A DNA stretch of 64,000 nucleotides. Source: Patescibacteria group bacterium (GTDB lineage: Bacteria > Patescibacteriota > Microgenomatia > Levybacterales > UBA12049). The translations under genes and the position numbers were made by a program. Each line of letters starts with the position of its first letter. Within the stretch, counting starts at the first letter, position 1. Where the stretch lies: the NCBI GenBank assembly GCA_026004395.1, contig BPJB01000001.1, positions 777,226-841,225 on the forward strand, in the 5' to 3' direction. A model generated the notes under the pieces. The model was not told the origin of the DNA, did no database searches, and was given only the letters and a program-made list of their open reading frames with translations. Shown here in pieces: positions 1 to 64,000 of this stretch.

Positions 1-249
1 GATATTAATATGAATTGCCGCCTCAAACAACAGTACCGGAAGAAGAAGATAAAAAATCAAATCAGGAGGCAGACTGATAGATGCTTCACCACCGGTGAAA
101 TTTATTATCAACTGTGCAAGAAATCCTGCTAAAAGAAGAGCAACTGTGTAAGGAAAGGAGAAACGATTAGTAATCACCTGAAGTATGCCTGTAGTAATAA
201 GAAAAAATCCCAGAAATAGAATAATATCAACTATCTGATTATTGTCCAT
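1..249 (-). CDS. Partial (N-terminal part only, gene runs off window start) membrane protein resembling CPA1-type Na+/H+ antiporter
   Basis: Reverse-strand reading from ATG at 247-249 gives MDNNQIVDIILFLGFFLITTGILQVITNRFSFPYTVALLLAGFLAQLIINFTGGEASISLPPDLIFYLLLPVLLFEAAIHINI with no stop before position 1. Hydrophobic TM helices and LLLPxLLFEAA resemble the NhaP/CPA1 N-terminus. Not in ORF track because it is open-ended. Confidence 0.4.
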   Translation of the reverse strand, partial: MDNNQIVDIILFLGFFLITTGILQVITNRFSFPYTVALLLAGFLAQLIINFTGGEASISLPPDLIFYLLLPVLLFEAAIHINI

Positions 250-499
250 ATTGATGAACAAAAAATGAAATTTTATTCTAGCAATAATTGAATAGGGATT
301 CAATATAATTCTTGATGTATAATGTGGATGTATAATCTCTACTTAGTGCTAGTTCTTCATACTTTTACTCTGTAATACACTGTAAATTATTTACTTTTAG
401 TTTTAGTGACGATCCCTCTTTAGATATGCACAGATGAAGATTTTTTGTTCAAATAATTGATGAAATTTTTAAATTTTGTCTTTTTTAGAATTTAGATAT

Positions 500-1183
500 T
501 TACCTTCCAAATCTTCTCTCTTGATTTTGATACCAGTCAAGTGCTTTCTGAAATTCCTCAGGTGTAAAATCTGGCCAAAGAGTAGATGTGAAATAAAGCT
601 CTGCATACTCTGACTGCCACATAAGAAAGCCGCTTAAGCGCTGCTGTCCTCCTGTTCTGATAATCAGATCAGGATCTGGTTGTCCTGCTGTGTATAAATA
701 ATTGGAGAAAATCTGTATTGTTAGTTCCTTCGGTCCTTCTCTCAGTAATGCCTTAACTGCTTCTAAAATCTCATCTCTTCCTCCATAATTCAGAGCAAAG
801 TTAACAGTAATCCGATCATTGGTTTTACTTTGGTTATGAATTTGTTCAATGCGTTTTACAATATCTTCTGGAAAAACTTGGTATTTACCAAGAATATTAA
901 CCTTGACACCTTTGTCTTGCATTCTCTCAACCACAGGATCATTTAACATTTTACGGAAAACATGCATGAGCATTTTTACCTCAATAGGATCTCTCTTCCA
1001 ATTCTCAGTAGAAAAAGAATAAAAAGTCAAATATTGTATTCCCTGTTTTGCAGCATACTCAACCAGTGGCTCAATGCGGCGCGCTCCTTCTTCATGTCCT
1101 TTATCAATTGGCAAATTACGCTCTTTTGCCCAGCGTCTATTCCCATCCATAATTATCCCAATATGCTGAATCTTTTTAGTCAT
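500..1183 (-). CDS. uppS: Undecaprenyl diphosphate synthase (isoprenyl transferase)
   Basis: 227 aa. N-terminal GIIMDGNRRWA and conserved cis-prenyltransferase motifs (FSTENWKR, RTGGQQRLSGFLMWQSEYAELYF). Confidence 0.85.
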   Translation of the reverse strand: MTKKIQHIGIIMDGNRRWAKERNLPIDKGHEEGARRIEPLVEYAAKQGIQYLTFYSFSTENWKRDPIEVKMLMHVFRKMLNDPVVERMQDKGVKVNILGKYQVFPEDIVKRIEQIHNQSKTNDRITVNFALNYGGRDEILEAVKALLREGPKELTIQIFSNYLYTAGQPDPDLIIRTGGQQRLSGFLMWQSEYAELYFTSTLWPDFTPEEFQKALDWYQNQERRFGR

Positions 1184-1220
1184 ATCAGAAACGATAAATT
1201 ATTTGTGTAGATTTATGAAG

Positions 1221-2615
1221 CTAAGAAATTTTTCTAATCTCTGTTCCTTTTTCAGTATCTTGAATATCAAATCCAAGTTTTCTAATTCTGTTGCGAATCT
1301 GATCTGCCCTCATGTATTGCTTGTTTTTTCTAGCTCTTGCTCGCTCCTCAACAAGATCTAATACTTCCTGCGGTACTTCCACTGGATATTTAGCTGTTTG
1401 TTCATAATACTCTTTTAAATTAAATCCTAATACCTCATCCATCTTAAAAAGAGATCGCGCTTTAGCAGAAGTAGGATAATCAGATTTCACCAGATCCCAA
1501 ACTACTGCAAGAGCCTCAGGAGTATTAAGGTCATCGTTGAGAGCATCAAGGAATTTTTGTTCATATTCAGCACATCCAATCTTGGGAGCATCCCATTCAA
1601 GAATAATATTCTTAAGCCTTTTGAGAGCATTCCTTGCAGCATCCAGCGCTCCAAATGTAAAGTTCATTTCCTGACGATAATGCGTCTGAAGATAAAGATA
1701 TCTTAAATCCATAGGATCATAACCCTCCTTCTCAAGATCATAAAGTTTGTAATTATTACCCAAACTCTTACTCATCCTCTCTCCTTGCACCAGCATAAAT
1801 GCCACATGAAACCAATATCTTACAAATTGCTTATGCGTTGCTGCTTCAGATTGAGCGATTTCATTAGGGTGATGAATCTGCTTAAGATCCATACCTCCAG
1901 CGTGAATATCAATAGTCTCACCCAAATACTTCATGCTCATTGCCGAACACTCAATGTGCCATCCGGGGAAACCTTTCCCCCAGGGACTATCCCACTCCAT
2001 CTGACGTATCGTGTCTTTGGGTGAGAATTTCCATAAAGCAAAATCTCTTGGATTGCGTTTTTCTTCGTTCATCTCTACTCTTGCACCTTCTTTAATCTGA
2101 TCCATATCTGATAATTTCCCATAATCTTTGAATTTACTGGTATCAAAATAAATTCCATCTGATATTCTATAGGTATATCCTTGTTCCTCAAGTCTTTTTA
2201 TAAGATCAATCTGTTCGTTAATATGCTCAGTAGCACGAGCAAATACTTCAGGCTGGGTAAGGTTGAGCTTTTGATAATCTTGCAAAAATGCATCTGTATA
2301 AAATTCTGCAATCTCCCAAGCTGTTTTCCCTTCTCTTCTTGCTGATTTTTCAAGCCTATCCTCACCAACATCTGCATCTCCGAGGTTATCTCCTGTCAGA
2401 TGACCTACATCAGTAATGTTCATAACATACTTCACATCGAAAGAGTTATATTTGAGAGTACGTACCAAAATATCCGCCATTGTATAGGTACGAAAATTAC
2501 CAATATGAGCAAAATCATATACAGTTGGTCCACAGGTGTACATCGTCACACGTGGTGGATTGAGGGGTTTGAACTCTTCAATAGTACGACTGAGAGAATT
2601 ATATAATCTGAGCAT
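1221..2615 (-). CDS. cysS: Cysteinyl-tRNA synthetase
   Basis: 464 aa. Class I aaRS with HIGN ([10 protein letters not shown]) and KMSKS (RMSKSLGN) motifs and zinc-binding Cys (TCGPTVYD). Confidence 0.9.
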
Positions 2616-2792
2616 CTTTAATCTTTAAATTTTAACTATCCTTTCTTCTCAAAATTCTAAAATATAATCATTGAATTATTGATCAAAGATAATAAACTGC
2701 GATTTTCATATTTTACCATATTGACAGCCTCAATCATAATAGCATGTAATATAAGTAAGAGACTTTCTTGAGAAATTTTACATCCTTAATTT

Positions 2793-3839
2793 ATGAATAT
2801 TAGAACAGTTAGTTTTAATGGGTTTACTTTTGTAGATGTACATAATCCTCAAGATTTTGAACTAAAATTTCTCAAACATAATTATAATTTTGATCAAATT
2901 CATCTTGATGATTTTACTCAAAAACAGCAAGTTACAAAAATTGAAATAGAAAAAAATTATATTCTTGTCTCTCTTGATTTTCCTTATTTGGAAAAGCCAG
3001 GAAACACAAAAAAAATAAATGGTTCAAATGGCAATGGACATCACCATGAAAACAAACACCATACTCTAACTCAAGCACTTACTACAACACCAGTCTCTAT
3101 ACCTTTGCTAATTTCACAATCAAAGAAAAAGCGTATTCGAACAGGACACGTAGCTTTTTTCATAAAAGAAAAATACTTAGTTATCTTACACGATGAGAGG
3201 ACACCACAAATTGATGAGATATTTACTGAATGCCAACAAACACTTAAAAAACGGGAAGAGTTTATGGGTCTTGGACCACAGTATCTTTTTTATAGAATAG
3301 TTGATATTCTTGTTGATTCATCGCTACAAGTTATTAATGATATAACTTCTACCATCGATAAAATTGATAAGCATGTAATTGAAGATAATCCAGCAGAAAA
3401 AATTGTCGAGGATATATCAGCCACAAGACGCAATATTGTCGTCTTTCAAACAATGGTAAAACCTGCCATGAATATTTTTTCTGATCTTGAACATCATAAA
3501 TACCCCCAAATTGATGCCAGCCTAACTTCTTCATGGAGTAATATCAAAGATCATTTGCAGCGAATTTGGTATCGACTCGAGGATTCAAAAGAGCTAATTG
3601 AAGGTATAGCAACCAGTTATGAATCACTGCTAACAGCCAAAACTAATGAAATTGTAAAGGTACTTACTATGTTTACTGCTATTTTACTCCCTCTCACACT
3701 TCTTGCTAGTATATATGGAATGAATATTGTGGGACTTCCCCATGCCGATAAACCTTATGTATTGACTAGTTTAATACTTATTATGTTAATTATGGCAATT
3801 GCGATGGTCATCGTATTTAAACTGAAAAAATGGCTGTAA
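2793..3839 (+). CDS. corA: CorA-family Mg2+/Co2+ transporter
   Basis: 348 aa. Two C-terminal TM helices with YGMN motif (IYGMNIVGLP) and terminal KKWL, typical of CorA. Confidence 0.7.
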   Translation: MNIRTVSFNGFTFVDVHNPQDFELKFLKHNYNFDQIHLDDFTQKQQVTKIEIEKNYILVSLDFPYLEKPGNTKKINGSNGNGHHHENKHHTLTQALTTTPVSIPLLISQSKKKRIRTGHVAFFIKEKYLVILHDERTPQIDEIFTECQQTLKKREEFMGLGPQYLFYRIVDILVDSSLQVINDITSTIDKIDKHVIEDNPAEKIVEDISATRRNIVVFQTMVKPAMNIFSDLEHHKYPQIDASLTSSWSNIKDHLQRIWYRLEDSKELIEGIATSYESLLTAKTNEIVKVLTMFTAILLPLTLLASIYGMNIVGLPHADKPYVLTSLILIMLIMAIAMVIVFKLKKWL

Positions 3840-3943
3840 ATTTGGGTAAAAAATCTTATATAACTTATTCTAAAAATTTTTTTGCAGAGCCTTATCTCTA
3901 TCCAAACTAAACATTTTTCCTTGAATATCCAAACTAATCTCGA

Positions 3944-4459
3944 CTATCCCGACACACCTCTGTGGGTCTCTGCTTTAGTCATTGCCTGTTTAAGAGATAA
4001 TGGAAGCTCTTTCTTTTTTTCCTCCTGAAGCTCCTCCATCTTTTTAGCCTCTTCTTGTTTTTGCTCTTCTTCTAATCGTTCTTGGACTGATGGTTCGCGT
4101 TTCCTTTGATTGAAAGTTGGATCAAAATAGGTTTTTTTATGTTGCTCAAGATGTGCTCTTGTTTGTGCCAATTTTTTTTGCCTCTCTTCTTGATCTTTGC
4201 TCTCCATTTGCTGAATATCTAACATAGATTGTGGATCTTGCTGAGATTGAGTTACATTCTGTTGCATTGTTTCATTGAAGTGGTCTGAAAGATTTGTGGA
4301 GGTATCGCTCTTCTGAGTTGTACTATCAGGAGATACTCCCAGCTGTGATGCTGCAGATTGTGTAATCTGCTTTGCAGTGTTTGTTAACTGTTGTTTGGCA
4401 GAACTTACTCCTTGTTCAAATGCTTCTTCAAATGTTGATGTGAAAGGATTTTTGGGCAT
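3944..4459 (-). CDS. Hypothetical Q/E/K-rich low-complexity protein
   Basis: 171 aa ORF with charged low-complexity composition and no recognisable motif. Confidence 0.3.
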   Translation of the reverse strand: MPKNPFTSTFEEAFEQGVSSAKQQLTNTAKQITQSAASQLGVSPDSTTQKSDTSTNLSDHFNETMQQNVTQSQQDPQSMLDIQQMESKDQEERQKKLAQTRAHLEQHKKTYFDPTFNQRKREPSVQERLEEEQKQEEAKKMEELQEEKKKELPLSLKQAMTKAETHRGVSG

Positions 4460-4461
4460 AA

Positions 4462-4770
4462 TTATTTTATGATTCCAAGCTCTTCTTTCTGATCGTCGGA
4501 TATCATGTCAGGACTCCATGGAGGATCCCATACTAAGTTAATCACAACATCGCAGACGCCGTCAACTTTTCTTACAGCAGTCGGTATCCACTCTCTAAAA
4601 ACAAAGGATAACGGACATCCGGGAGTGGTGAGTGTCATAGTAATTTCAACTCTACCTTCAGTCTGATCTATTCCTAAATCATAAATTAAACCTAAATCTA
4701 CAATATTAATATTCAATTCCGGATCAATAATCTCTTTTAAAGCTCTTATAATCTCCCGCTCTACTATCAT
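4462..4770 (-). CDS. DUF59/MIP18-family Fe-S cluster assembly protein (SufT-like)
   Basis: 102 aa. Pattern EALKEIIDPEL...IVDLGLIYD...V.ITMTLTTPGCP matches the DUF59/MIP18 family. Confidence 0.6.
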   Translation of the reverse strand: MIVEREIIRALKEIIDPELNINIVDLGLIYDLGIDQTEGRVEITMTLTTPGCPLSFVFREWIPTAVRKVDGVCDVVINLVWDPPWSPDMISDDQKEELGIIK

Positions 4771-4805
4771 ATATTTTCACTCTAATGATACGTATCAATA
4801 TATTC

Positions 4806-5249
4806 TTAAAATGCTTTTCTGAAGGTGCGCTTTTTGCTTTCTAGCTCTTGCTTATGCTGGTATCTATTTGTCCCTTTAGACTGAGGAATTGATGAGATAA
4901 CCAAATCAACTTTCTGCCAAAAATCGTTTATTTTCTCCTCTTGCAGCATTTTTTCTACAGTTTTTTTATAACCTTTACCAGCATATTTTAAACGAATGCT
5001 CACTGAGGCAATTGTTGATGGAGTAACATGAAGAATAGCCTTTATTGATTGATAATCATACCCCTTTGCTAGCATGACCGCTATCGCTAATCTTTTAGCC
5101 AGCATAATCTTCTCAACAGGAGATAAAAAATCTTCTAAAAAATCATCAATCTCGTCCGATTGTTTGAGAGAAGAAATTGCATTTCTAAAAAGCTGGAGGA
5201 TTTGTTTATTAACTGTAGAACTAACAGGATAACGTGAAATCTGTGTCAT
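4806..5249 (-). CDS. TrpR-like YerC/YecD family DNA-binding protein
   Basis: 147 aa. DDFLEDFLSPVEKIMLAKRLAIAVMLAKGYDYQSIKAILHVTPSTIASVS matches the YerC/YecD Trp-repressor-like HTH pattern. Confidence 0.5.
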   Translation of the reverse strand: MTQISRYPVSSTVNKQILQLFRNAISSLKQSDEIDDFLEDFLSPVEKIMLAKRLAIAVMLAKGYDYQSIKAILHVTPSTIASVSIRLKYAGKGYKKTVEKMLQEEKINDFWQKVDLVISSIPQSKGTNRYQHKQELESKKRTFRKAF

Positions 5250-5291
5250 AATGCTACTCTACTTCGATGAGACGTATCATTAGAGTAAAAG

Positions 5292-5906
5292 TCAATACTT
5301 GGTTCTTCCCTCAATAGAACGTTGGAGAGTCATGGAATCTGCATATTCAAGATCTGCACCTATTGGAAGACCTCTCCCAATTCTAGTTACATTAATATCG
5401 GGAAAATGCTCTCGAATATACTTAGCGATATACATCGCTGTTGCCTCGCCTTCCATTGTTGGATTGGTAGCTAAAATAACCTCTTTAATTGTATAGCCAT
5501 TCCTACTCTCTCTAATTCGCTGAAAAAGCTGTGATATATAGATCTCATTTGGTCCAATATTATTCAGTGGATCAATTCTTCCATGAAGGACATGATATAC
5601 ACCGTTATACTTGCCGCTTCTTTCAAGTGCTAAAACATCAAGAGCCTCTTCCACAACACAAATAGTAGACTGATCTCTATCTTGGCTAGCACAATATGCG
5701 CACGGATCCACCTCACCTACACTGTAGCAGATAGAACATACTACGGTATCTTTCTTCAAGTTAGAGATAGCCTGTGCAAATCTATCTAATTCATGTTGTG
5801 GTACATGAAGTAAGTAGAAAGTCAATCTTTGAGCTGTCTTTGGACCAATACCAGGAAGCTTTTCAAATGATTCAATAACTTGTTGGATTGCTTTTGGAAT
5901 TTTCAT
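5292..5906 (-). CDS. recR: Recombination protein RecR
   Basis: 204 aa. HhH (LPGIGPKTAQRL), C4 zinc finger (CSICYSVGEVDPCAYC) and Toprim domain. Lies in the conserved dnaX-ybaB-recR neighbourhood. Confidence 0.9.
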   Translation of the reverse strand: MKIPKAIQQVIESFEKLPGIGPKTAQRLTFYLLHVPQHELDRFAQAISNLKKDTVVCSICYSVGEVDPCAYCASQDRDQSTICVVEEALDVLALERSGKYNGVYHVLHGRIDPLNNIGPNEIYISQLFQRIRESRNGYTIKEVILATNPTMEGEATAMYIAKYIREHFPDINVTRIGRGLPIGADLEYADSMTLQRSIEGRTKY

Positions 5907-6268
5907 ATATAATGAAGAAGAAAAATTTCTCTAGTATGAGGAAGAAATTTATCCCTCTTTTTATTTTTTAGATTACCATATAAGCCTCAAATTCTCAAGC
6001 AAAGCAGTAAAAGTATGCATTATGTGTGCCAGAAAAATCACAGATTTATTTCTTAGGCTTTTCAGATTTAAAAGTTTATAAAATCTCTTATCATCGACCA
6101 CTTATTGCAGTGAAAGATTATAAAATTATTGCGCACCGCATAAATTGCTCCATTACTCAATAATTTTATCTTTCCATCCCCAAGGCGCACAAGCTGAATC
6201 AAATTGTGATTTGGAAAGAAGTAATTATTTTTATAAATAGCTTGCAAAAAACTATATTTTTAATTATT

Positions 6269-7210
6269 TTATAATCCTTGCTTTATTCTATCAGCTATCA
6301 TTGTAGAAAGTGAGATAATTTTCAGCTTGGAGAATTGTTTATCCTCAGAGACTAGAACAGAATCTGTAATATAGACCCTATCTACCACTGAATTCTGCAA
6401 GATTTTGGGAGCATCAGCAGAAAACACCGCATGAGTTACAAAAACATAAATTTCTTTTGCTCCCTTTTCTTTTAACAATTCTGCCGCTTTGACAATCGTT
6501 TTACCACTGGATATCATATCGTCCACTATCAAAGCTCTATGGTTAATCTCCCCTTTGATATCTACCATATCAACATTACCAGATGCCAAATCTCGATTTT
6601 TCTCGATGACTGCATAAGGCATTTGAGTCAACATCTCAGAAATTAACTTAATTCTCCTAATTCCGCCCATATCAGGAGATACCAAAACGCTATCCAACCC
6701 TCCCCACCCTTGTTTTTTTATTTCTTGAGCAAAAAGAGGCAAAGCTGACAGATGAGTCACTGGAATATGGAAAAACTCGGGAATTTTAAGAGAATGGAGA
6801 TCAAAAGTAACAATTTTATCAATACCGACTGCTTCTAAAGTCTTTGTTATAACCTGCATTGAGACAGCTTCTCCTGATCGAAAAATATGATCTTGGCGTT
6901 GATAGCCAACATACGGCATAACAAGAGTAATTGACCTTGCCCCTGCACGATTTAGCGCATCAGCAATAAAAAACAACTCCATGTAATACGTGTCAGCTGG
7001 TGTTGATGTAGATTGAATTATCACACAATCCTCATCAATAACATCTGTCTCAACTCTTACACGACGTTCTTGATCTGGAAAAATAAATATTTCAAGTGGA
7101 GATAACTGAATACCAAGTTCATTTCCAATCTTGCCGGCAAGAATAGTATTGGAGCTACCACTAAATAATTTCATTTCTTTTATTGTACAGGCCTTTTTAT
7201 CCACAAGCAA
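6269..7210 (-). CDS. prs: Ribose-phosphate pyrophosphokinase (PRPP synthetase)
   Basis: 313 aa. N-terminal KLFSGSSN..LA..IG, PRPP-binding loop (LIVDDMISSGKT). Confidence 0.9.
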   Translation of the reverse strand: MLVDKKACTIKEMKLFSGSSNTILAGKIGNELGIQLSPLEIFIFPDQERRVRVETDVIDEDCVIIQSTSTPADTYYMELFFIADALNRAGARSITLVMPYVGYQRQDHIFRSGEAVSMQVITKTLEAVGIDKIVTFDLHSLKIPEFFHIPVTHLSALPLFAQEIKKQGWGGLDSVLVSPDMGGIRRIKLISEMLTQMPYAVIEKNRDLASGNVDMVDIKGEINHRALIVDDMISSGKTIVKAAELLKEKGAKEIYVFVTHAVFSADAPKILQNSVVDRVYITDSVLVSEDKQFSKLKIISLSTMIADRIKQGL

Positions 7211-7622
7211 TTATCTCATTTTTTTTTAGTTTCCAGGTTTTACGTAACTGTGAAACGCGTTCTTCTTTAGACATTTCATCTCTCAATGTTTGAATCATTC
7301 TTACAGAAAATTTATTACTTTTCTGACTTTTGGCTACAACTTGAGAAAAAGCTTCTCTATAGTTTTCAGTAGGAGAAATTGGATACGAAAAACATGATTT
7401 ATCTTGTATCTCATTTTTATCTACTTCTTGAGTTAATTTGTCATTATTTTCCTCTCTTTGCAAATAAGTAGTCTCAGACTTTTCTTCTGACTCCTCATAA
7501 GGAAATATTGGAAAAGAAGTAATTTCCACTGAACGAACATCTTCTTCAACAAAGATGTCTTTTTCTACTAAATTAGATCTAATATTATCTCCTTCAGATA
7601 CTTTCTCAGATTCTTTTGACAT
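7197..7622 (-). CDS. Hypothetical acidic protein
   Basis: 141 aa ORF overlapping prs start by 14 nt. No recognisable motif. Confidence 0.3.
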   Translation of the reverse strand: MSKESEKVSEGDNIRSNLVEKDIFVEEDVRSVEITSFPIFPYEESEEKSETTYLQREENNDKLTQEVDKNEIQDKSCFSYPISPTENYREAFSQVVAKSQKSNKFSVRMIQTLRDEMSKEERVSQLRKTWKLKKNEIIACG

Positions 7623-7746
7623 AGGATGGATAAAAACATTTATCTTCTGAAGGAATGTTACTTATACCATCCCTAAGAGGAAAAAATGTCAGATTTATAA
7701 CACCCACCTCATACGCTGAGGTAACTTATCGGAATATTGACTTATT

Positions 7747-8031
7747 TTACTTCAAACCGCCCAATAATCCTCCCAGACCACCAGTCATTTGTTGCAATTT
7801 CTTCGCTGCCACCTCTTGAGATTTTTTAATAGCTTCGTTCACAGCTTCAACTATATCTTTATCTGATTTGCCGTTAGTTCTAATCTCTTTAAGTTTTTGA
7901 TCTCCTGTAATAACAACCAAAATACCTTTCTTTTCAATTGTTATTTCTTCTGCTTGGAGCTGTCGTTGAATTTGAAGAGCCTGATCACGCATCTTTTTAA
8001 GTTCTCCAAGTTGTCCAAAAGGATTGATCAT
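7747..8031 (-). CDS. ybaB: Nucleoid-associated protein YbaB/EbfC
   Basis: 94 aa. GQLGELKKMRDQALQIQRQL...ITGDQKLKEIRTNGK... pattern. Positioned between dnaX and recR as in many bacteria. Confidence 0.85.
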   Translation of the reverse strand: MINPFGQLGELKKMRDQALQIQRQLQAEEITIEKKGILVVITGDQKLKEIRTNGKSDKDIVEAVNEAIKKSQEVAAKKLQQMTGGLGGLLGGLK

Positions 8032-8182
8032 ATTGTAAAATTCACCTCCTTATATTCTATTAATCTGCCTAAGTATTTTATTATCAATCTAAATTATTAT
8101 CAAGTAATCATCAATAAAAACCTTTTCTATTGAAGATAGTTCATTTAGATCCTACTGAATCTGGCGTATTTAAAAATAATAA

Positions 8183-9703
8183 TTATTTTTTTAATTCTAT
8201 TGTAACTTTGATCGGATTGCCAGTAAGCTCTTCAGAGATCTTTTGAAGAAGAGAATAAGTTTTAGCCTCTTCTAATTTTTCCTTATGAAATTGATAAGCA
8301 GCCTCTATAACCATCTGTTTCTTGTCGTAATATTTTAATGAACAACTATTAAGTACTCCTGCAATAGTATGATTATGTACTTTAACGCTTGCAATGAAGC
8401 TCCTCCAAAATGCAACTAACCATTCATCTGACGGATTGCCTACCGCAGTATAACTTAGAATACTAACGGGAGTAGGACTCACTTTTTCTTTTTTCTCCTT
8501 TTTTTGTTCACCGTTAACTGCCCGTTCTTTAGCGATTTCTCCTAAATCTTTTCTGAGTTTTTGTAACGTCACTTTTTGTTCTGTTGAAGATTGTTCTTTC
8601 TCTGTGGCAATATGTTTGTTCTCGTTCTGATCTTTATTAGTACACCAATTTATAATTGCTAGCTCAAGTGGAAGCTGCGGTATGACAGCATATTTAGTGT
8701 CAACGATTGCTTGAGAAAAAAGATGAATTAACTGCCTTAATTCCTCAAGTGATAAATGGCTTGCGTTTCTATCTTTTTTGATAACTCCAACTTTTAATAA
8801 AAGCTGACTATGTAATTCCTCTATAAATTGAGAAATAAAGTATTTGATGTCTATTCCTACATCAACAATTTTTAATGTTAGCTCAAGAGAACGAGTAATA
8901 TCGCGATTTTCAATTGCTTTAAGAAGATCTTGTGTAAATTTTTCTATACTCTCTAGATGGTACTTCCTCTCCAGAATATCAGCCGTTATTTTACTGCCAC
9001 CTGACAAGGAAACTAACTCTTCAAGAATTTTCGTACCATCTCTAAATCCTCCTTCTGCAAGTTTTGCTATTTTATAAAGAACCTCTTCATCAATATCTAA
9101 TTCCTCACCATGAACAATTCTCCTAAATGATCTTACCAATTCATCCTCAGTGGCAATTTTAAATTCTAAGTGAAAACATCGAGATAGGATTGTTGAAGGA
9201 ATTTTATGTAACTCTGTCGTGCAAAGAATAAAAACAGTATGAGAAGGTGGCTCTTCAAGAGTCTTCAGAAGAGCATTAAAAGCCTCTGTTGTTAACATAT
9301 GAACTTCATCAATGATATAAACTTTCTTTTTAGCAGAGAAAGGTGTAAGACGGACTTTCTCTTTCAAATCACGTATCTCATCAATGCCCCTATTTGAAGC
9401 TGCATCAATTTCCAAAACATCCATATTTGTACCGTTGATAATACTCTGACACTGATCACATGAATTACAGGGTTCAATGTCTTTTCCGCTGGTGTCTTTT
9501 CGTCCTGTACAGTTAATAATTTTGGCAATGATGCGAGCGGTTGATGTTTTACCCAAACCTTTGGGCCCCGTGAACAAAAATGCATGAGGTATTTGAATAA
9601 AAGTAGGAGCGCTTGCTTGTAGAAGTGATTTAAGTTTTTTCCTTACTTCTTCGCTATCTAATTCTTCTATTGTTTGTGGACGATATTTTCTGTAAAAAAC
9701 CAT
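8183..9703 (-). CDS. dnaX: DNA polymerase III subunit gamma/tau
   Basis: 506 aa. AAA+ clamp-loader with Walker A GPKGLGKTSTARI, zinc module CNSCDQC, SRC motif region. Confidence 0.9.
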   Translation of the reverse strand: MVFYRKYRPQTIEELDSEEVRKKLKSLLQASAPTFIQIPHAFLFTGPKGLGKTSTARIIAKIINCTGRKDTSGKDIEPCNSCDQCQSIINGTNMDVLEIDAASNRGIDEIRDLKEKVRLTPFSAKKKVYIIDEVHMLTTEAFNALLKTLEEPPSHTVFILCTTELHKIPSTILSRCFHLEFKIATEDELVRSFRRIVHGEELDIDEEVLYKIAKLAEGGFRDGTKILEELVSLSGGSKITADILERKYHLESIEKFTQDLLKAIENRDITRSLELTLKIVDVGIDIKYFISQFIEELHSQLLLKVGVIKKDRNASHLSLEELRQLIHLFSQAIVDTKYAVIPQLPLELAIINWCTNKDQNENKHIATEKEQSSTEQKVTLQKLRKDLGEIAKERAVNGEQKKEKKEKVSPTPVSILSYTAVGNPSDEWLVAFWRSFIASVKVHNHTIAGVLNSCSLKYYDKKQMVIEAAYQFHKEKLEEAKTYSLLQKISEELTGNPIKVTIELKK

Positions 9704-9877
9704 ATTCCCTAATGTTGTTCTCTCAATTCTTTATCTACTATCTCGTGCGCCTTTCTATACTCTCAGTTTTAATCTACCATCTCTATCGTCCACTGGACGA
9801 AGAGATTCATTTAAAAAAGGTAAAGAAATCAAAGAGATTTACCGCTTAGCTCCTCGGAATAGTTACGAACTAACAAA

Positions 9878-10261
9878 CTAATGATGCTCACCTAACAAAT
9901 GCAGCATCCCATGCCGTACTAATTGATTTATTTTATCATCAACTAGTACCTCTTCCTCTGCTGCTTCTTTAATTACCTGAGGATAGGAAATAATGATATC
10001 CCCCAGTCGTAAAATATTACCAGGAATAACTGTTGGCTCACCTTCTATCAAAGGGAAAGTAAGAATATTTGTCGTCTTGTCAATATTTCTAAATTTTTTG
10101 TTGAATGCTCTCATCTTTCGATCGCCAACAAAGGCAAGCGAAACTTCAGCAGAGCTTGATACTTCCTTCTCATCAAGAACAGCATGCACTGTTTGCTTGA
10201 TTTTCCGTCTATTGACTTTATAACGGCTTTCAACAAAGATAAAGATCTTAACATTAGCCAT
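9878..10261 (-). CDS. ybeY: rRNA maturation endoribonuclease YbeY
   Basis: 127 aa. C-terminal H..H....H zinc motif (RHGMLHLLGEHH) typical of YbeY. Confidence 0.8.
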   Translation of the reverse strand: MANVKIFIFVESRYKVNRRKIKQTVHAVLDEKEVSSSAEVSLAFVGDRKMRAFNKKFRNIDKTTNILTFPLIEGEPTVIPGNILRLGDIIISYPQVIKEAAEEEVLVDDKINQLVRHGMLHLLGEHH

Positions 10262-10266
10262 CTGGA

Positions 10267-10449
10267 TTATACAATTAAGCGTCGACGTCGCCTGCTTTCT
10301 TCTTGCTTAAGTTTCTTAGCAAGAGAAGGCTTGAGGTAGAACTGACGTCGTTTTGCTTCATTAATAATTCCTGCGTCAATAACTTTTCTTGAAAATTTGC
10401 GAATAAGCGTTTCATCAGTTTCACCTGGTTGTTTTTTAACGAATACCAT
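10267..10449 (-). CDS. rpsU: 30S ribosomal protein S21
   Basis: 60 aa basic protein with RKFSRKV...AKRRQFY..PS..KK and C-terminal RRRRR pattern of bS21. Confidence 0.8.
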   Translation of the reverse strand: MVFVKKQPGETDETLIRKFSRKVIDAGIINEAKRRQFYLKPSLAKKLKQEESRRRRRLIV

Positions 10450-10541
10450 AATAAAAACACCTCCTTTAATAGCATTTCAGAAAATCAAAAGCTTATGGTG
10501 GGGTCTATTTTACACCAAATAATAAGAACTGTAAACAAAAT

Positions 10542-10871
10542 TTATAATGCCGCCCTTGATCCCATTGGGCCCATGAGGTGAATATGAAGATGATCAATCT
10601 CTTGAGCACCACCACCATTAATAATAACTCTGTAGCCTTTATCCGAAATCTCAAATTTACTGATCAATTGTTGAGTAACTTGCAAAAGCTTCGCCAGTAA
10701 TAAAACATCATCTACTGCTATAAGCTCAGGGATATGACGTTTAGGTACAATTAATACATGAACAGGTTTTACAGGATTTATATCCTTAAAAGCCATTATC
10801 TCATCATCGTTATAAAGAAAATCTTTTGATACTTCGCCTCGTGCTATTTTGCAGAAAATGCAGTTTTCCAT
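10542..10871 (-). CDS. HIT-family (histidine triad) nucleotide hydrolase
   Basis: 109 aa. CIFCKI N-terminus and HxHxHxx triad (HLHIHLMG). Confidence 0.75.
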   Translation of the reverse strand: MENCIFCKIARGEVSKDFLYNDDEIMAFKDINPVKPVHVLIVPKRHIPELIAVDDVLLLAKLLQVTQQLISKFEISDKGYRVIINGGGAQEIDHLHIHLMGPMGSRAAL

Positions 10872-10924
10872 AAGGCACTCTCAAAATCACTAAAATTATA
10901 AATTTTAGACCTATTGTTAGTATC

Positions 10925-11857
10925 TTAGTATAAACTTTTTAAAACATCAACAATCTGAGAAAGTGTTAATTTAGTTGGAATCATATTAGGATTTTTAGGT
11001 GTTCCATTTAGAAGCATTTTTTTGGATATGTGAAGATACCACGTGGCATCAGGATCTATCTTTGAGAGTTTCTCATAAGCATGTGTCAGATCAATATCGT
11101 CTTTCTCGCTTGATGCAGGCCTGACCTTTATCCGTACATAACCTTTTCGGGGATCCTTCCGAACTACGAGCAAATACCCCATTTTTTGTGCCAATTTGAG
11201 CACAGAATCGTTGACGGTCTCAAAGGCTATACCTTTTCCGCTTTTTAAGTTAAATTGAATTCCTCTCTCAGCTATTTCTTTTTCTGCCCAAATACGATTT
11301 TCAAATTCGTGAATAAGAGCATCCAAACACTGAATACCAAATGACATATAAAGATCGTCATTGTCAGGATGTGCAAGTTTAAGACCCTCAAGTACACCAA
11401 TTAGAGAGAATTCATGATAATCTGCAGTTGGATTGTCCCAAAAAACTTCTCTAAAATGATCTATCTGGACAATTACCTTAATTATCCTGTCTACAGCTTG
11501 AATATGTTCAGCAGTCATGGTAGTTCCTGTTTGTTGGAATTGATTTTTAATATAATCCCAAGTTAAACTTGCTGCACAAACAGTTTTTTCTGCTGTTTGA
11601 TGGTGATCAAGAGGAAGAAGTCCTGTGTCTACATGAATTAACTCATCCTCCTCAACAGTTACAATAGGCTCATAAGGAACTTCTTTGAGTTTTCTTAAAC
11701 GAGGGCTTCTCTCCCCTGCTGGAACAAACTCAACTTTTGCTTCCTGCCATCCTGAAAGGTACTTTTTTATCAGCCAGACACTTCCTATAGCATCCCAATC
11801 AGGAGCTGTATGAGTAACAATAATTTTCATGCTTGAAGTATAGCTGACTATTGACAT
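10925..11857 (-). CDS. DHH-family phosphoesterase (nanoRNase/pAp phosphatase-like)
   Basis: 310 aa. Motif I HTAPDWDAIGS and DHH motif (LPLDHHQ). Confidence 0.6.
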   Translation of the reverse strand: MSIVSYTSSMKIIVTHTAPDWDAIGSVWLIKKYLSGWQEAKVEFVPAGERSPRLRKLKEVPYEPIVTVEEDELIHVDTGLLPLDHHQTAEKTVCAASLTWDYIKNQFQQTGTTMTAEHIQAVDRIIKVIVQIDHFREVFWDNPTADYHEFSLIGVLEGLKLAHPDNDDLYMSFGIQCLDALIHEFENRIWAEKEIAERGIQFNLKSGKGIAFETVNDSVLKLAQKMGYLLVVRKDPRKGYVRIKVRPASSEKDDIDLTHAYEKLSKIDPDATWYLHISKKMLLNGTPKNPNMIPTKLTLSQIVDVLKSLY

Positions 11858-11973
11858 TACTTCAATCCCATCAACTTACAGAAAAAGTAACAGTCGTAAC
11901 AATTCTCACCTTGACAAACACCCTAATATCTTGGATTATAAAATTAGTAACTTATCGAAAAGACTATAAAAAT

Positions 11974-12462
11974 ATGGATCCTAATAAAAATCTAAATACA
12001 CTTGATCCAAAACTGAAAGAGGTTTATGAAAGAGTTATGGGAACAAGTACTCCCATTAACTCATCTCCTCAAACACAACAGCAACAATCCTCCCCACCTC
12101 CATCACCTGCTATCCCTGCACAACAACCTACAATCCCCCATCCACCTTCTTCTAATGCAAAAACTACACCGACTCTTAATGACAAACCCATAATTAATTA
12201 CGCAGCAATAACAGCAAAACCCTCCTCTGACCATTCTGCGCCAAAAATCTTTAAACCATCCGAACCACAAACTACATCCTTTGGTGTGGTGAATACTGGA
12301 AATGAAAAATCAAAACAAGAAGCTGTCGATACTGAAAATAAAAAGTCGAAAATAAAGATGATATTATTATTAATCTTGATACCCTTATTTCTTATAGCTT
12401 ATACTTTTGTGTGGATTATAATCTTCGGAGTTGATGTTATGAGTATTATCTCTAATAAATAA
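11974..12462 (+). CDS. Hypothetical proline-rich protein with C-terminal TM anchor
   Basis: ORF track starts at 11851, but the likely start is MDPNKN at 11974. Pro/Gln-rich low complexity, C-terminal hydrophobic helix (ILLLILIPLFLIAYTFVWIIIFG). Confidence 0.3.
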   Translation: MDPNKNLNTLDPKLKEVYERVMGTSTPINSSPQTQQQQSSPPPSPAIPAQQPTIPHPPSSNAKTTPTLNDKPIINYAAITAKPSSDHSAPKIFKPSEPQTTSFGVVNTGNEKSKQEAVDTENKKSKIKMILLLILIPLFLIAYTFVWIIIFGVDVMSIISNK

Positions 12463-12497
12463 AACTACTTTAAAACCTGCTACAAGTTTTGATCAGT

Positions 12498-13760
12498 TCA
12501 GTTATTACTTGACAACAATCGTTTGATTACCTCTTCTATAGTGATAACTTCAGTTTTGTATTCAGATCGTTTTTTCCACTCAATAAAATACTTGTTTACT
12601 TTTTGTAAACCCTCGGAAATAGTTTTATGACTGACGACAAGTCTAACTGGAATACCAATAAGATCAGCATCAGCAAATTTTTGACCAGGATTTACGTCTT
12701 CTCTATCATCGTATAATACTTCAATACCTGCATCTTTTAATCTCTGATAGACTTCTTCTATTGTTTGTTTTATAAACTGATCGCTATTCATTAGCCCAAC
12801 TAAGTGGACTTGATAAGGTGCAACTGATAGAGGCCAAATAATGCCTTTTTCATCATGTGATACCTCAACAATTGTTCCCATAACGCGCGTTGGACCTATA
12901 CCATAACTCCCAAACCATATCGGTTTTCTGCTCCCATCCCGATCTGTAAAATACGCTCCCATTTTTTCAGAGTAAAAAGTACCTAATGGAAAAATATTCC
13001 CAACTTCAATCGCTTGAGCTGATTGGATAGATGTATCTTGAAGTTCTTGCTCAGTCATGACTTCCTTATTCTTGGCGAACTTCCATTCATCTTTCCAATA
13101 AATTGTATCCTCACCCTGCGGGCAAAGAACTTGAAATTCGTGTGTATGCTCCTTAGTGAAAACTCCTCCTGAAGCTTCGGTAATTTTGGCATCAAGACCC
13201 ATTCTCTGAAAAGCCCTGATATATGCATCTGCTACTTCCCAATAGTATTTCATCAAATCTTCTTTGCTTGTATGGGCACTATAAAGATCTTTCATAAGAA
13301 ACTCCCTACCTCTAAGAATACCTGATTTTGCACGTGGTTCATTTCTAAACTTTGTTGAAAAATGATAAATTTTTACTGGAAGATCTTTATAGGAAGTAAC
13401 GTGTTTGCGTATAAGATCCATCACAATCTCCTCATGAGTAAATGAAAGCGCATACTCTCGATCATTCTTTTCAAACTGATACATCACTTCTCTTGCTTTA
13501 TCCCACCTTCCGGTCTCATTCCAAATTTCTTTAGGATGAAGAAGCGGCATAAGTATCTCTTGCGCGCCTGTTTTATTCATCTCCTCACGAATAATCTGTT
13601 CAATCTTACGCTCAACACGACGTCCCAGAGGTAAAAGAGTATATGATCCTGCCATTAACTTATCAATAAATCCAGCGCGGATCAACAACTTAGCATTGAT
13701 AGCGACTTCATCCTTAGGGGCTTCTTTGATTGTTTTTGGGAACAACTGCGAGTATCTCAT
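12498..13760 (-). CDS. proS: Prolyl-tRNA synthetase (short form without INS editing domain)
   Basis: 420 aa. Class II aaRS motifs and ProRS-type N-terminus (MRYSQLF.PT.KE.P..A...S..LL.RAGFI....AG.Y..LPLG). Too short to contain the bacterial INS domain. Confidence 0.85.
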   Translation of the reverse strand: MRYSQLFPKTIKEAPKDEVAINAKLLIRAGFIDKLMAGSYTLLPLGRRVERKIEQIIREEMNKTGAQEILMPLLHPKEIWNETGRWDKAREVMYQFEKNDREYALSFTHEEIVMDLIRKHVTSYKDLPVKIYHFSTKFRNEPRAKSGILRGREFLMKDLYSAHTSKEDLMKYYWEVADAYIRAFQRMGLDAKITEASGGVFTKEHTHEFQVLCPQGEDTIYWKDEWKFAKNKEVMTEQELQDTSIQSAQAIEVGNIFPLGTFYSEKMGAYFTDRDGSRKPIWFGSYGIGPTRVMGTIVEVSHDEKGIIWPLSVAPYQVHLVGLMNSDQFIKQTIEEVYQRLKDAGIEVLYDDREDVNPGQKFADADLIGIPVRLVVSHKTISEGLQKVNKYFIEWKKRSEYKTEVITIEEVIKRLLSSNN

Positions 13761-14072
13761 GATTTATAATATAGCATGTTTTATCCATTACTCAAGCATC
13801 AATTATCTTTTTTTAGAGATTTTTTAGAGGTGAAACCTCTAAAAGCAATTTTCAGAGAAAAGATTGTCATTTGGGTCTAAATAGGGGTTAAACCTCTATT
13901 TTTGTTATGTTTAAAAATTTTCATCAAATCTAGAATATCTTTATATAGAAAATAATTTTTATAGAAGTCAAAGATTCACCACAAAAAACTTGCAAATAAA
14001 AAATTTATTAGAGTTAAGGGCACTTCAGAAGTGAACACCGATTCAGTATAAGAAGACAACTAAAAAATAAAA

Positions 14073-15008
14073 TTATTTTTTATGAACTATATGTCCACCA
14101 AATTCATGTCGAAGAGCAGCTATCAAACGCGCTGCTAATGAATTACGAACGTTATCTTCTTTTTTTGAACGGTAACGAAAAGTAAGTGCTTGTTCGATAT
14201 TTTCAATAGGCACTCCCTCTTCCTTAGCCTGTGTCACTGTCCACTCCGCCTCACCTGTCGCATCTATAACACCATCTATCTGTGAAAGTGTTGGATCTTT
14301 CTCCAGCGCATTTTTTGCACACTCCATTAAAAAGCTTGTGATTATTGTTCCTCTCTGCCAGAGTTTTGCTACTTTGACAAGATCAATATTATAAGGAGAC
14401 TTCTCTAGTACGCCAAATCCCTCTCCTATGGCTTGCATCATCCCGTATTCAATACCATTATGGACCATTTTCACAAAATGTCCTGCACCACCCTCACCAA
14501 AATACTCATAACCTCCATGAGGTTTTATCAATGTTTCTAATAACGGCTTTATTCTATTGAATCCTGATATGTCTCCTCCTATCATAAGCGGATATCCATT
14601 CTCAGCTGCTTTTATACCTCCGCTTACACCTATCCCAAGATAACTAATCCCTTTCTGTTGAAAATATCTGAATCGTTTTTCTGTATCTTTATAATAGGAA
14701 TTTCCTCCATCTATAAGGATATCTCCTTTTTCAATATATCTATCGAGTTCTCCGATTACACTCTCTGTTGCTTCACCAGCAGGTAGCATTAGCCAGATAA
14801 TACGGGGAGGCTGAAGCTTATAGACCAAACTTTTGATACTTTCTGCAGATGTTAAATAATCAGCAAGCTTTTTCTCTGCCACTACAAAGCTAAAATCATC
14901 TACAACACTTTTTGTTCTATTCCATACCACTACAGTATGACCGCCCAAAAGCAGCTTCTCTACCATTCTCTTACCCATTTTTCCTAGGCCAACAAAACCA
15001 ATCTGCAT
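14073..15008 (-). CDS. gnd: 6-phosphogluconate dehydrogenase (decarboxylating), short Gnd/YqeC-type
   Basis: 311 aa. Rossmann N-terminus MQIGFVGLGKMGKRMVEKLL..GH.V.V.NRT and 6PGDH-like C-terminal region. Adjacent to zwf and pgl. Confidence 0.7.
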   Translation of the reverse strand: MQIGFVGLGKMGKRMVEKLLLGGHTVVVWNRTKSVVDDFSFVVAEKKLADYLTSAESIKSLVYKLQPPRIIWLMLPAGEATESVIGELDRYIEKGDILIDGGNSYYKDTEKRFRYFQQKGISYLGIGVSGGIKAAENGYPLMIGGDISGFNRIKPLLETLIKPHGGYEYFGEGGAGHFVKMVHNGIEYGMMQAIGEGFGVLEKSPYNIDLVKVAKLWQRGTIITSFLMECAKNALEKDPTLSQIDGVIDATGEAEWTVTQAKEEGVPIENIEQALTFRYRSKKEDNVRNSLAARLIAALRHEFGGHIVHKK

Positions 15009-15191
15009 ACTGTTATGCTAGCATTATTCTCCTGCAAGCTCAAGAAAGATCTAGATCCATCTTTACCTCAAACTACAGACTATTTGTACAGAAAAATCAC
15101 AAATCTACTAACTTACTTAACTAACAAGTAGTATTTATCCTTTTATTCAAGATGCAATTTTGTTTTCTTTGTGTACATAGATTTATTTTTC

Positions 15192-16655
15192 TTAAAGCCA
15201 ATATCTACCATCTCTTTTAATAAGATCATCAGCTTCTTTAGGACCTTGCGAGTTATCCTCATAGAGTATAAGTGGAGTTTTATATTCATCCCATCCTTTA
15301 AGAATATTTGTTATAAACTGCCAGGAACTTAATAACTCATCTGTTCTATTAAAAAGCATTTGTTCACCCGAAAAAATATCCAGAAGTAGCTTTTCATATG
15401 CATTTTTACCATCTTGCCCAAAATAATCACGATAGCTAAAATTCATTTGTACAGGCTCAAGAGCTAACGTCGACTGTGGTTTTTTGACGATAAAGCGCAT
15501 GTTAATGCCTTCGTCAGGTTGAATACGAATAGTAATGACATTGCCGATCTCTGGACATCCATATTCTTTAAAAAGAATATGACATGTTTGAGTAAAAACT
15601 ATACTAATTTGTACAAGATCCTTATCTAATTTTTTTCCTGTTTTGGCATATATGGGAATCCCTTCCATACGTTCCGTGTTCATAAAAAACTTCATTGCGA
15701 CAAATGTTTCTGTTTGTGAATGAGGATCAACATCTTTTTCTTGCCTATAGCTTCTATACTGTCCTCTAACCACCATTTCTCCTACTTTTTCAGGATCAAT
15801 GCACTCAATTGCTTCTATTGCCTTTGCGCGTGCATCACGAACGTCTTCTTTTGTAAAGGATCTAGGTTGTTCCATAGTTACAGCAGCAACTAACTGAAGA
15901 AGGTGATTCTGAGCAACATCACGAAGATTTCCAACACCATCATAAAATTTACCGCGTTCCCCAATTCCATTTTTCTCACTGAGGATTACTTGAATATGAT
16001 CTATATATCTTCTGTTCCAAACAGGCTCAAAAATACCATTCGCAAAACGAAACGCTAGCATATTCTGGACATTTTCTTTTCCTAAATAATGATCAACACG
16101 AAAGATTTGCCGTTCTTCGAATATTTCAGCAAGTTTGCGATCGAGCATCTTTGCCGTCTCAAGATCTTTGCCAAAAGGTTTTTCGATAGCAATTCGTGTA
16201 TACTGTCTACCGTCTTCCTGCAACTTACGCGTTGGAAAATGCAAAGTGCACCCTTGTGTAAGTTGAGTTGCTTTAAGATGATCAAGAATTATCTCGTAAT
16301 TATCAGGAGGAGTAGCTAAATAAAAAATCCTTATTGCGCATACTTTGTTTTTATCTATCGCATTCAGCTTCTCAATCAACTCACGATATCCTGAATCTTC
16401 CTCAAACCTCCCATGCTGGTAATACAAATGAGTAGCAAACTCCCTCCACTTACTCTGATGATACGTATCATTAGAGTAAACGAATGCGAGCTTGCGAAAT
16501 TCTTCGTCTGTTAAATCACGCCGGGAAAATCCAAAAATAAAAAAATCAGATGGAAGAACACCCTGCATAAAAAGCGAAAATAGGGCTGGAATTAATTTGC
16601 GCCTGGCAAGATCTCCTGTGGCGCCAAAGATAACAAGAATAAAAGGTGAAGTCAT
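15192..16655 (-). CDS. zwf: Glucose-6-phosphate 1-dehydrogenase
   Basis: 487 aa. NADP-binding GATGDLA..K..PAL, active-site RVDHYLGKE and EKPFG motifs. Confidence 0.9.
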   Translation of the reverse strand: MTSPFILVIFGATGDLARRKLIPALFSLFMQGVLPSDFFIFGFSRRDLTDEEFRKLAFVYSNDTYHQSKWREFATHLYYQHGRFEEDSGYRELIEKLNAIDKNKVCAIRIFYLATPPDNYEIILDHLKATQLTQGCTLHFPTRKLQEDGRQYTRIAIEKPFGKDLETAKMLDRKLAEIFEERQIFRVDHYLGKENVQNMLAFRFANGIFEPVWNRRYIDHIQVILSEKNGIGERGKFYDGVGNLRDVAQNHLLQLVAAVTMEQPRSFTKEDVRDARAKAIEAIECIDPEKVGEMVVRGQYRSYRQEKDVDPHSQTETFVAMKFFMNTERMEGIPIYAKTGKKLDKDLVQISIVFTQTCHILFKEYGCPEIGNVITIRIQPDEGINMRFIVKKPQSTLALEPVQMNFSYRDYFGQDGKNAYEKLLLDIFSGEQMLFNRTDELLSSWQFITNILKGWDEYKTPLILYEDNSQGPKEADDLIKRDGRYWL

Positions 16656-16725
16656 GATTTAAAGTTAAAATTCAAAAATTATTTACTTTTCCCTCTTAAG
16701 TTTTCATTTAAGTTTTAATTTCATT

Positions 16726-17526
16726 TTACACTCTTCTATCAGTAATGAAAACTGTTTTTTCAGCTATTTCCGGAATTGTCAAAAAACGAGCGGGAACTTC
16801 CTCTTTTCTGCCTTCAGAGAACATGAGATCAATCGCATTTTGCTTTTCATCCCCAAAGACTAAAACAAGAAGGATATCAAGCATTGATAAACCAAGAAAT
16901 GTCATACTCACTCTCTCTTTAAATGGACCCTCCAAATCTGCAAAAAATGAAACAAATAAACTTTTCTGGTCAGAATTAAACATCGGATTGTAAAACTCTG
17001 CTTTATTGATAACACTTTGAGGAGAATTTAAAGGACGATTTCCGGCAATACCTGCTATATGTCCATCAACACCTATCCCCAATATACCAACACTTTTAGG
17101 AAAACCAGAAAAAAGATATCGGACAGTTATATCATAATTATCAGCTGTTCCTTTTAAGTCAAGATGCTCTTCTTGTAGAATTGGATAGAAAGGAATATTA
17201 TTCACTTCAAGATAATGAAGCAAACCTGTGTCTTGGATCATCTTCTCATTACTACTGTTATGTAATTTCTTTCCATACCTTTCATCAATTAGAGCAACTG
17301 CTCCAGGCAGAATTTTTCGATCATTGGCTAGATTTGCATACAAATCTTTTGGAGTTCTTCCGCCAGAAAGATAAAGAACAGTTTTTTTATCAACAATTGA
17401 ATATAAAAGCTCACGAGCAAGCTTGAATCCTTCATACATCATAGAAACTCTAAAGATAGTAATTCCGTCGCGTTGCGTAAAAATAATGTTATTTTCCTGA
17501 ATAAAATTTTTGATAGGATCAATCAT
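16726..17526 (-). CDS. pgl: 6-phosphogluconolactonase (NagB/Pgl family)
   Basis: 266 aa. Family pattern LSGGRTPK..Y..L......W..V.....DER. Assignment to Pgl rather than NagB is from zwf/gnd context. Confidence 0.6.
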   Translation of the reverse strand: MIDPIKNFIQENNIIFTQRDGITIFRVSMMYEGFKLARELLYSIVDKKTVLYLSGGRTPKDLYANLANDRKILPGAVALIDERYGKKLHNSSNEKMIQDTGLLHYLEVNNIPFYPILQEEHLDLKGTADNYDITVRYLFSGFPKSVGILGIGVDGHIAGIAGNRPLNSPQSVINKAEFYNPMFNSDQKSLFVSFFADLEGPFKERVSMTFLGLSMLDILLVLVFGDEKQNAIDLMFSEGRKEEVPARFLTIPEIAEKTVFITDRRV

Positions 17527-17604
17527 CTAAGTGTAGGTTATAACATATAATTTTTTTTAATCCTAGAGGGATACGCCTTTTCTAAAACAATACTTTCTCT
17601 TCTA

Positions 17605-18846
17605 CTAGAGTAAGAATTGGAAAATATCCTTAAATGTAACCAGAAGAATCAATGTCAAAAGTAAAGCCATTCCTACAGTATGTGCTAGAGCCTCGTACTT
17701 AGGGTTAATCTTTCTACCACTTATACCCTCAATCAGAATAAAAAATAGACGTCCGCCATCAAGAGCAGGAATCGGAAGAATATTAAAAAAGGCAAGTGAT
17801 ATGGAAAGCATACCAGCTAAATTTAACCACCCTAAGATTCTCTCCTTGATCTCAGGAAATTTACCAATATCACCCACGACGCTTATAATCCCAACAGGAC
17901 CAGAGACAGCAGTTCCCAAAGGCTCAGCACTTCTTTCTTGGATTGATATTGCAACCAGCTTTTTGAGTAAATCAAATTGATAGATAAAAAGGCTCAAAGG
18001 ATGAACTATCCCTGAAACCAAACGTTGAGTGAATGTATCGTACCTTACCACAAAATATTCATCCGCGCTAAACTGAATACCTAACGCTCCTTGATCCTTC
18101 GGAGGATTCTCACGAGGAATTATAACTTTCTCCATCTTTTCACCTGTTATTAAATCTGTAAATTCAAAGCGTAACTTTTCGCCCTTGTGCTCTTGAATGA
18201 AATTAGTGAAGGATTTAATGTCTTTTATAGGCTCTCCATTAACTTTTGTAATTGCCAGACAACTTTTTTCGGAACAGCCTGTTAGACCTGCTTTTTCTGC
18301 TGGAGAATTGGGAGCAATATTATTAATAATAAAACTTTTTACTTTTACCTCTTGATTAGCACCAATAAAAGTAAAATCCTTTGTACCTGGAAAAAGCGGA
18401 ATATTTGTCTTAAAACCTGAAATACCCAGAAAAATATAATAAATGAAAATTGCCAATAAAACATTCATGACTACTCCAGCAACTACTACCGCAGCGCGTT
18501 GTCTTACCGGACGTGTAAAAAAAGCTCGATCAAGATTTTTCTTGGGTAGTTTGGATTGTGGTATTTTGACTGCTCCAGCTCCTGCCTCATCCTCACCATA
18601 AAGCTTTACAAATCCTCCTATCGGAAGCCAATTAATAGAATAAATAGTCTCGCCTATTTTTTTGCCCCATAATCTAGGTGGGAGTCCGTAACCAAATTCT
18701 TCGACCTTGATATTGAACTTTTTTGCCATTATAAAATGACCAAATTCATGAATAAGAACAAGTAATGAAAGTATAAGTAAAAAAACAAAAGCAGTAAGGA
18801 GCATAATAAGAGTTAGATTATAACAAGAAAATAAGAAATAACGCAA
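17605..18846 (-). CDS. rseP: RIP metalloprotease RseP (site-2 protease, M50 family)
   Basis: 413 aa. HExxH (LIHEFGHFIMAKKF), internal PDZ region, C-terminal LDGG motif (IPIPALDGGRLFF). Confidence 0.8.
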   Translation of the reverse strand: MRYFLFSCYNLTLIMLLTAFVFLLILSLLVLIHEFGHFIMAKKFNIKVEEFGYGLPPRLWGKKIGETIYSINWLPIGGFVKLYGEDEAGAGAVKIPQSKLPKKNLDRAFFTRPVRQRAAVVVAGVVMNVLLAIFIYYIFLGISGFKTNIPLFPGTKDFTFIGANQEVKVKSFIINNIAPNSPAEKAGLTGCSEKSCLAITKVNGEPIKDIKSFTNFIQEHKGEKLRFEFTDLITGEKMEKVIIPRENPPKDQGALGIQFSADEYFVVRYDTFTQRLVSGIVHPLSLFIYQFDLLKKLVAISIQERSAEPLGTAVSGPVGIISVVGDIGKFPEIKERILGWLNLAGMLSISLAFFNILPIPALDGGRLFFILIEGISGRKINPKYEALAHTVGMALLLTLILLVTFKDIFQFLL

Positions 18847-18927
18847 ATCCCAAACAATAAAATTAACTAAAATAACTCAACAAATTTGATATACTTCTGT
18901 TCTTCTTTTTGTTTGAGTAGTTATTGG

Positions 18928-19512
18928 TTATATTTGCATTAATTCTTCTTCTTTTTGTTTACCCATTGAATCAATTGTTTCCATTGTCTCATCAATTATT
19001 TTCTGTACTTCTTTTTCAAGACGGTGCATATCATCATCTGAGATCATTTTTTCCTCATGCATCTTTTTTATCTCTGTCATCGCATCGTGTCTAGCTTGAC
19101 GGATCATAATTCTGCCATTTTCTAATTTATGACGCATTAATTTTGTAAGCTCCTCACGCCTCTCTTGAGAAAGGGGCGGAATAGTAATACGAATAACACG
19201 ACCATCATCAACTGGATTTAAACCGGCTCCTGATTCCAAAATACCCTTGCGGATATCTTCACGTGTAGATTGATCAAATGGAGTAATAACTAATGTCTGA
19301 GGATCACTTGCTGAAATTGTTGCTAGCTCTAAAACCTTCAATTTTGTCGATCCGCCATATGTGACAATAGGGATATTCTCTACAAGACTCGGAGCTGCTC
19401 TACCAGTGCGCATAGTACCAAGATCGTGTTTAATCAAATCAAGTACCTTCTGAATTTGTTCCGTTAGATTTCTCAAAACGTCCTGCATATAAACATCAAG
19501 AATATTATACAC
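18928..19512 (-). CDS. frr: Ribosome recycling factor
   Basis: 194 aa with typical RRF composition (R.GRA.P..L....V.YYG......Q.A.I......L.I.PFD.S). Confidence 0.85.
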   Translation of the reverse strand: MYNILDVYMQDVLRNLTEQIQKVLDLIKHDLGTMRTGRAAPSLVENIPIVTYGGSTKLKVLELATISASDPQTLVITPFDQSTREDIRKGILESGAGLNPVDDGRVIRITIPPLSQERREELTKLMRHKLENGRIMIRQARHDAMTEIKKMHEEKMISDDDMHRLEKEVQKIIDETMETIDSMGKQKEEELMQI

Positions 19513-19532
19513 TAGTCAGTGATAGATTCAAC

Positions 19533-20096
19533 TTAATCGTTATCTGTGGGCTCAATACCTCTGACTGGATTTAAGATAGCTTTTCTTACAGCTAACAAAA
19601 ACGGATTTTCACCTTTTGCAGACAAAGGAGGTTGCTGACGAAAAAGAACTTCTCCACCTGTTCTAATGACAACTTCTCCTGTTCTGACCAGTGCATCTAC
19701 AGCAAGATGATTAAACGAGCGACCACTATCTTCCTCTTTAAAATCCCATCTAAATGTTATAGTCGCTGCACCCATCATGCGATCTACAAAAAATCCACTT
19801 ATCTCCAAATCTGCAGGAATATCCTTTTGAACTATCCTCCCATCCTGATTTCGTGTTGTAAAGGAAAAAAATGCAGTCGCTAGGCGCTCCCTACTCTCTC
19901 TACCAACAATATCTCCATTAGGTTTTTCTGTTCCTAAAGTTAAACCAAAGGCATTTTTGAAAAGATTGCGGCCTATTGTTTCTACATGTTTTCTATAAAA
20001 TTCTTCTTCTTGTTCTCTATATTCTATATATCTTCTTGTATAATTTTCTACCATAATATTTAATCTGAAATGAAAATTGGAAAATAATTTAATCAA
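19533..20096 (-). CDS. Hypothetical protein occupying the usual pyrH position
   Basis: 187 aa ORF between frr and tsf. No amino-acid-kinase (UMP kinase) motifs and no recognisable domain. Confidence 0.35.
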   Translation of the reverse strand: MIKLFSNFHFRLNIMVENYTRRYIEYREQEEEFYRKHVETIGRNLFKNAFGLTLGTEKPNGDIVGRESRERLATAFFSFTTRNQDGRIVQKDIPADLEISGFFVDRMMGAATITFRWDFKEEDSGRSFNHLAVDALVRTGEVVIRTGGEVLFRQQPPLSAKGENPFLLAVRKAILNPVRGIEPTDND

Positions 20097-20563
20097 ATTT
20101 CATAACGGGTAAATTCCCGCAGAGTGATATTCTCTCCTAGTTTACCAATAACACTTTTTATAAGTTCTGAAACAGTCATTGATGTATCACGAATATACTC
20201 CTGTTTATAGAGTTCTTCAACAGTTTTAGGATTCATGGCAGCAATCTGCATACCCAACTCTTTCGCAAGATGTTTAAATTCATCTGTCTTAGCCACAAAA
20301 TCTGTTTCACAAAGTAGCACAAGAAGAACACCTACTTTTCCTCCATGATGTATATAGCAATCAACAATACCCTGAGATGTTACGCGATCAGTTTTCTTTT
20401 CTGCTTTTTCCAAGCCACGTTTCTTAAGCCATTCTTTAGCTTTCTCATAATCATTATTTGTCTCCTCAAGTGCCACCCTGCAATCAGCAATAGAGGCTGA
20501 TGTTTCTGATCGAAGTTTTTTAAGAAGTTCTATATTCGCTTGTTTCATATTTTTTAAATCCAT
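20093..20563 (-). CDS. tsf: Elongation factor Ts (short form)
   Basis: 156 aa. N-terminal UBA-like LRSETSASIADCRVALEETNNDYEKAKEWLKKRG and EF-Ts core (VLLVLLCETDFVAKTDEF..LAKELGMQIAA). 4-nt overlap with the upstream gene. Confidence 0.75.
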   Translation of the reverse strand: MDLKNMKQANIELLKKLRSETSASIADCRVALEETNNDYEKAKEWLKKRGLEKAEKKTDRVTSQGIVDCYIHHGGKVGVLLVLLCETDFVAKTDEFKHLAKELGMQIAAMNPKTVEELYKQEYIRDTSMTVSELIKSVIGKLGENITLREFTRYEI

Positions 20564-20574
20564 AAAGAATAAAT

Positions 20575-21522
20575 TTATTTTGAATTTTTACTGGTTTTTT
20601 CGACCTTTGAATTTTTAGATGTGCTTTTTCCTTTTGAGTTTGGACTTTTAATTTTTTCATTCTCTTTTTTCTCTATCTCTTTTTCCACTGCTTTCTTATC
20701 TTTTGCTATTGCCTTATCTGTCGCTTTTGATGATTCTTGGGCTTTTTTCTTTTCTTTGGATGAAGAATCTGTCTCTTTCCCAGATTCTGGCTTTGATGCT
20801 GTTTTCTTCACAGCCTCAGTTCCCACTTTCCCCTCAATCCAGGCATCAACAATATGATCCACAATAAGTTTTATAGATCCTACAGCATCATCATTAGCAG
20901 GAATTGGATAATCAATTATCGTTGGATCTGCATTAGTATCTGTAATACCAACTGTTGTGACACCCATTGCACGTGCTTCCTTAACTGCTAATTGTTCCAA
21001 ATGAGTATCGATAATAAAGACTGCATCAGGGATTTTGTTCATCTCCTGTACTCCCCAATAGAAACTTTCCAGTTTTGCTCTTTCTTTTTCCAAAAGAGAT
21101 AGTTCTTTTTTTGTAAATCGAGCTTTTTCGGAAGGATTATGCAAAATCTCAGTAAGCTCTTTAAGTCGTTTGAAGTTTTTGGAGACTTCTTGAAAATTGG
21201 TCAGAAGTCCTCCCACCCATCTATTAGTGACAAAATAGAGACCATTAGCGCCAGCATCCTTTACCCTCTGTGCGTTTTCGCGTACCACTGATTCTGCCTG
21301 ACGTTTTGTACCCAGGATGATCATTGTACCACCCTTTTTTGCAAGGTTGAATACATAAGAGGCTGCCTCATCGAGTCCTTCTTTTGTCTTTGCCAAGTCA
21401 ATAATATGGATATTATCGCGAGCTTCAAAGATGTATTCACGAGCTTTGGGGTTCTGGCGTGTGACTTGATGTCCAAAATGACATCCTGCCTCTAATAATT
21501 CTTCAAGAGTAATATTTTTCAT
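20575..21522 (-). CDS. rpsB: 30S ribosomal protein S2 with lysine-rich C-terminal extension
   Basis: 315 aa. LLEAGCHFGHQVTRQNPKAREYIF N-terminus typical of uS2, plus ~80-aa K/S/E-rich tail. Confidence 0.9.
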   Translation of the reverse strand: MKNITLEELLEAGCHFGHQVTRQNPKAREYIFEARDNIHIIDLAKTKEGLDEAASYVFNLAKKGGTMIILGTKRQAESVVRENAQRVKDAGANGLYFVTNRWVGGLLTNFQEVSKNFKRLKELTEILHNPSEKARFTKKELSLLEKERAKLESFYWGVQEMNKIPDAVFIIDTHLEQLAVKEARAMGVTTVGITDTNADPTIIDYPIPANDDAVGSIKLIVDHIVDAWIEGKVGTEAVKKTASKPESGKETDSSSKEKKKAQESSKATDKAIAKDKKAVEKEIEKKENEKIKSPNSKGKSTSKNSKVEKTSKNSK

Positions 21523-21609
21523 ATATGTCCTTTATTCCTCCATCTAGCTTAAGGTACAGCAAGGACATCTGCTAGATGTGCGTAATGAATATCATTATAC
21601 ACAAAAAAT

Positions 21610-22050
21610 ATGTATAATACAAGAAGACGTATGATGAAACATCTACCGCTTCTAATTATCTTCAGCTTTATACTTTTAGGATCTCTAAGTTTTTGGGTAT
21701 TTATTTTTACACATTCTCAACAAACAAAGAATATGCAAAAAGTAGAAACCAAATCGTATTCCTGTTCAAAAATTGTGGAGGAAAAATCAATAATTATCAC
21801 AAATATGCAATTCTCACCGTCCTTATTGAAAATACCGCGATGTTCAAAAGTAACATTTATCAATCAGGATAAAACTGATCATTGGCCTGCATCAGATATC
21901 CATCCAACACATGGAATTTATCCTGAGTTTGATCCTAAAAGATCTCTCAAACCAAATGAAAAATGGTCATTTGTCTTTGAGAAAAAGGGTAAGTGGAGTT
22001 TTCACGATCATCTCCATCCAACAACCTATGGTACGATAGAAGTACTATGA
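21610..22050 (+). CDS. Membrane-anchored cupredoxin-fold-like protein
   Basis: 146 aa. N-terminal TM helix, then beta-rich domain with F.P..L.IP....V.F.N.D...H and C-terminal H..HP..YG..I.V, resembling cupredoxin-like domains. Assignment tentative. Confidence 0.35.
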   Translation: MYNTRRRMMKHLPLLIIFSFILLGSLSFWVFIFTHSQQTKNMQKVETKSYSCSKIVEEKSIIITNMQFSPSLLKIPRCSKVTFINQDKTDHWPASDIHPTHGIYPEFDPKRSLKPNEKWSFVFEKKGKWSFHDHLHPTTYGTIEVL

Positions 22051-22589
22051 AATTGGCAATAAAAAAATCAGTCGCTATAGTTTTTTTTCTTGGCATTATT
22101 GCACTTAATTTGACTCTTTTTGTGATATATCGGATATTTAGCGACTTCTCTTCTCCAGAGAATAGCATTGATCAAAATAATCAAAACCAAAAAACAAGTG
22201 AACAAAAAGCAAATGGACAAGCCATAGAAGTTGGCCCAGCTGCACCAAAGATAGAGCTTCTGCGTGTCCTACCCCCTGATATACCTGAAAGTGAACGTAA
22301 AAAACATGAAGATTTTCTCAGAAAAAATGCAAGAGAGACTGCAATTGTTTTTATCAATAGAGACTGTGATTCTTCCCCTACTGTTGCCAAAATAGTTGGT
22401 GTGGCAACAATGAAATTTATAAATGAAGATAAAGTTGAACACACAGTGACCATTGCCGGCAAATCAACATTTACTGTTAAACCAGGAATACCTTATCTGA
22501 TCAAAGTCAATACATTAGAAAAAAATAAATTAATTGCTTATACTTGCGACAAAAAAGATAATTTATCAGGGTATATTTACATCCCCTGA
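22047..22589 (+). CDS. Membrane-anchored cupredoxin-fold-like protein (paralog)
   Basis: ORF track starts at 21993, but the likely start is MKLAIKK at 22047, overlapping the upstream stop (ATGA coupling). TM helix, then AIVFINRD....VEHTVTIAGKSTFTVKPG..Y.IKV beta-rich domain. Confidence 0.3.
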   Translation: MKLAIKKSVAIVFFLGIIALNLTLFVIYRIFSDFSSPENSIDQNNQNQKTSEQKANGQAIEVGPAAPKIELLRVLPPDIPESERKKHEDFLRKNARETAIVFINRDCDSSPTVAKIVGVATMKFINEDKVEHTVTIAGKSTFTVKPGIPYLIKVNTLEKNKLIAYTCDKKDNLSGYIYIP

Positions 22590-22674
22590 TATTTTTAGTC
22601 TTTAACTCTAATAATAAAGTTTTATTAACTTAAACTTTTAAGTAAAATCAGAATGGTTTCCTCTCCATTGGGAA

Positions 22675-23697
22675 CTAAAACAAAGATCTCGTCAGATATG
22701 TAGAAATAAAACTTACACATTCATCATATTGTTTATCGTCTTTCAATACATCACAAAGATCCTCTCTCTTGTTACCTCGACTAACTGAAAGAAATGTTGA
22801 GAATGCAGCTGCCTCAAAAAAACAGCGCTTCTTATCAAAAGCTGTTGGAGCGCGCTCACAAAGGGAGAAAAGAAGCACTTTATCCCCTTCATAAACTGAA
22901 GCGTACAAATCAGCAAGCGTTACATAACAGGCTGATGCTATCTTTCCTTGATATGTTCTACAATAAGTCTCTCGTTCTGCAATAAAATTTTTGTCCCATT
23001 TTTTTCTTTCTGCAATACCATGCTCTACAAGATTTTCCCTGTTGCTATCCTCCATGAATACCCCCTCTGCACATCCGTATTGATTGAGATCGTCTAAGGA
23101 GGAACAAATATTGATTGCCTCAGGAATATTGCCTTTTGTTTGTACTAAAAGAAGATGACCTGTGGCATGAGCACAACTCGTATCATAAGCTAAGTTTGCT
23201 TTAGAATCTCCTTGAACAATTCCACATATTTTTTTAATCGTCTGAGCATTAAGCCTAAAATTAGGATTTGATCCGATGTGTGCCTCAATAACTCCATGGA
23301 AAAAACCGCGAGTGCACGCAAAAGGATCAATATTCTCCAGTACTGAAAGCCATTTATCTGGATCTTTTCTTACTTCCTCTTGTGCAATTTTATGCGCATA
23401 GGGATGACAATATTTTACACTTGGATCCAGTTTTGCCAATCTCTGAAGCAAAATCAATGCCTCCTGAAGAGAATGCTGACTAGTAAATGTTGCAAAAAGA
23501 TCCTGATAACACGCTGTTTTATTTGCATGCGCAGCACAAGTGTCAAAAAATTCACGACTTTTATTTTCAATAGTGGTTTTTCTTTTTTCAACAAAACTGA
23601 AGTTTTTTTTAAAGTAAAGAGAAAAGAAAATAGCAATATCTGCTACAATAATTGCACATAAAACACTACAGATAAAAATAAAGCTTTTTCTCTTCAT
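22675..23697 (-). CDS. Membrane-anchored Cys/His-repeat protein (paralog A)
   Basis: 340 aa. N-terminal TM. Internal repeats of C-x-x-G-(F/I)-x-H-G type (CTRGFFHGVIEAHIG, CAHATGHLLLVQT, CAEGVFMED...VEHGIAE, CFFEAAAFS). Clear paralog of the adjacent gene. Confidence 0.4.
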   Translation of the reverse strand: MKRKSFIFICSVLCAIIVADIAIFFSLYFKKNFSFVEKRKTTIENKSREFFDTCAAHANKTACYQDLFATFTSQHSLQEALILLQRLAKLDPSVKYCHPYAHKIAQEEVRKDPDKWLSVLENIDPFACTRGFFHGVIEAHIGSNPNFRLNAQTIKKICGIVQGDSKANLAYDTSCAHATGHLLLVQTKGNIPEAINICSSLDDLNQYGCAEGVFMEDSNRENLVEHGIAERKKWDKNFIAERETYCRTYQGKIASACYVTLADLYASVYEGDKVLLFSLCERAPTAFDKKRCFFEAAAFSTFLSVSRGNKREDLCDVLKDDKQYDECVSFISTYLTRSLF

Positions 23698-24935
23698 CGA
23701 GGTCTTTTATCTCCTAAGCAATAGGGACGATAATTCTTAGGAACATGCGAACAATAACTCTGTATTTCTCTTTGTTTAAGTTTCATTGAAAGAAAATCAT
23801 TGATCATTACGAAACATTCATTATTTCTTTTCTTTTGCGCAAGACAAAAAGAAATTGCTGCCTTACGGGGTTCAAGCGTAGAGTTGAGTAAACTCTTTAC
23901 AGCAATTGACATACACTGTTCAACAAAGCTGTTATCAGAAAAAGCTGTACAAACAGCTGCAAAATATTCATTATCTGCTTTAGGATTTTGAATAAAGGTT
24001 GCTACTCCGTGCAGAAAACATGCTTTCTGCAGAGTCTCGGAAGGAGCGTTCTTACAGTCTCGCAAAACTAGATACGGAGTAAGACGTGCACGATGATTAT
24101 ATAGATGAGAAATTTCTTGCCAACACCCATAGGCTATATTGCCATCATATTGTCTGCAGATTTTTTCTATTTCTGTAATTGTCCTATCATCCCAAGGGAC
24201 AAACTCCGCAATCCCATGAGCAACAAGATTTTCTCTAGTAAAGTTCTCCATAAATATTCCGCTAGCACATTCCTTTTGCAGATAAACTGGTATTGATCGA
24301 CAGATCTTGACTGCATCAGCAATATTTGCATGTGTCTGTACTAGAAGAACATGACCAATAATATGTGCACATGTTTGATCAACACCACGTGAACCTTTTT
24401 CATTTAACATTGCTTCACAAAAACTGGGAATAGTTTTAGAATTCAAGGTAAATGTAGGATCAACACGTATCTTTCCTTCAATAATTCCATGAATAAATCC
24501 ATAGTTACAGATATTCGGATCAACTATTTTTAAAAGCTGTTGCCATCTATCAGGATGCTTCGCTACCTCCTCACTCATTATCTTATGAGCAATAACATGA
24601 CAATCTGATAGACGTTGGTCTTTCTTATTAATTGCTTCAAGGAGTTTGAGCGTAAAAGCAAGATCATACTCTTTTGCCAGTTTGGCAAACATGTCAGAAT
24701 AACAACCATTCCAGAGATCAGTTGCTGAACATTGAGTAAGCAGAGATTGAGATTCTTTCTCAACTGCTTGTTTTTCTACCTGATCTCTCTCCATTTGATG
24801 TTTTTGAGAGATTGCAAAAAGAGCAATGATATCTGCAACAATAATTAGTACCAAAAAATACGCTATGATTGCTAACAATGATGGATGTTTTAAAAGAGGA
24901 AATTTTCTTAAAAATGATATATTTTTTGCCGACAT
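23694..24935 (-). CDS. Membrane-anchored Cys/His-repeat protein (paralog B)
   Basis: 413 aa. N-terminal TM. Colinear motifs with paralog A (CHVIAHKI, CNYGFIHGIIEGKIR, CAHIIGHVLLVQT, CASGIFMEN...VAHGIAE, CFLHGVATF). 4-nt overlap with the downstream gene. Confidence 0.4.
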   Translation of the reverse strand: MSAKNISFLRKFPLLKHPSLLAIIAYFLVLIIVADIIALFAISQKHQMERDQVEKQAVEKESQSLLTQCSATDLWNGCYSDMFAKLAKEYDLAFTLKLLEAINKKDQRLSDCHVIAHKIMSEEVAKHPDRWQQLLKIVDPNICNYGFIHGIIEGKIRVDPTFTLNSKTIPSFCEAMLNEKGSRGVDQTCAHIIGHVLLVQTHANIADAVKICRSIPVYLQKECASGIFMENFTRENLVAHGIAEFVPWDDRTITEIEKICRQYDGNIAYGCWQEISHLYNHRARLTPYLVLRDCKNAPSETLQKACFLHGVATFIQNPKADNEYFAAVCTAFSDNSFVEQCMSIAVKSLLNSTLEPRKAAISFCLAQKKRNNECFVMINDFLSMKLKQREIQSYCSHVPKNYRPYCLGDKRPR

Positions 24936-25078
24936 TACGTTTATAGTACACAGCTTGGGAGAAAAAATTCAAGCATGCCCAAAGAATTATTGCTCAACTT
25001 CTTGCAAGAAATATTTTATGTAATCAAAATTGATTAGAGTTAATTCTGGATAAATTCTCAACGAGAGAAAAATTAATT

Positions 25079-26050
25079 TTACTCTGTGGTATGTTTTTTG
25101 GAGTCGGCAAGATATTCTTCAGCAACTTGAGGAAGAGAAGATAGCACCTGAAAAGTAGGCTTCATTGAGAGATGACTATAGGGACGAGGAAATTTGGTGG
25201 TCATGTACTCTTCCTCAAGCATAGCATCGCTTAAAACTTCATATGGCATTCTACCGTAATATGTTATCCCGCGAACAAATGCATCGAACAGAGATGGATT
25301 ATCCTGCCAAAATGTCTGTATAAATTCCCATTCTTTTATCTCTTGCTCAGCTTGGGGAAGTCTAGCAAGAAATGTATAATATTCATCAAGATTTCCTTCT
25401 TTAATTAATTCCGTCAGATAGTAACTTCGTGCCATATCCTGAATCTGAAATAAAGCTGCTGGAAGAGCTATACGTATCTTATCCATAGCCATTGCAAAAA
25501 GTGCGTTGGTTGAGGCAAGCTGCGCGATCGCTTCCACATAATCGCTTTGTTCACAACTTAACTCATTGGCATGAGAATCTTCATGTGCAATAGTAGAGAC
25601 TAAAAGAGGTTTCTTTTGAGGTGAACCTAAGTAACTATTTTCTTCAAAAAAACCACTGTTTAGTCTTATAATTGCAGGCTGCGAGTACACAGCACCAATT
25701 TGTCTACACTGAGTTCTTCCAAAAGAAAAATATTGTCTCAAGAGATCAGTTGGTCCTCCAAAATCTTCGATGACGATCTCAGGATAAATTAGAGTATTTT
25801 CATTTTTGTAGCCTGCTTTGGCAAGATAAGGAACAAACTCGTTTTGAAAAGCAATTGCTTCATCTAAACTACTAATAACTGGTGCCTCGGGTCTTATTTT
25901 CTCAAGTATTTCTGCGACATCAATAGCAAGATTAGCTGCATTTTCTTTGTTTGGTGGAGGTAAAAGATATGACTCAAGTTTTAAAGAAGGCTGCACTATC
26001 TCCTCCTTTGATAATCTTTGAGAAAAAAAAGAAGCAGCAGCAACCCCCAT
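25079..26050 (-). CDS. Hypothetical protein
   Basis: 323 aa ORF with no recognisable motif (contains AHEDSHANELSCEQ). Confidence 0.3.
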   Translation of the reverse strand: MGVAAASFFSQRLSKEEIVQPSLKLESYLLPPPNKENAANLAIDVAEILEKIRPEAPVISSLDEAIAFQNEFVPYLAKAGYKNENTLIYPEIVIEDFGGPTDLLRQYFSFGRTQCRQIGAVYSQPAIIRLNSGFFEENSYLGSPQKKPLLVSTIAHEDSHANELSCEQSDYVEAIAQLASTNALFAMAMDKIRIALPAALFQIQDMARSYYLTELIKEGNLDEYYTFLARLPQAEQEIKEWEFIQTFWQDNPSLFDAFVRGITYYGRMPYEVLSDAMLEEEYMTTKFPRPYSHLSMKPTFQVLSSLPQVAEEYLADSKKHTTE

Positions 26051-26335
26051 AAATCTTTATAGCATCTCTCTTCTAGACATAGAAAAACTATCTCTCTGAG
26101 GCAAAGAAGATGTTGACTCAGAAGAAGAGTTATTATCTGCCACTATCTTCGCTTTGTGAAGCAGCTCTGAGTGTTCTGTTGACATAAGTTAAGTATAAAA
26201 AGATTAATCAGTGATGTCAACAACTATAAGATGAGTCTTTACTGCTTATAGTTTGATAATTAAAGATTTTTTCACTCATCTGCTTGCTTTATTTGCACTT
26301 AAGTACTATGCTTTCATAGTAAATACTATTTAACT

Positions 26336-27790
26336 ATGAGATCTATCTCAGAAAATCTTAAAGAATCATCTACCAATAAGCATTGGACGATTAACCGTCG
26401 CAAACTGTTGGGTGCAGCTCTTGGCGCTACAGCAGTAACCATCTTTGGAACTGAAACAATAAAAAAAATAGCCTCTGACTCTTCTTCTCCCAAACTAACA
26501 CAACCTTCTTTAGAAGAATTACCTACTGAGCAAACTCCTTCACCACAAATTGAATCTCAAGATATATCTGAACTTTCAATTATTAGTAAAAATGGATCAA
26601 TCGAATTTTCTGAAGCAGCTCTTTTAAATGGTATCGCTGAGATGCGAGATTGGAATATCTTTGTAGATATAGGTCAAATTAATAGAGTAATCTATAGTGG
26701 CGAGGATATTACATTGCAAATTTCTGTAAATAATATAGAGGGGACAGTCGATCCTTTTCTTAAGATTACATCTTGGAGCCTGGATATGACCCCAAAAAAT
26801 ACTAATGATGATTTTATAACTAAAGGTGTAGATTACATTACACCACTAGATAACCTAGATAATCCGAAACGAAAATACAAATACAATATGAAACTCTTCC
26901 CTGCCGGATCAGAAGGTAGCATACTAACTATATCAGTAAATGGGAAGGAGTATTCAAGAAGACTTTTACCTCCTCAATATATCTACCCTTCAACTGACAA
27001 CGAGATAATTTTGGTTTCAGATACAGAATTAGGTCCAGAGAAAGAATCGCTTAAGAATTTATTAAGTAGCGCCAAAACATTTATTACTGATAAGCAACTC
27101 CTTACATTTCTACGCCGTCCACTTTCAGATTACGGAATAGATGTCATTGAAGATCAGGAAAACACAAGATGTACGCCAATTGTCCTTACATCACAGGAAT
27201 TTGCTGATCAAGTAAGTAGCATAGCACGATCAGTCTCAGAAAATATAGGCAATCTACCAAAAGCATTAAGAGCATGGGAAGCTCTTGAAAATCGCTTTGA
27301 AGTAGTAAAGTCACGTCTTCTTGAAAAAGGTATTCAGTTAATAAATCCCTCCTCTAATACACTTGAAGATCCAAAACCCATTTCTCTTGCTGAGTTTATG
27401 TTCTCAAAACCTGGAAAACCAGAAGAAAAATCAAATAAAAATAATCAGTTTGATGTCAAATTAATAACACAACGATTTATAGAAAATATTCTTTTAGATC
27501 CCCAAGGATGGGAAGAAAAGTTTAGACAATTAAACTACACTGATCCAAACACTGCAAGTCGATCTGATAAAGTTATAGTAAGTTATACAGCATCAGCAAT
27601 TTATAATGTCTTTTTAGCTGTTGATCCTGAAAAAACAAGAAAATTTCTACCTGCTCTTCAACCATGGAGCGATAAACCAGATGAGACTTGGATCAAGCTG
27701 GGACAGACTCATGTATTTGACACTGACGCTACTACAGAATTTTTACTAAGAGAAATACCAACTGCTGTTCCTCGACCATCCGCACCTTAA
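26336..27790 (+). CDS. Hypothetical exported/membrane protein with Tat-like signal
   Basis: 484 aa. NRRKLLGAALGATAVTIFG twin-arginine-like motif plus hydrophobic helix ~30 aa from the N-terminus. Confidence 0.35.
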   Translation: MRSISENLKESSTNKHWTINRRKLLGAALGATAVTIFGTETIKKIASDSSSPKLTQPSLEELPTEQTPSPQIESQDISELSIISKNGSIEFSEAALLNGIAEMRDWNIFVDIGQINRVIYSGEDITLQISVNNIEGTVDPFLKITSWSLDMTPKNTNDDFITKGVDYITPLDNLDNPKRKYKYNMKLFPAGSEGSILTISVNGKEYSRRLLPPQYIYPSTDNEIILVSDTELGPEKESLKNLLSSAKTFITDKQLLTFLRRPLSDYGIDVIEDQENTRCTPIVLTSQEFADQVSSIARSVSENIGNLPKALRAWEALENRFEVVKSRLLEKGIQLINPSSNTLEDPKPISLAEFMFSKPGKPEEKSNKNNQFDVKLITQRFIENILLDPQGWEEKFRQLNYTDPNTASRSDKVIVSYTASAIYNVFLAVDPEKTRKFLPALQPWSDKPDETWIKLGQTHVFDTDATTEFLLREIPTAVPRPSAP

Positions 27791-28298
27791 GTTTACTATT
27801 CGTAATTATTCTTTAGATTAAAGTAAAATTTGCTTTCTAAAATTGATTCTCTTAAAGTCAACTTAAATTATTTTGAAACTTTCGTTGTTATTTTTTGTTT
27901 TAGCAGTACTCTATTTCTTGTTTAAAAATGTCTTCTCTACACCCCAAAATCTATCGTCAATGAAGATTTATCTTTTTTAATTGATATCATCGAAAAGAAT
28001 GTCTGAGAGCACAAGCTAAACGGAATATGTTAAGTGTTCTTGAGATAAAAATATCTGTAAATTATACTTTAAACCATTTAAGTTAGAATCCAGACAGAAA
28101 ATGCAGATTAAGAATTTATCTTAAAAGACTCATCTATCCTTCCCTATATTTTAAGTTAAATGAAAATATCTTAATTTTTTATTGCATTGTTTTTGCACAT
28201 TAATTGTATATAGTGTATACTATATTGAAATAGGTATAGCACTATAGTACACATATCTTAAAGTAAGTTAGTTTATCAAAACTTACAGATTTTAAAAG

Positions 28299-29687
28299 AT
28301 GAGCGTTTTTAATAAAGAATATATACATACCAATAGAATTTCATCCGTTCGTAAGGAACTTCAAGATTTATTAAGAGAATCTCCAACAGCATCAGAAGTT
28401 GATGATAAATTACTGATTGCTGATCTTGAAGAAAGTCTTAAAGAGACAAAAAGAAAGTTAAGCAGAAGGACGTTTATTGCGGGTGCAGCTGGAATTGCTG
28501 GTGGTACTATTGCTAGTTTTTTGGTTAAAAAATATGATTTAGACAAATCAAGCAATTCAAATTCTACAAAGATCGAACATAAATCTTTTGCAAATACTCT
28601 TAATCCAGACTCTCAACTTGGTGAGAATCCTGCTAACGCAGTTGATTATAAATGGAGAATAGCGATTCCATATGAGATCGCTCAAAATACGATAGATGTA
28701 ACTGTCAGAAGTAATGGTCTAAATATTTCTGAGAAATTAAAACTAAAAGCAGGAGAAAAGCCTGATGTAAATATTCCAATGTTTGTAGGTCCTGATAACA
28801 AATTATATTGTTATCTATATGGAATACCAACAAGTGATAGTGGCATAGTAGAGGTAAATATAGGTGACAATAATTATAATATTTTTCTTAAGAGTATAGT
28901 TCCACAAGTGGGTGATAGAACAGGATTGTTTTTACTTGAAGAAGAAATTTCAGATTTAAAAGATAGTGTTCTTTTTAATAATATTGTTGAAATTTTGGAG
29001 AATGCAGAAATATTTCTTCCTACTGAAGACAAATTTACAGTATGGATACCACAATTAGCTTTTCCAGGGAGAACTGTTATAAGTGAAGATCGGATTGGTA
29101 TTGTTGTGTCACAAGAACAAATTCAGCAATCAAATTTTTTAACATCGGAGTTGCCTTATATTTTGGGTAAAAGTATACTACCAATTTATTTTTCGCCTGA
29201 TAAGCAGAATCTTATAAAACCGGGTATATTGAAACAAATAGGAGATTTTATTGAAACATATCAATCACAAACAACAGTAGGACAACTTAAAGCCAATGGT
29301 GCTAAATTTAATGACGAAGGCCAAATTATTACCTATCCTTCTTATCTTCAAGCTTTACAGGTTGTTTCTTATGATTCAAATTTTACCAAAGCAGGTAATA
29401 TTACTTTAAATTCCAACATTGAAGATTTCAATGATTTATTCGCGCAAATATATACAATTACCGCTAATACAGAATATCTTCAAAAGTTTTCAGACTGGTT
29501 TGATAATACTAATTCCATTCAACGTGCATTTACAGTCCCATTACTTCAAAAATATACAACTTTGTTAGAGATAATGCATAAGGGTGATAGGAGAAATACT
29601 GCCTATAAAAACATAAAAGAATTTTTATCAAAAAGACGAATTGATAGTAGCAATTCTAAATCAAATCAAAGATCAATAACCCCATAA
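28299..29687 (+). CDS. Hypothetical exported/membrane protein with Tat-like signal
   Basis: 462 aa. LSRRTFIAGAAGIAGGTIASFLV (RRxF + hydrophobic) ~55 aa from the N-terminus. Same architecture as the upstream gene. AT-rich. Confidence 0.35.
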   Translation: MSVFNKEYIHTNRISSVRKELQDLLRESPTASEVDDKLLIADLEESLKETKRKLSRRTFIAGAAGIAGGTIASFLVKKYDLDKSSNSNSTKIEHKSFANTLNPDSQLGENPANAVDYKWRIAIPYEIAQNTIDVTVRSNGLNISEKLKLKAGEKPDVNIPMFVGPDNKLYCYLYGIPTSDSGIVEVNIGDNNYNIFLKSIVPQVGDRTGLFLLEEEISDLKDSVLFNNIVEILENAEIFLPTEDKFTVWIPQLAFPGRTVISEDRIGIVVSQEQIQQSNFLTSELPYILGKSILPIYFSPDKQNLIKPGILKQIGDFIETYQSQTTVGQLKANGAKFNDEGQIITYPSYLQALQVVSYDSNFTKAGNITLNSNIEDFNDLFAQIYTITANTEYLQKFSDWFDNTNSIQRAFTVPLLQKYTTLLEIMHKGDRRNTAYKNIKEFLSKRRIDSSNSKSNQRSITP

Positions 29688-29820
29688 GATAGATTTAAAT
29701 TTAATTTCTGACTAACTGAAATACATGTAATATATTTTCTTAGTAAGACTAAGAATCTTTTCTTATTTAAATTTTTAGAGATTACTGAAAATAATGTTAT
29801 AATCATGTTATACTCTTCTT

Positions 29821-30312
29821 ATGAGCCTCACTAAAGCAATAATTTTTGTTTTATTAATAATGTCATTTATTATTGGTAGTATTTTTCTTGCAACTTTTCC
29901 TTTTTCATTTCTACACAGAGAATTAAGTATTCAAAATAACTCTAAAAAAATTAACTTTTATTGGAATTATAATAATAACAAAAAACTAATATCTTGTTTA
30001 AAAGAAATTAGCACACAAAAACAGCAGCATTTAAATAAAATAATGTTAATAATAGAAGATTCAAATTTGCAAACGCCATTATCTAAACCAATATATGAAG
30101 AAAAGAAACAACTTCTTAAAGTTTTTTTGTATCTTCCAAGCTCTCCTATGATTAAAAATAATAATCTTGCTTATACTAGAGTTGTCTATACAAATCTTAT
30201 TTTTTCTTTAATGGAATATTATAAAATGCAAGATCAACAGAATTGTTTATACGAAGAATATTTGGAAACAAGAGACAATAAAATACGATATTTTAATATC
30301 TCTTTAAAATGA
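29821..30312 (+). CDS. Hypothetical small membrane protein (very AT-rich)
   Basis: 163 aa ORF with N-terminal TM helix, Asn/Lys/Ile-rich. Overlaps the start of the large downstream gene by 4 nt. Confidence 0.25.
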   Translation: MSLTKAIIFVLLIMSFIIGSIFLATFPFSFLHRELSIQNNSKKINFYWNYNNNKKLISCLKEISTQKQQHLNKIMLIIEDSNLQTPLSKPIYEEKKQLLKVFLYLPSSPMIKNNNLAYTRVVYTNLIFSLMEYYKMQDQQNCLYEEYLETRDNKIRYFNISLK

Positions 30313-33161
30313 AAAATTTTCTTGATAGAAAAGAAACTTATTTAATAGTTATACTCAGCTTTATTTTACTTTTTCTTGTTTTAGTTAATAAAAATACTTT
30401 TGCTCAAGTTTGTTCTACATACTGTAATGAACAATATGGTATTCCTACAAATCATGTTTGTGCGTATGTAATTGATTGTAATGGTTATGAAATCTGTAGA
30501 GCTGCTCCTCGAAACTGTATGGGTTATGAATGTATTTATTGTCCGCCCCCACCATCTTCTGATGGTGGTTATGGGGATGGTTCGTATGATGCACCATATA
30601 ATAGTCCATATTATGCAGATTTTCGTGTTACAGGGGTTGGTGTGAGGAATAGGAATGGTAATACTCAGTCGTATTATGTAGCAGATTCACCTGGGTATAA
30701 TATCGATGGAGATCCGATATATGTTTCTGTGAGTATATTGAATGATGGTAATGGTTATCCTGATACTTCTTCAAGGCATGCTGTGTATAAGGATGTTGAT
30801 GCATATAATAGTGGTTCAGCCTCCATGTATATAGACTCATCTGATAACTGGCCTCCAGGCACTACAGCTACTTATCAGTCATGGTCTGGAGGTGTAGGCA
30901 GTGGTCAGTTTACGAGTCCATATTTTATGCAGCGTAATGCAGGTAGGTATAGGGTTTATGTTAAAGCCAACTATAATAATGCGGTGACGGAGTGGAATTA
31001 TTCAAATAATACGGGGTCTAGCGCTATTTATGAGGTCAGATCATCAATTTTTGGTTGGGTGTGTTGGAGTTTGGATGAGGATGCCCAGTGTGATGATGCT
31101 AGTGGGAGTACACCAGCTGATCCTTTGGTGAGTAATATACGGATTAGTTTGTATAGGGATGATAATAATAATTATGGTACTTTTTTGGGTACAGATACTA
31201 CGGTGCAAACGAGTAATTGGAACAGAAGTTATGCTTTTGATAATCTGAGTGCTGGAGATTATAAAGTGAGTTGGGATGATCCTGATTGGCTGCCTATTTC
31301 CTCACAGGAGAGGACAGCAAGTCTTGGTCCGCATACGAGGATCAGGTTTGCGGTGAAGCCAGCGTATAGGCTTTGGGGTTATGTGTTTGTGGATGAGGAT
31401 CGGGATGGTGTTCGGGATAGTAATGAGACTGTGGGATATTCTGGGGTGAGAGTTAGTTTGAGTGGTGAGGAGAGTAGGACGACGACGACAGATGCTAATG
31501 GGATGTATGAGTTTACTTCTCTTCCACGTGGTACGTATACGATCACGATTACAGAGCCTAATGGGTATAAGGCTTATCCTTCAGTGAGTAAGCAGCAGGT
31601 AATAGATCGTAATGAGACTCAGAGGAACTGGAGGAATGATTTTGGTATCAATCGGGTGTATAGTATAACAGGTAGGGTGTATGCTGATGCCAATCGGGAT
31701 GGGAGTTATTCAGCAGCTGATGTTGCGATAGCTAATCAGAGTGTTAGTTTGACAGGGAGTAGTTCAGCGAGTGTTGTTACTGACTCCAATGGGGTGTATA
31801 GTTTTGATAGACTTGAGCCTGGTGAGTATTTGGTGACTACTACACCACCTGCTGATTATACGGTGTTGACCTCACTTCCTTTGCGGGTGGTAATCACCTC
31901 TTCTAATGTAGCTAATCAAGATATACGTTTTTATGGTAAGTATACGATCTCAGGTGTGGTGTTTGTTGATGAGGATGATAGTAAGACGAAGAATAATCAG
32001 GAGCAGAATTATCCAGCTAATCCGCAGATAGCAGTTACCTCATCTCCAACTGGAGCTCCTCTTCCTCAGGTGGTGAATAATGCTGATGGTTCGTATCAGG
32101 TAACAGGACTTATCTCAGGGGAGTATACAGTGGCGTATAGTGCGCTGCCTCTTGGGTATTATGTGTTTCATCCCCGACCAGCGTTCTATGCTCCAAGAGT
32201 TGGTGTTGGCTGTAGTCCTGCGCCCCAGTCACCAGGAGGAAGCTGTGATGGAAATAACAATATAGTTGATCTGAACTTTGCGATCAAAGCTGGTGAGCCG
32301 TGGATGCAGATCTATGGTGCGGATGTGAGGTTTGATGAGGGGTTGAATGACCCTGTGCCTCCAACACCTAATGCTGCCTGTGGTGGTGCTTATGTGATCC
32401 TGCCGGGTAGTGGTGGTACTCCTGGTGTTGGATTTAGTGGAGATCTGCCACCTAAGCTTAATCTGGGTAGTATCTCCTCTTTGGGTTGGCTGGTGGGTGG
32501 TGTGCAGTATCCCTCGTTGTTTAAGCCGGTGAGAGCTAAGGTGATCAGAACAGCTTATGGTTATCTGATGTTTGCTGTTGGTCGGGGTAATGTGCGTACT
32601 GTTAATCTCTCCTCTGTATGTGATCCTGCCAACTGTACTCTGCCTGCTTCTTTGGCATCAGGTATCTATACTGCAACAGGAAATGTTAATCTTAATGCTT
32701 TTACCTTTCCTGCTAATCGGGACTATATCTTCCTCATAGATGGTACTCTGCGTATTAAAGGACAGATCCGAGTTCCCACTACCTCAACAGCTACATTCTC
32801 TGTCTCTGAGGATATCCTCATTGATGGCAGTGTGGGTAGTCCTCCTTCCTGTCCTCCACCAGCTGTTGGAGCTGCTGATCTGGAGGGTTTTTACAGTGCT
32901 GATCGCAACTTTATCGTTGAGAGTTCTCCTCAGACTGACTGTTCAGCAGGTATCATCGATAAACAGCTTAATGTCCAAGGAGCAATTGTTGTGGATGCTG
33001 GACAGAGAACACCAGGTGGAAGATTTACCAACAACAGAACCTTCTGCACCCAAAATATTGACTACCCCTCCTTCACCCTCAAAGCTAGACCTGATTTCAT
33101 CCTTAATGCCCCTGAGTTCATCAAACGCGAAAACTTCATCTGGCAAGAAGTAGCACCATAA
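30309..33161 (+). CDS. Large secreted/surface protein with Cys-rich N-terminus and tandem Cna-B/SdrD-B-like (prealbumin-fold) repeats
   Basis: 950 aa. Signal/TM at N-terminus, Cys-rich segment (CSTYCNEQYG...CAYVIDCNGYEICRAAPRNCMGYECIYC). At least four repeats of the G.V..D.N.DG..D..E.....V.V.L......TTTD.NG.Y.F..L..G.Y type (e.g. GYVFVDEDRDGVRDSNETVGYSGVRVSL...TDANGMYEFTSLPRGTYTIT). Confidence 0.55.
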   Translation: MKNFLDRKETYLIVILSFILLFLVLVNKNTFAQVCSTYCNEQYGIPTNHVCAYVIDCNGYEICRAAPRNCMGYECIYCPPPPSSDGGYGDGSYDAPYNSPYYADFRVTGVGVRNRNGNTQSYYVADSPGYNIDGDPIYVSVSILNDGNGYPDTSSRHAVYKDVDAYNSGSASMYIDSSDNWPPGTTATYQSWSGGVGSGQFTSPYFMQRNAGRYRVYVKANYNNAVTEWNYSNNTGSSAIYEVRSSIFGWVCWSLDEDAQCDDASGSTPADPLVSNIRISLYRDDNNNYGTFLGTDTTVQTSNWNRSYAFDNLSAGDYKVSWDDPDWLPISSQERTASLGPHTRIRFAVKPAYRLWGYVFVDEDRDGVRDSNETVGYSGVRVSLSGEESRTTTTDANGMYEFTSLPRGTYTITITEPNGYKAYPSVSKQQVIDRNETQRNWRNDFGINRVYSITGRVYADANRDGSYSAADVAIANQSVSLTGSSSASVVTDSNGVYSFDRLEPGEYLVTTTPPADYTVLTSLPLRVVITSSNVANQDIRFYGKYTISGVVFVDEDDSKTKNNQEQNYPANPQIAVTSSPTGAPLPQVVNNADGSYQVTGLISGEYTVAYSALPLGYYVFHPRPAFYAPRVGVGCSPAPQSPGGSCDGNNNIVDLNFAIKAGEPWMQIYGADVRFDEGLNDPVPPTPNAACGGAYVILPGSGGTPGVGFSGDLPPKLNLGSISSLGWLVGGVQYPSLFKPVRAKVIRTAYGYLMFAVGRGNVRTVNLSSVCDPANCTLPASLASGIYTATGNVNLNAFTFPANRDYIFLIDGTLRIKGQIRVPTTSTATFSVSEDILIDGSVGSPPSCPPPAVGAADLEGFYSADRNFIVESSPQTDCSAGIIDKQLNVQGAIVVDAGQRTPGGRFTNNRTFCTQNIDYPSFTLKARPDFILNAPEFIKRENFIWQEVAP

Positions 33162-33211
33162 TAAAAAGCTTCTAAGAATTGTTTTAAAATGCAAGAGAAA
33201 AATAATTTTTA

Positions 33212-34159
33212 TTAAAATCTCGATCTACTTCTCGCTGCAAAACTAAGGTTAAATTCCTCAGCAATAATTTCATTAATCTGCGACCCAAAGTTGCGTACAT
33301 CAAAAGGTAAAATATGAAAAACACATTGTACTGATCCTACAAGATTAGGATACTGCCTATCCCATTGCGGACTAGGAACAACAAAATTGACAATAAATTC
33401 ATTATTTGGACAAACTGCATGAGATGATCTATGACGTATATTCTCTATTGACATCTGATATGCAGAGAACTTATTCTGATATTTCTCATCATTTTGTGAG
33501 AGAGAATACTCAACAAATTGTGTCAATACGGGTTGTCCATTAGTTACTTCTATGACTACTCCATCAGGTACAGAAACTCCATAAATTGTCCGCGAACCAT
33601 ACTCATGGTTTATCTTACAATCCTTTTCAAAGAAATTTAAAAATAATTCTTCTGTAATTTCTGGAGAGATGAGAATTCCTTCTCTTACTCGAGGACGATA
33701 ATAATAATATCCAATATCCTCAAATACTTTTCCCGCAAATCTTCCTCTTGCTTCTTCTGCTGATACTCCTTGTCGGCGTTGTCTGCGCAAATGACTCAAA
33801 CAGTTATTGAATCTTGGGGTCTTTTTATATGATCTATAAGCTTCGCGCACTGTTAATGCTTTTGCTATTTCATCTTCAGTGAGTGATGTCTGAATAGTTG
33901 ACTGTTTTTTCAGTGCATCTACCAAAAAAAGCTGTATTGTATCCAACTCTCCAATCTCTATCTGTTCTAAGACTGCATTGGGATCAACATTCTGAGGAGA
34001 AACTGGTTCTAAAATATTATAATAGTTATTATGTTCCCCATTTTTATTACCAGCTCTCTTTTTATCTTGTTCTCTAACTGTATTAATGAAAAATATGCTG
34101 GCAACATCACTTGGACCACCATGGAAATATCCATTTTTCTTTAGTTCCTTTTGAGACAT
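33212..34159 (-). CDS. Hypothetical protein
   Basis: 315 aa ORF with no recognisable motif. Confidence 0.3.
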   Translation of the reverse strand: MSQKELKKNGYFHGGPSDVASIFFINTVREQDKKRAGNKNGEHNNYYNILEPVSPQNVDPNAVLEQIEIGELDTIQLFLVDALKKQSTIQTSLTEDEIAKALTVREAYRSYKKTPRFNNCLSHLRRQRRQGVSAEEARGRFAGKVFEDIGYYYYRPRVREGILISPEITEELFLNFFEKDCKINHEYGSRTIYGVSVPDGVVIEVTNGQPVLTQFVEYSLSQNDEKYQNKFSAYQMSIENIRHRSSHAVCPNNEFIVNFVVPSPQWDRQYPNLVGSVQCVFHILPFDVRNFGSQINEIIAEEFNLSFAARSRSRF

Positions 34160-34225
34160 GATGCAATATTATAAATAAGTTCTACTATAAATACAATTTA
34201 AAAATTTAATAACGAAGATATCTTT

Positions 34226-35548
34226 TTATGAAATTGGATATTTATCACAAAAAATTCTCACTTCTTTTGCAATACTAAGAAGTTTTTTATTCTTCCATAC
34301 ATTTTTTCTGAAATCTTTCCAAAAGGCAGATCGTTTTTCCTTATCATCTGGTAAAGGATTCCCTTTGACCTCATCAATTACTGCATTTATCCAATTGGCA
34401 ATTTTAATCATATCTCTTTCTTTCATCCCGCGTGTTGTAACTGCTGGAGTACCTAATCTTATTCCTGAAGGATAAAAAGGAGGCATTGGATCATTAGGAA
34501 CTGCATTTTTATTAACAACGATACCAGCAACTTCTAATGCCAAAGCACCAACAGCACCATTTACGTTCTTATTGCGTAAGTCTATAAGGAGTAAGTGGTT
34601 ATCTGTTCCACCACTTACGAGATCAAAACCAAGTTCTTTTAATTTCTCAGCTAACTTTTTGGCGTTTTTTACTACCTGCTCACCATATTTTCTAAATTTG
34701 GCAGAAGATGCTTCTTTGAGCGCAACAGCAATCGCAGCTGTCTGATTGTCATGGGGTCCACCTTGAAGTCCTGGAAAAACAGCTTTATCTATTTTATCTG
34801 CAAGTTCTGGATCTTTTGTTAGCCCTTTTTCAGTGACCATAATCATTGCACCTCTTGGTCCACGCAGTGTCTTGTGCGTTGTTGTCATAATAATATGAGC
34901 GTAGGGAACAGGACTTGGATGTACCCCGGCTGCTACCAAACCTGCAATATGAGAAATATCTGCCAAGAGATATGCATCAGTCTCATCGGCAATCTTTCCA
35001 AAACGCTTGAAATCTATTATCCTAGGATAGGCTGTATAACCGCAGATAATAATCTTGGGTTTCTCTTTGAGTGCTAATCTTTCAATTTCATCATAATCTA
35101 GCATACCATTTTTACCAAGTGTATAAGGTACTGTCTTGTAATATTTGCCTGCAAGAGAGACTGAAGCCCCATGTGTGAGATGACCACCAAATGCAAGAGA
35201 AAGACCCATAATCTTATCTTTCAATGGTTCAAGAAGTGCAAAAAATACTGCAGCATTTGCAGGAGATCCTGAGTAGGGTTGCACATTCACATGTGGAACA
35301 TTAAAAAGCTCTTTAGCTCGCTCCTCTGCTATTAACTCAATGCTATCAATATAACTATTTCCTTGATAATATCTTTTTTTAGGATATCCTTCAGAATATT
35401 TGTTATTTAATACTGTTCCTAGGGCTTCTAGAACAGCTTGAGAGGTGTAATTTTCAGATGGAATCATTTCTAAAACGTCTCTTTGGCGCTTTTCCTCTTG
35501 TTTTATCAGTTCGTGGATTTGTGGATCTACTCTCTTGAGATATTTCAT
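34226..35548 (-). CDS. glyA: Serine hydroxymethyltransferase
   Basis: 440 aa. PLP-lysine region VTTTTHKTLRGPRGAMIM, and N-terminal EL..QE..RQ...LE.IPSENYTS typical of SHMT. Confidence 0.9.
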   Translation of the reverse strand: MKYLKRVDPQIHELIKQEEKRQRDVLEMIPSENYTSQAVLEALGTVLNNKYSEGYPKKRYYQGNSYIDSIELIAEERAKELFNVPHVNVQPYSGSPANAAVFFALLEPLKDKIMGLSLAFGGHLTHGASVSLAGKYYKTVPYTLGKNGMLDYDEIERLALKEKPKIIICGYTAYPRIIDFKRFGKIADETDAYLLADISHIAGLVAAGVHPSPVPYAHIIMTTTHKTLRGPRGAMIMVTEKGLTKDPELADKIDKAVFPGLQGGPHDNQTAAIAVALKEASSAKFRKYGEQVVKNAKKLAEKLKELGFDLVSGGTDNHLLLIDLRNKNVNGAVGALALEVAGIVVNKNAVPNDPMPPFYPSGIRLGTPAVTTRGMKERDMIKIANWINAVIDEVKGNPLPDDKEKRSAFWKDFRKNVWKNKKLLSIAKEVRIFCDKYPIS

Positions 35549-35720
35549 TTTTTATTTCCTTTAAATAATAGACAATCTTTTTTATGACCTACCAAAATGT
35601 ACTAATTGTGTATATTTTTTTTCATTAAACAATACAAGTATACTCTGATTTGATTGAATTGACAACACCATCAAAGAGAACAAAAATATAAAAGAAAACA
35701 ATTCAAATCAAACTAAAAGT

Positions 35721-36443
35721 TTATGATAAAACTCTTCTAATGTAAGAAACTGAAGATTCTCTTTTCTCAACAAGTAGATACGCATGATCGCCAAACTCAT
35801 CGATAATATCTAAATTATTGCGTTCTAATAAATCAAAAAGCTTTCTTCTTGATGCTCCCCAATAAGGATTAAGATATAAAAATGTCAAAAATGCTCTTCC
35901 TTTTGGATATAAAATATCAGTATATATTGGTATGATTGTCTCTCCTTGTGTCAACGTTCCATCACTATCGCTTCCAAAATCATGATAAGCTGCGCCACTG
36001 GAATCAATAATAAAATGAAATTTTTTCTGTCCTCTTATACGTTCATAATATTCTTGAACACTACCAATAAAAATCGTATCAATATTTTTACTAGCGAGAA
36101 TTTCTTCCTGTTCAGGCTCCATTGTTACTCCTGTGGTTTCTACAAATTTTCCAATTTTTGCTTGTTGAGATTTAAGATCAGCAAGCATATTACCTTCACC
36201 GCATCCGCCATCCAAAACAGAAATTGCGGGAGCATCTTCAAAAATAGAAGCAATTTTTTTTAATTCTCCAATAAAAGAAAAACGTTGCCCTTTTTCTGCA
36301 ATGCGGCTTTCTATATAAGAAAGCGTTCTATTATGCACTTGACCATTACGCAGTCTTTCAACAAGCGGAATTACAGGTCTGTCTTTTCCATAAAGAACAT
36401 AAGAAGAAGGTACAGGATATACACTTTCTCTCATACGACACAC
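35721..36443 (-). CDS. Class I SAM-dependent methyltransferase
   Basis: 240 aa. SAM-binding motif I VLDGGCGEGNM. Substrate unknown. Confidence 0.55.
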   Translation of the reverse strand: MCRMRESVYPVPSSYVLYGKDRPVIPLVERLRNGQVHNRTLSYIESRIAEKGQRFSFIGELKKIASIFEDAPAISVLDGGCGEGNMLADLKSQQAKIGKFVETTGVTMEPEQEEILASKNIDTIFIGSVQEYYERIRGQKKFHFIIDSSGAAYHDFGSDSDGTLTQGETIIPIYTDILYPKGRAFLTFLYLNPYWGASRRKLFDLLERNNLDIIDEFGDHAYLLVEKRESSVSYIRRVLS

Positions 36444-36445
36444 AA

Positions 36446-36976
36446 TTATACTTTTTTAAGGGTAAAAAAAGAATAGTGAAATTGTTCTGAAAAATGATCC
36501 TCTCTATCAATAATTTTTGTAAATTCTTTATATTCTGGAAAATATACATCAGCATCAGGAAAATCGGCATCAACAACAGTCAAATACAAAGTGTCAGCTA
36601 TTGGTAATGCTTGTTCAAAAATCTGTCCACCACCGATAATAAATATCAGATCATTGCCTTTTTCTCTCTTGGCAATTTCTAATGCATCCTGAAGAGATGA
36701 AACAGCACGTAGATCCTGCATTTTTTTACCCTCAATTTTTGCTTTCTGAAGAAAGCCTTGGGTGTCATGCGTGATAACGATGTTTACTCTCCCCGGTAAA
36801 ACACGACCAATGGAATCAAATGTCTTTCTTCCCATAATAATCGGATGCCCCATGGTGATTTTTTTGAATCGCTGTAGCTCACCCGGAATATGCCAAAGAA
36901 GCTTATTATCTTTACCAAGTTCACGATTGCGACCAATTGCAGCAATTATACTTATTGAATGTCGCTGTTTACTCAT
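36446..36976 (-). CDS. folA: Dihydrofolate reductase
   Basis: 176 aa. ISIIAAIGRNRELGKDNKLLWHIPGELQRFKKITMGHPIIMGRKTFDSIG is the DHFR signature. Confidence 0.8.
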   Translation of the reverse strand: MSKQRHSISIIAAIGRNRELGKDNKLLWHIPGELQRFKKITMGHPIIMGRKTFDSIGRVLPGRVNIVITHDTQGFLQKAKIEGKKMQDLRAVSSLQDALEIAKREKGNDLIFIIGGGQIFEQALPIADTLYLTVVDADFPDADVYFPEYKEFTKIIDREDHFSEQFHYSFFTLKKV

Positions 36977-37935
36977 ATATTTTTCTCATAAAGACCACCC
37001 GCAACAGTTAACTCACCTTTAAGGACAGGATGAGGATTGTAATTCTCAAGAGTAACATGTTCTGGTCTAAAATCTTCCAACGATTTTACAGATGGATCAA
37101 TAGTAACAGTTGGTAAAGAACGCGGCTTACGTCTGAGCTGTTCTTTTACCTGCTCAATATGATTTTCATAAATATGAGCATCACCAAATGTGTGGATAAA
37201 CTCACCTGGTTTGTAACCAGTAATTTGACATAAAATCAAAAGAAGTAATGAGTAGCTTGCAATATTGAATGGAACTCCTAAGAACAAATCTGCACTTCGT
37301 TGATAAAGTTGCAATGATAGCTTCCCTCCTTTTTGGCTGATTTGGTACATGTTGTGGCATATAGGAAATCGCGAAGCATCCTCATACGTTGCCATAGTAT
37401 ATAGATACTCTGGATTCCACGAAGTAACAATAAGATTTCGAGCATCAGGATCATCCTTCAGTTCCTGCAGCACCCACTTAAGCTGATCAATTGTCCGTCC
37501 TGGAGTACGAGTAGGCCAAGCTCGCCACATCTCTCCATAAATTTTGGGCAACTCACCCCATTTCTTAGCGAAGTCTTCATCGTTTTTAATTCTCTCTATA
37601 AACTCTTCCTTTGTTAATTTTAAGCTGCGACCTTTGTTCTTTAAGTTATAAATTTTGTAAGGATAGTCATCCCAGATATGAACATTATTATCTACAAGAT
37701 ATTTAATATTTGTCTGTCCTGACATAAACCAATAAAGTTCATGCACTACTCCTTTCCAGTAAACTCTTTTTGTAGTAAGCAGAGGAAACCCTTTTGTGAG
37801 GTCATATCTCGTCTGACGCCCAAAAACACTGTAGGAGATTGCTCCTGTTCCTCGATCAACATTTTTTATACCTTTTTCAAGTACTTCCTCAAGGAGATTA
37901 AGATATTGATACTCTGGATGATTATTTTTACGCAT
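36973..37935 (-). CDS. thyA: Thymidylate synthase (ThyA type)
   Basis: 320 aa. Active-site region FPICHNMYQ, DLFLGVPFNIASYSLLL and RRKPRSLP motifs. 4-nt overlap with folA. Confidence 0.9.
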   Translation of the reverse strand: MRKNNHPEYQYLNLLEEVLEKGIKNVDRGTGAISYSVFGRQTRYDLTKGFPLLTTKRVYWKGVVHELYWFMSGQTNIKYLVDNNVHIWDDYPYKIYNLKNKGRSLKLTKEEFIERIKNDEDFAKKWGELPKIYGEMWRAWPTRTPGRTIDQLKWVLQELKDDPDARNLIVTSWNPEYLYTMATYEDASRFPICHNMYQISQKGGKLSLQLYQRSADLFLGVPFNIASYSLLLLILCQITGYKPGEFIHTFGDAHIYENHIEQVKEQLRRKPRSLPTVTIDPSVKSLEDFRPEHVTLENYNPHPVLKGELTVAGGLYEKNI

Positions 37936-37980
37936 GGATTATGCTCTAAACTTTTCTAGATGACTTTTACAAAAAAAACG

Positions 37981-38520
37981 TCACACCTGAGTTTCTTTCT
38001 GAGTGGCACTAACTCTGCCTCCTTGCCACTGACCTCGATACATATTTCCTCCGCCTGAGACTTCCTCAAACTGAGCATGGATTATACGAGCTCCCATCTC
38101 AATTGTTACTGGCACTGGTCCTTCATTTTTTACTCCAAAGACAAGCGGGCCGCGGTATCCAGGTGCTACATTACCTGTTCTAATAAAAAGCCCTGAACGA
38201 AATGTTGTTGATCGGGGTTTAAAATTAATCGTGAGATTCTGAGGAGTATTTACTTTTTCAATAGTCTTAAAAAGATAAAACTCATTTGGCTGAATTGTGA
38301 TACTGCGTTTTTCGCCCTCTTGATAGGCAACGACAAGTTTAATATCCGGTGTCTTGCGCTCTGTCTCTCCTAAAAATCCCTCTCCGTGAATGGAGTACAC
38401 CTCTCCAACTCTCAGATCAAATCCTGCGCCCTCTGGATTAGTAAGCTCACGCTCTGCTAGACCTTCTACTAAATTTTCTTTTTCAACAAGTTCAAGAAGT
38501 TTTTTTGGACCTAAGATCAT
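37981..38520 (-). CDS. dCTP deaminase/dUTPase-family protein (probable dUTPase of the Dcd-like type)
   Basis: 179 aa. dUTPase-superfamily beta-barrel pattern (GAGFDLRVGEVY...G..NV.PGYRG.L.F...N.G..PV.I..G.RI.H..F). Distinct from the canonical dcd at 39344. Confidence 0.55.
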   Translation of the reverse strand: MILGPKKLLELVEKENLVEGLAERELTNPEGAGFDLRVGEVYSIHGEGFLGETERKTPDIKLVVAYQEGEKRSITIQPNEFYLFKTIEKVNTPQNLTINFKPRSTTFRSGLFIRTGNVAPGYRGPLVFGVKNEGPVPVTIEMGARIIHAQFEEVSGGGNMYRGQWQGGRVSATQKETQV

Positions 38521-38540
38521 AAAAATATTGATACCTTTTT

Positions 38541-39227
38541 TTAAAATTTATGATGTTGCTTTATCATTTGTATCATATCCAGTGTCACATCTTCAATAGA
38601 TTTTCTAGCATCAATTATAAAAAACTCTTGTGGAAATTCCTGGATAAGCCACTGATATCCCTCAAAGACCTTTTCCAAAATATGCTCTTCTTCATAAATC
38701 TCTTTTGCATCTGACTTTTTGAGAACTCTACTTATAGCTACCTCAGGAGTAATATCAAGATAAAAAGTAATATCCGGAACAATAAATTGACACTGCATTG
38801 CCAGAAGTTTTTGTGCTATTGGAAGCATTTTTTTCTTATCATAATCAAACCTTTCCCCCATCTCCCACATACCATAAGGAATAGCAGACCAAAAACATCT
38901 ATCAGTGATAACAACTTTACCCACTTTAAGAGCTGGCACAACAAGCTCCTGATGATGCAAAAATCTGTCAACAGTGAAAAGATGCTGAAAAGCTTCTTTT
39001 GGCAGATTGATTGAACCTTGAAGTAGACGATTTATAATATCTGCAATAAGTCCTTCTTTGCGTGGCTCACGCGTAGTGATAACTTCTTTCTCCTCTTTTT
39101 GCAAAAACTCTCTTAATCGAGGGACCTGAACTGTTTTTCCACTCCCATCTATTCCCTCAAGAGCTATGTACAAACCTCTATAAGGATTTCTTCTAAACTC
39201 CAAATCAAGCGCAAGATGATATTTCAT
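38541..39227 (-). CDS. tmk: Thymidylate kinase
   Basis: 228 aa. P-loop YIALEGIDGSGKTVQV, DRCFWSAIPY (DR(Y/F) motif region). Confidence 0.85.
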   Translation of the reverse strand: MKYHLALDLEFRRNPYRGLYIALEGIDGSGKTVQVPRLREFLQKEEKEVITTREPRKEGLIADIINRLLQGSINLPKEAFQHLFTVDRFLHHQELVVPALKVGKVVITDRCFWSAIPYGMWEMGERFDYDKKKMLPIAQKLLAMQCQFIVPDITFYLDITPEVAISRVLKKSDAKEIYEEEHILEKVFEGYQWLIQEFPQEFFIIDARKSIEDVTLDMIQMIKQHHKF

Positions 39228-39343
39228 ATTTTATTATATCCTCCTAAGATTAGTCTGTTTATTTTAACAAGTGATATCTTAACTATTTGACTGGAACATT
39301 AAATACAATCAAAATACTTAATCAGAAAAAATACTTAGAGAAC

Positions 39344-39916
39344 TTATTTATTATCTAGATGAATTCTGCTTTCGTTTGGACCATCTTGAATCTTATATTT
39401 GGCGTGTTTTTTCTTGTTATAGGGGATCTCAGCAGGACTTGAAAGCTCCTCAAATCCCATTGCGCATATTCTCATCCCTACTGTCAGAGCAACAGCCATT
39501 CTTCCCAGATTTCCTAATTCAAGAACACATTTACCATCCCATCCAGGATCAAACGTACTCGCTGTTGAGTGAACCACAATCCCCAGTCTCCCAAGAGAAG
39601 ATCTTCCCTCCAATCTTCCCATCAAATCAGGCGCAAGGGTTATATGTTCTAAAGTAACTGCAAGAACAAAGTCTCCTGGCTGCATAATAAATTGATCTCC
39701 ATCATTAAGCACAATTTCTGAGGTAATTTCATTACTGTAATCTTTTTTAGAGGGATCAATATACGGCTTTTTGCTGTGTTCAAACACCCGAAACACATTT
39801 CCAAGCCGAAGATCTATTGAACATGAACCTAATTGTTTTTCGTAATCAAGCTCAGGAAAAATTTTTATTCTCCCTTCCTTGATTGCTTTTTTGATATCTC
39901 TGTCTGATAAAACCAT
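39344..39916 (-). CDS. dcd: dCTP deaminase
   Basis: 190 aa. MVLSDRDIKKAIKEGRIKIFP......GS.S.DLRLG N-terminus and HSTASTFDPGWDG motif typical of Dcd. Confidence 0.8.
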   Translation of the reverse strand: MVLSDRDIKKAIKEGRIKIFPELDYEKQLGSCSIDLRLGNVFRVFEHSKKPYIDPSKKDYSNEITSEIVLNDGDQFIMQPGDFVLAVTLEHITLAPDLMGRLEGRSSLGRLGIVVHSTASTFDPGWDGKCVLELGNLGRMAVALTVGMRICAMGFEELSSPAEIPYNKKKHAKYKIQDGPNESRIHLDNK

Positions 39917-40147
39917 ATAAGGTTAATAATTTTTCCTTGAATTATACTTCTTATCCTTTTTAACAAAATAATGCAATAGCAATATGCGTATTGTATTTTA
40001 CATTAAGAAGAATTACAAGCAATATCCATTTGGGCTTCATTAATACATAAAAAAACTTTTACTATAAATTTTATTATTCGTTTTAGCTTGATTTATGCAA
40101 AACAAATATGTATAATGCGCCAAATATGAAATATCTTATAAGATTTT

Positions 40148-40789
40148 ATGTATATTTGTCATATGTCAAAAGAGAGATCTGATTTTATTAAACCAATACA
40201 TAATTTATTCCCTGTAAGCGAGAAGTCTGCTGAGATTGCTTTTGCATCTATTTTCGAATCTCTTGAGACAGAAAATACAGATTTTTTAGAATCCACAATA
40301 ACAGTATTTTCAACAGAAAATAAAAAATTATATCTTGATTTTATAAATGTCGCATCTTTTTTAAATACAATAATGACAATAATTGGGGATGATAGAGCTA
40401 TTGATTATTATTCAATAGGAACAATACTTGGATATGCAACACTAAGGACTGAGGCTTATTCTCGAGGAGGATGTCTACCTGAGATATCAGAGGAGATAAT
40501 AGATACTCAGCTTCTTGATTTTTTAGGTCAAGAAGCAAATATAGAAGAATTTCTTAAAGAAAATCCCCAAATGAATATGGAAAGAGTATTGAAGGGCATG
40601 ATCAAAACGTTAGAAGATTTCCATGAACAGGAACCAGCTCTTACCAAAGTTTTAAATAAGTATGTTACTACTAAGATAGATACACCAACTCACTCAATTT
40701 TATTCTTAAAAGGTTTTCTCAACATTTATTCAATTTTTAAAACAAATCATGAAGTCGAAAAAATTCGTTCAATTTTTGAAGGCAAATAA
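40148..40789 (+). CDS. Hypothetical protein
   Basis: 213 aa ORF with no recognisable motif. Confidence 0.3.
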   Translation: MYICHMSKERSDFIKPIHNLFPVSEKSAEIAFASIFESLETENTDFLESTITVFSTENKKLYLDFINVASFLNTIMTIIGDDRAIDYYSIGTILGYATLRTEAYSRGGCLPEISEEIIDTQLLDFLGQEANIEEFLKENPQMNMERVLKGMIKTLEDFHEQEPALTKVLNKYVTTKIDTPTHSILFLKGFLNIYSIFKTNHEVEKIRSIFEGK

Positions 40790-41065
40790 TCCCAACAAAA
40801 TTTTATTTCTCCAAGTGGCAATTTTTTTAAAAAATGCTAATAAATTAAATTGACCTTAAAGCAAAAATTGCAAACAACTGCAAGAGATATAAATAGTTTT
40901 CAAAGAATATTTATACGTAATTTCTACCAATAATAAATAGCACATTCATGCAATTTATAGTACATACAAACCAAGTTTTAATTTAAAATAGATCGTTCTT
41001 ACTGTTGACAAGCTCTTATGAGTTTATTACGCTGAATAAAGAGAAGTTTCTTTTTAATTAATTAT

Positions 41066-43042
41066 ATGTGGCAAAAAATTTTCTCTGACAAAAGATCTCA
41101 GTTCTTCAGCCTTATCATCCTAATTCTCATCGGAACAGCGATACCTCTAACTATTCTTCTAAGTCAACAGGAACAAGATATCCGCCAACAAGCAGCCGAG
41201 ACATCACAAGTATGCTCAACAGATCAAGCAACAGACACAATGCTTATCATTGATCGCTCAGGTAGCATGGGACGAGCAACATCTACTACAGATCCCACTC
41301 CGCGCATTGATAGTGCCAAAACTGCTGCCAATGCATTTCTGGACATCCTAGCACAGCGAACTGCAGAACCAAAACATGCAGTAAGTCTAACGACTATCTC
41401 ATCTGAATCTATGGTAAAACTCGATCCATCCCTAACACAAGATTTGCAGAGAGTGAAAGCTGTAATTAATAGTCTTACTCCGGGAGGAGGAACCTGTATT
41501 GAATGTGCTATCAAAACTGCCGCTGATGATTTTGCCAATAAGGAAAGAAGTGGTATCAAAAATATTGCTGTTATGCTTACGGACGGAGGAGCAACACAGT
41601 ATATAGGAGGACCAGCTGATACTTCACCAACAAATCGAGCTGAAGCTGAAAAACGCGCATTTGAAAGAGCGATGCAAGTACATAAACAATACAATGTAAC
41701 ATTCTATACAATTGGCTTTGGTGATGTAGTTAAAGATGAGCTTCTTCTTAAGATAGCCACTTCCTCTGGTGGTGAGTATGTTTTTGCACCCAGTAAAGAA
41801 AAACTGAAACAAATTTATGAAAATCTGGCTAAGATTATTGGGAAAGGATCAGTTACAGGCAATGTCTTCAACGATCTCAACGGCAATGGAATTAAAGAAA
41901 CAAATGAACCATTCCTTCCAGGATGGAAAGTTGATCTTCTAGCAGGAAATACTGTTGTTGGAAATTCTACTACATCTGATGAAGGATATTTCTCTATCAC
42001 AGGTATCTGTGATGGTACATACCAACTCAAACTCAATCTCCAGCCAGGATGGAGACAAACAACACCTATCAACAATGGAGTACATCCCATTACAATATCC
42101 AAAGGAAGTACTATAACAGACAAACTTTTTGGTGTACAACTTATGCCAAAAGCGACTACACTCGCATGCTTACCTTCTGATCTTACCCTTTCAGAGACTC
42201 CCGGAACAATAACTGCAACACTTCGAGATAGTGATGGTAATCCAATTCCAGGACAAACACTTACATGGTCATCCCCCAATCCCTCTCTTATTATCTCACC
42301 TACTTCTCAAACAACTGGAGCAAATGGCACTATCACTGCACAAGTCTCTGTTGGCAATCCTGAAGATAAAAGTGAAGAATTTACTTCACAACTCACGGTA
42401 ACGAGTGCTGGATCTTCACAATATAATCAAGCAAGCTGTATTGTGAATGTCTCTTTCAAACCCAACGTTACTACCCTTTCGTTTAATATCTTCCTCCATG
42501 GAATTGGCAAAAGCGGAGACAATGCCAATCCTAATAGATTTGATCTAAGTAATGCTAATCCTCTCAATCCTGAGCGACCTTTCCTCATTGAGGTATATAG
42601 TATTGAGGGTGAAAATCCACTTATTGCAAGAGTTCAAGGAACATTAGTATATGATTCTAAAGACGGCATATTCAGAGGAACAATACAACTTCCCAATACT
42701 GTTCAATCTGGGAAATACAATATCTTCGTTAAATCACCTCAATATATCTTCAGACGTGTACCTCAGACATTAACAATAGTCAAAGGACAACAGTATATAG
42801 TGCCCACTATTACACTCGTATCTGGAGATGTTGATGACAATGATGAACTTGATATTCTTGACTACAATATACTTGCTGGATGCTACTCAGATTTTGCACC
42901 AGCACCCTCCTGTACGGAAGAATTGAAACAAAAAGCAGATCTTAGAGATGATGGACAAGTTAATCAAGAAGATGTTAATCTATTCTTAAGAGAGCTCTCC
43001 GTTCAACGTGGAGATCAAAGACCAAACCAACAATACCGATAA
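41066..43042 (+). CDS. Membrane-anchored vWA-domain protein with SdrD-B-like and Ig-like domains and C-terminal dockerin module
   Basis: 658 aa. N-terminal TM, vWA MIDAS DTMLIIDRSGSMG, Cna-B-like segment (GNVFNDLNGNGIKETNEP..GWKVDLL...TTSDEGYFSITGICDGTYQL). C-terminal dockerin-type duplicated Ca-binding repeats (GDVDDNDELDILDYNIL ... DLRDDGQVNQEDVNLFL). Confidence 0.6.
   Translation: MWQKIFSDKRSQFFSLIILILIGTAIPLTILLSQQEQDIRQQAAETSQVCSTDQATDTMLIIDRSGSMGRATSTTDPTPRIDSAKTAANAFLDILAQRTAEPKHAVSLTTISSESMVKLDPSLTQDLQRVKAVINSLTPGGGTCIECAIKTAADDFANKERSGIKNIAVMLTDGGATQYIGGPADTSPTNRAEAEKRAFERAMQVHKQYNVTFYTIGFGDVVKDELLLKIATSSGGEYVFAPSKEKLKQIYENLAKIIGKGSVTGNVFNDLNGNGIKETNEPFLPGWKVDLLAGNTVVGNSTTSDEGYFSITGICDGTYQLKLNLQPGWRQTTPINNGVHPITISKGSTITDKLFGVQLMPKATTLACLPSDLTLSETPGTITATLRDSDGNPIPGQTLTWSSPNPSLIISPTSQTTGANGTITAQVSVGNPEDKSEEFTSQLTVTSAGSSQYNQASCIVNVSFKPNVTTLSFNIFLHGIGKSGDNANPNRFDLSNANPLNPERPFLIEVYSIEGENPLIARVQGTLVYDSKDGIFRGTIQLPNTVQSGKYNIFVKSPQYIFRRVPQTLTIVKGQQYIVPTITLVSGDVDDNDELDILDYNILAGCYSDFAPAPSCTEELKQKADLRDDGQVNQEDVNLFLRELSVQRGDQRPNQQYR
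42846..42900 (+). repeat. 55-nt exact direct repeat (copy 1) inside dockerin-coding region
   Basis: aacttgatattcttgactacaatatacttgctggatgctactcagattttgcacc is identical to 44983-45037. Confidence 0.8.
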
Positions 43043-43043
43043 T

Positions 43044-45191
43044 ATGTTACATTCATTGTCATCAAATAAGAAAATTCTTTTTCTTGTCCTGATAGGAATT
43101 TTACTCATCAGCCTACCTCTAACCATCTATCTCTTACAAAAGCAACAAGAAACACGAAGTAAAGCAGAATTAGCAACAACTCTCTTCTTTGAACCCCAGT
43201 CAACGAGTGCATCTCCTATTCAAAAAAATGTAAACGATATTTTTTCAGTGAATATGATGGTCAATCCTGGACAGAACCAGATTTCACTGGTTAAATTTGA
43301 AATTACCTACGATGCAACCAAAATTACGGCTCTAGGAACAAAAGGTTTTACCACTAATACAAATGCATTTCCAGTAACCGTAGAAGGTCCATTTATAACT
43401 GAAGTAAACAACGTGGGTAAGATACAGGGCACTGTTTCAATTGGTTCAGATTATAACAAGGCAATTACCTCCCAAACCATAGTCGGATCTATAGAGTTTA
43501 AAGCAAAAGCCAGCACATCCACCCAAACTACACAAATTAATTTCAGTAGTACCAATACTCAAGTGCTTTCTCTTGGTACAGGTGATCAAGCCAGTGAAAA
43601 TGTACTTTCATCCACATCACCAGCATATATTACTATCTTACCTGCAATAACTTCTTGTTCGTTTAATCCTTCTACTGCGGATATTATGATGATTGTGGAT
43701 GTTTCAGGAAGTACTCTTGATAACCGCACTTCACAAAAAACAGCCATGAAGAATTTTGTGGATAGTGTAATCGCAAATAACAGTGTCAGTGGTCAGTACC
43801 GTATTGGTCTTATCTCCTACGCATCAACCGCTCGCCTCAATTTCTCTTTGCAAAATGGAACAGACTACAATGGACTAAAAAATGCGATTGACAACATGCC
43901 ATTTATTGATAATGCATCAGCAGGAGAAGCAGAAGCAGTTAGACTTTCAACAGACGAATTTACCAAATACGGAAGAAGCGGAGTAAGAAAAGCAGTAATT
44001 TTGCTTACAGATACAATTGATTCTTATACCAACAATGCAGCTAATGATGCATACAATATTCACAAGACCGCATTTTATGTTTTGGCTTATGATATTACTA
44101 ATAGCACCATCCGCCGCATGCTACAGGATCTAGCAGGTAGAACCGGTGGGACATATCATGAATACACTGGTACATCAGGACCATCTGAAAATCAACTTCT
44201 TCAAGATCTTGCATCAGATGTCACGTGTCCCACAGTTACTCCAACTACCCCTTCACCAACACCTACTCCAACACCTGCCTCTCCAACTCTCACATTTACA
44301 GCAGCTCAGACATCTCTCAGTTATAACGGCTCAACCACTCTGAGTTGGAACTCTACAAATGCATCCTCATGTACCGCCTCCGGAGGGTGGAGCGGCACAA
44401 AACCACTCAGCGGAACTGAAAGCACTGGTCCTCTCACATCATCCAAAATCTACGTACTAACCTGTACTGGTCCGGGAGGAAGCGTAACAAAATCTGTTAC
44501 TGTAACTGTTGCACTGCCTACACCTACTCGAACACCGACTCCAACACCAACACCCATACCTACAAATACTCCAGTACCAACGAATACACCTATTCCGCAG
44601 GCAACCAAATTTAAATTTATCGTTTACCTCCATGGTCTGGGAAATAGTGGAGACAATCGCAACCCCACAGCTCATTCACTCAGCAATAAAAATCCTATTA
44701 GACAACAGAGATCACTGGATATTGAAGTCCTCACTACCGGAGCAACACGTCAGATTGTTCTTAAAAAAAGCTTCACAACGGGTCTGACATATAACGCAGC
44801 GCAAGGGTATTTTGAGGGTCTTGTAGATATGGGAACAACACTCCAATCAGGAATCTATAATATCAATATCCATACCTATCAATATCTTTGGAATTCTTTT
44901 GCAGGTGTTCAGATTACCGCAGGACAGACAAATACATTCCCATCAATTTCTTTAGTTACGGGTGATATCAATAATGATGACCAACTTGATATTCTTGACT
45001 ACAATATACTTGCTGGATGCTACTCAGATTTTGCACCTGCTGTGTCCTGCCCTGCTACAGTTGTCCCATCAACACCTTTCCTCCTCAAAGATATGGCTGA
45101 TCTCACTGACGATGGCAAGGTAAACCAGTTTGATTACAATCTTTTCCTTCGTGAATACTCAGTACAAAACAGCAACCGTATTACACAATAA
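43044..45191 (+). CDS. Membrane-anchored cohesin-like + vWA-domain protein with PT-linkers and C-terminal dockerin module
   Basis: ORF track starts at 43008, but the likely start is MLHSLSS at 43044, just after the upstream stop. TM helix, cohesin-like N-terminal domain (FSVNMMVNPGQNQISLVKFEITYDATKITALG...GSIEFKAK), vWA MIDAS DIMMIVDVSGST. Pro/Thr linkers (TPTTPSPTPTPTPASPT), Ig-like domain. C-terminal ~190 aa colinear with the upstream protein tail, including dockerin repeats (GDINNDDQLDILDYNIL ... DLTDDGKVNQFDYNLFL). Confidence 0.55.
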   Translation: MLHSLSSNKKILFLVLIGILLISLPLTIYLLQKQQETRSKAELATTLFFEPQSTSASPIQKNVNDIFSVNMMVNPGQNQISLVKFEITYDATKITALGTKGFTTNTNAFPVTVEGPFITEVNNVGKIQGTVSIGSDYNKAITSQTIVGSIEFKAKASTSTQTTQINFSSTNTQVLSLGTGDQASENVLSSTSPAYITILPAITSCSFNPSTADIMMIVDVSGSTLDNRTSQKTAMKNFVDSVIANNSVSGQYRIGLISYASTARLNFSLQNGTDYNGLKNAIDNMPFIDNASAGEAEAVRLSTDEFTKYGRSGVRKAVILLTDTIDSYTNNAANDAYNIHKTAFYVLAYDITNSTIRRMLQDLAGRTGGTYHEYTGTSGPSENQLLQDLASDVTCPTVTPTTPSPTPTPTPASPTLTFTAAQTSLSYNGSTTLSWNSTNASSCTASGGWSGTKPLSGTESTGPLTSSKIYVLTCTGPGGSVTKSVTVTVALPTPTRTPTPTPTPIPTNTPVPTNTPIPQATKFKFIVYLHGLGNSGDNRNPTAHSLSNKNPIRQQRSLDIEVLTTGATRQIVLKKSFTTGLTYNAAQGYFEGLVDMGTTLQSGIYNINIHTYQYLWNSFAGVQITAGQTNTFPSISLVTGDINNDDQLDILDYNILAGCYSDFAPAVSCPATVVPSTPFLLKDMADLTDDGKVNQFDYNLFLREYSVQNSNRITQ
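44983..45037 (+). repeat. 55-nt exact direct repeat (copy 2) inside dockerin-coding region
   Basis: Identical to 42846-42900. Encodes LDILDYNILAGCYSDFAP in both proteins. Confidence 0.8.
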
Positions 45192-45352
45192 ATATAACTG
45201 GCAAAAAATTATTTATCCAATGATCACTTCCGACTTAACTCTTTGCTTAAAACTAAAAATATCGCAGATAATTTGTTTAATGTTATTCATAAGGAAATAA
45301 TGACTACTTGCAATAAGAAAAAACAACTTATTATAATAATTAAATAAAGAGT

Positions 45353-45955
45353 ATGTCGAAAAAAACATTTGCCCTCATAGTAATACTTCTAATTTTGACA
45401 ATTATTCTTTTGGCTATTGCTTTGTTCCGATCAGAAACACCTTCTTCTCAACCCCCAACAATTTCTCGACCTACTCCCTCACCTACAGAAAAACCAGTCG
45501 GAAATACAACTCTTCGATTAAGTCCAAATCCAGTCTATCCAACGATTGGCACTAACTCAGCAACAACTGTAGCAGTTGAGATAGACACAGGCATAGACCG
45601 TGTAACTGGAGTACAACTTGAAATCGCATATGATCCACGAGTCCTAACTAATATGGAGATTAAGCCGGGTGATTTCTTCAGCAACCCAACAGTACTTCCT
45701 GTTGGTGGAATTAATACGAAGACTGGGAGAATAACATTTGCGGTTGTTCCCAGTAAAATTGGTGAATCACGAACAGGCAAGGGAACTGTTGCTCTACTCA
45801 CCTTTATCCCCTCCATAAATGCAGGCGTAGAACAGACAAGGATTGAGATTCTTGAAAAATCAAAAGTTTCTGTACCTCCACGTGATAGCATTAAATCTGT
45901 TCTCAAATCATTTGAAGGAACCACTGTCATTCTTTCTTCTCCTAGTGCGCGTTAA
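45353..45955 (+). CDS. Membrane-anchored single cohesin-domain protein
   Basis: 200 aa. N-terminal TM, Pro/Ser/Thr linker, then ~140-aa domain with cohesin-like pattern (TTVAVEIDTGIDRVTGVQLEIAYDPRVL....G.F..........N...G.ITFAVV.........GKGTVALLTF). Confidence 0.5.
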   Translation: MSKKTFALIVILLILTIILLAIALFRSETPSSQPPTISRPTPSPTEKPVGNTTLRLSPNPVYPTIGTNSATTVAVEIDTGIDRVTGVQLEIAYDPRVLTNMEIKPGDFFSNPTVLPVGGINTKTGRITFAVVPSKIGESRTGKGTVALLTFIPSINAGVEQTRIEILEKSKVSVPPRDSIKSVLKSFEGTTVILSSPSAR

Positions 45956-45977
45956 TCTTTCACTTCTTAACTAATTT

Positions 45978-46745
45978 GTGTACACTTACCCTATGAATGA
46001 CCTTGAAACAGCACGGATTTTATTCAACGAAGCTAAAAATCTTGGACTTAATCCACAATGGATCACTGAATATGGGCTTTTCTCTATTAATCTTGATAAC
46101 ACAATTCGATTTGTATTTTATGGAATCTCCTATCTCAATTCACAAATAAGTAGTTATCTTTGCCGTAACAAACATGCAACGCGAAAAGTTCTTGATCTCT
46201 TTAGACTACCTAATATTCCCTATGCCTTGCCTGCAACAGATGAAGAAGCACTCTTTTTCCTAAAGAAATATAAACGAATTGTCGTTAAACCAACTGTTGG
46301 TTCAAATTCTGAAAATGTCCATCTTATAACCGAAAAGAGTCAACTGAAAAATATAGACCGCGCTACCTCTATTTTTGAAAAATATATTGAAGGACGAGAA
46401 TTTCGTTATTTGGTATTAAAAAACCAAGTAATTGCTGTTCATGAACGCATCTTCCCTGGTTTACTGAATGACCCAAAAGTTGTTAAAAGAATATCCTATC
46501 CACAAAACAAATGGGAGAAAAAGCTAATTGCAATTTCTCTAAAAGCAACTCAGGCTCTTGGTACAAAATTTGCAGCAGTTGATTTTAAAATTGATAAAAA
46601 CGAAAATCCTTATATTTTAGAAGTAAATGCAGCAGCGGGAATAAAATGGTTTCACTATCCTAGTGAAGGTCCTAGTGTCAATGTTGCTAATCTGCTGCTT
46701 ACGGCAACTATTGAAGAATTAAGAGATAAAAACACTATGCAGTAA
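45978..46745 (+). CDS. ATP-grasp fold ligase (RimK/glutathione-synthetase-like), short
   Basis: 255 aa. VVKPTVGSNSENVHL, EKYIEGREFRYLVL, and catalytic-loop-like ILEVNAAAG typical of ATP-grasp enzymes. Confidence 0.5.
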   Translation: MYTYPMNDLETARILFNEAKNLGLNPQWITEYGLFSINLDNTIRFVFYGISYLNSQISSYLCRNKHATRKVLDLFRLPNIPYALPATDEEALFFLKKYKRIVVKPTVGSNSENVHLITEKSQLKNIDRATSIFEKYIEGREFRYLVLKNQVIAVHERIFPGLLNDPKVVKRISYPQNKWEKKLIAISLKATQALGTKFAAVDFKIDKNENPYILEVNAAAGIKWFHYPSEGPSVNVANLLLTATIEELRDKNTMQ

Positions 46746-47157
46746 AGCTCTGAGGCACTTCCTCTGCTACCCAACGCGTAGAATCTTCTTGACTGCGATG
46801 CACAAAAACACCTATAACAGGTGTTGATCCAACCATTGATTTTATAATCTCAACAGATCTTCGAATATCATCCTTTTGCTGTTCGTCATCAACAGGATTT
46901 CCAGCGCATTCTGAGTGACCATGTACAATTACCCCTTTTGCATGATGCTTGCCAATCGAAACGTCAACAACCTTAAATTTAATTGCCTCCAACAGAGAGG
47001 GATTAGTAAAAGATAGCTTACCCACAAGACCAGCCTCTGTTATAGTATCAGGATATCGTGCGCCAAATTTCTGTTGACCAAAAGCTGCAACTGCCTCCTG
47101 CACCCTGCCATCCATACAACCAACTAAAGTAAAAAAAGTTTCATCCGCATGTGCCAT
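46735..47157 (-). CDS. Beta-class carbonic-anhydrase-like protein (Cab-type motifs)
   Basis: 140 aa. CxDxR motif (GCMDGRV) and HxxC motif (VHGHSECAGN) match the zinc-ligand signature of beta-CAs such as archaeal Cab (CMDSR / GHTDCG). Shorter than typical beta-CA. Confidence 0.45.
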   Translation of the reverse strand: MAHADETFFTLVGCMDGRVQEAVAAFGQQKFGARYPDTITEAGLVGKLSFTNPSLLEAIKFKVVDVSIGKHHAKGVIVHGHSECAGNPVDDEQQKDDIRRSVEIIKSMVGSTPVIGVFVHRSQEDSTRWVAEEVPQSFTA

Positions 47158-47236
47158 GTTCTAATTTGTAGCATAAACTTTAACTCTTTTCAACTATTAA
47201 CAATGAAAATAAACCATATTATATATAATATAATAC

Positions 47237-47279
47237 AAAAAATCACAAATAGACGCTCGAGCGGCATTTTGTGATTTTT
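47237..47279. promoter_or_regulatory. Long inverted repeat / hairpin with central palindrome in divergent intergenic region
   Basis: AAAAATCACAAA-tagaCGCTCGAGCGgcat-TTTGTGATTTTT: 12-bp arms flanking a perfect 10-bp palindrome (cgctcgagcg). T-runs on both sides. Lies between divergent genes 46735-47157(-) and 47812-49077(+). Confidence 0.35.
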
Positions 47280-47811
47280 CTTACATTTCTTGACTCTATC
47301 AATTAACTTAATACCAATCTAAAAAGTATGAAAAGTAAGAGAGATTTTGTTTGAACTTGGTAAAGTTATTCTCTACTTCTTCTTTTATTTTTCTCTCTAA
47401 AATTAGATATACTCCTTTTGACTTAAAATATCTTTAGGATACAGATACACAAAGTTGCTTCTAAATTCTTTATGACAAAAGGTACTATACGTTTAATAAA
47501 TGAATTTGAAGATATTTACAAATAACTACCATTCAAACCATATTTTAAAATCTTCCAAGATTTTTTTAATTAACAAAAGGAATACAAATATTAAAAATTG
47601 AATTCTCTGAGTACTTTCTCACGAATGGCAAAATATCTGTGATTTAGAAAACATAACTACTCTAACACACCCATTATTAATCTAAATGAAAAAATAAGAA
47701 GAATTCTCTATATTCTTTCTTGAGTAAACCTTCAAATGCAATCAAGAAGACAAATTAGATACAAAAAACCTTGAAAGAAGTATATTTTACTGCTAGAATT
47801 GCTTTCCATAA

Positions 47812-49077
47812 ATGGAAAAAGAGTTTTTTATAAAAGGTAAATTTGAACCTCAGCTAGCTCCATTCTCAGATAGTCATATATCAGAAAACGTTAAGAATAC
47901 TGAGAACATAAAAGAAATTCCTCAAGAAATTACACCAGAGGTAATTATAAATGCAAATCAATCCACAGAAGTAAAAGAAAATCTGCGTGTTTACGACGAC
48001 AATCGCAGAGATTCCGCAAAAGGTCTGGTATTGGAGTGGGATTGTATAGATGCACGCATTATCCGACCTCTAGCTTTAGAATCTTTTTACTATAATACCA
48101 TAGCTAATGGCGGAAATCCTGAAAAAATACAACAAGCAGTGAATAGTCCAGTAACAAAATTTGCACTTGTTGTAGCCCATGAACCAGTTTGCGGTGGTAG
48201 GATGGCAAAACACCAACAAATAGAAAAAGGAATATTCTCAGATAGTGAAGGATTATCTCGTTATATATCAGATGAAATCGACCATCCATCAGTAATTCAA
48301 GCTGCTGTAAAGGCAAAAGAACTGGCACAGCTTACTTCAAAACTAGTAGTTGCTATGGTACACAACCATGAAGATGGAACAAGAAAAGTCCTTGCAGTAT
48401 TTAACCGAACTGATGGCGGATATACTGCATTAATTGATGATGATGTCTTTGAAAACCCAACACCCCAAAATCCTCTTGATGATCATCTCCTTCCCTATCT
48501 GCCGACAAGTGAACTTCCCGAAGAGATTCAATTGTATTTAGATAAATACGAACGTGCAAGAAAAGCTCTACTTGATGCCAATCCTCATGCTTATATGAAA
48601 ATGAAAAATCATAATCCACGGATAGGCAAAATTGCGACAGACTTAAGAGCAGCTGAATTATGGATTCCAAATCTTGTACAACCAGGAGAGATTGTCCGAT
48701 TTACAGTACCTCGCCGTAAAATACCTCGAGTTAACGGTGAGAAAAAAACTATTCTTAATCCTAAAGATATAGAACTTATCTGGGAACAGGCCGAGTATGT
48801 AATGACTCATTCTGTTGAAAGCCGCGAAGCCAATTCTGGTCCTTTCAAAGATACAGACACTTTTCTTATTTCCACACCGGACTTTGCTCTGTCTCAGGAA
48901 ATTGCCTTAAGGCTTGCACAGCAACCATTTGCTCAACCATGGCTTATGGACGAACGCAATAGAGTTCTTGTTATTCAAAATAATGCAGGAGTAGTGCGAA
49001 AAGCATCTCAGATGCGCTATACTTTCAAAGATGGAGATGTCGTCGCTTTTGAAGAAGTCTCAAGAGCAATAGCATAA
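47812..49077 (+). CDS. Hypothetical protein with N-terminal CxDxR / H...CGG motifs
   Basis: 421 aa. WDCIDARI and VVAHEPVCGG loosely resemble beta-CA zinc-ligand motifs. Remainder unassignable. Confidence 0.3.
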   Translation: MEKEFFIKGKFEPQLAPFSDSHISENVKNTENIKEIPQEITPEVIINANQSTEVKENLRVYDDNRRDSAKGLVLEWDCIDARIIRPLALESFYYNTIANGGNPEKIQQAVNSPVTKFALVVAHEPVCGGRMAKHQQIEKGIFSDSEGLSRYISDEIDHPSVIQAAVKAKELAQLTSKLVVAMVHNHEDGTRKVLAVFNRTDGGYTALIDDDVFENPTPQNPLDDHLLPYLPTSELPEEIQLYLDKYERARKALLDANPHAYMKMKNHNPRIGKIATDLRAAELWIPNLVQPGEIVRFTVPRRKIPRVNGEKKTILNPKDIELIWEQAEYVMTHSVESREANSGPFKDTDTFLISTPDFALSQEIALRLAQQPFAQPWLMDERNRVLVIQNNAGVVRKASQMRYTFKDGDVVAFEEVSRAIA

Positions 49078-49115
49078 GCCTATGCGTTTTCTGCCTCAAC
49101 TGATATAATTTCTTC

Positions 49116-50519
49116 ATGCGTGTATTTCTTGTCAATTTCGTACTTTCCTATCTTCGTTTTTTCGCACGTAAAGCACTTCAAAAGCATCAACCAATTATTA
49201 TTGGTATAGCAGGATCAGTTGGCAAATCTTCAACTCGTAATGCAATTGAAGCAATACTCAAAGATTATTCTGCAGTAAAATCAGTTGGTAATTCAGAGAC
49301 AGGCATTCCTTTGGGAATTTTAGGAATGAAACCCCAAAATTATACCAAGCTTGAGTGGCTCAAAATGCTTCTTCGAGCCCCTTTGCGTCTTAATTATCTT
49401 AAAGGAACAAAATATCTTATTGCAGAAATGGGAATTGATGATCCCTATCCTCCCAAAAATATGGAATACCTTTTAACAATTCTCAAACCAGATATTGCAA
49501 TCTCATTAAACGTATCTGCAACCCATACAATGCAATTTGAAAAAGCACTTTCTCCAAAAGATAAACAACTCAATGACCAAGAAAAATTAAAAAAAGTTAT
49601 CCAAAAGATTGCAGAAGAAGATACAAAAATCCTGACAAAATCAAGCTGTAATATTGGTATTTATAATGCCGACGATGAAGCATTAGTTGATGCAATCCAG
49701 AAAAAACGTAAAAAATTACTTTCTACGGAACTTTTTACTTTCGGAAAAAGAAAAACGAACGACATCTTTTATGGTGAATATAATATTTCATTAACTGGTA
49801 CTAAACTAAATCTTTATGTCAAAGATATACAGGGCAAAAAGCTTCAACACCTCAAATTATATTTCACTAATATGATTCTTCCTCAGGAATATCAAGAAGT
49901 TTTCGCTGCTGCAGTTCTTTCGACAATCCAAACAGGATTAACTCTCTCACAAATCAAAAACTCTCTTGAGAAAAACTTCACACTTCCTAAAGGCAGATCG
50001 AGCATCTTCATGGGTATTCACAATAGCGTTATTATTGATTCAACATATAACGCATCAAGACGGTCTGTAGAGGCTTTTCTCGATCTCGTTGATACTCTAA
50101 AAAAAGCGACAGATCGTCCAGTTGTTTTTCTCTTTGGAGATATGAGAGAGTTAGGTAATGAGGCTTATATTGAACATAGAGCTATTGCTGAAAAAATATT
50201 GGGTATTGTTGACAATTTATACCTAGTTGGTCCATTGACAAAGGAATATGTACTGCCTAACATAAAGCGTGCAAAAAACGAAGTACACGAAGTACTCTGG
50301 TTTGATACATCAATCAAAGCAGGAGAATATATGAAAAAACATCTACCTTATAATGCTATCGTGCTTGCCAAAGGATCACAAAATACAATCTTTCTTGAGG
50401 AGGCAATCAAAATGATTTTAGCAGATAAAAAGGATGCTCAGAATTTATGCAGACAAGATGAATACTGGAGCAATGTCAAAAAAAATTTTTTTGATAGCCA
50501 TAAGAATATCTTATCTTAA
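49116..50519 (+). CDS. Mur-ligase family protein (MurF-like)
   Basis: 467 aa. P-loop GIAGSVGKSSTRN and NSETGIPLGIL resembling the MurF ITGSNGKTTT / NNEIGVPLT motifs. Confidence 0.55.
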   Translation: MRVFLVNFVLSYLRFFARKALQKHQPIIIGIAGSVGKSSTRNAIEAILKDYSAVKSVGNSETGIPLGILGMKPQNYTKLEWLKMLLRAPLRLNYLKGTKYLIAEMGIDDPYPPKNMEYLLTILKPDIAISLNVSATHTMQFEKALSPKDKQLNDQEKLKKVIQKIAEEDTKILTKSSCNIGIYNADDEALVDAIQKKRKKLLSTELFTFGKRKTNDIFYGEYNISLTGTKLNLYVKDIQGKKLQHLKLYFTNMILPQEYQEVFAAAVLSTIQTGLTLSQIKNSLEKNFTLPKGRSSIFMGIHNSVIIDSTYNASRRSVEAFLDLVDTLKKATDRPVVFLFGDMRELGNEAYIEHRAIAEKILGIVDNLYLVGPLTKEYVLPNIKRAKNEVHEVLWFDTSIKAGEYMKKHLPYNAIVLAKGSQNTIFLEEAIKMILADKKDAQNLCRQDEYWSNVKKNFFDSHKNILS

Positions 50520-50737
50520 ATAAACTAAAATCCATCTTCAAACTACTTTCTATTTTATAAAAACGAATTAATCACACTACCAAAGGGATATTATCATGTT
50601 CTTTGCGTGTGTCTTTACAATACCGTTCTAACAGACACTATCCGAAATTCCTGACCGAAACAATTTGCTTCGCCTCGCTACTGTGCCGTGAGGCAGCAAT
50701 CCTAGCAGAAAATTGCCTTTTTTTTAGAAGAATTTTT

Positions 50738-50813
50738 TGGTGGGTACTGATGGAATCGAACCATCCACCTCTGTCTTATCAGGACAGCGTTCTAGCCGAT
50801 GAACTAAGTACCC
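50738..50813 (-). tRNA. tRNA-Ile (anticodon GAT), CCA encoded
   Basis: Minus-strand 76-nt cloverleaf GGGTACTTAGTTCATCGGCTAGAACGCTGTCCTGATAAGACAGAGGTGGATGGTTCGATTCCATCAGTACCCACCA. 7-bp acceptor, D stem GTTC/GAAC, anticodon stem CTGTC/GACAG with loop CTGATAA, T stem GATGG/CCATC. Confidence 0.85.
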
Positions 50814-50872
50814 AATCTAAGTGATAAAAACAAAAAACTGCTCTAAGCGAAAATTAAAATTCTCAACTTACG

Positions 50873-51307
50873 CTATTTTAGCAGATTTTGGATTTTTTTG
50901 GGAAGATTTGCTTCATCAATATCTCCTCTATCTACTAATATAAGAGATTTAAGAAGTGTTCTTTGATGAATTTGAAGATCTAGAATAGTATTGAGCTTTT
51001 TCTCTGCTTCATCTGATCCAAAATACTTAAACTGCATAAACTCTAATAACTGTTTATTAATATCCTTATTAACAACTCGAAGTTCAGAAAGAATCTTTTC
51101 TATTTTTATAGACGAAGCTTGATTTGAAAAAACATTTTGTATTTGAGATAGTAGTGGTTTTGATGAAGAGAGCTTTGAAGCTTTTTTCAACTTCGGAAGA
51201 TCTAGCCACTGTCCTAATTGAAGCTCTATAGTTTTGTCAAGTTTTTCTTCACTAAAACCTGTTTCATCTTTTCCTTTTTGAAAAAAGGTATTTCCGCCGT
51301 TCTCCAT
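50873..51307 (-). CDS. Hypothetical protein
   Basis: 144 aa ORF with no recognisable motif. Confidence 0.3.
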   Translation of the reverse strand: MENGGNTFFQKGKDETGFSEEKLDKTIELQLGQWLDLPKLKKASKLSSSKPLLSQIQNVFSNQASSIKIEKILSELRVVNKDINKQLLEFMQFKYFGSDEAEKKLNTILDLQIHQRTLLKSLILVDRGDIDEANLPKKIQNLLK

Positions 51308-51313
51308 ATTCGT

Positions 51314-51538
51314 TTATTTCTTTCTTTTTTCTACATCCCTCTCATGTGCATATTTTATTTCTTGCGCTACAAAACCAAGAGTGTGGCGAACAATTCGCAT
51401 ACGACCTCTTCTGCCCAATGCATATCTTAAAGTATTTGAGAGGATGTGAGAAAAACTTCTTGTTCTTAAATCTTGTTGCACCTCATCTAATTTTTTAAGG
51501 GAAGAGTCAATAATCTGATTAATCTCTTTACTAGCCAT
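51314..51538 (-). CDS. Hypothetical small basic protein
   Basis: 74 aa ORF, Arg/Lys-rich C-terminal half (RYALGRRGRMRIVRHTLGF). Possibly nucleic-acid binding. Confidence 0.3.
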   Translation of the reverse strand: MASKEINQIIDSSLKKLDEVQQDLRTRSFSHILSNTLRYALGRRGRMRIVRHTLGFVAQEIKYAHERDVEKRKK

Positions 51539-51544
51539 AAAACT

Positions 51545-51778
51545 TTACTTTTTTTTGTTTATTCTATTTATGATAATTATCTGTCCAGCATCTACTGCGG
51601 CAAGTGTTAAAGCAGGAACAACAAGCGGTGAAAGACCCGGTGTTACAGCTGCAACTGCAGCTACACCTAAAGCGCCAACAAGTGTTAACTTGTTCAAATT
51701 TTCATACCATTGAAGCGGTCTACTGCGGACTTCTTGATTTGCCATAGTATTCCAAATTTGTATCTTTGATCTTAGCAC
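51545..51778 (-). CDS. Hypothetical small membrane protein
   Basis: 77 aa ORF with Ala/Val-rich hydrophobic helix (LVGALGVAAVAAVTPGLSPLVVPALTLAAV). Confidence 0.3.
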   Translation of the reverse strand: MLRSKIQIWNTMANQEVRSRPLQWYENLNKLTLVGALGVAAVAAVTPGLSPLVVPALTLAAVDAGQIIIINRINKKK

Positions 51779-51898
51779 ACTCAGAATTGAGGTTCAACCT
51801 CATTCTTTTTCTTTAAGAAGAGATTAAAAATACTTACAATCTACTCACTAAAAAAACATTACATCCGCGGAGGGATACACGCTAAATCTGTTTACTTG

Positions 51899-51971
51899 AG
51901 GCGCGAAGGGGACTTGCACCCCTGAATGGCTGTTCTGCAGACAGCTGTGTTAGCTACTTCACCACCGCGCC
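51899..51971 (-). tRNA. tRNA-Cys (anticodon GCA), CCA not encoded
   Basis: Minus-strand 73-nt GGCGCGGTGGTGAAGTAGCTAACACAGCTGTCTGCAGAACAGCCATTCAGGGGTGCAAGTCCCCTTCGCGCCT. Acceptor GGCGCGG/TCGCGCC (one G-U), anticodon stem GCTGT/ACAGC with loop CTGCAGA, T arm AGGGG-TGCAAGT-CCCCT. D stem is short (3 bp). Confidence 0.7.
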
Positions 51972-52192
51972 AAAAAAGCAAAATATTTTTTTAATTCCCA
52001 CTAATAAATCCTAAACTTTTAGGATGTAGTTGCAACAAAATCTAAACTCTTTGCAATTGTAGCAAAGCATGGCCACTCAGGCAAGCAAATTTTCTCCTTC
52101 TAAAAATTTTTTAATCGCAATTTTGCTTCCAATCACAACAGTTTTGCAACATGCTTATAAATATTACTACAATATAAGAAATATTCTATTTT

Positions 52193-52957
52193 ATGGCAAT
52201 TCTTGCTGAAACGCTGAAGAATAAATTTCACGGGTTTCTTTATGGCAGTCCACATCCTGCTTTACCTTCAGATTTTCCATCAGAGAGATTAAGATATATT
52301 AGAGATTATGGAAAAGTTGGAGTCACAGAACTTGTCTCAATCATCTGTAAAGATAGTTCATATAATTTTTTTGCTCCATATTTTGCTCTTAAATTGTTAG
52401 ATTGCCAACCTGAGCATCAATATGAACTACTATCACATATAGTACAAACTTTTAGCATAGGAGGAACATATGAGGATACAAGTCAGGTTATCACATCGTT
52501 CTTCCAAACTCGACCTTCTCTACCAACACAAGCTGTTGCACCTAATAAACTACGTCAAGTAATAGAAAGAGGTCCAGCATATGTGGAGGAATGTATAGTA
52601 CGTGTGGCAAAAGAAGTAGAAGAAAAAGGCAAGTCTCCGGTAATTCTTGGCTATGCTGGCTTGTTAGCACTCAGAGAATTTATTATCCGATGGAAAACAT
52701 CATCTATATATATCTTATTTCCTGATAATCTAACAGATAGTGAAAAAGTAAAAGGTTACGAAATAATAAGAGAACAAACCAAAAGTTATGTAGGTGATCT
52801 TGCACCACGGAGTTTCACTTCCACAAACAATTTTGGATTGATTGATAATACTATTTATACAGGGGAAACTATAAAAAAAGCAAAAAATTTTATTAATCAG
52901 TACAATCCAAACGCCCTAATCTCAGATCATCCTTTTTATATTACTCGCCTCGCCTAG
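52193..52957 (+). CDS. Hypothetical protein (possible phosphoribosyltransferase-like C-terminus)
   Basis: 254 aa ORF. GLIDNTIYTGETIKKA weakly resembles the type I PRTase PRPP-binding motif. Confidence 0.3.
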   Translation: MAILAETLKNKFHGFLYGSPHPALPSDFPSERLRYIRDYGKVGVTELVSIICKDSSYNFFAPYFALKLLDCQPEHQYELLSHIVQTFSIGGTYEDTSQVITSFFQTRPSLPTQAVAPNKLRQVIERGPAYVEECIVRVAKEVEEKGKSPVILGYAGLLALREFIIRWKTSSIYILFPDNLTDSEKVKGYEIIREQTKSYVGDLAPRSFTSTNNFGLIDNTIYTGETIKKAKNFINQYNPNALISDHPFYITRLA

Positions 52958-53320
52958 CTATTCTGCAATTATTTAAAAAAATACCTCAAATTTGAAGAGG
53001 GAATATTTAAATATTTTTTATACTTTTATACAAACCTTGACAACCAAAAAGTGGTAGGAAATTGCGAGAGTAGATTCTTCTATCTCTCAGTATCCCACAA
53101 TGTAGAAAACTTTGCGGGATTCAGCACTTTTATCCAAAGAACATAGTTCCTTGAACTAGGCTGATAGCGAGATAGAACAGGAGCTACTCACTTCTCCTGT
53201 CGCCGTTATACACCTCCTGTCTCTGCCCCTCCAATAGGAGTGCAGACAACATTTAGTGTCTTCCCCTTTCCTCATCGATTTTGCAGTCGTCGATATAGTC
53301 GAGACTAGCAAATTGAATTT

Positions 53321-54785
<1,465 letters not shown>

Positions 54786-55596
54786 GAATTGGTTTTGAAC
54801 AAAAAATAACAGGATATAATACCTGTTAAAGGGAAGTTCAAAACCTATATATTCCCTACCACTTTTTGATTGTCAAAGATCTATGATTTATTTTTTGTTA
54901 TACCACTAATAACCAGTGGCAAAGTTAAGAGGTAGTAAATTGCTGTTTTGAAGAGACAAAAAAACTCGCCGAGGCGAGTTATTCTTTCTCCTCTGGCAAC
55001 AACAATCACATGGTAGTAGTTATTATACCCGTATTTTAAGGTTTGTCAACCCCGTTGGATTTATTCACTGTAAAGTGAATCCCCATTTTCGTTGCGTAAT
55101 ACATATAAAGATGCCTCCAAAGGGAAGAGTTGACGTATAGGAAAAAACTTATAACAAAACGTGAACAGATTGTTTCTGCTTTTGTTAATAACTATATTGG
55201 AAAGGATATAGATGTGAGATTATTCGATGGAAACTAATGGACGTGTCTTTCATCGAACTCGTTTAAGACTATAGTTGATGACAAAATACCGAATAGATAC
55301 GGGTGGTCTATTGCTCTATTACTACGAAAACTGAGAAATCACAAAATGCGGAATTTGAGAAGTAAATTTACAATAAATTTATTTTCATAGATATCTTTAC
55401 ATTTTTTTAAGAAATATATAAAATATTGCATTCTTACAACATCTGAATACTTTATGAAAAATGTCTAAAACACTTTCTATTTCTATTAAATATCTTTAGG
55501 AATAAGAAAATAAAAATATAATAAAATAATTCCTTATCTTTTTAAAGCAGTAAACAGTGTTTTAAACTTAATTTCTAAAGACAATTCACAAATTCT

Positions 55597-56871
55597 ATGA
55601 AAAAGAACAAACATATCCTTTTAGTTCGAAGCGGATATCCTAGTAAAGAATTTATATTAAAAAAGTTGAAAGAATTTAAGTATTATGTAATAGTGCTTGA
55701 TACCAAAAAAAGTTGTCCAGATTATTTAGTAGATGAATGGATTCTTACAAACTCATTAGATAATACGCAGGCTATAGAAGCAATAAAGCAGTATTTAAGA
55801 AAGGCAAACAAAAAAATAGATGGCGTAATTACGTTCTGGGAAGAAGCTGTAATAGCAACAGCGGCAATTGCACAGGAGTTATCACTTCCGGGAATTGATC
55901 CTAGAAAAGCAGAAGAAATAAAAAATAAATATACTTTTCGTTCTTTCTGTAAAATGAATAATTTTAACACTCCTTTTTTTTCCTTTTTAACAGAAAAGGA
56001 TGTTATCGATGAAAAAATAAAAAATAAATTACCCTTTCCTCTTGTTGTTAAACCTATTTATGGAGCAGCAAGCGCTTTTGTAATGAAAGTTGATTCATGG
56101 GAAGAGTTAAGAAATGCATTTTTCATTATTAAAAAATATATTAAATCATTTTGGCTGGCAAACGAATGGAAAAATTTTGATCTCTTTATTGAACAATATA
56201 TTGATGGACAAGAAGTAGATATAGATCTACTGATCCAAGAAGGAGAGATTAAATTCTGGTCTATCACGGATAATTTTCAAACTCATGAACCATTTTTTGT
56301 TGAAACAGGTCAAGCAATTCCTACAAATCTTTCTCACAACAAACAACAACAACTTATAGAAATGGCATCTAATATTCTTCGTACTGCTAAAATTAGAAAT
56401 GGATGTATTCATTTTGAGGCAAAATACTCCTCTTGCGGTCCAATACCAATTGAAATAAATCTAAGAATGGGCGGCGATGAAGTGTATAGTTTTATCAAAA
56501 ACGCCTGGGGAGTAGATCTTATTGAGAATGCTGTTAAAATATCACTTGGAGAAAAAATAGAGGTTAAAAAACCAAATAAACCTTTAATGTATCTTGAAGG
56601 AAGATATTTTCTACCTCACTGTGAAGGAAAAATCTCAAAAATTTTTATAGATCCTACTCTTATAAAAGACCCTTCTCTTTTTGAACTTAAAATTGTTAAA
56701 AAAATGGGAGATAATATTTTCCTTCCTCCTAAAGATTATGACTACTTTGGCTGGATTACTACTAAAGGAAGAACAGCAGAAAAAGCTCATGAAGCTTTAC
56801 TTAGATTATATCCTAAAGTGCAATTTTCAGTTAAAGAGTATGAACAAAATCAATTTCAAATGTATTTCTAA
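55597..56871 (+). CDS. ATP-grasp domain ligase (L-amino-acid-ligase / carboxylate-amine ligase-like)
   Basis: 424 aa. PLVVKPIYGAASAFVMKV, EQYIDGQEVDIDLL, IHFEAKY, PIEINLRMGGDEV motifs characteristic of ATP-grasp enzymes. Confidence 0.65.
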   Translation: MKKNKHILLVRSGYPSKEFILKKLKEFKYYVIVLDTKKSCPDYLVDEWILTNSLDNTQAIEAIKQYLRKANKKIDGVITFWEEAVIATAAIAQELSLPGIDPRKAEEIKNKYTFRSFCKMNNFNTPFFSFLTEKDVIDEKIKNKLPFPLVVKPIYGAASAFVMKVDSWEELRNAFFIIKKYIKSFWLANEWKNFDLFIEQYIDGQEVDIDLLIQEGEIKFWSITDNFQTHEPFFVETGQAIPTNLSHNKQQQLIEMASNILRTAKIRNGCIHFEAKYSSCGPIPIEINLRMGGDEVYSFIKNAWGVDLIENAVKISLGEKIEVKKPNKPLMYLEGRYFLPHCEGKISKIFIDPTLIKDPSLFELKIVKKMGDNIFLPPKDYDYFGWITTKGRTAEKAHEALLRLYPKVQFSVKEYEQNQFQMYF

Positions 56872-57757
56872 CATTAAAGAGGCAGAAATTGCCTGGAAAC
56901 AACTTTCTCCTTTAAAAAGTATTTATGATGACTGGGATTTTCGATATTGTTATTACAAATTCTTTCAATATCCGCTTTTTTTTTATGCAGGTTTTGATAA
57001 GAATGAATTAATTGGACTGTTACCCTTAATGTGGAATGAAGAAAAAGGTTACTTGGATTTCTTTGCAGGATTCAGTTATATGGAAGATAACGCAATATTT
57101 ATTAAAAGAGGTTATGAAAAATACTATAATAACTTTTTAGAATGTATTGATCGTCCTGCACTTTTAGAATATATGAGGCCGGATATGAAATTACTTAATA
57201 ATTCAGTTATTCAAGATTTTAATTATTCAGTTAACTTAAAATCTTTAAGATCATACGCAGATTTTATTTATCTGTACCTTGGAAAAAATACCGCTAAGAA
57301 ACTATTTTCCCAATTCAAAAAAATACAAAAACTTGGAGTTAAAATAATTTATGACAGATTCGATGATCTTTCTCTATTGGTGTACTGGAATAAAGTTAAA
57401 TTTGGAGCAAACTCAAGTTTTTATGAAAGACCACACTGGGAAACATTTATTAAAACTATTACAAAAAAATATCCTTCTAAAATTATTTCTGTTGAAATTA
57501 ATAAAAAAGTTGAAGGCGTAGGACTAGTTATTTTTTATAATAATATTTGTTATGGGATAAACTCAGGATATAATCCCACAATCAACAATCTCGGTAAGTA
57601 TATAACTATGCTAAAAATAGATGCAGGAATAAAAGCTAGAGCAACTACTTATGACGCTGGATCTGGTTCTTTTGGATGGAAAGAAGATTTCCATTTACTT
57701 AAAAAACCGCAGTATCAACTTGACTTGAGATCAAAATATATTACATGGCATCTCTAA
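56840..57757 (+). CDS. FemAB/BioF2-like (GNAT-fold, PF13480-like) protein, paralog 1
   Basis: ORF track starts at 56681, but the start aligned to the paralog is MNKINFK at 56840, overlapping the ATP-grasp stop by 32 nt. Pattern AW..LSP...IYDDWDFRY.YYK.F.YPLFFY......LIGLLPL...LDFFAG....DN. Confidence 0.4.
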   Translation: MNKINFKCISNIKEAEIAWKQLSPLKSIYDDWDFRYCYYKFFQYPLFFYAGFDKNELIGLLPLMWNEEKGYLDFFAGFSYMEDNAIFIKRGYEKYYNNFLECIDRPALLEYMRPDMKLLNNSVIQDFNYSVNLKSLRSYADFIYLYLGKNTAKKLFSQFKKIQKLGVKIIYDRFDDLSLLVYWNKVKFGANSSFYERPHWETFIKTITKKYPSKIISVEINKKVEGVGLVIFYNNICYGINSGYNPTINNLGKYITMLKIDAGIKARATTYDAGSGSFGWKEDFHLLKKPQYQLDLRSKYITWHL

Positions 57758-58647
57758 AACTTAAAACAATAACTAATCTCAATGATGCAAAACATATTTG
57801 GGAAATTCTATCTCCTAAAAAGAGAATCTATGATGATTGGAATTTTCGCTTTTCCTATTATAAATATTTCAAATATCCGCTTTTTTTCTATACGCTGTTT
57901 CAAAATGATATGCCTGTTGGACTTTTACCACTACAGTACAATACAAATTTAAAAATCTTAGAATTCTTTGGCGGAAATTATATGGAAGACAATAATATAT
58001 TTACTAATCCTGACCAAAAATCTATGTTTTATAAAAAATATCTCTTGCGAAAATTTTTACAGATGTCAAAATACAAAGTAATTCTTGACTTTATGGAGGA
58101 AGATATAGAAGGATTTCATTTTCAAATTTCAGATTATAAATATGAATTGCCATTAGAAAATTTGTCAAGTTTAAATGATTATTTAACAAAATATTGGAAA
58201 CGTAAATCACGTAACAATCTAAAAGCTCAAATTAAAAAATTATATAATCAAAAATTGATTATAAGATATGATAATTTTCTAGACTTAGAATACATGTTTG
58301 AATTAAATATAAAAAAATTTGGTAAAGAATCAACTCTTCTTTTTCCTCATAGAATTGATTTTCTAAAAGAAATTGTTAGGCAATTTAATTCCCATTTAAT
58401 TACCATTTCAATAAATTCGAGAAAAGAAGCGGTTGGTTTATCAGTACTTTATAACGGAATTTATATTGGATTAAATTCCGGAACTAATCCTTCTATTAAT
58501 GGACTTGGTAAATTTCTCTCTCTGCAAAAAATCGAACAAGCTATTTCTTTAGGCGCAATTTTATATGATGCAAGAGCGGGAGATTTGGGATGGAAAGAAG
58601 CTTTTCATTTTGTCAAAAGACCTCAATATAAACTAATAATAAACTAA
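57745..58647 (+). CDS. FemAB/BioF2-like (GNAT-fold, PF13480-like) protein, paralog 2
   Basis: 300 aa, colinear with paralog 1 (IWEILSPKKRIYDDWNFRFSYYKYFKYPLFFY....VGLLPL..LEFFGGNYMEDNN ... LGWKEAFHFVKRPQYKL). Confidence 0.4.
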   Translation: MASLKLKTITNLNDAKHIWEILSPKKRIYDDWNFRFSYYKYFKYPLFFYTLFQNDMPVGLLPLQYNTNLKILEFFGGNYMEDNNIFTNPDQKSMFYKKYLLRKFLQMSKYKVILDFMEEDIEGFHFQISDYKYELPLENLSSLNDYLTKYWKRKSRNNLKAQIKKLYNQKLIIRYDNFLDLEYMFELNIKKFGKESTLLFPHRIDFLKEIVRQFNSHLITISINSRKEAVGLSVLYNGIYIGLNSGTNPSINGLGKFLSLQKIEQAISLGAILYDARAGDLGWKEAFHFVKRPQYKLIIN

Positions 58648-58686
58648 ATTATGATATTTAAAATTCAATAAATTTAAAATGAAACA

Positions 58687-59244
58687 TTATATTGTCTGAA
58701 AAAATCTTATTTTTTGAAAATCCTCCCTCAAAGAAGACAAAAATTTCTTAGGAAATCTTAATGCTGCTGCTGGATGGTATGTTAAAAAATATTTAATTCC
58801 ATCTTTATCTTCGATAATTTTACCATGCTCTTTAACCACAGATACTCGCTTCTGAAGAACACCCTCAGCCGCAACTCTTCCCAGAAGGACCACAATCTTA
58901 GGATGAATAATATTAAGTTGCTTTAGTAAATGCTCTCTACCATGTGCAATATCCTCCGATGTAGGAGTACCCCTATTTGGTAGATATTTAACAGGACTTG
59001 TAATATAAACCTCCTTTTCTTGCAAACCTATTTCACGAATGAGGCTACGCAAAAGTTGTCCTGATCTACCCACAAAGGGTCTTCCTGTTTCTGACTCTAC
59101 ACGACCCGGTGCTTCACCAATAAACGCAATATCCGCATCTGGATTGCCCTCTCCTGGAACCGGCTTACCACTTTTTCCGATCTTACAGAGATCACATTGT
59201 TCGATTTCTTTGGCAATAGCATCAAGATACTGTTGCTTGTTCAT
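58687..59244 (-). CDS. Uracil-DNA glycosylase, family 4 (Fe-S type)
   Basis: 185 aa. CDLCKI....KPVPGEGNPDADIAFIGEAPG and HPAAALR motifs of UDG family 4. Confidence 0.8.
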   Translation of the reverse strand: MNKQQYLDAIAKEIEQCDLCKIGKSGKPVPGEGNPDADIAFIGEAPGRVESETGRPFVGRSGQLLRSLIREIGLQEKEVYITSPVKYLPNRGTPTSEDIAHGREHLLKQLNIIHPKIVVLLGRVAAEGVLQKRVSVVKEHGKIIEDKDGIKYFLTYHPAAALRFPKKFLSSLREDFQKIRFFQTI

Positions 59245-59277
59245 ACATAATAAAAGAGAAACATCATAGGTATGTGG

Positions 59278-59523
59278 TTAACGGATGCGCATCCTACGAC
59301 TTCTTTTAAGAGGTTGACTCAAATTTTGCATAAGAAAAAATGCCGCCGCCTCTGGAATCTCATCTAAAAGAATTACTCCTTCTGGTGGATTATCAAAATC
59401 AATGAGTCCATATCTTCTTTCAAGTACTCTATAATTAATCTTTTTTTCTTCTGACGTTTTTCCAAAATTATCTGAATTTTCTATCTCTGAGGAATGGACA
59501 AACCCAGATAGTCTTTCTACCAT
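59278..59523 (-). CDS. Hypothetical protein
   Basis: 81 aa ORF with no motif. Confidence 0.25.
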   Translation of the reverse strand: MVERLSGFVHSSEIENSDNFGKTSEEKKINYRVLERRYGLIDFDNPPEGVILLDEIPEAAAFFLMQNLSQPLKRSRRMRIR

Positions 59524-59586
59524 ATAGCACTAACGTAGCACATGTATTTATCCTTTACAATATATTTCTCAATGAAGCTAAAACTT

Positions 59587-60150
59587 TTAACACTTTTGTT
59601 TCTGATCTTTTTTGCTCTTAGTTAAATGCTTCATTACCTCAAAGAGAACAATTGCTAGACTTACCATAACATTTAAGCTCTTATTCACACCCCACATGGG
59701 TATCTCAACAATCCCATCTGATGCATTCAATGCCTCTTTTGAAACTCCAGTAGATTCATTGCCCACAACAAGAGCAATGGGAAAGGTATATTGCACAGAA
59801 TCATAGGGAACACTGCGAGGATCAAGCTCTATAGAATAGATTTTGATTCCCGCAACTTCTTTTCGCAAGAAAGCAATTGCTTCTTTTGCTGAGCGAAAAT
59901 ATTCCCAGTTAACCCACTCTGTTGTATTAACTGATGCTTTTTTGATACGTGTATGGGGTGGTGTTTCAGTTTGTCCGCACAATAGTACTCTCTCTGCGGC
60001 AACAGCATCAGCTAATCTAAAGATTGCGCCCACATTGTATGTATCCAAGACATTATCAACAACAATATATACTGGATTTTTTTTAATTTTTTTAATCTGC
60101 TCAGGAGTTGGAATTGTCGTCCTCAGTTCCGCAGCTCCAAGTTTTAGCAT
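59587..60150 (-). CDS. SpoU/TrmH-family RNA 2'-O-methyltransferase
   Basis: 187 aa. SPOUT motifs (YNVGAIFRLADA, LVVGNESTGVS, VEIPMWGVNKSLNV). Confidence 0.75.
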   Translation of the reverse strand: MLKLGAAELRTTIPTPEQIKKIKKNPVYIVVDNVLDTYNVGAIFRLADAVAAERVLLCGQTETPPHTRIKKASVNTTEWVNWEYFRSAKEAIAFLRKEVAGIKIYSIELDPRSVPYDSVQYTFPIALVVGNESTGVSKEALNASDGIVEIPMWGVNKSLNVMVSLAIVLFEVMKHLTKSKKDQKQKC

Positions 60151-60212
60151 ATAGAGGATTAATTATACTACAGTAGAGATTGGTTGTCCTCTTCTTTAGT
60201 CTTTTAAGATAT

Positions 60213-61157
60213 TTAATCTGAAGTTGCTTCTTTGAATGCTTCTTTTTCTTCTTTAAGTGTTTCTCTATATTTCTTTGCTGCCTCTTGCGCTTCTTTTATT
60301 GTTTTACGAACCATCTCTAGCTGTGCCTCACGCTGGTTTTTCAACTCTTCAAGACGAGCTTTTTGCTGTTGTAAACGTCTCTCTTGTTCAGTCTTGATTT
60401 TTTCTTTTTGTTGCTTCACCTTCTTCAATGCTTCTTCCCTCTTTTTAAGAGCTTGGGCTTTCTTCTCTGCTGCTTTACTTGCCATCTTCTGATAAAGCTC
60501 TAACTTTTTCTCAAGTTTGGCAGCTGATGAAGATACACCCAAGACTGCCTGATCCAGATCCTCTTCAAGAATTATAGCAATCTCATCCTCAACACTCTCA
60601 GATGGCAAGACTTCTCCTGCTATTAATTTAGCTTCCAGTAAGAAATCCGCTGCTGCTGCTAATTGTTTACCATATCCTGTATCCCCAGCCTGCTCGGCAA
60701 CATTGCGTACTATTTCTCTATAGCGATTGAGTGTGGAGTTAATTTCTTGCGCTAACTCGTCGACATTTTTACCTTGTGCTGCTGCATCCAACAATTCTCT
60801 TGCTGCTTGATAAGATTCGGAAACCAGTTCATTAAGAGCAAGAGTTATTGCGTATTGATTATTTCGAGACGTAGCTACACGAAGCTCAGCTAGTCTCTCA
60901 CCTGCTATCTGCGTATGTAGTTTTGCTTTATTCTCTGCACTAAAAACAAGTATTGTCCTAAGATATTGATATACTTTATCAAGTGGATAGAGTGGGCTAT
61001 CAGGAAGTATGATACCAGGACCTGATGTAATTTGAGGAAAATCAATATCCCTTGCCTCTAATGTATCTCCCAAAACCTCTTGATAATGATATGCTGCAGC
61101 GGAAGAAAAACTCCAAGAAAAAAGCACCAGAAGAATAATAATAGAGATTAATCTCAT
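60213..61157 (-). CDS. Secreted coiled-coil protein (DUF5667-like)
   Basis: 314 aa. N-terminal signal peptide, central alpha-helical region, C-terminal K/E-rich coiled coil. Confidence 0.4.
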   Translation of the reverse strand: MRLISIIILLVLFSWSFSSAAAYHYQEVLGDTLEARDIDFPQITSGPGIILPDSPLYPLDKVYQYLRTILVFSAENKAKLHTQIAGERLAELRVATSRNNQYAITLALNELVSESYQAARELLDAAAQGKNVDELAQEINSTLNRYREIVRNVAEQAGDTGYGKQLAAAADFLLEAKLIAGEVLPSESVEDEIAIILEEDLDQAVLGVSSSAAKLEKKLELYQKMASKAAEKKAQALKKREEALKKVKQQKEKIKTEQERRLQQQKARLEELKNQREAQLEMVRKTIKEAQEAAKKYRETLKEEKEAFKEATSD

Positions 61158-61305
61158 ACTTTGATTGTGAAATCAACTTACTGAGTTGTCAAGTATGCGC
61201 TTTTGCATCTTGCCAAATCAATTTATCATCTGAACGCCAATATCAAATAATAATACTAAAATCTGCACTTGTGATTTTTCTAAAAATTATGTTACCCTAT
61301 TCTGT

Positions 61306-61755
61306 ATGACAGCTACTGGCCATGCTATTTTGGGAGTAAGTCTTGCTGCAACTATATCTGAACCGATGATAGGAATACCGCTTGCAATTATTTCTCATGT
61401 GGCTGCCGATGCTTTCCCTCATTGGGATACAGGAACAAACATGAGAAAAAAAAGCAAAGAAGAATTTATGGTTGGATCATTTATTGACGTTGGATTTAGT
61501 CTCATCTTACCTTATTTTCTCTTTTATTATCTTTTCCCATCAGTAAATCTTGTCTATGGCTATACAACAGTAATTGCTGCGCAAGGACTGGATTGGGCTA
61601 CTGCACCCTATGTATTTTTGAAATGGAAATTTCCCCCTTTTACATGGGTATATAATCTCCAAAAATCATTTGACCATCGCCTTGATAAACCATGGGGAAT
61701 TATTACTCAAGTATCAATACTTCTTCTTTTCCTTATCCTTGCTTATATTCTTTAA
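61306..61755 (+). CDS. Hypothetical integral membrane protein
   Basis: 149 aa ORF with 3-4 predicted TM helices. Confidence 0.3.
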   Translation: MTATGHAILGVSLAATISEPMIGIPLAIISHVAADAFPHWDTGTNMRKKSKEEFMVGSFIDVGFSLILPYFLFYYLFPSVNLVYGYTTVIAAQGLDWATAPYVFLKWKFPPFTWVYNLQKSFDHRLDKPWGIITQVSILLLFLILAYIL

Positions 61756-61793
61756 TTCTTGTTTCTTGGTGAATCACTTTCTATACTACTCAT

Positions 61794-62747
61794 ATGGATC
61801 AACAATCTGGTAGTAATCCACTCCAAGAGCTTGCATCCCAAACCGAAATTAATCCTCGTGAACTGAACGTACCTCACAAACTTCACCATTTTTTGACAAA
61901 AAAAGTTATTATATTTGGTATCGCCTTTTTGATTATCATTATCCTTTCTCTTACTGGCACTTACTATGCATTGCAAATGGAACAAATAAAGAATATTCGC
62001 AAAGTTCCACCATCTACCTCTACTCCAACACCTACTACTGATCCCACTGCAAACTGGAAAACGTATCAAAATAGCGAATATGAGTTTTCTTTCAATTATC
62101 CCAGCAATCTAGTTGTTCAAGAAGAAAAAAAAGAAGAGTATAATATTATCAATTTATCGAGTGCATATAAGCCGCCCTTCTCGGACCATGTAAGTATTAG
62201 ACTATTAGTTTATCCTGATGTTGAAACTGGTCTAAAAGTATGGATTGATAAATACGTTATTCAGGAGTTACCAAGCGGAAAAAGGGGCTCAATCGTATCT
62301 GGAGAAATTAGTTCTTATAAAAATGGAATAATTAATGGCTACTCATTTATTGGTGGAAAAAAATCAATGGATAAATATATCGTCTTCAAAGAAAAAAATG
62401 ATATCTATGTCGTTGTTCTAACTGGTGCAGATACAGGTAGTAGTTATAAAGATAACAAAAAAGCTGAATCCTTACTCGATCAAATCCTCTCAACATTCAA
62501 ATTCTTCGATTCTTCTCCAACGCCAACGTGCATTCCCCGACCAGCATGCTTGGATGCTACCCCTCCTTGTCTAATCCCAGAAACCAAAGAAATGTGTCCT
62601 AAATCAACTCCAACACCTTCAGCTTCCTTCCCATCTTTTGGAGATGATCAGGTAGTCTGCGCAATGGATGCGAAACAATGTCCAGATGGAAGTTTTGTCG
62701 GAAGAACGGGTCCTAACTGTGAATTTGCTGCCTGCCCTGGTAATTAA
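61794..62747 (+). CDS. Hypothetical membrane-anchored protein with Cys-rich C-terminus
   Basis: 317 aa. TM helix near residue 40, PT-rich linker, C-terminal CxxxxxC-rich tail (PTCIPRPACLDATPPCLIPETKEMCPKS...CAMDAKQCPDGSFVGRTGPNCEFAACPGN). Confidence 0.3.
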   Translation: MDQQSGSNPLQELASQTEINPRELNVPHKLHHFLTKKVIIFGIAFLIIIILSLTGTYYALQMEQIKNIRKVPPSTSTPTPTTDPTANWKTYQNSEYEFSFNYPSNLVVQEEKKEEYNIINLSSAYKPPFSDHVSIRLLVYPDVETGLKVWIDKYVIQELPSGKRGSIVSGEISSYKNGIINGYSFIGGKKSMDKYIVFKEKNDIYVVVLTGADTGSSYKDNKKAESLLDQILSTFKFFDSSPTPTCIPRPACLDATPPCLIPETKEMCPKSTPTPSASFPSFGDDQVVCAMDAKQCPDGSFVGRTGPNCEFAACPGN

Positions 62748-64000
62748 TTTTTTTTAATATCCTCTAATCTCCACGCTGCAAAATCACAATTGGGATAATT
62801 CGAACAGCCATAGAATCGTCGTCCTTTGCGCGTCTTCTTGACAATAATTTGTCCCCCATCCTTAGGGCATCTCTGCTGCGTCTCCTCTACAAATTGCTTC
62901 GTATACCTACATTGAGGAAACTTATTGCAAGAGATGAACTTCCCAAATTTTCCTATTCTTATTACTAATTCTCCCCCACATTCTGGGCATTCTTCTCCTG
63001 TTTGCTCTACTGCAATTTTTACTCTTTCAGCATCTTTTACCTGATCAAGTCTTTTTTCAAAAGGTCCATAAAAATCTTTCATCATACTAATCCACTCTTT
63101 TTGTCCTTGTGCAATTTGATCAAGGCTATCCTCCATCTCTGCTGTAAAAGGAATATCATCTATGTCATCAAAATTACTCACCAAAAAATCGTTAACAGCT
63201 ATACCGATAGGTGTAGGAACAAATCTCCTATCAAGACGCTCAACATATGCACGATCGACAAGCGTAGAGATGATTGATGCATAAGTTGATGGACGACCTA
63301 TTCCTTTCTCCTCCAATGTAGCGATTATTGAAGCATCGTTATAACGCGGTGGGGGTGGCGTTTCGTGTTCTTGTGAATATGCTTTCTTCGTCTTCAAACT
63401 CTCACCAACGCTAAATTTTGGCAATTTATTATCCTGAAGTGCTTGCGGATTGATTTTAAGGAATCCGTCAAAAATAAGAACCGATCCTGAAGCTTTCATG
63501 CGATATGTCTTCTGTTGATCAGTCGAATCCGCAAATACTACTGTGGATTCGATAAGGGCATCTGACATCTGCGATCCAACTGCTCTTCTCCAAATAATCT
63601 CGTATAATTTAGCACATTCTCGTCCAAGAGTCTTCTCAACTGTTGCTTTTTGACCAGAAAGAAGTGAGTCAAATTTTGTTGGGCGTATAGCCTCATGAGC
63701 TTCTTGTGCTGATTTTTGTTTTGTTAAATAAATTCTAGGTTTATCGGGCAAATATTTTTCTCCATATTCTTTTTGAATAAAGGATCTAATTTGCTTTATC
63801 GCAACAGGTGAAAGAGTGGTCGAATCTGTTCGATGGTAAGTAATATAGCCTTCTTCATACAGCTTTTGGGCAAGACTCATTGTTCGTTTTCCTGAATAAC
63901 CGAAACGACGCGATGCATCCTGCTGAAGTGTTGATGTTGTGTAAGGTGCGAACGGACTTTTTTTCACCTTTTTTTCAATCACATCAGCAACAATAAATCC
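62744..64000 (-). CDS. topA: DNA topoisomerase I (C-terminal part, gene continues beyond window end)
   Basis: Topo IA core segments (SPFAPYTTSTLQQDASRRFGYS, LYEEGYITYHRTDST) followed by C4 zinc ribbons (CPECGGELV...C; CPKDGG...C). The reading frame stays open upstream to position 64000. Confidence 0.85.
   Translation of the reverse strand, partial: GFIVADVIEKKVKKSPFAPYTTSTLQQDASRRFGYSGKRTMSLAQKLYEEGYITYHRTDSTTLSPVAIKQIRSFIQKEYGEKYLPDKPRIYLTKQKSAQEAHEAIRPTKFDSLLSGQKATVEKTLGRECAKLYEIIWRRAVGSQMSDALIESTVVFADSTDQQKTYRMKASGSVLIFDGFLKINPQALQDNKLPKFSVGESLKTKKAYSQEHETPPPPRYNDASIIATLEEKGIGRPSTYASIISTLVDRAYVERLDRRFVPTPIGIAVNDFLVSNFDDIDDIPFTAEMEDSLDQIAQGQKEWISMMKDFYGPFEKRLDQVKDAERVKIAVEQTGEECPECGGELVIRIGKFGKFISCNKFPQCRYTKQFVEETQQRCPKDGGQIIVKKTRKGRRFYGCSNYPNCDFAAWRLEDIKKN

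Follow-up and report, generated by a model that had tools for sequence, protein, structure and literature searches.

Two overlapping genes in the window, by which we mean the whole 64,000-nt stretch of DNA that was analysed, encode membrane-anchored proteins predicted to fold as alpha-solenoids, and they belong to a large protein family that is undescribed in databases. We propose that these proteins bind a metal, probably copper, outside the cytoplasm and work with a cupredoxin devoid of Cys, in an arrangement that resembles the architecture of EfeO without being homologous to it. This reading, in which we infer the disulfides, the binding of a metal, the identity of the metal and the interaction with the partner, is offered tentatively, at a little short of an even chance.

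A large part of bacterial diversity belongs to the CPR/Patescibacteria, whose surface proteins mostly lack an assigned function. A family that is large, confidently foldable and endowed with a sharply defined invariant site and an adjacent or fused partner offers a tractable piece of this CPR "dark matter". Should the site bind copper or another redox metal, it would represent a novel metalloprotein scaffold, and minimal, supposedly fermentative epibionts would possess dedicated surface chemistry for metals or redox reactions. If no metal is bound, the family would still merit a database entry as a novel kind of solenoid, probably disulfide-stapled.

A tandem gene pair from a large family

A sequence-only reading of this region had described two overlapping minus-strand reading frames as paralogs of no known family. 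Both frames are present exactly where that reading had placed them (Table 1), and the four bases they share, ATGA, make it probable that the two genes form one operon with translational coupling. Their paralogy is borne out by BLASTP (36% identity over 341 residues, E = 1e-72). Gene A comprises about nine hairpin repeats and 18 Cys; residue mapping shows that gene B has no counterpart of the final two repeats, keeps the complete core cluster and has diverged at the equivalents of W272, E274, H277 and H309 of gene A. The pair appears to be ancient, since each copy has orthologs of its own, at 81, 66 and 54% identity for gene A (loci L022, L023 and L003, respectively) and at 72, 52 and 42% identity for gene B. 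An Rfam scan of positions 21300-26500 returned no metal riboswitch or leader above noise, and a scan for promoters and terminators scored no higher than shuffled expectation.

Table 1. Positions in the window of the gene pair, its predicted elements and the two partner genes.
Feature	Coordinates	Strand	Basis
Gene A, 413 aa, long copy, membrane-anchored Cys/His alpha-solenoid	23694..24935	-	ORF and AF2 model
Gene B, 340 aa, shorter paralog of gene A	22675..23697	-	ORF, BLASTP and residue mapping
ATGA stop/start overlap of genes A and B	23694..23697	-	Sequence read
N-terminal transmembrane anchor, gene A residues ~20-43	24807..24878	-	Hydropathy and AF2
N-terminal transmembrane anchor, gene B residues ~6-28	23614..23682	-	Hydropathy
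Gene A core, residues 112-240, repeats 2-5, putative metal ligands	24216..24602	-	Alignments of 27, 70, 163 and 212 sequences
Gene B core, residues 97-226	23020..23409	-	Alignment mapping
Partner 1, 146 aa, membrane-anchored cupredoxin-fold protein	21610..22050	+	Pfam Cupredoxin_1, amicyanin profile
Partner 2, 180 aa, membrane-anchored small protein	22047..22589	+	Sequence, alignment, weak 4hcf match

An exhaustive profile search recovered 5,284 clusters (at 50% identity) with E values of 1e-3 or lower. Taken with 28 close cluster representatives and the separate orthologs of each copy, this number indicates that genes A and B are real genes and not chance ORFs, so that the concern that they might be spurious and devoid of conserved homologs no longer holds. 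All relatives with a named source are from Patescibacteria/CPR.

The view that the family is unknown also stood up to the searches. Neither protein had any match in Pfam or NCBIfam at E ≤ 1, or in PADLOC or PHROGs at E ≤ 0.1. When 70 diverse family members were compared with Pfam, none was matched over the helical domain: the matches were cupredoxin-type and lay in fused members, apart from one marginal TPR_27 match in a single member (E = 0.0086). Searching the PDB by sequence, with a single sequence and with two profiles, gave chance matches only (DUF262, DEPDC5, YisP and a thioesterase). With the 413-aa model as query, Foldseek retrieved from the PDB only generic or designed solenoids of the ARM/HEAT/TPR kind (best E = 8e-3, TM about 0.2). 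No description of the family was found in the literature on CPR/Patescibacteria, cupredoxins, and Cys-rich and helical-repeat proteins.

Paired cysteines and an invariant His/Met/Glu core

The proposal of one N-terminal transmembrane helix per protein is confirmed by hydropathy, each protein having a single hydrophobic segment (residues 20-38 in gene A, mean Kyte-Doolittle value 2.94; residues 6-24 in gene B, mean 2.83). In both, Lys and Arg residues lie upstream of this segment; the anchor is therefore predicted to adopt an N-in/C-out orientation. In the AF2 model of gene A (pLDDT 90.8, pTM 0.81) an unbroken helix runs from residue 20 to residue 69. The model is all-alpha, with 22 helices that form about nine hairpins stacked into an alpha-solenoid, each repeat being about 35 residues long. 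Profile comparison matched segments of this length to each other in register at up to 86% probability. The repeats first noticed in the sequence are thus present, and the initial count of four to five was too low, as the model and the pattern of Cys alike indicate about nine hairpin units. Nor do His motifs recur in all repeats, as had been thought: the His/Glu/Met motifs are restricted to repeats 2-5.

Model and alignment place a conserved Cys pair in every hairpin. Sixteen Cys, lying 9-16 residues apart across helix-loop-helix turns, are kept in over 95% of 212 sequences, and in two members (P0193 and P0194) C112 and C143 are both replaced. The Cys pairs are probably disulfide staples, one per hairpin, each of which would join a Cys at the end of the first helix to a Cys one turn into the second. 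Conceivably, the Cys pairs could themselves be the functional elements, as reduced thiolates that store Cu(I) in the manner of Csp1/Csp3, or as a reductase or thiol-disulfide relay acting in the maturation of the partner proteins, like COA7 in the assembly of the copper sites of complex IV. The abundance of conserved Cys (16-18) is in keeping with this idea, as are the two invariant Cys of partner 2 and the precedent of COA7, whose alpha/alpha repeats are disulfide-bridged and which acts as a disulfide reductase (PMC8892353). We consider it very unlikely nonetheless: the Cys are paired at hairpin ends instead of forming CxxxC rows that line the core of a bundle; C112 and C143 disappear jointly; oxidised pairs are the likelier state in an extracytoplasmic location; partner 1 offers no conserved Cys for reduction; and the sequences bear no similarity to Csp, COA7 or Hcp. 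Membership of the Csp copper-storage proteins, four-helix bundles with a Cys-lined core, was likewise rejected, there being no PDB sequence match and the Cys lying in pairs at hairpin ends.

The putative metal ligands lie in repeats 2-5 and show little or no variation in alignments of 27, 70, 163 and 212 sequences. In gene A the core reads C112-H113-x3-H117, C143-x2-G-x2-H149-G-x2-E153, C189-x-H191-x2-G-H195 and C223-x2-G-x-F-M229-E230, followed by H240; the corresponding residues of gene B are C97-H98, H102, C128, H134, E138, C175, H177, H181, C209, M215, E216 and H226. Among 212 divergent sequences with 20-35% overall identity, H113, H117, E153, H191, H195, M229 and E230 are each conserved in at least 96%. 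Position 149 is His in 192 of the 212 sequences and Met in 15, Met being the sole substitute among full-length members and having arisen in at least three lineages. Interchange of His and Met is typical of copper sites.

Three of the four motifs picked out in the sequence-only reading coincide with this core in both proteins and have key residues that are invariant or nearly so throughout the family: CxxGFxHGxIE (C143-E153), CAHxxGHxLLVQT (C189-T201) and CAxGxFME...HGIAE (C223-E230 plus H240-E244). For the fourth, CFxxG, the C-F dipeptide is common to both proteins and the Gly is absent from the 340-aa copy. The N-in/C-out anchor, the 16 Cys in hairpin-spanning pairs, the joint loss of C112 and C143 and the cluster of five His, one Met and two Glu lend support, by inference, to the earlier suggestion of modules that lie outside the membrane and are stabilised by disulfides or bind metal.

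The same residues bear on a quite different explanation, namely that the proteins serve at the surface as adhesins or as scaffolds without catalytic activity, binding proteins or glycans, for example those of the host cell of CPR epibionts. The conserved His, Glu, Met and Gly would then be structural, as parts of buried networks of hydrogen bonds and packing contacts between helices, and the cupredoxins would be beta-sandwich surface modules. Binding is the usual task of alpha-solenoids (SLR/TPR/ARM; PMC8892353), Foldseek yields only solenoid proteins of this sort, and the Gly residues beside His (G146, G150, G194 and G226) fit tight helix packing; the large paralog arrays and the adhesin-like SdrD_B/VWA proteins and glycosylation genes in the neighbourhood point the same way. 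Five His, one Met and two Glu that are invariant in thousands of sequences at 20-30% identity would, however, be odd for a purely structural role, position 149 tolerates Met alone in place of His, and the His/Asp cluster of the partner is conserved at the positions of the classical cupredoxin metal loop. On balance this explanation seems unlikely to us.

Cupredoxin-like partners and gene neighbourhood

Two convergent genes had been called cupredoxin-like from the sequence. Both exist, overlapping each other by ATGA, and they differ in how well they fit this description. Partner 1 has a cupredoxin fold: it passes the Pfam Cupredoxin_1 cut-off (29.3 against 27 bits, E = 8.8e-7), its profile matches amicyanin with E = 2.9e-5, and the homologous domain of a fused relative gives TM values of 0.7-0.77 against the cupredoxin fold in Foldseek. 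A Patescibacteria MAG encodes a protein identical to it (100%). Partner 2 is marginal at best, with a PDB profile match of E = 0.0097 to 4hcf ("Cupredoxin 1") and a 24% probability against partner 1 in hhalign; its sequence suggests that it is possibly a degenerate cupredoxin-like beta-sandwich. Its invariant residues in the alignment are C107, N126, C167 and G175.

Across 22 domains, partner 1 and its homologs share the invariant motifs WPASDxHPxHGxYPEFD and HDH, with D96, H98, H101, E106, D108, H132 and H134 as the invariant set, and have no conserved Cys. The type-1 blue copper proteins (amicyanin, plastocyanin) have the same fold and a different invariant set: in partner 1 the position of the Cys ligand is occupied by an invariant Asp133, and those of the downstream second His and Met are variable. 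To judge by its sequence, partner 1 is not a blue-copper protein, as it lacks the His-Cys-His-Met ligand set.

The link between the solenoid and the cupredoxins, which had been put forward as inferential, is now supported by a conserved neighbourhood and by recurrent domain fusion. A cupredoxin homolog lies within 6 kb of the solenoid gene in 19 of 35 loci, and either a cupredoxin homolog or partner 2 is found nearby in 23 of the 35 (15 of 23 among loci of at least 6 kb); homologs of partner 2 occur in 11. Fusion proteins with the cupredoxin at the N-terminus of the solenoid were found in five loci and in about 17 clusters, with identities as low as 32%. Other data count against a metal-handling partnership. 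About one third of the 35 loci have no cupredoxin-like partner nearby, and in the AF2 model of a fusion (pTM 0.68) the linker between the two domains has low confidence, so that no fixed domain interface is predicted. Among the genes of the neighbourhoods examined there was no transporter, chaperone or regulator of metals such as CopA, CopZ, FTR1 or DyP. In particular, the EfeU/FTR1 permease and EfeB/DyP families had no Pfam match in seven gene-called loci (L001-L005, L019 and L020) or among the 25 window proteins scanned. Solenoid paralogs form arrays of up to 10-11 per locus, which would be unusual for a metal-handling protein, and the neighbours are surface and envelope genes, among them SdrD_B giants, a PMT_2-like GT-C protein, Wzy_C and M23 peptidase. 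The adjoining ORFs at 25079-26050, 26336-27790 and 28299-29687 show no conserved linkage with the family.

Such surroundings raise the question of whether the solenoids might be enzymes that work outside the cytoplasm on polymers of the envelope (peptidoglycan, glycans or lipids), with the His and Glu residues forming the site of a hydrolase, lyase or metallo-hydrolase, paralogs differing in substrate and the cupredoxin serving as a binding or accessory module. Expansion into paralogs is reminiscent of carbohydrate-active enzyme families, the invariant His, Glu and Asn could be catalytic, and some loci adjoin genes for Peptidase_M23, a transglycosylase with PG_binding_1, Wzy_C or a PMT_2-like protein. 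We regard an enzymatic role as improbable: each of these envelope neighbours is present in only some loci (the PMT_2-like gene in 4 of 35, M23 with the transglycosylase in one), and no match in sequence or fold was obtained to alpha/alpha-toroid or helical enzymes (LanC, lyases, GH families, M75).

Proposed function and likeness to known systems

In the metal-binding reading that we favour, the solenoid would be a type-II membrane-anchored, extracytoplasmic protein built of hairpin repeats of about 35 residues. In repeats 2-5, the second helix of each hairpin would contribute to a set of chelating i/i+4 pairs, H113/H117, H149/E153 and H191/H195, together with M229/E230 and with H240 near by, and these residues may jointly form one or two putative metal sites, for which copper is the most likely metal. 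The partner would be a membrane-anchored, His-rich cupredoxin without Cys, encoded by an adjacent gene here and fused to the N-terminus in other members, and at the cell surface the pair might transfer metal ions or electrons, in the service of metal capture or sequestration or of redox catalysis. A bolder version, in which a CPR-specific surface system for redox chemistry or metal scavenging combines a novel, possibly binuclear and copper-containing centre, made of the three i/i+4 His/His or His/Glu pairs plus Met/Glu on a stapled solenoid, with Cys-less His/Asp cupredoxins, appears to us rather unlikely. Such a system could acquire copper or iron from a host or the surroundings, or handle oxygen species, in organisms believed to be without chemistry of this kind.

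One of the closest parallels is with the EfeUOB iron-uptake system, where EfeO consists of Cup and M75 domains and EfeM of M75 only (PMC9174327, PMC3143127). EfeO and EfeM are extracytoplasmic, as the solenoid and its partner would be. EfeO, like the fused relatives, couples a Cupredoxin_1-type domain without a classical blue-copper site to an all-helical domain with a conserved Gly/His/Glu motif, which in EfeO/EfeM is thought to bind metal. Fused and split forms occur on both sides, as EfeO and EfeM in one case and as the fusions elsewhere and the separate genes of the window in the other. The best Foldseek match of the fusion model is indeed E. coli EfeO (7wgu_B, E = 2e-4 over 414 columns), with a weak geometry (TM 0.15-0.21). 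Homology of the solenoid to Peptidase_M75/imelysin was rejected: hhalign gave alignment A1 a probability of 0.1% against E. coli EfeO, and Pfam returned no Peptidase_M75 match. The fusion alignment A4 yielded a sole alignment to EfeO (3.8%), at the N-terminus (signal peptide and start of the cupredoxin), and none over the helical domain. Moreover, M75 is built of two four-helix bundles with a GxHxxE motif, whereas the solenoid has probably stapled repeats with GxxHGxxE (H-x3-E) and HxxxH pairs, and EfeO/EfeM are soluble or lipoproteins, whereas the solenoid proteins are membrane-anchored.

Short Cys spacing characterizes the SLR proteins, in contrast to the 9-16 residues of the solenoid. Disulfide-bridged Sel1-like repeat proteins such as HcpB/HcpC of Helicobacter and human COA7 are made of alpha/alpha hairpins with a Cys pair each (PMC8892353), and share with the solenoid an oxidising compartment, one Cys pair per alpha/alpha repeat and paralog expansion. 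Hcp and COA7 have no counterpart of the His/Met/Glu cluster and lie outside the top Foldseek matches; membership of this group was rejected, as no Sel1 match was obtained in Pfam and no Hcp or COA7 chain in the phmmer and profile searches of the PDB at E ≤ 10. The HEAT/ARM/TPR families were discarded on similar grounds (no Pfam match for the window proteins, generic Foldseek similarity). A match to a LanC-like or peptidase family, envisaged in the sequence-only reading, was sought in Pfam, the PDB and Foldseek and none was found; for LanC-like cyclases, alpha/alpha-toroids with GxxHG, WCxG and CHG zinc motifs, there was no LANC_like Pfam match and no LanC among the top 50 Foldseek matches, and the model matched open solenoids, not toroids.

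A precedent for a metal centre on successive hairpin repeats of a superhelical protein is provided by deoxyhypusine hydroxylase (DOHH), a HEAT-repeat diiron enzyme in which His and Glu residues on successive helical repeats hold a dimetal site (PMC9117371). DOHH differs from the solenoid in being cytosolic and eukaryotic or archaeal, in having four His-Glu dipeptide motifs, and in having neither Cys pairs, nor a cupredoxin partner, nor any sequence similarity.

Finally, Glyco_hydro_3 was the only informative extra domain in the giant multi-domain relatives (P0033 and others), which may be read-through gene calls.

A tandem gene pair from a large family

Genes A and B, which encode the two membrane-anchored Cys/His proteins, are exact ORFs overlapping by four bases at stop and start (ATGA). 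Their products are 36% identical over 341 residues (BLASTP, E=1e-72), in agreement with the sequence-only reading of two adjacent, overlapping minus-strand paralogs. The N-terminal transmembrane helix proposed there corresponds in each protein to a single strongly hydrophobic segment with basic residues just before it, which fits an N-in/C-out anchor that would leave most of the protein extracytoplasmic. The pair is surrounded by housekeeping genes (rpsB, tsf, frr, and genes for an RseP-like protease, SHMT, G6PD, a tRNA synthetase and a Mur ligase), and the product of the convergent partner 1 gene shares 100% identity with one from the Patescibacteria MAG KatS3mg089; thus the window, whose G+C content is about 35%, is CPR chromosomal DNA. 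No regulatory RNA and no informative promoter or terminator signals were found.

Coordinates of the solenoid genes, their neighbors and selected loci carrying family members (L handles)
Feature	Position	Strand	Remarks
Gene A	23694-24935	-	ORF, 413 aa
Gene B	22675-23697	-	ORF, 340 aa
Partner 1	21610-22050	+	Cupredoxin-fold, convergent to genes A and B
Partner 2	22047-22589	+	ATGA overlap with partner 1
HEDSH ORF	25079-26050	-	323 aa, HExxH-type motif; 143 bp upstream of gene A, same strand
Orphan 1	26336-27790	+	484 aa, twin-arginine-like N-terminus
Orphan 2	28299-29687	+	462 aa, twin-arginine-like N-terminus
Surface protein	30309-33161	+	950 aa, SdrD_B/CarboxypepD_reg/SpaA-like repeats
VWA genes	41066-45191	+	Two adjoining VWA-domain proteins, both large; SdrD_B and Big_1 domains in one
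L020 array	1-21350		JGI 3300072685; ten or eleven copies in 21 kb, two of them cupredoxin fusions
L001 array	8001-14519		Five copies
L005 array	83-10291		Five copies
L007 operon	7363-9790	-	Cupredoxin partner, PMT_2-like 12-TM glycosyltransferase, partner 2
L019 fusion region	5377-11163		Cupredoxin-solenoid fusion gene and hydrolase genes

Searches of Pfam, NCBIfam, PADLOC, PHROGs and the PDB sequences gave no match for either protein, and Pfam recognized the helical domain in none of 70 diverse family members. A word-indexed search returned 28 relatives; the two that are named are both "hypothetical protein", one being from a "Candidatus Levybacteria" MAG. An exhaustive profile search yielded 5,284 representative clusters at E<=1e-3, 2,707 at 1e-10 and 463 at 1e-30, so that the ORFs are not spurious but belong to a real family. 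Genome and metagenome scans added 29 loci, whose named records are from Patescibacteria, Levyibacteriota or Saccharimonadales, besides placeholder "uncultured Gammaproteobacteria" titles; the named members of the family are all CPR. The family is large and undescribed in the libraries searched here: none of the family libraries and structure databases covered contains it, and literature searches turned up no description of it.

Gene A has its best matches in loci L022, L023 and L003, each time in the first gene of the pair (81, 66 and 54% identity), and gene B has its own in the second gene of the same pairs (72, 52 and 42%). The duplication is therefore older than these lineages, and both copies have been kept. 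Larger arrays occur in L020, L001 and L005, often adjoining the rplK-rplA-nusG or rplJ region and a PMT_2-like GT-C gene. Three giant predicted proteins (P0033, 3580 aa, with an additional Glyco_hydro_3 domain; P0109, 2143 aa; P0145, 1727 aa) contain 4-7 tandem family units. These could be true polyproteins or gene calls reading through tandem arrays, as might happen in lineages with an alternative code.

The predicted solenoid and its conserved residues

The AlphaFold2 model of the gene A protein, built on a 27-sequence alignment, has 22 helices and no strands (pLDDT 90.8, pTM 0.81). Against the PDB, the Foldseek hits were all alpha-solenoids of a generic kind (designed repeat proteins, VPS35, importins, TPR/HAT proteins), with a best E-value of 8e-3 and TM of about 0.2, in keeping with the earlier failure to assign the proteins to a family. 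Membership in the LanC, Csp and HEAT/TPR families was considered and rejected.

Sixteen Cys residues each occur in more than 95% of the 212 sequences aligned. In gene A numbering, the pairs 69/78, 173/189, 212/223, 260/271, 294/306, 329/341 and 364/374 bridge the turn between two helices, and gene A has an extra pair, 393/403. C112 and C143 are located at the starts of two adjacent helices, and both are replaced in the family proteins P0193 and P0194. Profile comparison places segments of about 35 residues in register, first Cys over first Cys, with a probability of up to 86%. The repeats noticed previously are real; their number, put at four to five, is revised: the model and the Cys pattern are read as about nine divergent helix hairpins, each with one predicted disulfide staple. 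That such conserved Cys serve a functional chemistry, as in Csp-like storage or a COA7-like reductase, appears very unlikely next to this predicted stapling role.

Four Cys/His-type motifs, three of them pointed out earlier, are invariant or nearly so in alignments of 27, 70, 163 and 212 sequences that pairwise are only 20-35% identical: C112-H113-x3-H117, C143-x2-G146-x2-H149-G150-x2-E153, C189-x-H191-x2-G194-H195 and C223-x2-G226-x-F228-M229-E230. H240 is kept in 190 of 212 sequences. Since the conserved residues of each second helix are spaced i, i+3/4, i+7, they lie on one helical face; three consecutive repeats carry i/i+4 pairs (H/H, H/E, H/H), followed by Met-Glu. Position 149 is His in 192 and Met in 15 of the 212 sequences, the change to Met having occurred in at least three sequence groups; any other residue there is confined to paralogs that are truncated or highly divergent. 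Copper ligands characteristically show this kind of His/Met swap at a position that is invariant in other respects. Gene B has the full cluster (H98, H102, H134, E138, H177, H181, M215, E216, H226), has changed at W272/E274/H277/H309, which are less conserved, and is without the last two repeats. Altogether, conservation points to a well-defined putative metal site in this family.

Cupredoxin-like partners and a tentative metal function

Both convergent genes had been read as cupredoxin-like. For partner 1 this stands, as it scores above the Pfam Cupredoxin_1 cut-off (profile against amicyanin, E=2.9e-5), but without the blue-copper Cys, whose position holds an invariant Asp (D133); downstream, the positions of the His and Met ligands vary. 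Twenty-two domains of this type share WPASDxHPxHGxYPEFD and HDH. Of its relatives, the 120 listed carry either no name or one of "hypothetical", "plastocyanin" and "cupredoxin domain-containing", and the named organisms are CPR. Partner 2, membrane-anchored and with two invariant Cys, is only marginally cupredoxin-like.

The suspected association is recurrent. Among 35 loci compared, a cupredoxin homolog is present in 19, a partner 2 homolog in 11 and either partner in 23; of the 23 loci with a length of 6 kb or more, 15 have one or the other. Five loci encode fusions, with the cupredoxin domain at the solenoid N-terminus, and a search with one fusion protein as query found about 17 full-length clusters (487-569 aa, identity down to 32%). 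In the fusion model (pTM 0.68), the 20-residue linker has low confidence. Its best Foldseek match is E. coli EfeO (7wgu_B, E=2e-4, 414 columns); next come plastocyanins and amicyanins, which match the beta domain.

EfeO joins a Cupredoxin_1 domain to a helical imelysin/M75 domain with a GxHxxE metal motif, and a split form, EfeM, is M75-only (PMC9174327, PMC3143127). Domain architecture and extracytoplasmic location are the same; however, the helical domains are unrelated (hhalign probability 0.1%), the motif differs, and EfeO has two four-helix bundles instead of a solenoid. No EfeU or EfeB homolog was found near the solenoid genes in the neighborhoods examined. Hcp proteins and COA7, which are disulfide-bridged Sel1-like proteins (PMC8892353), share the idea of a stapled alpha/alpha repeat, but no sequence signal connects them to the family. 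Deoxyhypusine hydroxylase holds a dimetal site through His/Glu on successive hairpin repeats (PMC9117371) and is otherwise unrelated. The family is similar in kind to extracytoplasmic cupredoxin-plus-helical-domain metal proteins and to disulfide-stapled solenoids, and homologous to none.

The best-supported reading, which we hold tentatively and at a little less than an even chance, is a membrane-tethered, extracytoplasmic stapled solenoid with one or two metal sites, probably for copper, acting with the Cys-less cupredoxin-fold partner. Repeats 2-5 would form these sites, and the solenoid and its His/Asp-rich partner would bind, hand on or redox-cycle the metal at the cell surface. The cautious earlier interpretation is upheld and made more precise. 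Against a metal function count the lack of any metal transporter or regulator in the neighborhoods examined, the large size of the paralog arrays, and neighbors of envelope or adhesin type (SdrD_B giants in 11 of 35 loci, PMT_2-like GT-C, Wzy_C, M23). With such neighbors, the solenoids might instead be a binding scaffold or adhesin whose polar network is structural, which we consider unlikely in view of the His/Met exchange, or an enzyme acting on envelope polymers, which is more doubtful still.

Other surface genes and orphans

Pfam recognizes nothing in the C-terminal ~400 residues (545-950) of the 950-aa surface protein, which share 37% identity with L001:520-2745. As 11 of 35 loci carry homologs of this protein no farther than 6 kb from the solenoid genes, it is a second recurrent neighbor, with an undescribed conserved domain. 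The VWA genes form a further surface-protein cluster. The tight L007 operon suggests that surface proteins of the module may be glycosylated. In L019, the fusion gene is directly downstream of genes for Peptidase_M23 and transglycosylase/PG_binding_1 proteins, both peptidoglycan hydrolases.

The HEDSH ORF matched no Pfam or NCBIfam model and, among the fetched loci, is present only in the close relative L022. The two orphans, with N-termini RRKLLGAALGATA and SRRTFIAGAAG, are mutually unrelated and have no Pfam hit; their genes are located within and next to a stretch of low G+C (28001-30000, GC 0.283).

Follow-up and report, generated by a model that had tools for sequence, protein, structure and literature searches.

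A putative membrane-anchored cohesin and X-module–dockerin system for the display of VWA proteins in a Patescibacteria bacterium

Three adjacent genes from a Patescibacteria bacterium with a tiny genome (Levybacteria-like), all of whose products are called hypothetical in GenBank, most likely form a system that hangs surface proteins on the cell. The proposed system is non-cellulosomal and membrane-anchored, it combines cohesins with X-module–dockerin (X-Doc) dyads, and its cargo here would be VWA adhesins. The genes lie on the same strand within the 64-kb stretch of DNA that we analysed (the window), and we refer to them as genes 1, 2, and 3 (Table 1). A first-pass annotation of this DNA had described three co-directional genes and read them as a cohesin–dockerin system of VWA proteins; ORF calling finds the genes as described, and overall our analysis confirms that observation and supports that reading. 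Host attachment and surface organisation are largely obscure in the Patescibacteria/CPR, and their surface proteins are mostly annotated as "hypothetical." The locus offers a concrete, testable scheme: a membrane cohesin as the socket, a portable X-module–dockerin as the plug, and adaptors that carry both modules.

Table 1. Features of the three-gene locus. Positions are those of the window; residue numbers for gene 2 start from the ATG at 43044.
Feature	Position	Strand	Description	Evidence
Gene 1	41066..43042	+	658 aa, GIW61966.1; putative secreted or anchored VWA adhesin-like cargo with C-terminal X-Doc dyad	ORF, Pfam
Gene 1 N-terminal region	41102..41194	+	Hydrophobic helix (aa 13-32) and conserved motif SQQEQDIRQQA (aa 33-43)	Sequence
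Gene 1 VWA domain	41240..41821	+	MIDAS DRSGS (aa 63-67)	Pfam VWA aa 59-252, 60.3 bits
Gene 1 stalk	41858..42415	+	SdrD_B (aa 265-351) and Big_1 (aa 381-450) beta-sandwiches	Pfam 41.1 and 43.8 bits, above cutoff
Gene 1 X-module	42476..42823	+	X-module-like beta-sandwich (aa 471-586)	
Gene 1 dockerin	42824..43006	+	Two Ca-loop/helix repeats and Cys-Cys linker (aa 587-647)	AF2 helices, profile matches
Gene 2	43044..45191	+	715 aa, GIW61967.1; putative adaptor-type protein with both cohesin and X-Doc dyad	
Gene 2 N-terminal region	43074..43166	+	Hydrophobic helix (aa 11-31) and motif QKQQETRSKA	Sequence; family consensus
Gene 2 cohesin	43170..43640	+	aa ~43-199	Pfam, hhalign
Gene 2 VWA domain	43680..44147	+	MIDAS DVSGS (aa 219-223)	Pfam 52 bits
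Gene 2 linkers and two-Cys domain	44229..44600	+	Pro/Thr linker, small two-Cys domain (aa 416-489), second Pro/Thr linker	Sequence
Gene 2 X-module and dockerin	44610..45167	+	X-module (aa 523-639) and dockerin (aa 640-708)	Gene 1 tail identity; tail HMM E 5e-78
Gene 3	45353..45955	+	200 aa, GIW61968.1; membrane-anchored single cohesin, proposed anchor	
Gene 3 TM helix and stalk	45368..45505	+	TM helix (aa ~6-25) and Pro/Ser/Thr stalk (aa 26-51)	AF2, family conservation
Gene 3 cohesin	45506..45937	+	Beta-sandwich (aa 52-195)	Pfam, Foldseek, profile vs PDB

Gene 3 is the proposed anchor, and it is essentially a single cohesin domain, as had been suggested. Pfam's Cohesin model (PF00963, gathering threshold 24.1 bits) matches aa 72-168 at 35.2 bits, and all but 2 of the 61 gene 3 homologues listed contain the same domain. 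AF2 predicts the nine-stranded jelly-roll fold of cohesins for gene 3 (pLDDT 89). Foldseek gave 72 matches of this model to PDB structures at E ≤ 1e-3, and the best 50 of the 72 are all cohesins (best values, E of 4e-8 and TM-score (target) of 0.78); the fold matches include the non-cellulosomal 2xdh and 2jh2 and the ScaE cohesin 2zf9. The gene 3 profile matches type I (1g1k, 2vn5) and type II (3l8q, 1qzn, 2b59_A) cohesins about equally, and the model contains just a 3-residue helix (type II cohesins are marked by a helix between strands 6 and 7 and by beta-flaps). At the N terminus, AF2 places a helix at residues 3-25 (pLDDT 91-98), and its TM residues are near-invariant across the family.

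A second cohesin lies in gene 2, which is arranged as a TM helix, a cohesin, a VWA domain, Pro/Thr linkers, and the same type of tail as in gene 1. (We take the ATG at 43044 as the likely start, in agreement with the GenBank protein; the GTG at 43008, which would give 727 aa, is a mechanical ORF start only.) The first-pass annotation had recognised a cohesin in the first extracellular domain of this protein and a VWA domain after it, and homology points to the same assignments. The cohesin match is above the Pfam threshold (25.1 bits, aa 60-170, or 72-182 in the 727-aa numbering). An HMM of the gene 3 family did not detect the gene 2 cohesin directly; in a profile–profile comparison with hhalign, however, the two were related with 98.6% probability (E = 6e-16, 142 columns), and the jelly-roll fold is indicated for gene 2 by this homology only. 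Within the family of the gene 2 cohesin domain, 30 of 101 members match PF00963 at E ≤ 1e-3. The VWA domain of gene 2 exceeds the PF00092 cutoff (52 against 23.8 bits) and has its MIDAS motif. The "Ig-like" domain that had been placed in gene 2 was not confirmed, as aa 416-489 have no Pfam match.

The remaining gene of the trio, gene 1, has a TM helix, a VWA domain, SdrD_B and Big_1 domains, and a 190-aa tail. Its VWA domain with a DxSxS MIDAS motif had been predicted and is well above the Pfam cutoff (PF00092, 23.8 bits), and the motif that follows its N-terminal helix recurs in related X-Doc ORFs. The SdrD_B and Big_1 domains had gone unnamed in the first-pass annotation. One public copy of gene 1 carries the JGI name "Mg-chelatase subunit ChlD," and gene 1 has weak NCBIfam matches to BchD-ChlD (25.4 bits) and PRK13685 (26.5 bits), which would fit BatA/ChlD-type VWA proteins that reside inside the cell or in the periplasm. 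We find this reading scarcely credible. Those scores are far under the cutoffs (499 and 432 bits) and cover the VWA domain alone; TIGR02031 (ChlD/BchD) requires at least 499 bits and an AAA+ domain plus VWA, and gene 1 lacks the AAA+ domain. An N-terminal export helix also argues against this type, as do the modules typical of surface proteins (SdrD_B, Big_1, cohesin, and dockerin), and we rejected gene 1 as a member of the ChlD/BatA type.

Several features of the neighborhood were also examined. Genes 1 and 3 are in different reading frames. A scan of the locus for promoters and terminators did no better than on shuffled sequence. The ATP-grasp gene that had been reported to follow the trio is real (RimK-like, 40.7 bits in Pfam), but it is unrelated to the module: it is found in 1 of 60 related loci, and we rejected it as a component. 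A sequence scan for LPxT[GAS] found no such motif in any of the three proteins, whose C-termini are the ends of dockerins or cohesins, and genes 1-3 do not qualify as components of a sortase-dependent pilus or as LPXTG surface proteins.

Genes 1 and 2 end in the same tail of about 190 aa (45% identity over 196 aa, E = 5e-50), as had been noted. That the tail includes a dockerin was also correct, but the rest of it is not unrelated sequence: it is an X-module, and the tail as a whole is a type II-like X-module–dockerin dyad. The Ig-like X-module is directly N-terminal to the dockerin and packs rigidly with it. In comparisons to the PDB, the tail profile matches solved X-Doc dyads and both type I and type II dockerins, and the model of the whole tail superimposes on a solved dyad that binds a cohesin. 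The Ca loops are DVDDNDELDILD and DLRDDGQVNQED in gene 1, which contains the strings that had been quoted as a duplicated dockerin-like segment, and DINNDDQLDILD and DLTDDGKVNQFD in gene 2. The tail has the duplicated F-hand of dockerins, with a 12-residue Ca loop and then a helix, twice, in a three-helix fold; in the gene 1 tail, AF2 places the helices at residues 132-141, 153-159, and 169-178. As a caveat, position 3 of the second Ca loop of gene 1 (DLRDDG) is Arg instead of the Thr found in the family.

Taken individually, neither gene reaches the gathering threshold of Pfam's Dockerin_1 model (PF00404, 22.9 bits). In gene 1, aa 587-642 score 17.6 bits within the whole protein and 20.3 bits if the tail is searched alone, and gene 2 scores 12.2 bits. 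Nevertheless, we consider both to be homologous to dockerins because 92 of 108 homologous tails match Dockerin_1 at E ≤ 0.01 (best E = 3.5e-11). (A single-sequence search for tail homologues gave 5 matches and was repeated with a 10-sequence profile.) The family-level matches, the profile matches to dockerins in the PDB, and the AF2 helices together indicate that the DxNxDGxVN repeats are of the dockerin type, with helices, as had been proposed.

The tail is a portable module that occurs on varied cargo (cupredoxin, M28 peptidase, GH16, CBM4_9, PKD, and CHRD). Some of the relatives that bear it have Peptidase_M28, GH16, CBM_4_9, or phosphoesterase domains, as would be expected if the locus encoded a cellulosome-like extracellular enzyme complex that degrades polymers. 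This is very unlikely, as genes 1-3 lack any catalytic or carbohydrate-binding module (no GH or CBM in Pfam or NCBIfam) and have at most one cohesin per protein, hence no multi-cohesin scaffoldin. Also, an HMM search of the 64-kb window found no tails or cohesins beyond those of genes 1-3.

For binding of the dockerin by the cohesin, the sole support is synteny. We collected 60 related genome loci, mostly from Levybacteria, that contain a member of the gene 3 family. In 38 of them, one to four X-Doc genes are clustered with the small cohesin gene, and in 34 an X-Doc gene is directly upstream of it. All 71 of the X-Doc ORFs are on the same strand as the small cohesin. One locus (L010) repeats the exact trio, with an X-Doc protein with VWA, a cohesin–VWA–X-Doc protein, and a small cohesin, so the logic of the trio is conserved in related genomes. 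The first-pass annotation had described the system as "built on" VWA proteins. This is too narrow, as only 12 of the 71 X-Doc ORFs have a VWA domain: VWA is one cargo among many.

The modules might also be present but unpaired. In that case, the X-Doc tail would be a generic C-terminal domain (for the wall, the S-layer, or sorting) or one that recognises a host ligand; the small cohesin would have some other partner; and their adjacency would reflect co-expression of envelope genes. In 16 of the related loci with full flanks, there is a small cohesin but no X-Doc gene within 10 kb, and the beta-sandwich of the tail has weak matches to FlgD_ig (17 of the 108 members), Por_Secre_tail (5), and CarboxypepD_reg (4). 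These orphans and weak matches, together with the sub-threshold Dockerin_1 scores of genes 1 and 2, fit unpaired modules, and to our knowledge, most non-cellulosomal cohesins and dockerins have no known function (Peer et al. 2009, cited in PMC10066038). On the other side, every X-Doc ORF has the orientation of the small cohesin and most are its direct neighbors, cohesin binding is the known job of the dyad on which the whole tail superimposes, and one protein family combines both types of module. We consider unpaired modules to be unlikely.

In the display system that we prefer, gene 3 would sit in the cytoplasmic membrane by its conserved N-terminal TM helix and present its cohesin outward on a Pro/Ser/Thr stalk of ~25 residues. 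It would act as an anchoring scaffoldin like SdbA or ScaE, except that it would be held by the membrane rather than by SLH domains or a sortase. The products of genes 1 and 2 would be exported, and their C-terminal X-Doc dyads would plug into a cohesin in a Ca2+-dependent manner. Gene 1, with a plug only, would be the terminal cargo, in which an SdrD_B/Big_1 stalk carries the VWA/MIDAS head. Gene 2 has a socket (the N-terminal cohesin) as well as a plug and might be an adaptor that adds one tier, so that gene 1 would dock onto gene 2 and gene 2 onto gene 3; it would also contribute another VWA head. The adhesive ends, where ligands are bound, are probably the VWA/MIDAS domains. The domain identities, the folds, the rigidity of the X-Doc dyad, and the conservation of the operon are shown by the analysis; we infer that the cohesins of the locus pair with its dockerins and which module partners which, and the system may serve in attachment to the host. 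The dockerin helices of genes 1 and 2 are alike (the first helices are identical and the second are similar), so their sequences give no clear sign of a strict three-tier specificity. A second tether seems redundant if genes 1 and 2 keep their N-terminal helices as uncleaved anchors. In some other X-Doc proteins, a classical cleavable signal peptide would leave the dockerin as the sole tether.

Tentatively, the same parts could assemble further. Proteins with both cohesin and X-Doc, like gene 2, could polymerise head to tail into non-covalent, pilus-like fibres or a lattice, with gene 3 as the membrane base, gene 2 as a shaft or adaptor with a VWA head, and gene 1, which lacks a cohesin, as the adhesive VWA tip. 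Such a fibre would be a counterpart of sortase pili that is held together non-covalently, and the gene order (plug only, socket and plug, socket and anchor) fits a tip, shaft, and base. The N-terminal cohesin of gene 2 has 452 representative homologues, in which the domain is always directly after the N-terminal helix, and 90 of the best 150 of these also have an X-Doc end. In 39 of the 90, the cohesin and the X-Doc are separated by at most 60 residues; these are connectors of 370-420 aa without a passenger. Furthermore, some clusters (L014, L038, L057, and L066) have two to three cohesin-plus-X-Doc genes before the small cohesin. Against the fibre, the window has a single gene of this kind, and pairing of the N-terminal cohesin with an X-Doc of its own type is unsupported by evidence. 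In cellulosomes, the dockerins borne by a scaffoldin typically do not bind the cohesins of the same scaffoldin. We therefore regard fibres as possible but doubtful; they would extend the display system and are compatible with it. If they do form, a bacterial surface appendage would be built here in a new way, and the fibres would be a candidate organelle for host attachment in episymbionts (Levybacteria/Microgenomates).

With the display system, the cohesin–dockerin principle would reach a phylum and a function (the display of adhesins) that are remote from cellulose degradation; this applies in particular to the X-Doc variety, which is mechanically strong and serves to anchor proteins to cells. 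The modules of the locus are small and well predicted, and they lend themselves to direct expression and testing. In open-access and bioRxiv text, we found no description of a cohesin/dockerin display system in Patescibacteria, CPR, or Microgenomates. Adhesion roles of cohesins and dockerins have been proposed in ultra-small bacteria (PMC10066038; PMC8542988). Cohesins and dockerins are found outside of cellulose degradation in Archaeoglobus fulgidus (2XDH), in toxin and glycosidase complexes of C. perfringens (2JH2, 2VO8, and 2W1N), and in proteins of Omnitrophota and Cloacimonadota. In contrast to these, the locus is a compact, conserved operon that includes a dedicated cohesin with a TM anchor, the dockerin never lacks a fused X-module, and there is a large family of cohesin–X-Doc connectors.

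Sortase pili with VWA tips (RrgA, GBS104, and PitA) likewise have a VWA distal subunit, an intermediate subunit, and a basal anchor, as well as stalks of SdrD_B, CnaB, or SpaA-like beta-sandwiches. However, there is no sortase, LPXTG, or pilin motif here, and the linkage would be a non-covalent cohesin–dockerin interaction rather than an isopeptide bond. The resemblance is a functional analogy only.

The type II X-Doc by which CipA of C. thermocellum is anchored to SdbA, OlpB, or ScaC (PDB 2B59, 3KCP, 5G5D, and 5K39) is similar in that the partner is a cell-bound cohesin protein and the role is surface attachment, not recruitment of enzymes. There, the anchor is an SLH-domain protein and the cargo is a scaffoldin with nine cohesins, whereas here, the proposed anchor has 200 aa, a single cohesin, and a TM helix at its N terminus, and the cargo would be VWA adhesin-like proteins. 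Sequence identity to the C. thermocellum system is only ~15%, the tails here have a conserved Cys pair in the linker between the repeats, and the window, which comes from a Patescibacterium, contains no cellulolytic apparatus. In R. flavefaciens, an XMod-Doc:Coh complex anchors the CttA adhesin to the cell wall and maintains adhesion to the substrate (PMC4266597). CttA and the type III CohE of ScaE resemble the scheme proposed here in combining a non-enzymatic adhesin, a C-terminal XMod-Doc, and a cell-bound anchor with a single cohesin. ScaE is anchored by sortase via LPXTG, whereas gene 3 has a TM helix, and the head of CttA is made of CBMs, where the proteins described here have VWA/MIDAS domains.

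Three consecutive genes of the Patescibacteria MAG KatS3mg089 encode two exported VWA proteins that end in an X-module-dockerin (X-Doc) dyad, one of which also has a cohesin, and a single cohesin anchored by a transmembrane (TM) helix. The first-pass annotation had proposed three same-strand genes here, and we found co-directional ORFs at those positions. (For gene 2, the GTG at 43008 is merely a mechanical ORF start, which gives a 727-aa numbering.) The proposed vWA domains also held up, and a DxSxS MIDAS motif is present in those of both gene 1 and gene 2. In gene 2, a small Ser/Thr-rich domain with two cysteines lies between two Pro/Thr linkers; it is the domain that the first-pass annotation tentatively labeled Ig-like, and Pfam gives no match for it. 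The public name of one copy of gene 1, "ChlD," was rejected, as it fails the threshold of its own family (25 versus 499 bits); that these are ChlD/BatA-type proteins is scarcely credible.

Features of the three-gene cluster and its surroundings (window positions)
Feature	Positions	Strand	Length or residues	Annotation
Gene 1	41066-43042	+	658 aa	GIW61966.1, "hypothetical protein"
Gene 1 N-terminal motif	41162-41194	+	aa 33-43	
Gene 1 VWA			aa 59-252	Pfam, 60.3 bits
Gene 1 SdrD_B			aa 265-351	Pfam
Gene 1 Big_1			aa 381-450	Pfam
Gene 1 Dockerin_1			aa 587-642	Pfam, 17.6 bits, under cutoff of 22.9
Gene 2	43044-45191 (start ATG 43044)	+	715 aa, same length in GenBank	GIW61967.1, "hypothetical protein"
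Gene 2 N-terminal motif	43137-43166	+	aa 32-41	
Gene 2 cohesin			aa 60-170 from ATG 43044 (aa 72-182 of 727-aa ORF)	Pfam, 25.1 bits, cutoff 24.1
Gene 2 VWA				Pfam, 52 bits
Gene 2 two-Cys domain	44289-44510		aa 416-489	No Pfam match
Gene 2 Dockerin_1				Pfam, weak, 12.2 bits
Gene 3	45353-45955	+	200 aa	GIW61968.1, "hypothetical protein"
Gene 3 TM helix	45368-45427			
Gene 3 cohesin			aa 72-168	Pfam, 35.2 bits
ORFs preceding 950-aa protein	28299-29687; 29821-30312			No Pfam match
950-aa protein	30309-33161	+	950 aa	Strong SdrD_B, SpaA, and CarboxypepD_reg repeats; no X-Doc tail
ATP-grasp gene	45978-46745			RimK/cyanophycin-synthetase-like; starts 23 nt after gene 3
421-aa protein	47812-49077	+	421 aa	No significant Pfam domain
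tRNA-Ile(GAT)	50738-50813	-		~2.5 kb from 16S
tRNA-Cys	51898-51971	-		Between 16S and tRNA-Ile(GAT)
254-aa ORF	52193-52957	+	254 aa	Between 16S and tRNA-Ile(GAT); no Pfam match
16S rRNA gene (bacterial)	53323-54787	-	1465-nt match	All 1533 positions of bacterial SSU model

Genes 1 and 2 share 45% identity over their last ~196 residues (E = 5e-50), and a profile search found the same tail in 137 proteins. Dockerin_1 matches 92 of 108 scanned tail proteins (best E = 3.5e-11), so genes 1 and 2 score low because they are divergent and not because the dockerin is absent. The Ca loop and the "DYN(I/L)" helix start each occur twice, the linker between the repeats contains a conserved Cys pair, and the second Ca loop of gene 1 has Arg at loop position 3. 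The AF2 model of the gene 1 tail (aa 466-658; pLDDT 95.2, pTM 0.90) is a beta-sandwich followed by three helices. Its sole significant Foldseek match in the PDB is 5K39 chain B, the type II X-Doc of C. thermocellum (E = 3e-6, 184 columns aligned). Similarly, the best PDB matches to the tail profile are X-Doc dyads (2B59_B, E = 3e-7; 3KCP_A, 4WI0_B, 4U3S_B, and 5G5D_B), with alignments that start inside the X-module; type I dockerins rank after these. The tail is an X-Doc dyad, the kind of module by which cellulosomal bacteria attach scaffoldins or adhesins to their cells.

The AF2 model of gene 3, built with an alignment of homologs (pLDDT 89), has a helix at 3-25, a low-confidence Pro/Ser/Thr stretch, and then a beta-sandwich at 52-193. 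Foldseek found 72 PDB matches at E <= 1e-3, and the best 50 of these are cohesins without exception (types I, II, and III, as well as non-cellulosomal modules from A. fulgidus and C. perfringens). The family profile also matches solved cohesins at the sequence level, and all but two of the 61 homologs of 170-230 aa are tagged with PF00963. Residues of the TM helix rank among the most conserved of the family, which argues for a retained anchor rather than a disposable signal peptide. M1, K4, T5, L8, I9, L12, T16, L19, and A23 are conserved at >=90%, as compared to a mean column identity of 36% in the family, a pattern suggestive of oligomerization or of a specific interaction in the membrane.

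The N-terminal domain of gene 2 was not detected directly by the gene 3-family HMM. Among 452 representative homologs (307 at E <= 1e-10), it nearly always occupies residues ~35-195, directly after an N-terminal hydrophobic helix. Of its top 150 homologs, 120 do match the gene 3-family HMM, Pfam Cohesin matches 30 of 101 family members, and the two families align with 98.6% probability in a profile-profile comparison (E = 6e-16, 142 columns). By these sequence comparisons, the domain is a divergent cohesin. Overall, the first-pass claims of a dockerin-containing tail of ~190 aa common to genes 1 and 2, a cohesin as the first extracellular domain of gene 2, and a small membrane-anchored single cohesin are all supported.

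To examine conservation, we scanned for the gene 3 family using one genome per species, which gave 60 loci (mostly Levybacteria/Levyibacteriota), and labeled ORFs with HMMs for the tail and for both types of cohesin. One to four X-Doc genes are clustered with the small cohesin gene in 38 of the 60 loci, and in 34 an X-Doc gene is immediately upstream. All 71 X-Doc ORFs share the strand of the cohesin. At two loci (L001 and L003), all large proteins upstream of the small cohesin end in the tail, and another (L010) repeats the trio exactly: VWA-XDoc, cohesin-VWA-XDoc, small cohesin. The X-Doc and cohesin genes show tight, strand-consistent operon linkage across a phylum-level group. It is improbable that the cohesin and X-Doc modules do not pair: this would fit the sub-threshold dockerin scores and the 16 loci with full flanks in which the small cohesin is an orphan, but it is at odds with the linkage statistics and with the structural identity of the tail to a cohesin-binding dyad. 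Many public TPA assemblies with the Patescibacteria-type operon carry the title "uncultured Gammaproteobacteria bacterium" (L008-L010, L012, L016, L017, and others), and further ones go under Eisenbacteria, Methylomirabilota, or Limnocylindrales; such records are probably mislabeled or misbinned.

We consider it fairly probable that these proteins form a cohesin/X-Doc display or anchoring system. Through Ca2+-dependent binding of the X-Doc dyads to cohesins, gene 2, gene 1, or both would be held at the membrane surface by gene 3, and a further place for gene 1 to dock would be the cohesin of gene 2. Ligands are probably bound by the VWA/MIDAS heads, and host attachment is a plausible role in a putative episymbiont. 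VWA cargo is found on 12 of the 71 X-Doc ORFs, spread over 10 loci; other cargo includes SdrD_B arrays, PKD, CHRD, cupredoxin, M28 peptidase, GH16, and CBM4_9. An enzyme complex is very unlikely, as catalytic and CBM modules are absent at this locus and cohesins are only single.

An N-terminal cohesin, as in gene 2, is present on 18 of the 71 X-Doc ORFs. There is also a large family of passenger-less connectors of 370-420 aa, with solely an N-terminal helix, a cohesin, and an X-Doc; their genes are sometimes in tandem ahead of the small cohesin gene (L038, L057, and L066). In 39 of 90 representatives with both modules (e.g., the proteins P0188, P0201, P0224, and P0323), <=60 aa separate the two, which makes little sense except for adaptors or polymer subunits. 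Head-to-tail polymerization, which we view as possible but rather unlikely, would extend the display/anchoring explanation, and both can hold.

A conserved motif, PLT(I/V)xLxQ(Q/E)Q(D/E)xR(S/Q)xA, follows the hydrophobic helix; within the window it occurs in genes 1 and 2 only. It leads directly into the first cohesin strand (TTLxFxP) in proteins of the gene 2 type. Of 65 untruncated X-Doc ORFs from related loci (L008-L066), 30 match a strict regular expression for the motif, and relaxed forms are present in more. Possible roles are a lineage-specific sorting signal, a cleavage site, or a signal-peptide c-region of unusual length. Classical AxA signal peptides are present in some other X-Doc proteins, which the dockerin alone would tether.

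The ATP-grasp gene noted right after the trio is indeed there, but we rejected it as a member of the conserved module because it is found in just 1 of 60 related loci. The 421-aa protein recurs near the cohesin cluster in five related loci (L008, L010, L011, L012, and L066) and is probably backbone synteny, along with a dCTP deaminase (16 loci) and a Pro_CA_2 protein (five loci). At the 950-aa repeat protein, the GC skew switches to +0.28 (30-32 kb), directly past a trough in GC content of 0.28 (28-30 kb). The window has no 23S rRNA, so the rRNA genes appear to be unlinked.

In searches of open-access full text, no account of this operon from Patescibacteria/CPR turned up. Non-cellulosomal cohesins and dockerins are known from every domain of life, and those of Omnitrophota and Cloacimonadota have been proposed to act in adhesion (PMC10066038, PMC8542988). 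The operon most closely resembles two known systems: the anchoring of CipA through a type II X-Doc:cohesin pair, and the CttA XMod-Doc:ScaE CohE adhesion complex of type III. In contrast to these, it has a bitopic membrane protein as its anchor instead of an SLH or LPXTG protein (a search of genes 1-3 for LPXTG found none), its cargo resembles VWA adhesins, it belongs to a Patescibacterium, and it comes with a large family of cohesin-X-Doc connectors.

Follow-up and report, generated by a model that had tools for sequence, protein, structure and literature searches.

Results

Gene layout and surroundings

Three overlapping open reading frames, g1, g2 and g3, filled positions 55597-58647 of the plus strand in the 64-kb stretch of Patescibacteria DNA that we analysed (the window). 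Gene g1 (55597..56871, 424 aa) encodes an ATP-grasp ligase of the L-amino-acid-ligase (LAL) type. Genes g2 (56840..57757, 305 aa) and g3 (57745..58647, 300 aa) encode FemX-like tandem-GNAT proteins of orthologous groups A and B, respectively. The mechanically called frame of g2 opens at TTG 56681, but ATG 56840 was taken as the real start because of the alignment with the paralog and with orthologs. With this start, g1 and g2 overlap by 32 nt, an overlap identical in relatives L001 and L009, and g2 and g3 by 13 nt. The three overlapping plus-strand genes of the original prediction were therefore found as described, and so was the AT-rich island in which it had placed them: the GC content of the cassette was 28.5%, compared with 35.7% for the window, the fifth lowest value among 305 segments of 3 kb.

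The surroundings were less in line with that prediction, which had put the operon immediately upstream of the 16S leader. Since the 16S rRNA gene (53323-54787) is on the minus strand, it and the operon are divergently oriented, with an intergenic region of 809 nt and 29% GC (54788..55596) between the 16S 5' end and g1. Non-coding flanks of about 800 nt could likewise be confirmed on the upstream side only; downstream, a convergent uracil-DNA glycosylase gene (58687-59244, minus strand) lies only 39 nt from the end of g3. The intergenic region holds a perfect 12/12 sigma-70 consensus at 55049-55022 on the minus strand, a candidate that presumably serves as the 16S promoter, and a weaker promoter-like site at 55396-55424 on the plus strand, about 170 nt upstream of g1. 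Both are consensus matches; 26 such matches were observed and 24 expected by shuffling, and the 12/12 match alone was exceptional. PADLOC defence-system models did not match g1, g2 or g3.

The ATP-grasp ligase g1

g1 matched Pfam ATP-grasp_4 (PF13535) at 5e-23. Its score for the LAL C-terminal family LAL_C2 (PF18603) was 27.5 bits, with a cutoff of 29.4; precomputed PF18603 matches exist for close g1 homologs, and a fused relative in L004 scored 40.9 bits. In a sequence search of the PDB, the LAL BL00235 (3VOT) was the best match at 1e-25, followed by RizA and BacD. The family profile aligned with 3VOT over its full length (residues 8-413) at 8e-57 and reached 2e-26 for BacD and 2e-24 for RizA, compared with 1e-13 for the best carboxylase. 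The AF2 model (pLDDT 93.8) gave the same picture in Foldseek, with TM scores of 0.82-0.86 to 3VOT, 0.81-0.82 to YwfE/BacD and 0.62-0.70 to PurK, PurT and biotin carboxylase.

The domain match is accompanied by the phosphate-binding Lys, the hinge Glu and the E-x-N-x-R signature that define the ATP-grasp superfamily. They lie in the motifs LVVKP (K152), EQYIDGQE (E199) and IEINLRMGG (E286, N288, R290), and these ATP- and Mg-binding residues were invariant or nearly so among 55 homologs. g1 is an ATP-grasp enzyme of the LAL type, with the full motif set that had been read from the DNA. Clustering with PurK, PurT or biotin carboxylase, which would have spoken against the original prediction, was not observed; g1 groups with the LALs by profile and by structure. 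A D-alanine--D-alanine ligase (Ddl) was also rejected, at 38 bits for a cutoff of 243, and the operon in the window has no Ddl-like domain.

The tandem-GNAT paralogs g2 and g3

g2 and g3 are true paralogs (41% identity, E 7e-74). The Pfam family Acetyltransf_6 (PF13480; cutoff 22) accepted g3 at 28.3 bits, while g2 fell just short at 18.7 bits. PF13480 was matched by 140 of 143 family representatives, some members matching PF04339 too. The other family that had been proposed, FemAB (PF02388), matched neither g2 nor g3 nor any of the 143 relatives. The motif DDW.FR..YYK.F.YPLFFY...GLLPL...EFFGG is found in g3; g2 has DFFAG in place of EFFGG and retains the DW.FR motif and the family-invariant Lys (FGWKEDF).

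The AF2 model of g3 (pLDDT 94.6, pTM 0.90) exhibited a tandem-GNAT fold, as expected from the FemAB/BioF2-like pattern noted at the outset. Its top PDB matches in Foldseek were Sbb17/Sba18 (TM 0.66-0.70, E 5e-12), together with FemX of Weissella (TM 0.64-0.66, E 5e-12); FemA and FemX of S. aureus followed at 0.60-0.61. All of the highest-TM neighbours (Sbb17/Sba18, FemX, aaPGS/MprF and FemA; 0.55-0.70) are aminoacyl-tRNA-dependent. Tandem GNATs that use acetyl-CoA scored lower (0.40-0.55), VipF and that of the clavulanate pathway among them at 0.43-0.55. As judged from the model and the family matches, g2 and g3 are FemX-like tandem-GNAT proteins of PF13480 and do not belong to the FemAB family proper.

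K284 of g3 was the sole invariant residue (143 of 143 representatives). It is preceded by W283 in 140 of the 143, and the position four residues before the Lys is D or N. By motif, no alignment having reached this position, the W283-K284 pair resembles F304-K305 of FemX and, together with the D or N, N325/F328/K329 of DhpH-C, in which the Lys is essential (PMC12945691). A conserved basic helix (residues 153-167 of g3) opens GNAT domain 2; in FemX, the basic helix is the proposed contact for the tRNA acceptor stem (PMC12945691). The two paralogs have pI values of 9.2 and 9.5. The acetyl-CoA motif (Q/R-x-x-G-x-G/A) was not conserved. At the corresponding loop before helix 254-268, assigned via the secondary structure of the model and not by superposition, the family consensus reads N-L-G, and the first Gly position is occupied by N in 77, D in 29 and G in 18 of the 143 representatives.

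Conservation and variants across Patescibacteria

The pairing of ligase and transferase recurred in 14 of the 18 closest loci, i.e. species representatives at least 30% identical to g3. A g1-like ATP-grasp gene lay directly upstream on the same strand in 13 of them and about 1.4 kb upstream in one more. ATP-grasp was the only broadly shared neighbour of the GNAT genes (20 of 34 loci). Since the gene pairing is kept across many Patescibacteria lineages, it supports a functional cassette. In the sister genomes, its chromosomal position beside the 16S gene is fixed.

g2 was 54% identical to its counterpart L001_A and 49-51% identical to the A genes of L002 and L003, which are N-terminally incomplete; g3 was 49-52% identical to the B-type orthologs L001_B, L002_B and L007_B. 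A third paralog, C, is present in sister genomes. A, B and C form distinct orthologous groups with a conserved gene order, as do femA/femB and murM/murN. The LAL of many relatives carries a fused Ddl-family domain (NCBIfam D-Ala-D-Ala ligase, 1e-45), which scored 155 bits, below the cutoff of 243, and whose top 34 PDB sequence matches were all Ddl or Van ligases. An unfused ligase was accompanied by two to three transferase paralogs, a Ddl-like-fused one usually by one. At L007, L017, L022 and L025, GNAT genes occurred without an ATP-grasp gene in the locus, which would fit transferases acting on a pre-existing acceptor amine.

Other neighbours varied. In one lineage a MurL-like epimerase gene belongs to the operon, with gene ends that overlap; the residue epimerised by MurL is the terminal L-Glu of a peptidoglycan precursor (PMC8788868). 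Further peptidoglycan genes were a MurF-like one 5 kb off in the window, PBP1 in L004 and FtsW-MurG in L017. Such genes are no commoner nearby than chance predicts for genomes of about 1 Mb, and the MurL-like link alone is operonic, in a single lineage. The GNAT genes of L019, L015 and L029 are surrounded by genes for MATCAP-like peptidases, a RimK-like ATP-grasp and a 7TM_transglut protein, which speaks for modification of peptides or proteins rather than for a cell-wall role.

Discussion

Proposed function

The operon probably builds a short peptide without the ribosome, by means of one ATP-driven ligase and two FemX-like enzymes. The original prediction of a peptide branch, an aminoacylated molecule or a small peptide was hedged, and it remains the best supported reading. 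More specifically, we propose a hybrid line of ATP- and tRNA-dependent peptide-bond formation, with donor, acceptor, order of steps and product as we infer them below, and we put the probability of this reading at roughly 55%. Ligation by g1 is suggested by its family membership, and tRNA-dependent transfer by g2 and g3 by their fold, the invariant Lys and the conserved basic helix. g1 would activate a carboxylate as an acyl-phosphate for coupling to an amine, and would in this way link two amino acids or place a first residue on an acceptor amine. In the following two steps, g2 (type A) and g3 (type B) would each move an aminoacyl group from a charged tRNA to a free amino group, K284 of g3 acting as does Lys305 in FemX of Weissella. 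Because a third paralog C or a Ddl-like fusion is found elsewhere, the pathway seems to need about three to four ligation modules, and the product may be a peptide of three to four bonds, perhaps attached as a branch to a precursor of peptidoglycan or the envelope.

Among the possible acceptors we favour such a precursor, peptidoglycan or other, on which a side branch or interpeptide bridge would be formed, at a chance of roughly one in three. FemXAB, MurMN and the D-aspartate ligase Aslfm, which make bridges or branches, serve as models here. Against it, characterised LALs couple free amino acids and not large acceptors, and L005 adjoins polysaccharide genes. A free short peptide is nearly as likely an outcome.

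Alternative explanations

This last possibility, in which the Fem-like enzymes would extend the N-terminus of a LAL dipeptide from aminoacyl-tRNA to give a metabolite, signal, antibiotic or compatible solute, is the alternative that we take most seriously, albeit at odds well below even. N-terminal extension has precedents in the natural-product pathways of Sbb17/Orf11, PacB and DhpH; the best structural match of g3, Sbb17/Sba18, comes from such pathways and is of equal size, and the nearest relatives of g1 (BL00235, RizA, BacD) form dipeptides. Related ATP-grasp genes at L011 occur in clusters that combine several such ligases with an Orn/DAP decarboxylase, and in one relative a Fem-like module is fused to a canonical acetyltransferase domain, as if capping a free amine. 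However, neither the window nor the syntenic relatives have exporter, resistance or tailoring genes next to the cassette, and relatives were not found on plasmids or viral contigs. The fixed site beside the 16S gene and the GNAT-only loci without a ligase also argue against a free peptide. The fused acetyltransferase domain counts against another possibility, namely that g2 and g3 are acyl-CoA-dependent N-acyltransferases that acylate the ATP-grasp product. The Pfam match is indeed to a family described as 'Acetyltransferase (GNAT) domain', NCBI names relatives 'GNAT family N-acetyltransferase', acetyl-CoA tandem GNATs are among the structural matches of g3, and a GNAT and an ATP-grasp enzyme cooperate in N-acetylglutaminylglutamine synthesis. 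Those GNATs nevertheless scored clearly below the tRNA-dependent enzymes, the acetyl-CoA motif is not conserved, and both the basic helix and the invariant aromatic-Lys pair are in keeping with Fem-type enzymes. Two to three conserved orthologous groups in series are moreover hard to square with simple acetylation, and we consider acylation unlikely.

Tagging of proteins or peptides, with amino acids added at a terminus or on a side chain as by RimK, tubulin-tyrosine ligase or L/F-transferase, appears similarly improbable. It would find its best support in the L019/L015/L029 operon, where the GNAT genes are accompanied by an ATPgrasp_ST/RimK-like ligase fused to RimB-like and MATCAP-like peptidase domains, by two further MATCAP-like peptidases and by the 7TM_transglut protein. 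MATCAP, a carboxypeptidase, cleaves off a C-terminal tag residue, and ligase-peptidase tagging systems were reportedly predicted by Iyer et al. in 2009. None of these partner genes was present in the 64-kb window or in syntenic relatives, however, the ATP-grasps of these clusters are only 22-25% identical to g1, and no candidate target protein is conserved nearby. Microviridin clusters, too, combine ATP-grasp ligases with a GNAT, and the 809 nt without annotated gene before g1 might have housed the small precursor peptide of a ribosomal graspetide, on which an ATP-grasp macrocyclase and a GNAT would act. We strongly disfavour this option: no conserved small ORF was found upstream of g1 in the window, L001 or L004, the LAL match of g1 is full-length and extends over the probable LAL C-terminal domain, and the GNATs are Fem-like tandem proteins of 300 aa and not single-domain acetyltransferases.

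Implications

Returning to the hybrid peptide-bond line, a more far-reaching version, which we put forward tentatively and with a rather small chance of being right, is that one defined short peptide, possibly a new peptidoglycan branch or cross-bridge, is made in Patescibacteria from interchangeable modules whose chemistries evolution has swapped. The total would stay at about three to four modules across lineages and the mix would shift between ATP-grasp domains (LAL with or without the Ddl-like one) and one, two or three Fem-like paralogs; either chemistry could form the same bond. If true, this would be the first pathway with both cross-bridge chemistries in a single operon.

A large part of bacterial diversity falls within the Patescibacteria (Candidate Phyla Radiation), which are host-dependent and have tiny genomes. 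Each biosynthetic operon that they retain is informative, and almost none has a known product. The present one, as proposed, joins both known ribosome-independent routes onto cell-wall precursors, ATP-grasp ligation and tRNA-dependent Fem transfer. Should the product be a cell-wall branch, it would establish the chemistry of the wall in an uncultured group, together with a new mixed pathway; should it be a free peptide, this would be a rare example of secondary-type metabolism in a symbiont with a 1-Mb genome. With their small size, solubility and confidently predicted structures, the three proteins should be directly accessible in vitro.

Comparison with known systems

The LALs BL00235 (3VOT), RizA (4WD3) and YwfE/BacD (3VMM) share the three-domain architecture with g1, which has a probable LAL C-terminal domain, keeps all their ATP- and Mg-binding motifs and is about 23% identical to BL00235 in structural alignment. 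g1 differs from them in being operonic with Fem-like transferases, and many of its relatives in being fused to a Ddl-like second ligase. The tandem-GNAT fold of g3 is common to FemX/FemA/FemB, MurM/MurN and BppA1/A2 (PF02388). g2 and g3 also resemble the Fem enzymes in the aromatic-preceded invariant Lys near the C-terminus, the basic helix at the start of domain 2, the tandem paralogs in separate orthologous groups and a cytoplasmic, basic character. They lack the coiled-coil arm, however, show about 10-14% identity in structural alignments (the PDB profile search gave FemX at E 0.28) and are paired with an ATP-grasp ligase in one operon.

Sbb17, Sba18 and Orf11 of streptothricin-type pathways (PDB 9WQW-9WQY) are similar in length to g2 and g3, at about 290-310 aa, and show a weak profile similarity in GNAT domain 2 that is not significant (E 0.07-0.6). 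They are actinomycete natural-product enzymes with an amino sugar as acceptor (PMC12945691), whereas g2 and g3 have no antibiotic cluster context. The XrtA/PEP-CTERM-associated FemAB-family proteins (TIGR03019) and CelD/BioF2-like proteins belong to the same PF13480 family as g2 and g3. TIGR03019, whose members lie in proteobacterial exopolysaccharide loci and are themselves uncharacterised, gave weak matches in 12 of the 143 relatives (best E 1.8e-8) and none to g2 or g3 themselves.

The Aslfm-type D-aspartate ligase, reportedly described by Bellais et al. in 2006, is an ATP-grasp enzyme from which a peptidoglycan precursor receives its cross-bridge residue; its likeness to g1 is a functional analogy only, an ATP-grasp adding a branch residue to a stem-peptide amine. 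Co-occurrence of ATP-grasp and acetyltransferase-fold peptide ligases in operons for peptide synthesis or tagging was reportedly predicted by Iyer, Abhiman, Burroughs and Aravind in 2009, from whose work we take the ATPgrasp_ST and 7TM_transglut Pfam families, seen in L019 and L004, to stem. The kinds of enzyme in the operon are already known; to our knowledge, the ATP-grasp and Fem routes to cross-bridges are alternatives in known organisms and not partners in one operon.

Results

The operon of the original prediction was borne out: three overlapping plus-strand ORFs occupied positions 55597-58647, and the second and third coded for paralogs sharing 41% identity (E = 7e-74). According to the ORF listing of the window, the ATP-grasp gene g1 extended from 55597 to 56871 and the last gene, g3, from 57745 to 58647. 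The ORF of g2 spanned 56681-57757, with its real start placed at ATG 56840 by comparison with its paralog and orthologs. With this start g2 overlapped g1 by 32 nt, as also seen in two related loci (L001 and L009), and the overlap of g2 with g3 was 13 nt. The GC content of the cassette was 28.5%, versus 35.7% for the window, which put it within the lowest 2% of 3-kb windows; in five syntenic relatives it lay 4-8 points under that of the flanking DNA. The g1 and g3 proteins were identical to KatS3mg089_0829 and KatS3mg089_0831, and g2 corresponded by position to KatS3mg089_0830. The genome carrying these genes, MAG mg089, comes from Katase hot-spring sediment (PMC9671151).

The 16S rRNA gene (53323-54787, minus strand) diverged from the operon at a distance of 809 nt, a placement conserved in L001, L012 and L013. 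The rRNA promoter is probably a perfect sigma-70 consensus (TTGACA-16-TATAAT) that lies on the minus strand at 55022-55049, some 235 nt ahead of the 16S 5' end. On the downstream side, a uracil-DNA glycosylase (UDG) gene converged with g3 across a gap of 39 nt. The 16S gene stood alone: neither a 23S nor a 5S gene was found across the 64 kb, so that the rRNA genes appear to be unlinked. Downstream of its 3' end were a 254-aa ORF without family match (52193-52957, plus strand), tRNA-Cys (51898-51971) and tRNA-Ile(GAT) (50738-50813). Farther away we observed a MurF-like Mur ligase (49116-50519; TIGR01143, 3e-46, below cutoff) beside a 421-aa ORF without family match (47812-49077), and a 255-aa ATP-grasp protein resembling RimK, cyanophycin synthetase and Ddl (45978-46745). 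Two large VWA-like proteins were encoded at 41066-45191. The gene of a predicted secreted repeat protein of 950 aa (30309-33161) had a strong positive GC skew and a GC content of 43-48%, unusually high for this genome.

The ATP-grasp protein g1 could be placed with the L-amino-acid ligases (LAL). The Pfam search assigned it to ATP-grasp_4 (5e-23), and its score for the LAL C-terminal domain was slightly below threshold; NCBIfam gave sub-threshold matches only, headed by a LAL-like N-terminal module. Its best sequence match among solved structures was the LAL BL00235 (1e-25), followed by RizA and BacD. A profile built from 55 sequences found BL00235 over the full length at 8e-57 and the top carboxylase only at 1e-13, and the AlphaFold model (pLDDT 93.8) matched BL00235 with TM 0.82-0.86 and YwfE/BacD with 0.81-0.82, versus 0.62-0.70 for PurK, PurT and biotin carboxylase. 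A grouping with these housekeeping enzymes, which would have spoken against the predicted ligase, was thus not found. The nucleotide- and metal-binding residues were invariant or nearly so in the 55-homolog set.

The FemAB/BioF2-like character predicted for the two paralogs held on structure prediction of g3, with a likeness to FemX. In Pfam, g3 scored above and g2 slightly below the Acetyltransf_6 threshold, and neither matched any NCBIfam model. The AlphaFold model of g3, computed from 30 homologs (pLDDT 94.6, pTM 0.90), showed two domains of GNAT fold. A Foldseek search of the PDB placed the aminoacyl-tRNA-dependent peptide synthases Sbb17/Sba18 on top (TM 0.66-0.70), followed by FemX of Weissella (0.64-0.66), FemA/FemX of S. 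aureus (0.60-0.61) and MprF with the aminoacyl-phosphatidylglycerol synthases (0.55-0.62). Tandem GNATs using acetyl-CoA, namely VipF, a clavulanate-pathway protein and a glucosamine N-acetyltransferase, reached 0.43-0.55.

Among 1.84 billion cluster representatives, HMMER found 749 relatives at E ≤0.001 and 273 at E ≤1e-30, nearly all about 300 aa long. In an alignment of 143 of these, K284 was the sole invariant residue; W283 was kept in 140, and R35, W19 and W32 were nearly invariant. Lysine or arginine was conserved at seven positions of helix 153-167, and the pyrophosphate motif for acetyl-CoA showed no conservation in the family alignment. PF13480 matched 140 of the 143, FemAB_like (PF04339) also 28 and FemAB (PF02388) none; 12 matched the PEP-CTERM-associated FemAB family weakly. 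[quoted passage not shown] The family motif D/N-x-G-W-K resembles Asn325/Phe328/Lys329 of DhpH-C in form. Profile searches of the PDB with A1, A2 and the C-terminal-domain alignment A3, aimed at aligning K284 with FemX K305, matched Sbb17 and FemX at E 0.07-0.6 only, in alignments ending at residue 274, short of K284. Slightly better matches to SidK and 'Dandelion' were rejected as spurious, a lysine-rich helical stretch having been aligned. From the fold ranking, K284, the basic helix and the unconserved acetyl-CoA motif we favour aminoacyl-tRNA as the donor for g2 and g3.

Related genomes were scanned with alignment A1, A2 being too divergent. Sister genomes were syntenic with the window (16S, cassette, UDG, SpoU methylase, DUF5667 protein, topoisomerase I). 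All-against-all comparison gave three orthologous groups of paralogs: A, containing g2; B, containing g3; and C, absent from the window. The ATP-grasp gene was followed by A, B and C in L001, L009, L013 and L014 and by two paralogs in L012. L002 and L003 carried A-B-C and then a gene for a distant MurL-like epimerase (2915-4219 in L002, same in L003) overlapping the end of the third paralog; their contigs stop within gene A, so that these loci may have an ATP-grasp gene too. The MurL-like protein matched NCBIfam MurL at 7.6e-23, far under the equivalog cutoff, and a review of MurL names no Patescibacteria among the taxa with homologs (PMC8788868). L007, having lost the ATP-grasp gene and the front of A while B and C were intact, appears to be partly eroded. 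A 215-aa chimera at 7352-7999 of this locus joined an N-terminal fragment of serine hydroxymethyltransferase to the C-terminal part of A.

A g1-like ATP-grasp gene lay upstream on the same strand in 14 of 18 species-representative loci (≥30% identity to g3), directly adjacent in 13 and about 1.4 kb apart in L015. It was the sole widely shared neighbour (20 of 34 loci); UDG came second (10 of 34), as a result of synteny. In other lineages, by their titles Saccharibacteria, Paceibacterota, Peregrinibacteria, Roizmanbacteria and others, the g1-type ligase was fused to a second ATP-grasp of the Ddl family and followed by one GNAT, or two in L021. Every complete locus had three or four ligation modules, a pattern that we consider suggestive. 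Distant GNAT relatives adjoined a PurD/GARS-like ATP-grasp rather than the g1 type. In the Paceibacterota-type genomes of L019 (1745-13120), L015 and L029, the Fem-like genes lay inside a larger single-strand operon; 7TM_transglut came first, then a 944-aa ATPgrasp_ST/RimB-like/MATCAP-like fusion and a pair of ATP-grasp ligases, and one or two GNATs and a pair of MATCAP-like peptidases followed. Such an operon resembles a ligase-peptidase system that serves in tagging or in the synthesis of peptides. In the 64-kb window itself, tblastn found no MATCAP-like, 7TM_transglut, ATPgrasp_ST or MurL-like gene.

A 501-aa relative (P0292/P0323; L041 7001-8506) fused the Fem-like tandem GNAT to an acetyl-CoA-type acetyltransferase (Acetyltransf_1, 3e-18), and its 15.5-kb locus, on a 371-kb contig, had no ATP-grasp gene. 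The fusion to a separate canonical acetyltransferase shows that acetylation is not the task of the Fem-like part itself. An isoleucyl-tRNA synthetase gene was located directly 5' of the g1-like gene in L010 (3743-9668) and near a lone Fem-like gene in L025 (2077-8891), and a glutamyl-tRNA synthetase gene near the GNAT pair of L017; these neighbours may be coincidental.

Discussion

The acceptor of the transferred amino acids may be an envelope or peptidoglycan precursor. In favour of this are the tandem paralogs with their Fem-like fold, the Ddl-like domain fused to the ligase in relatives, the MurL-like gene in the operon of one lineage, and the GNAT-only loci, which imply that the acceptor is not made by the ligase. 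Against it, the enzymes closest to g1 use free amino acids, and the g3 model was most similar in structure to a natural-product enzyme. The L019, L015 and L029 operons, with their MATCAP-like peptidases, RimK-like ligase and 7TM_transglut, also speak against it, as they look like peptide or protein modification. L005 adjoins glycosyltransferase and sugar-phosphate transferase genes. Peptidoglycan genes occur near some of the cassettes (the MurF-like gene in the window, PBP1 in L004, FtsW-MurG in L017). We gave this proximity little weight, because in a 1-Mb genome chance alone would place such a gene near about one locus in three. In the window, the 421-aa ORF was rejected as MurL for having no BLASTP similarity to the MurL-like protein of L002, and the Mur ligase beside it was MurF-like and not MurD2.

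Other readings were rejected. A conserved precursor ORF, as a RiPP would need, was not found. Neither was there a sign of a mobile element, with zero relatives on viral contigs or plasmids, nor of a defence system, PADLOC giving no matches.

In conclusion, the operon is a conserved module of Patescibacteria, made of a LAL-type ATP-grasp enzyme and FemX-like transferases, and the original interpretation is upheld. Most likely it assembles a short peptide in which ATP-dependent and tRNA-dependent amide-bond formation are combined. We found nothing specific in the literature on such a pairing of LAL and Fem-like enzymes in this group. The components are new members of known enzyme kinds; new, too, are their combination in one operon and what appears to be an exchange between ATP-grasp domains and Fem-like paralogs.
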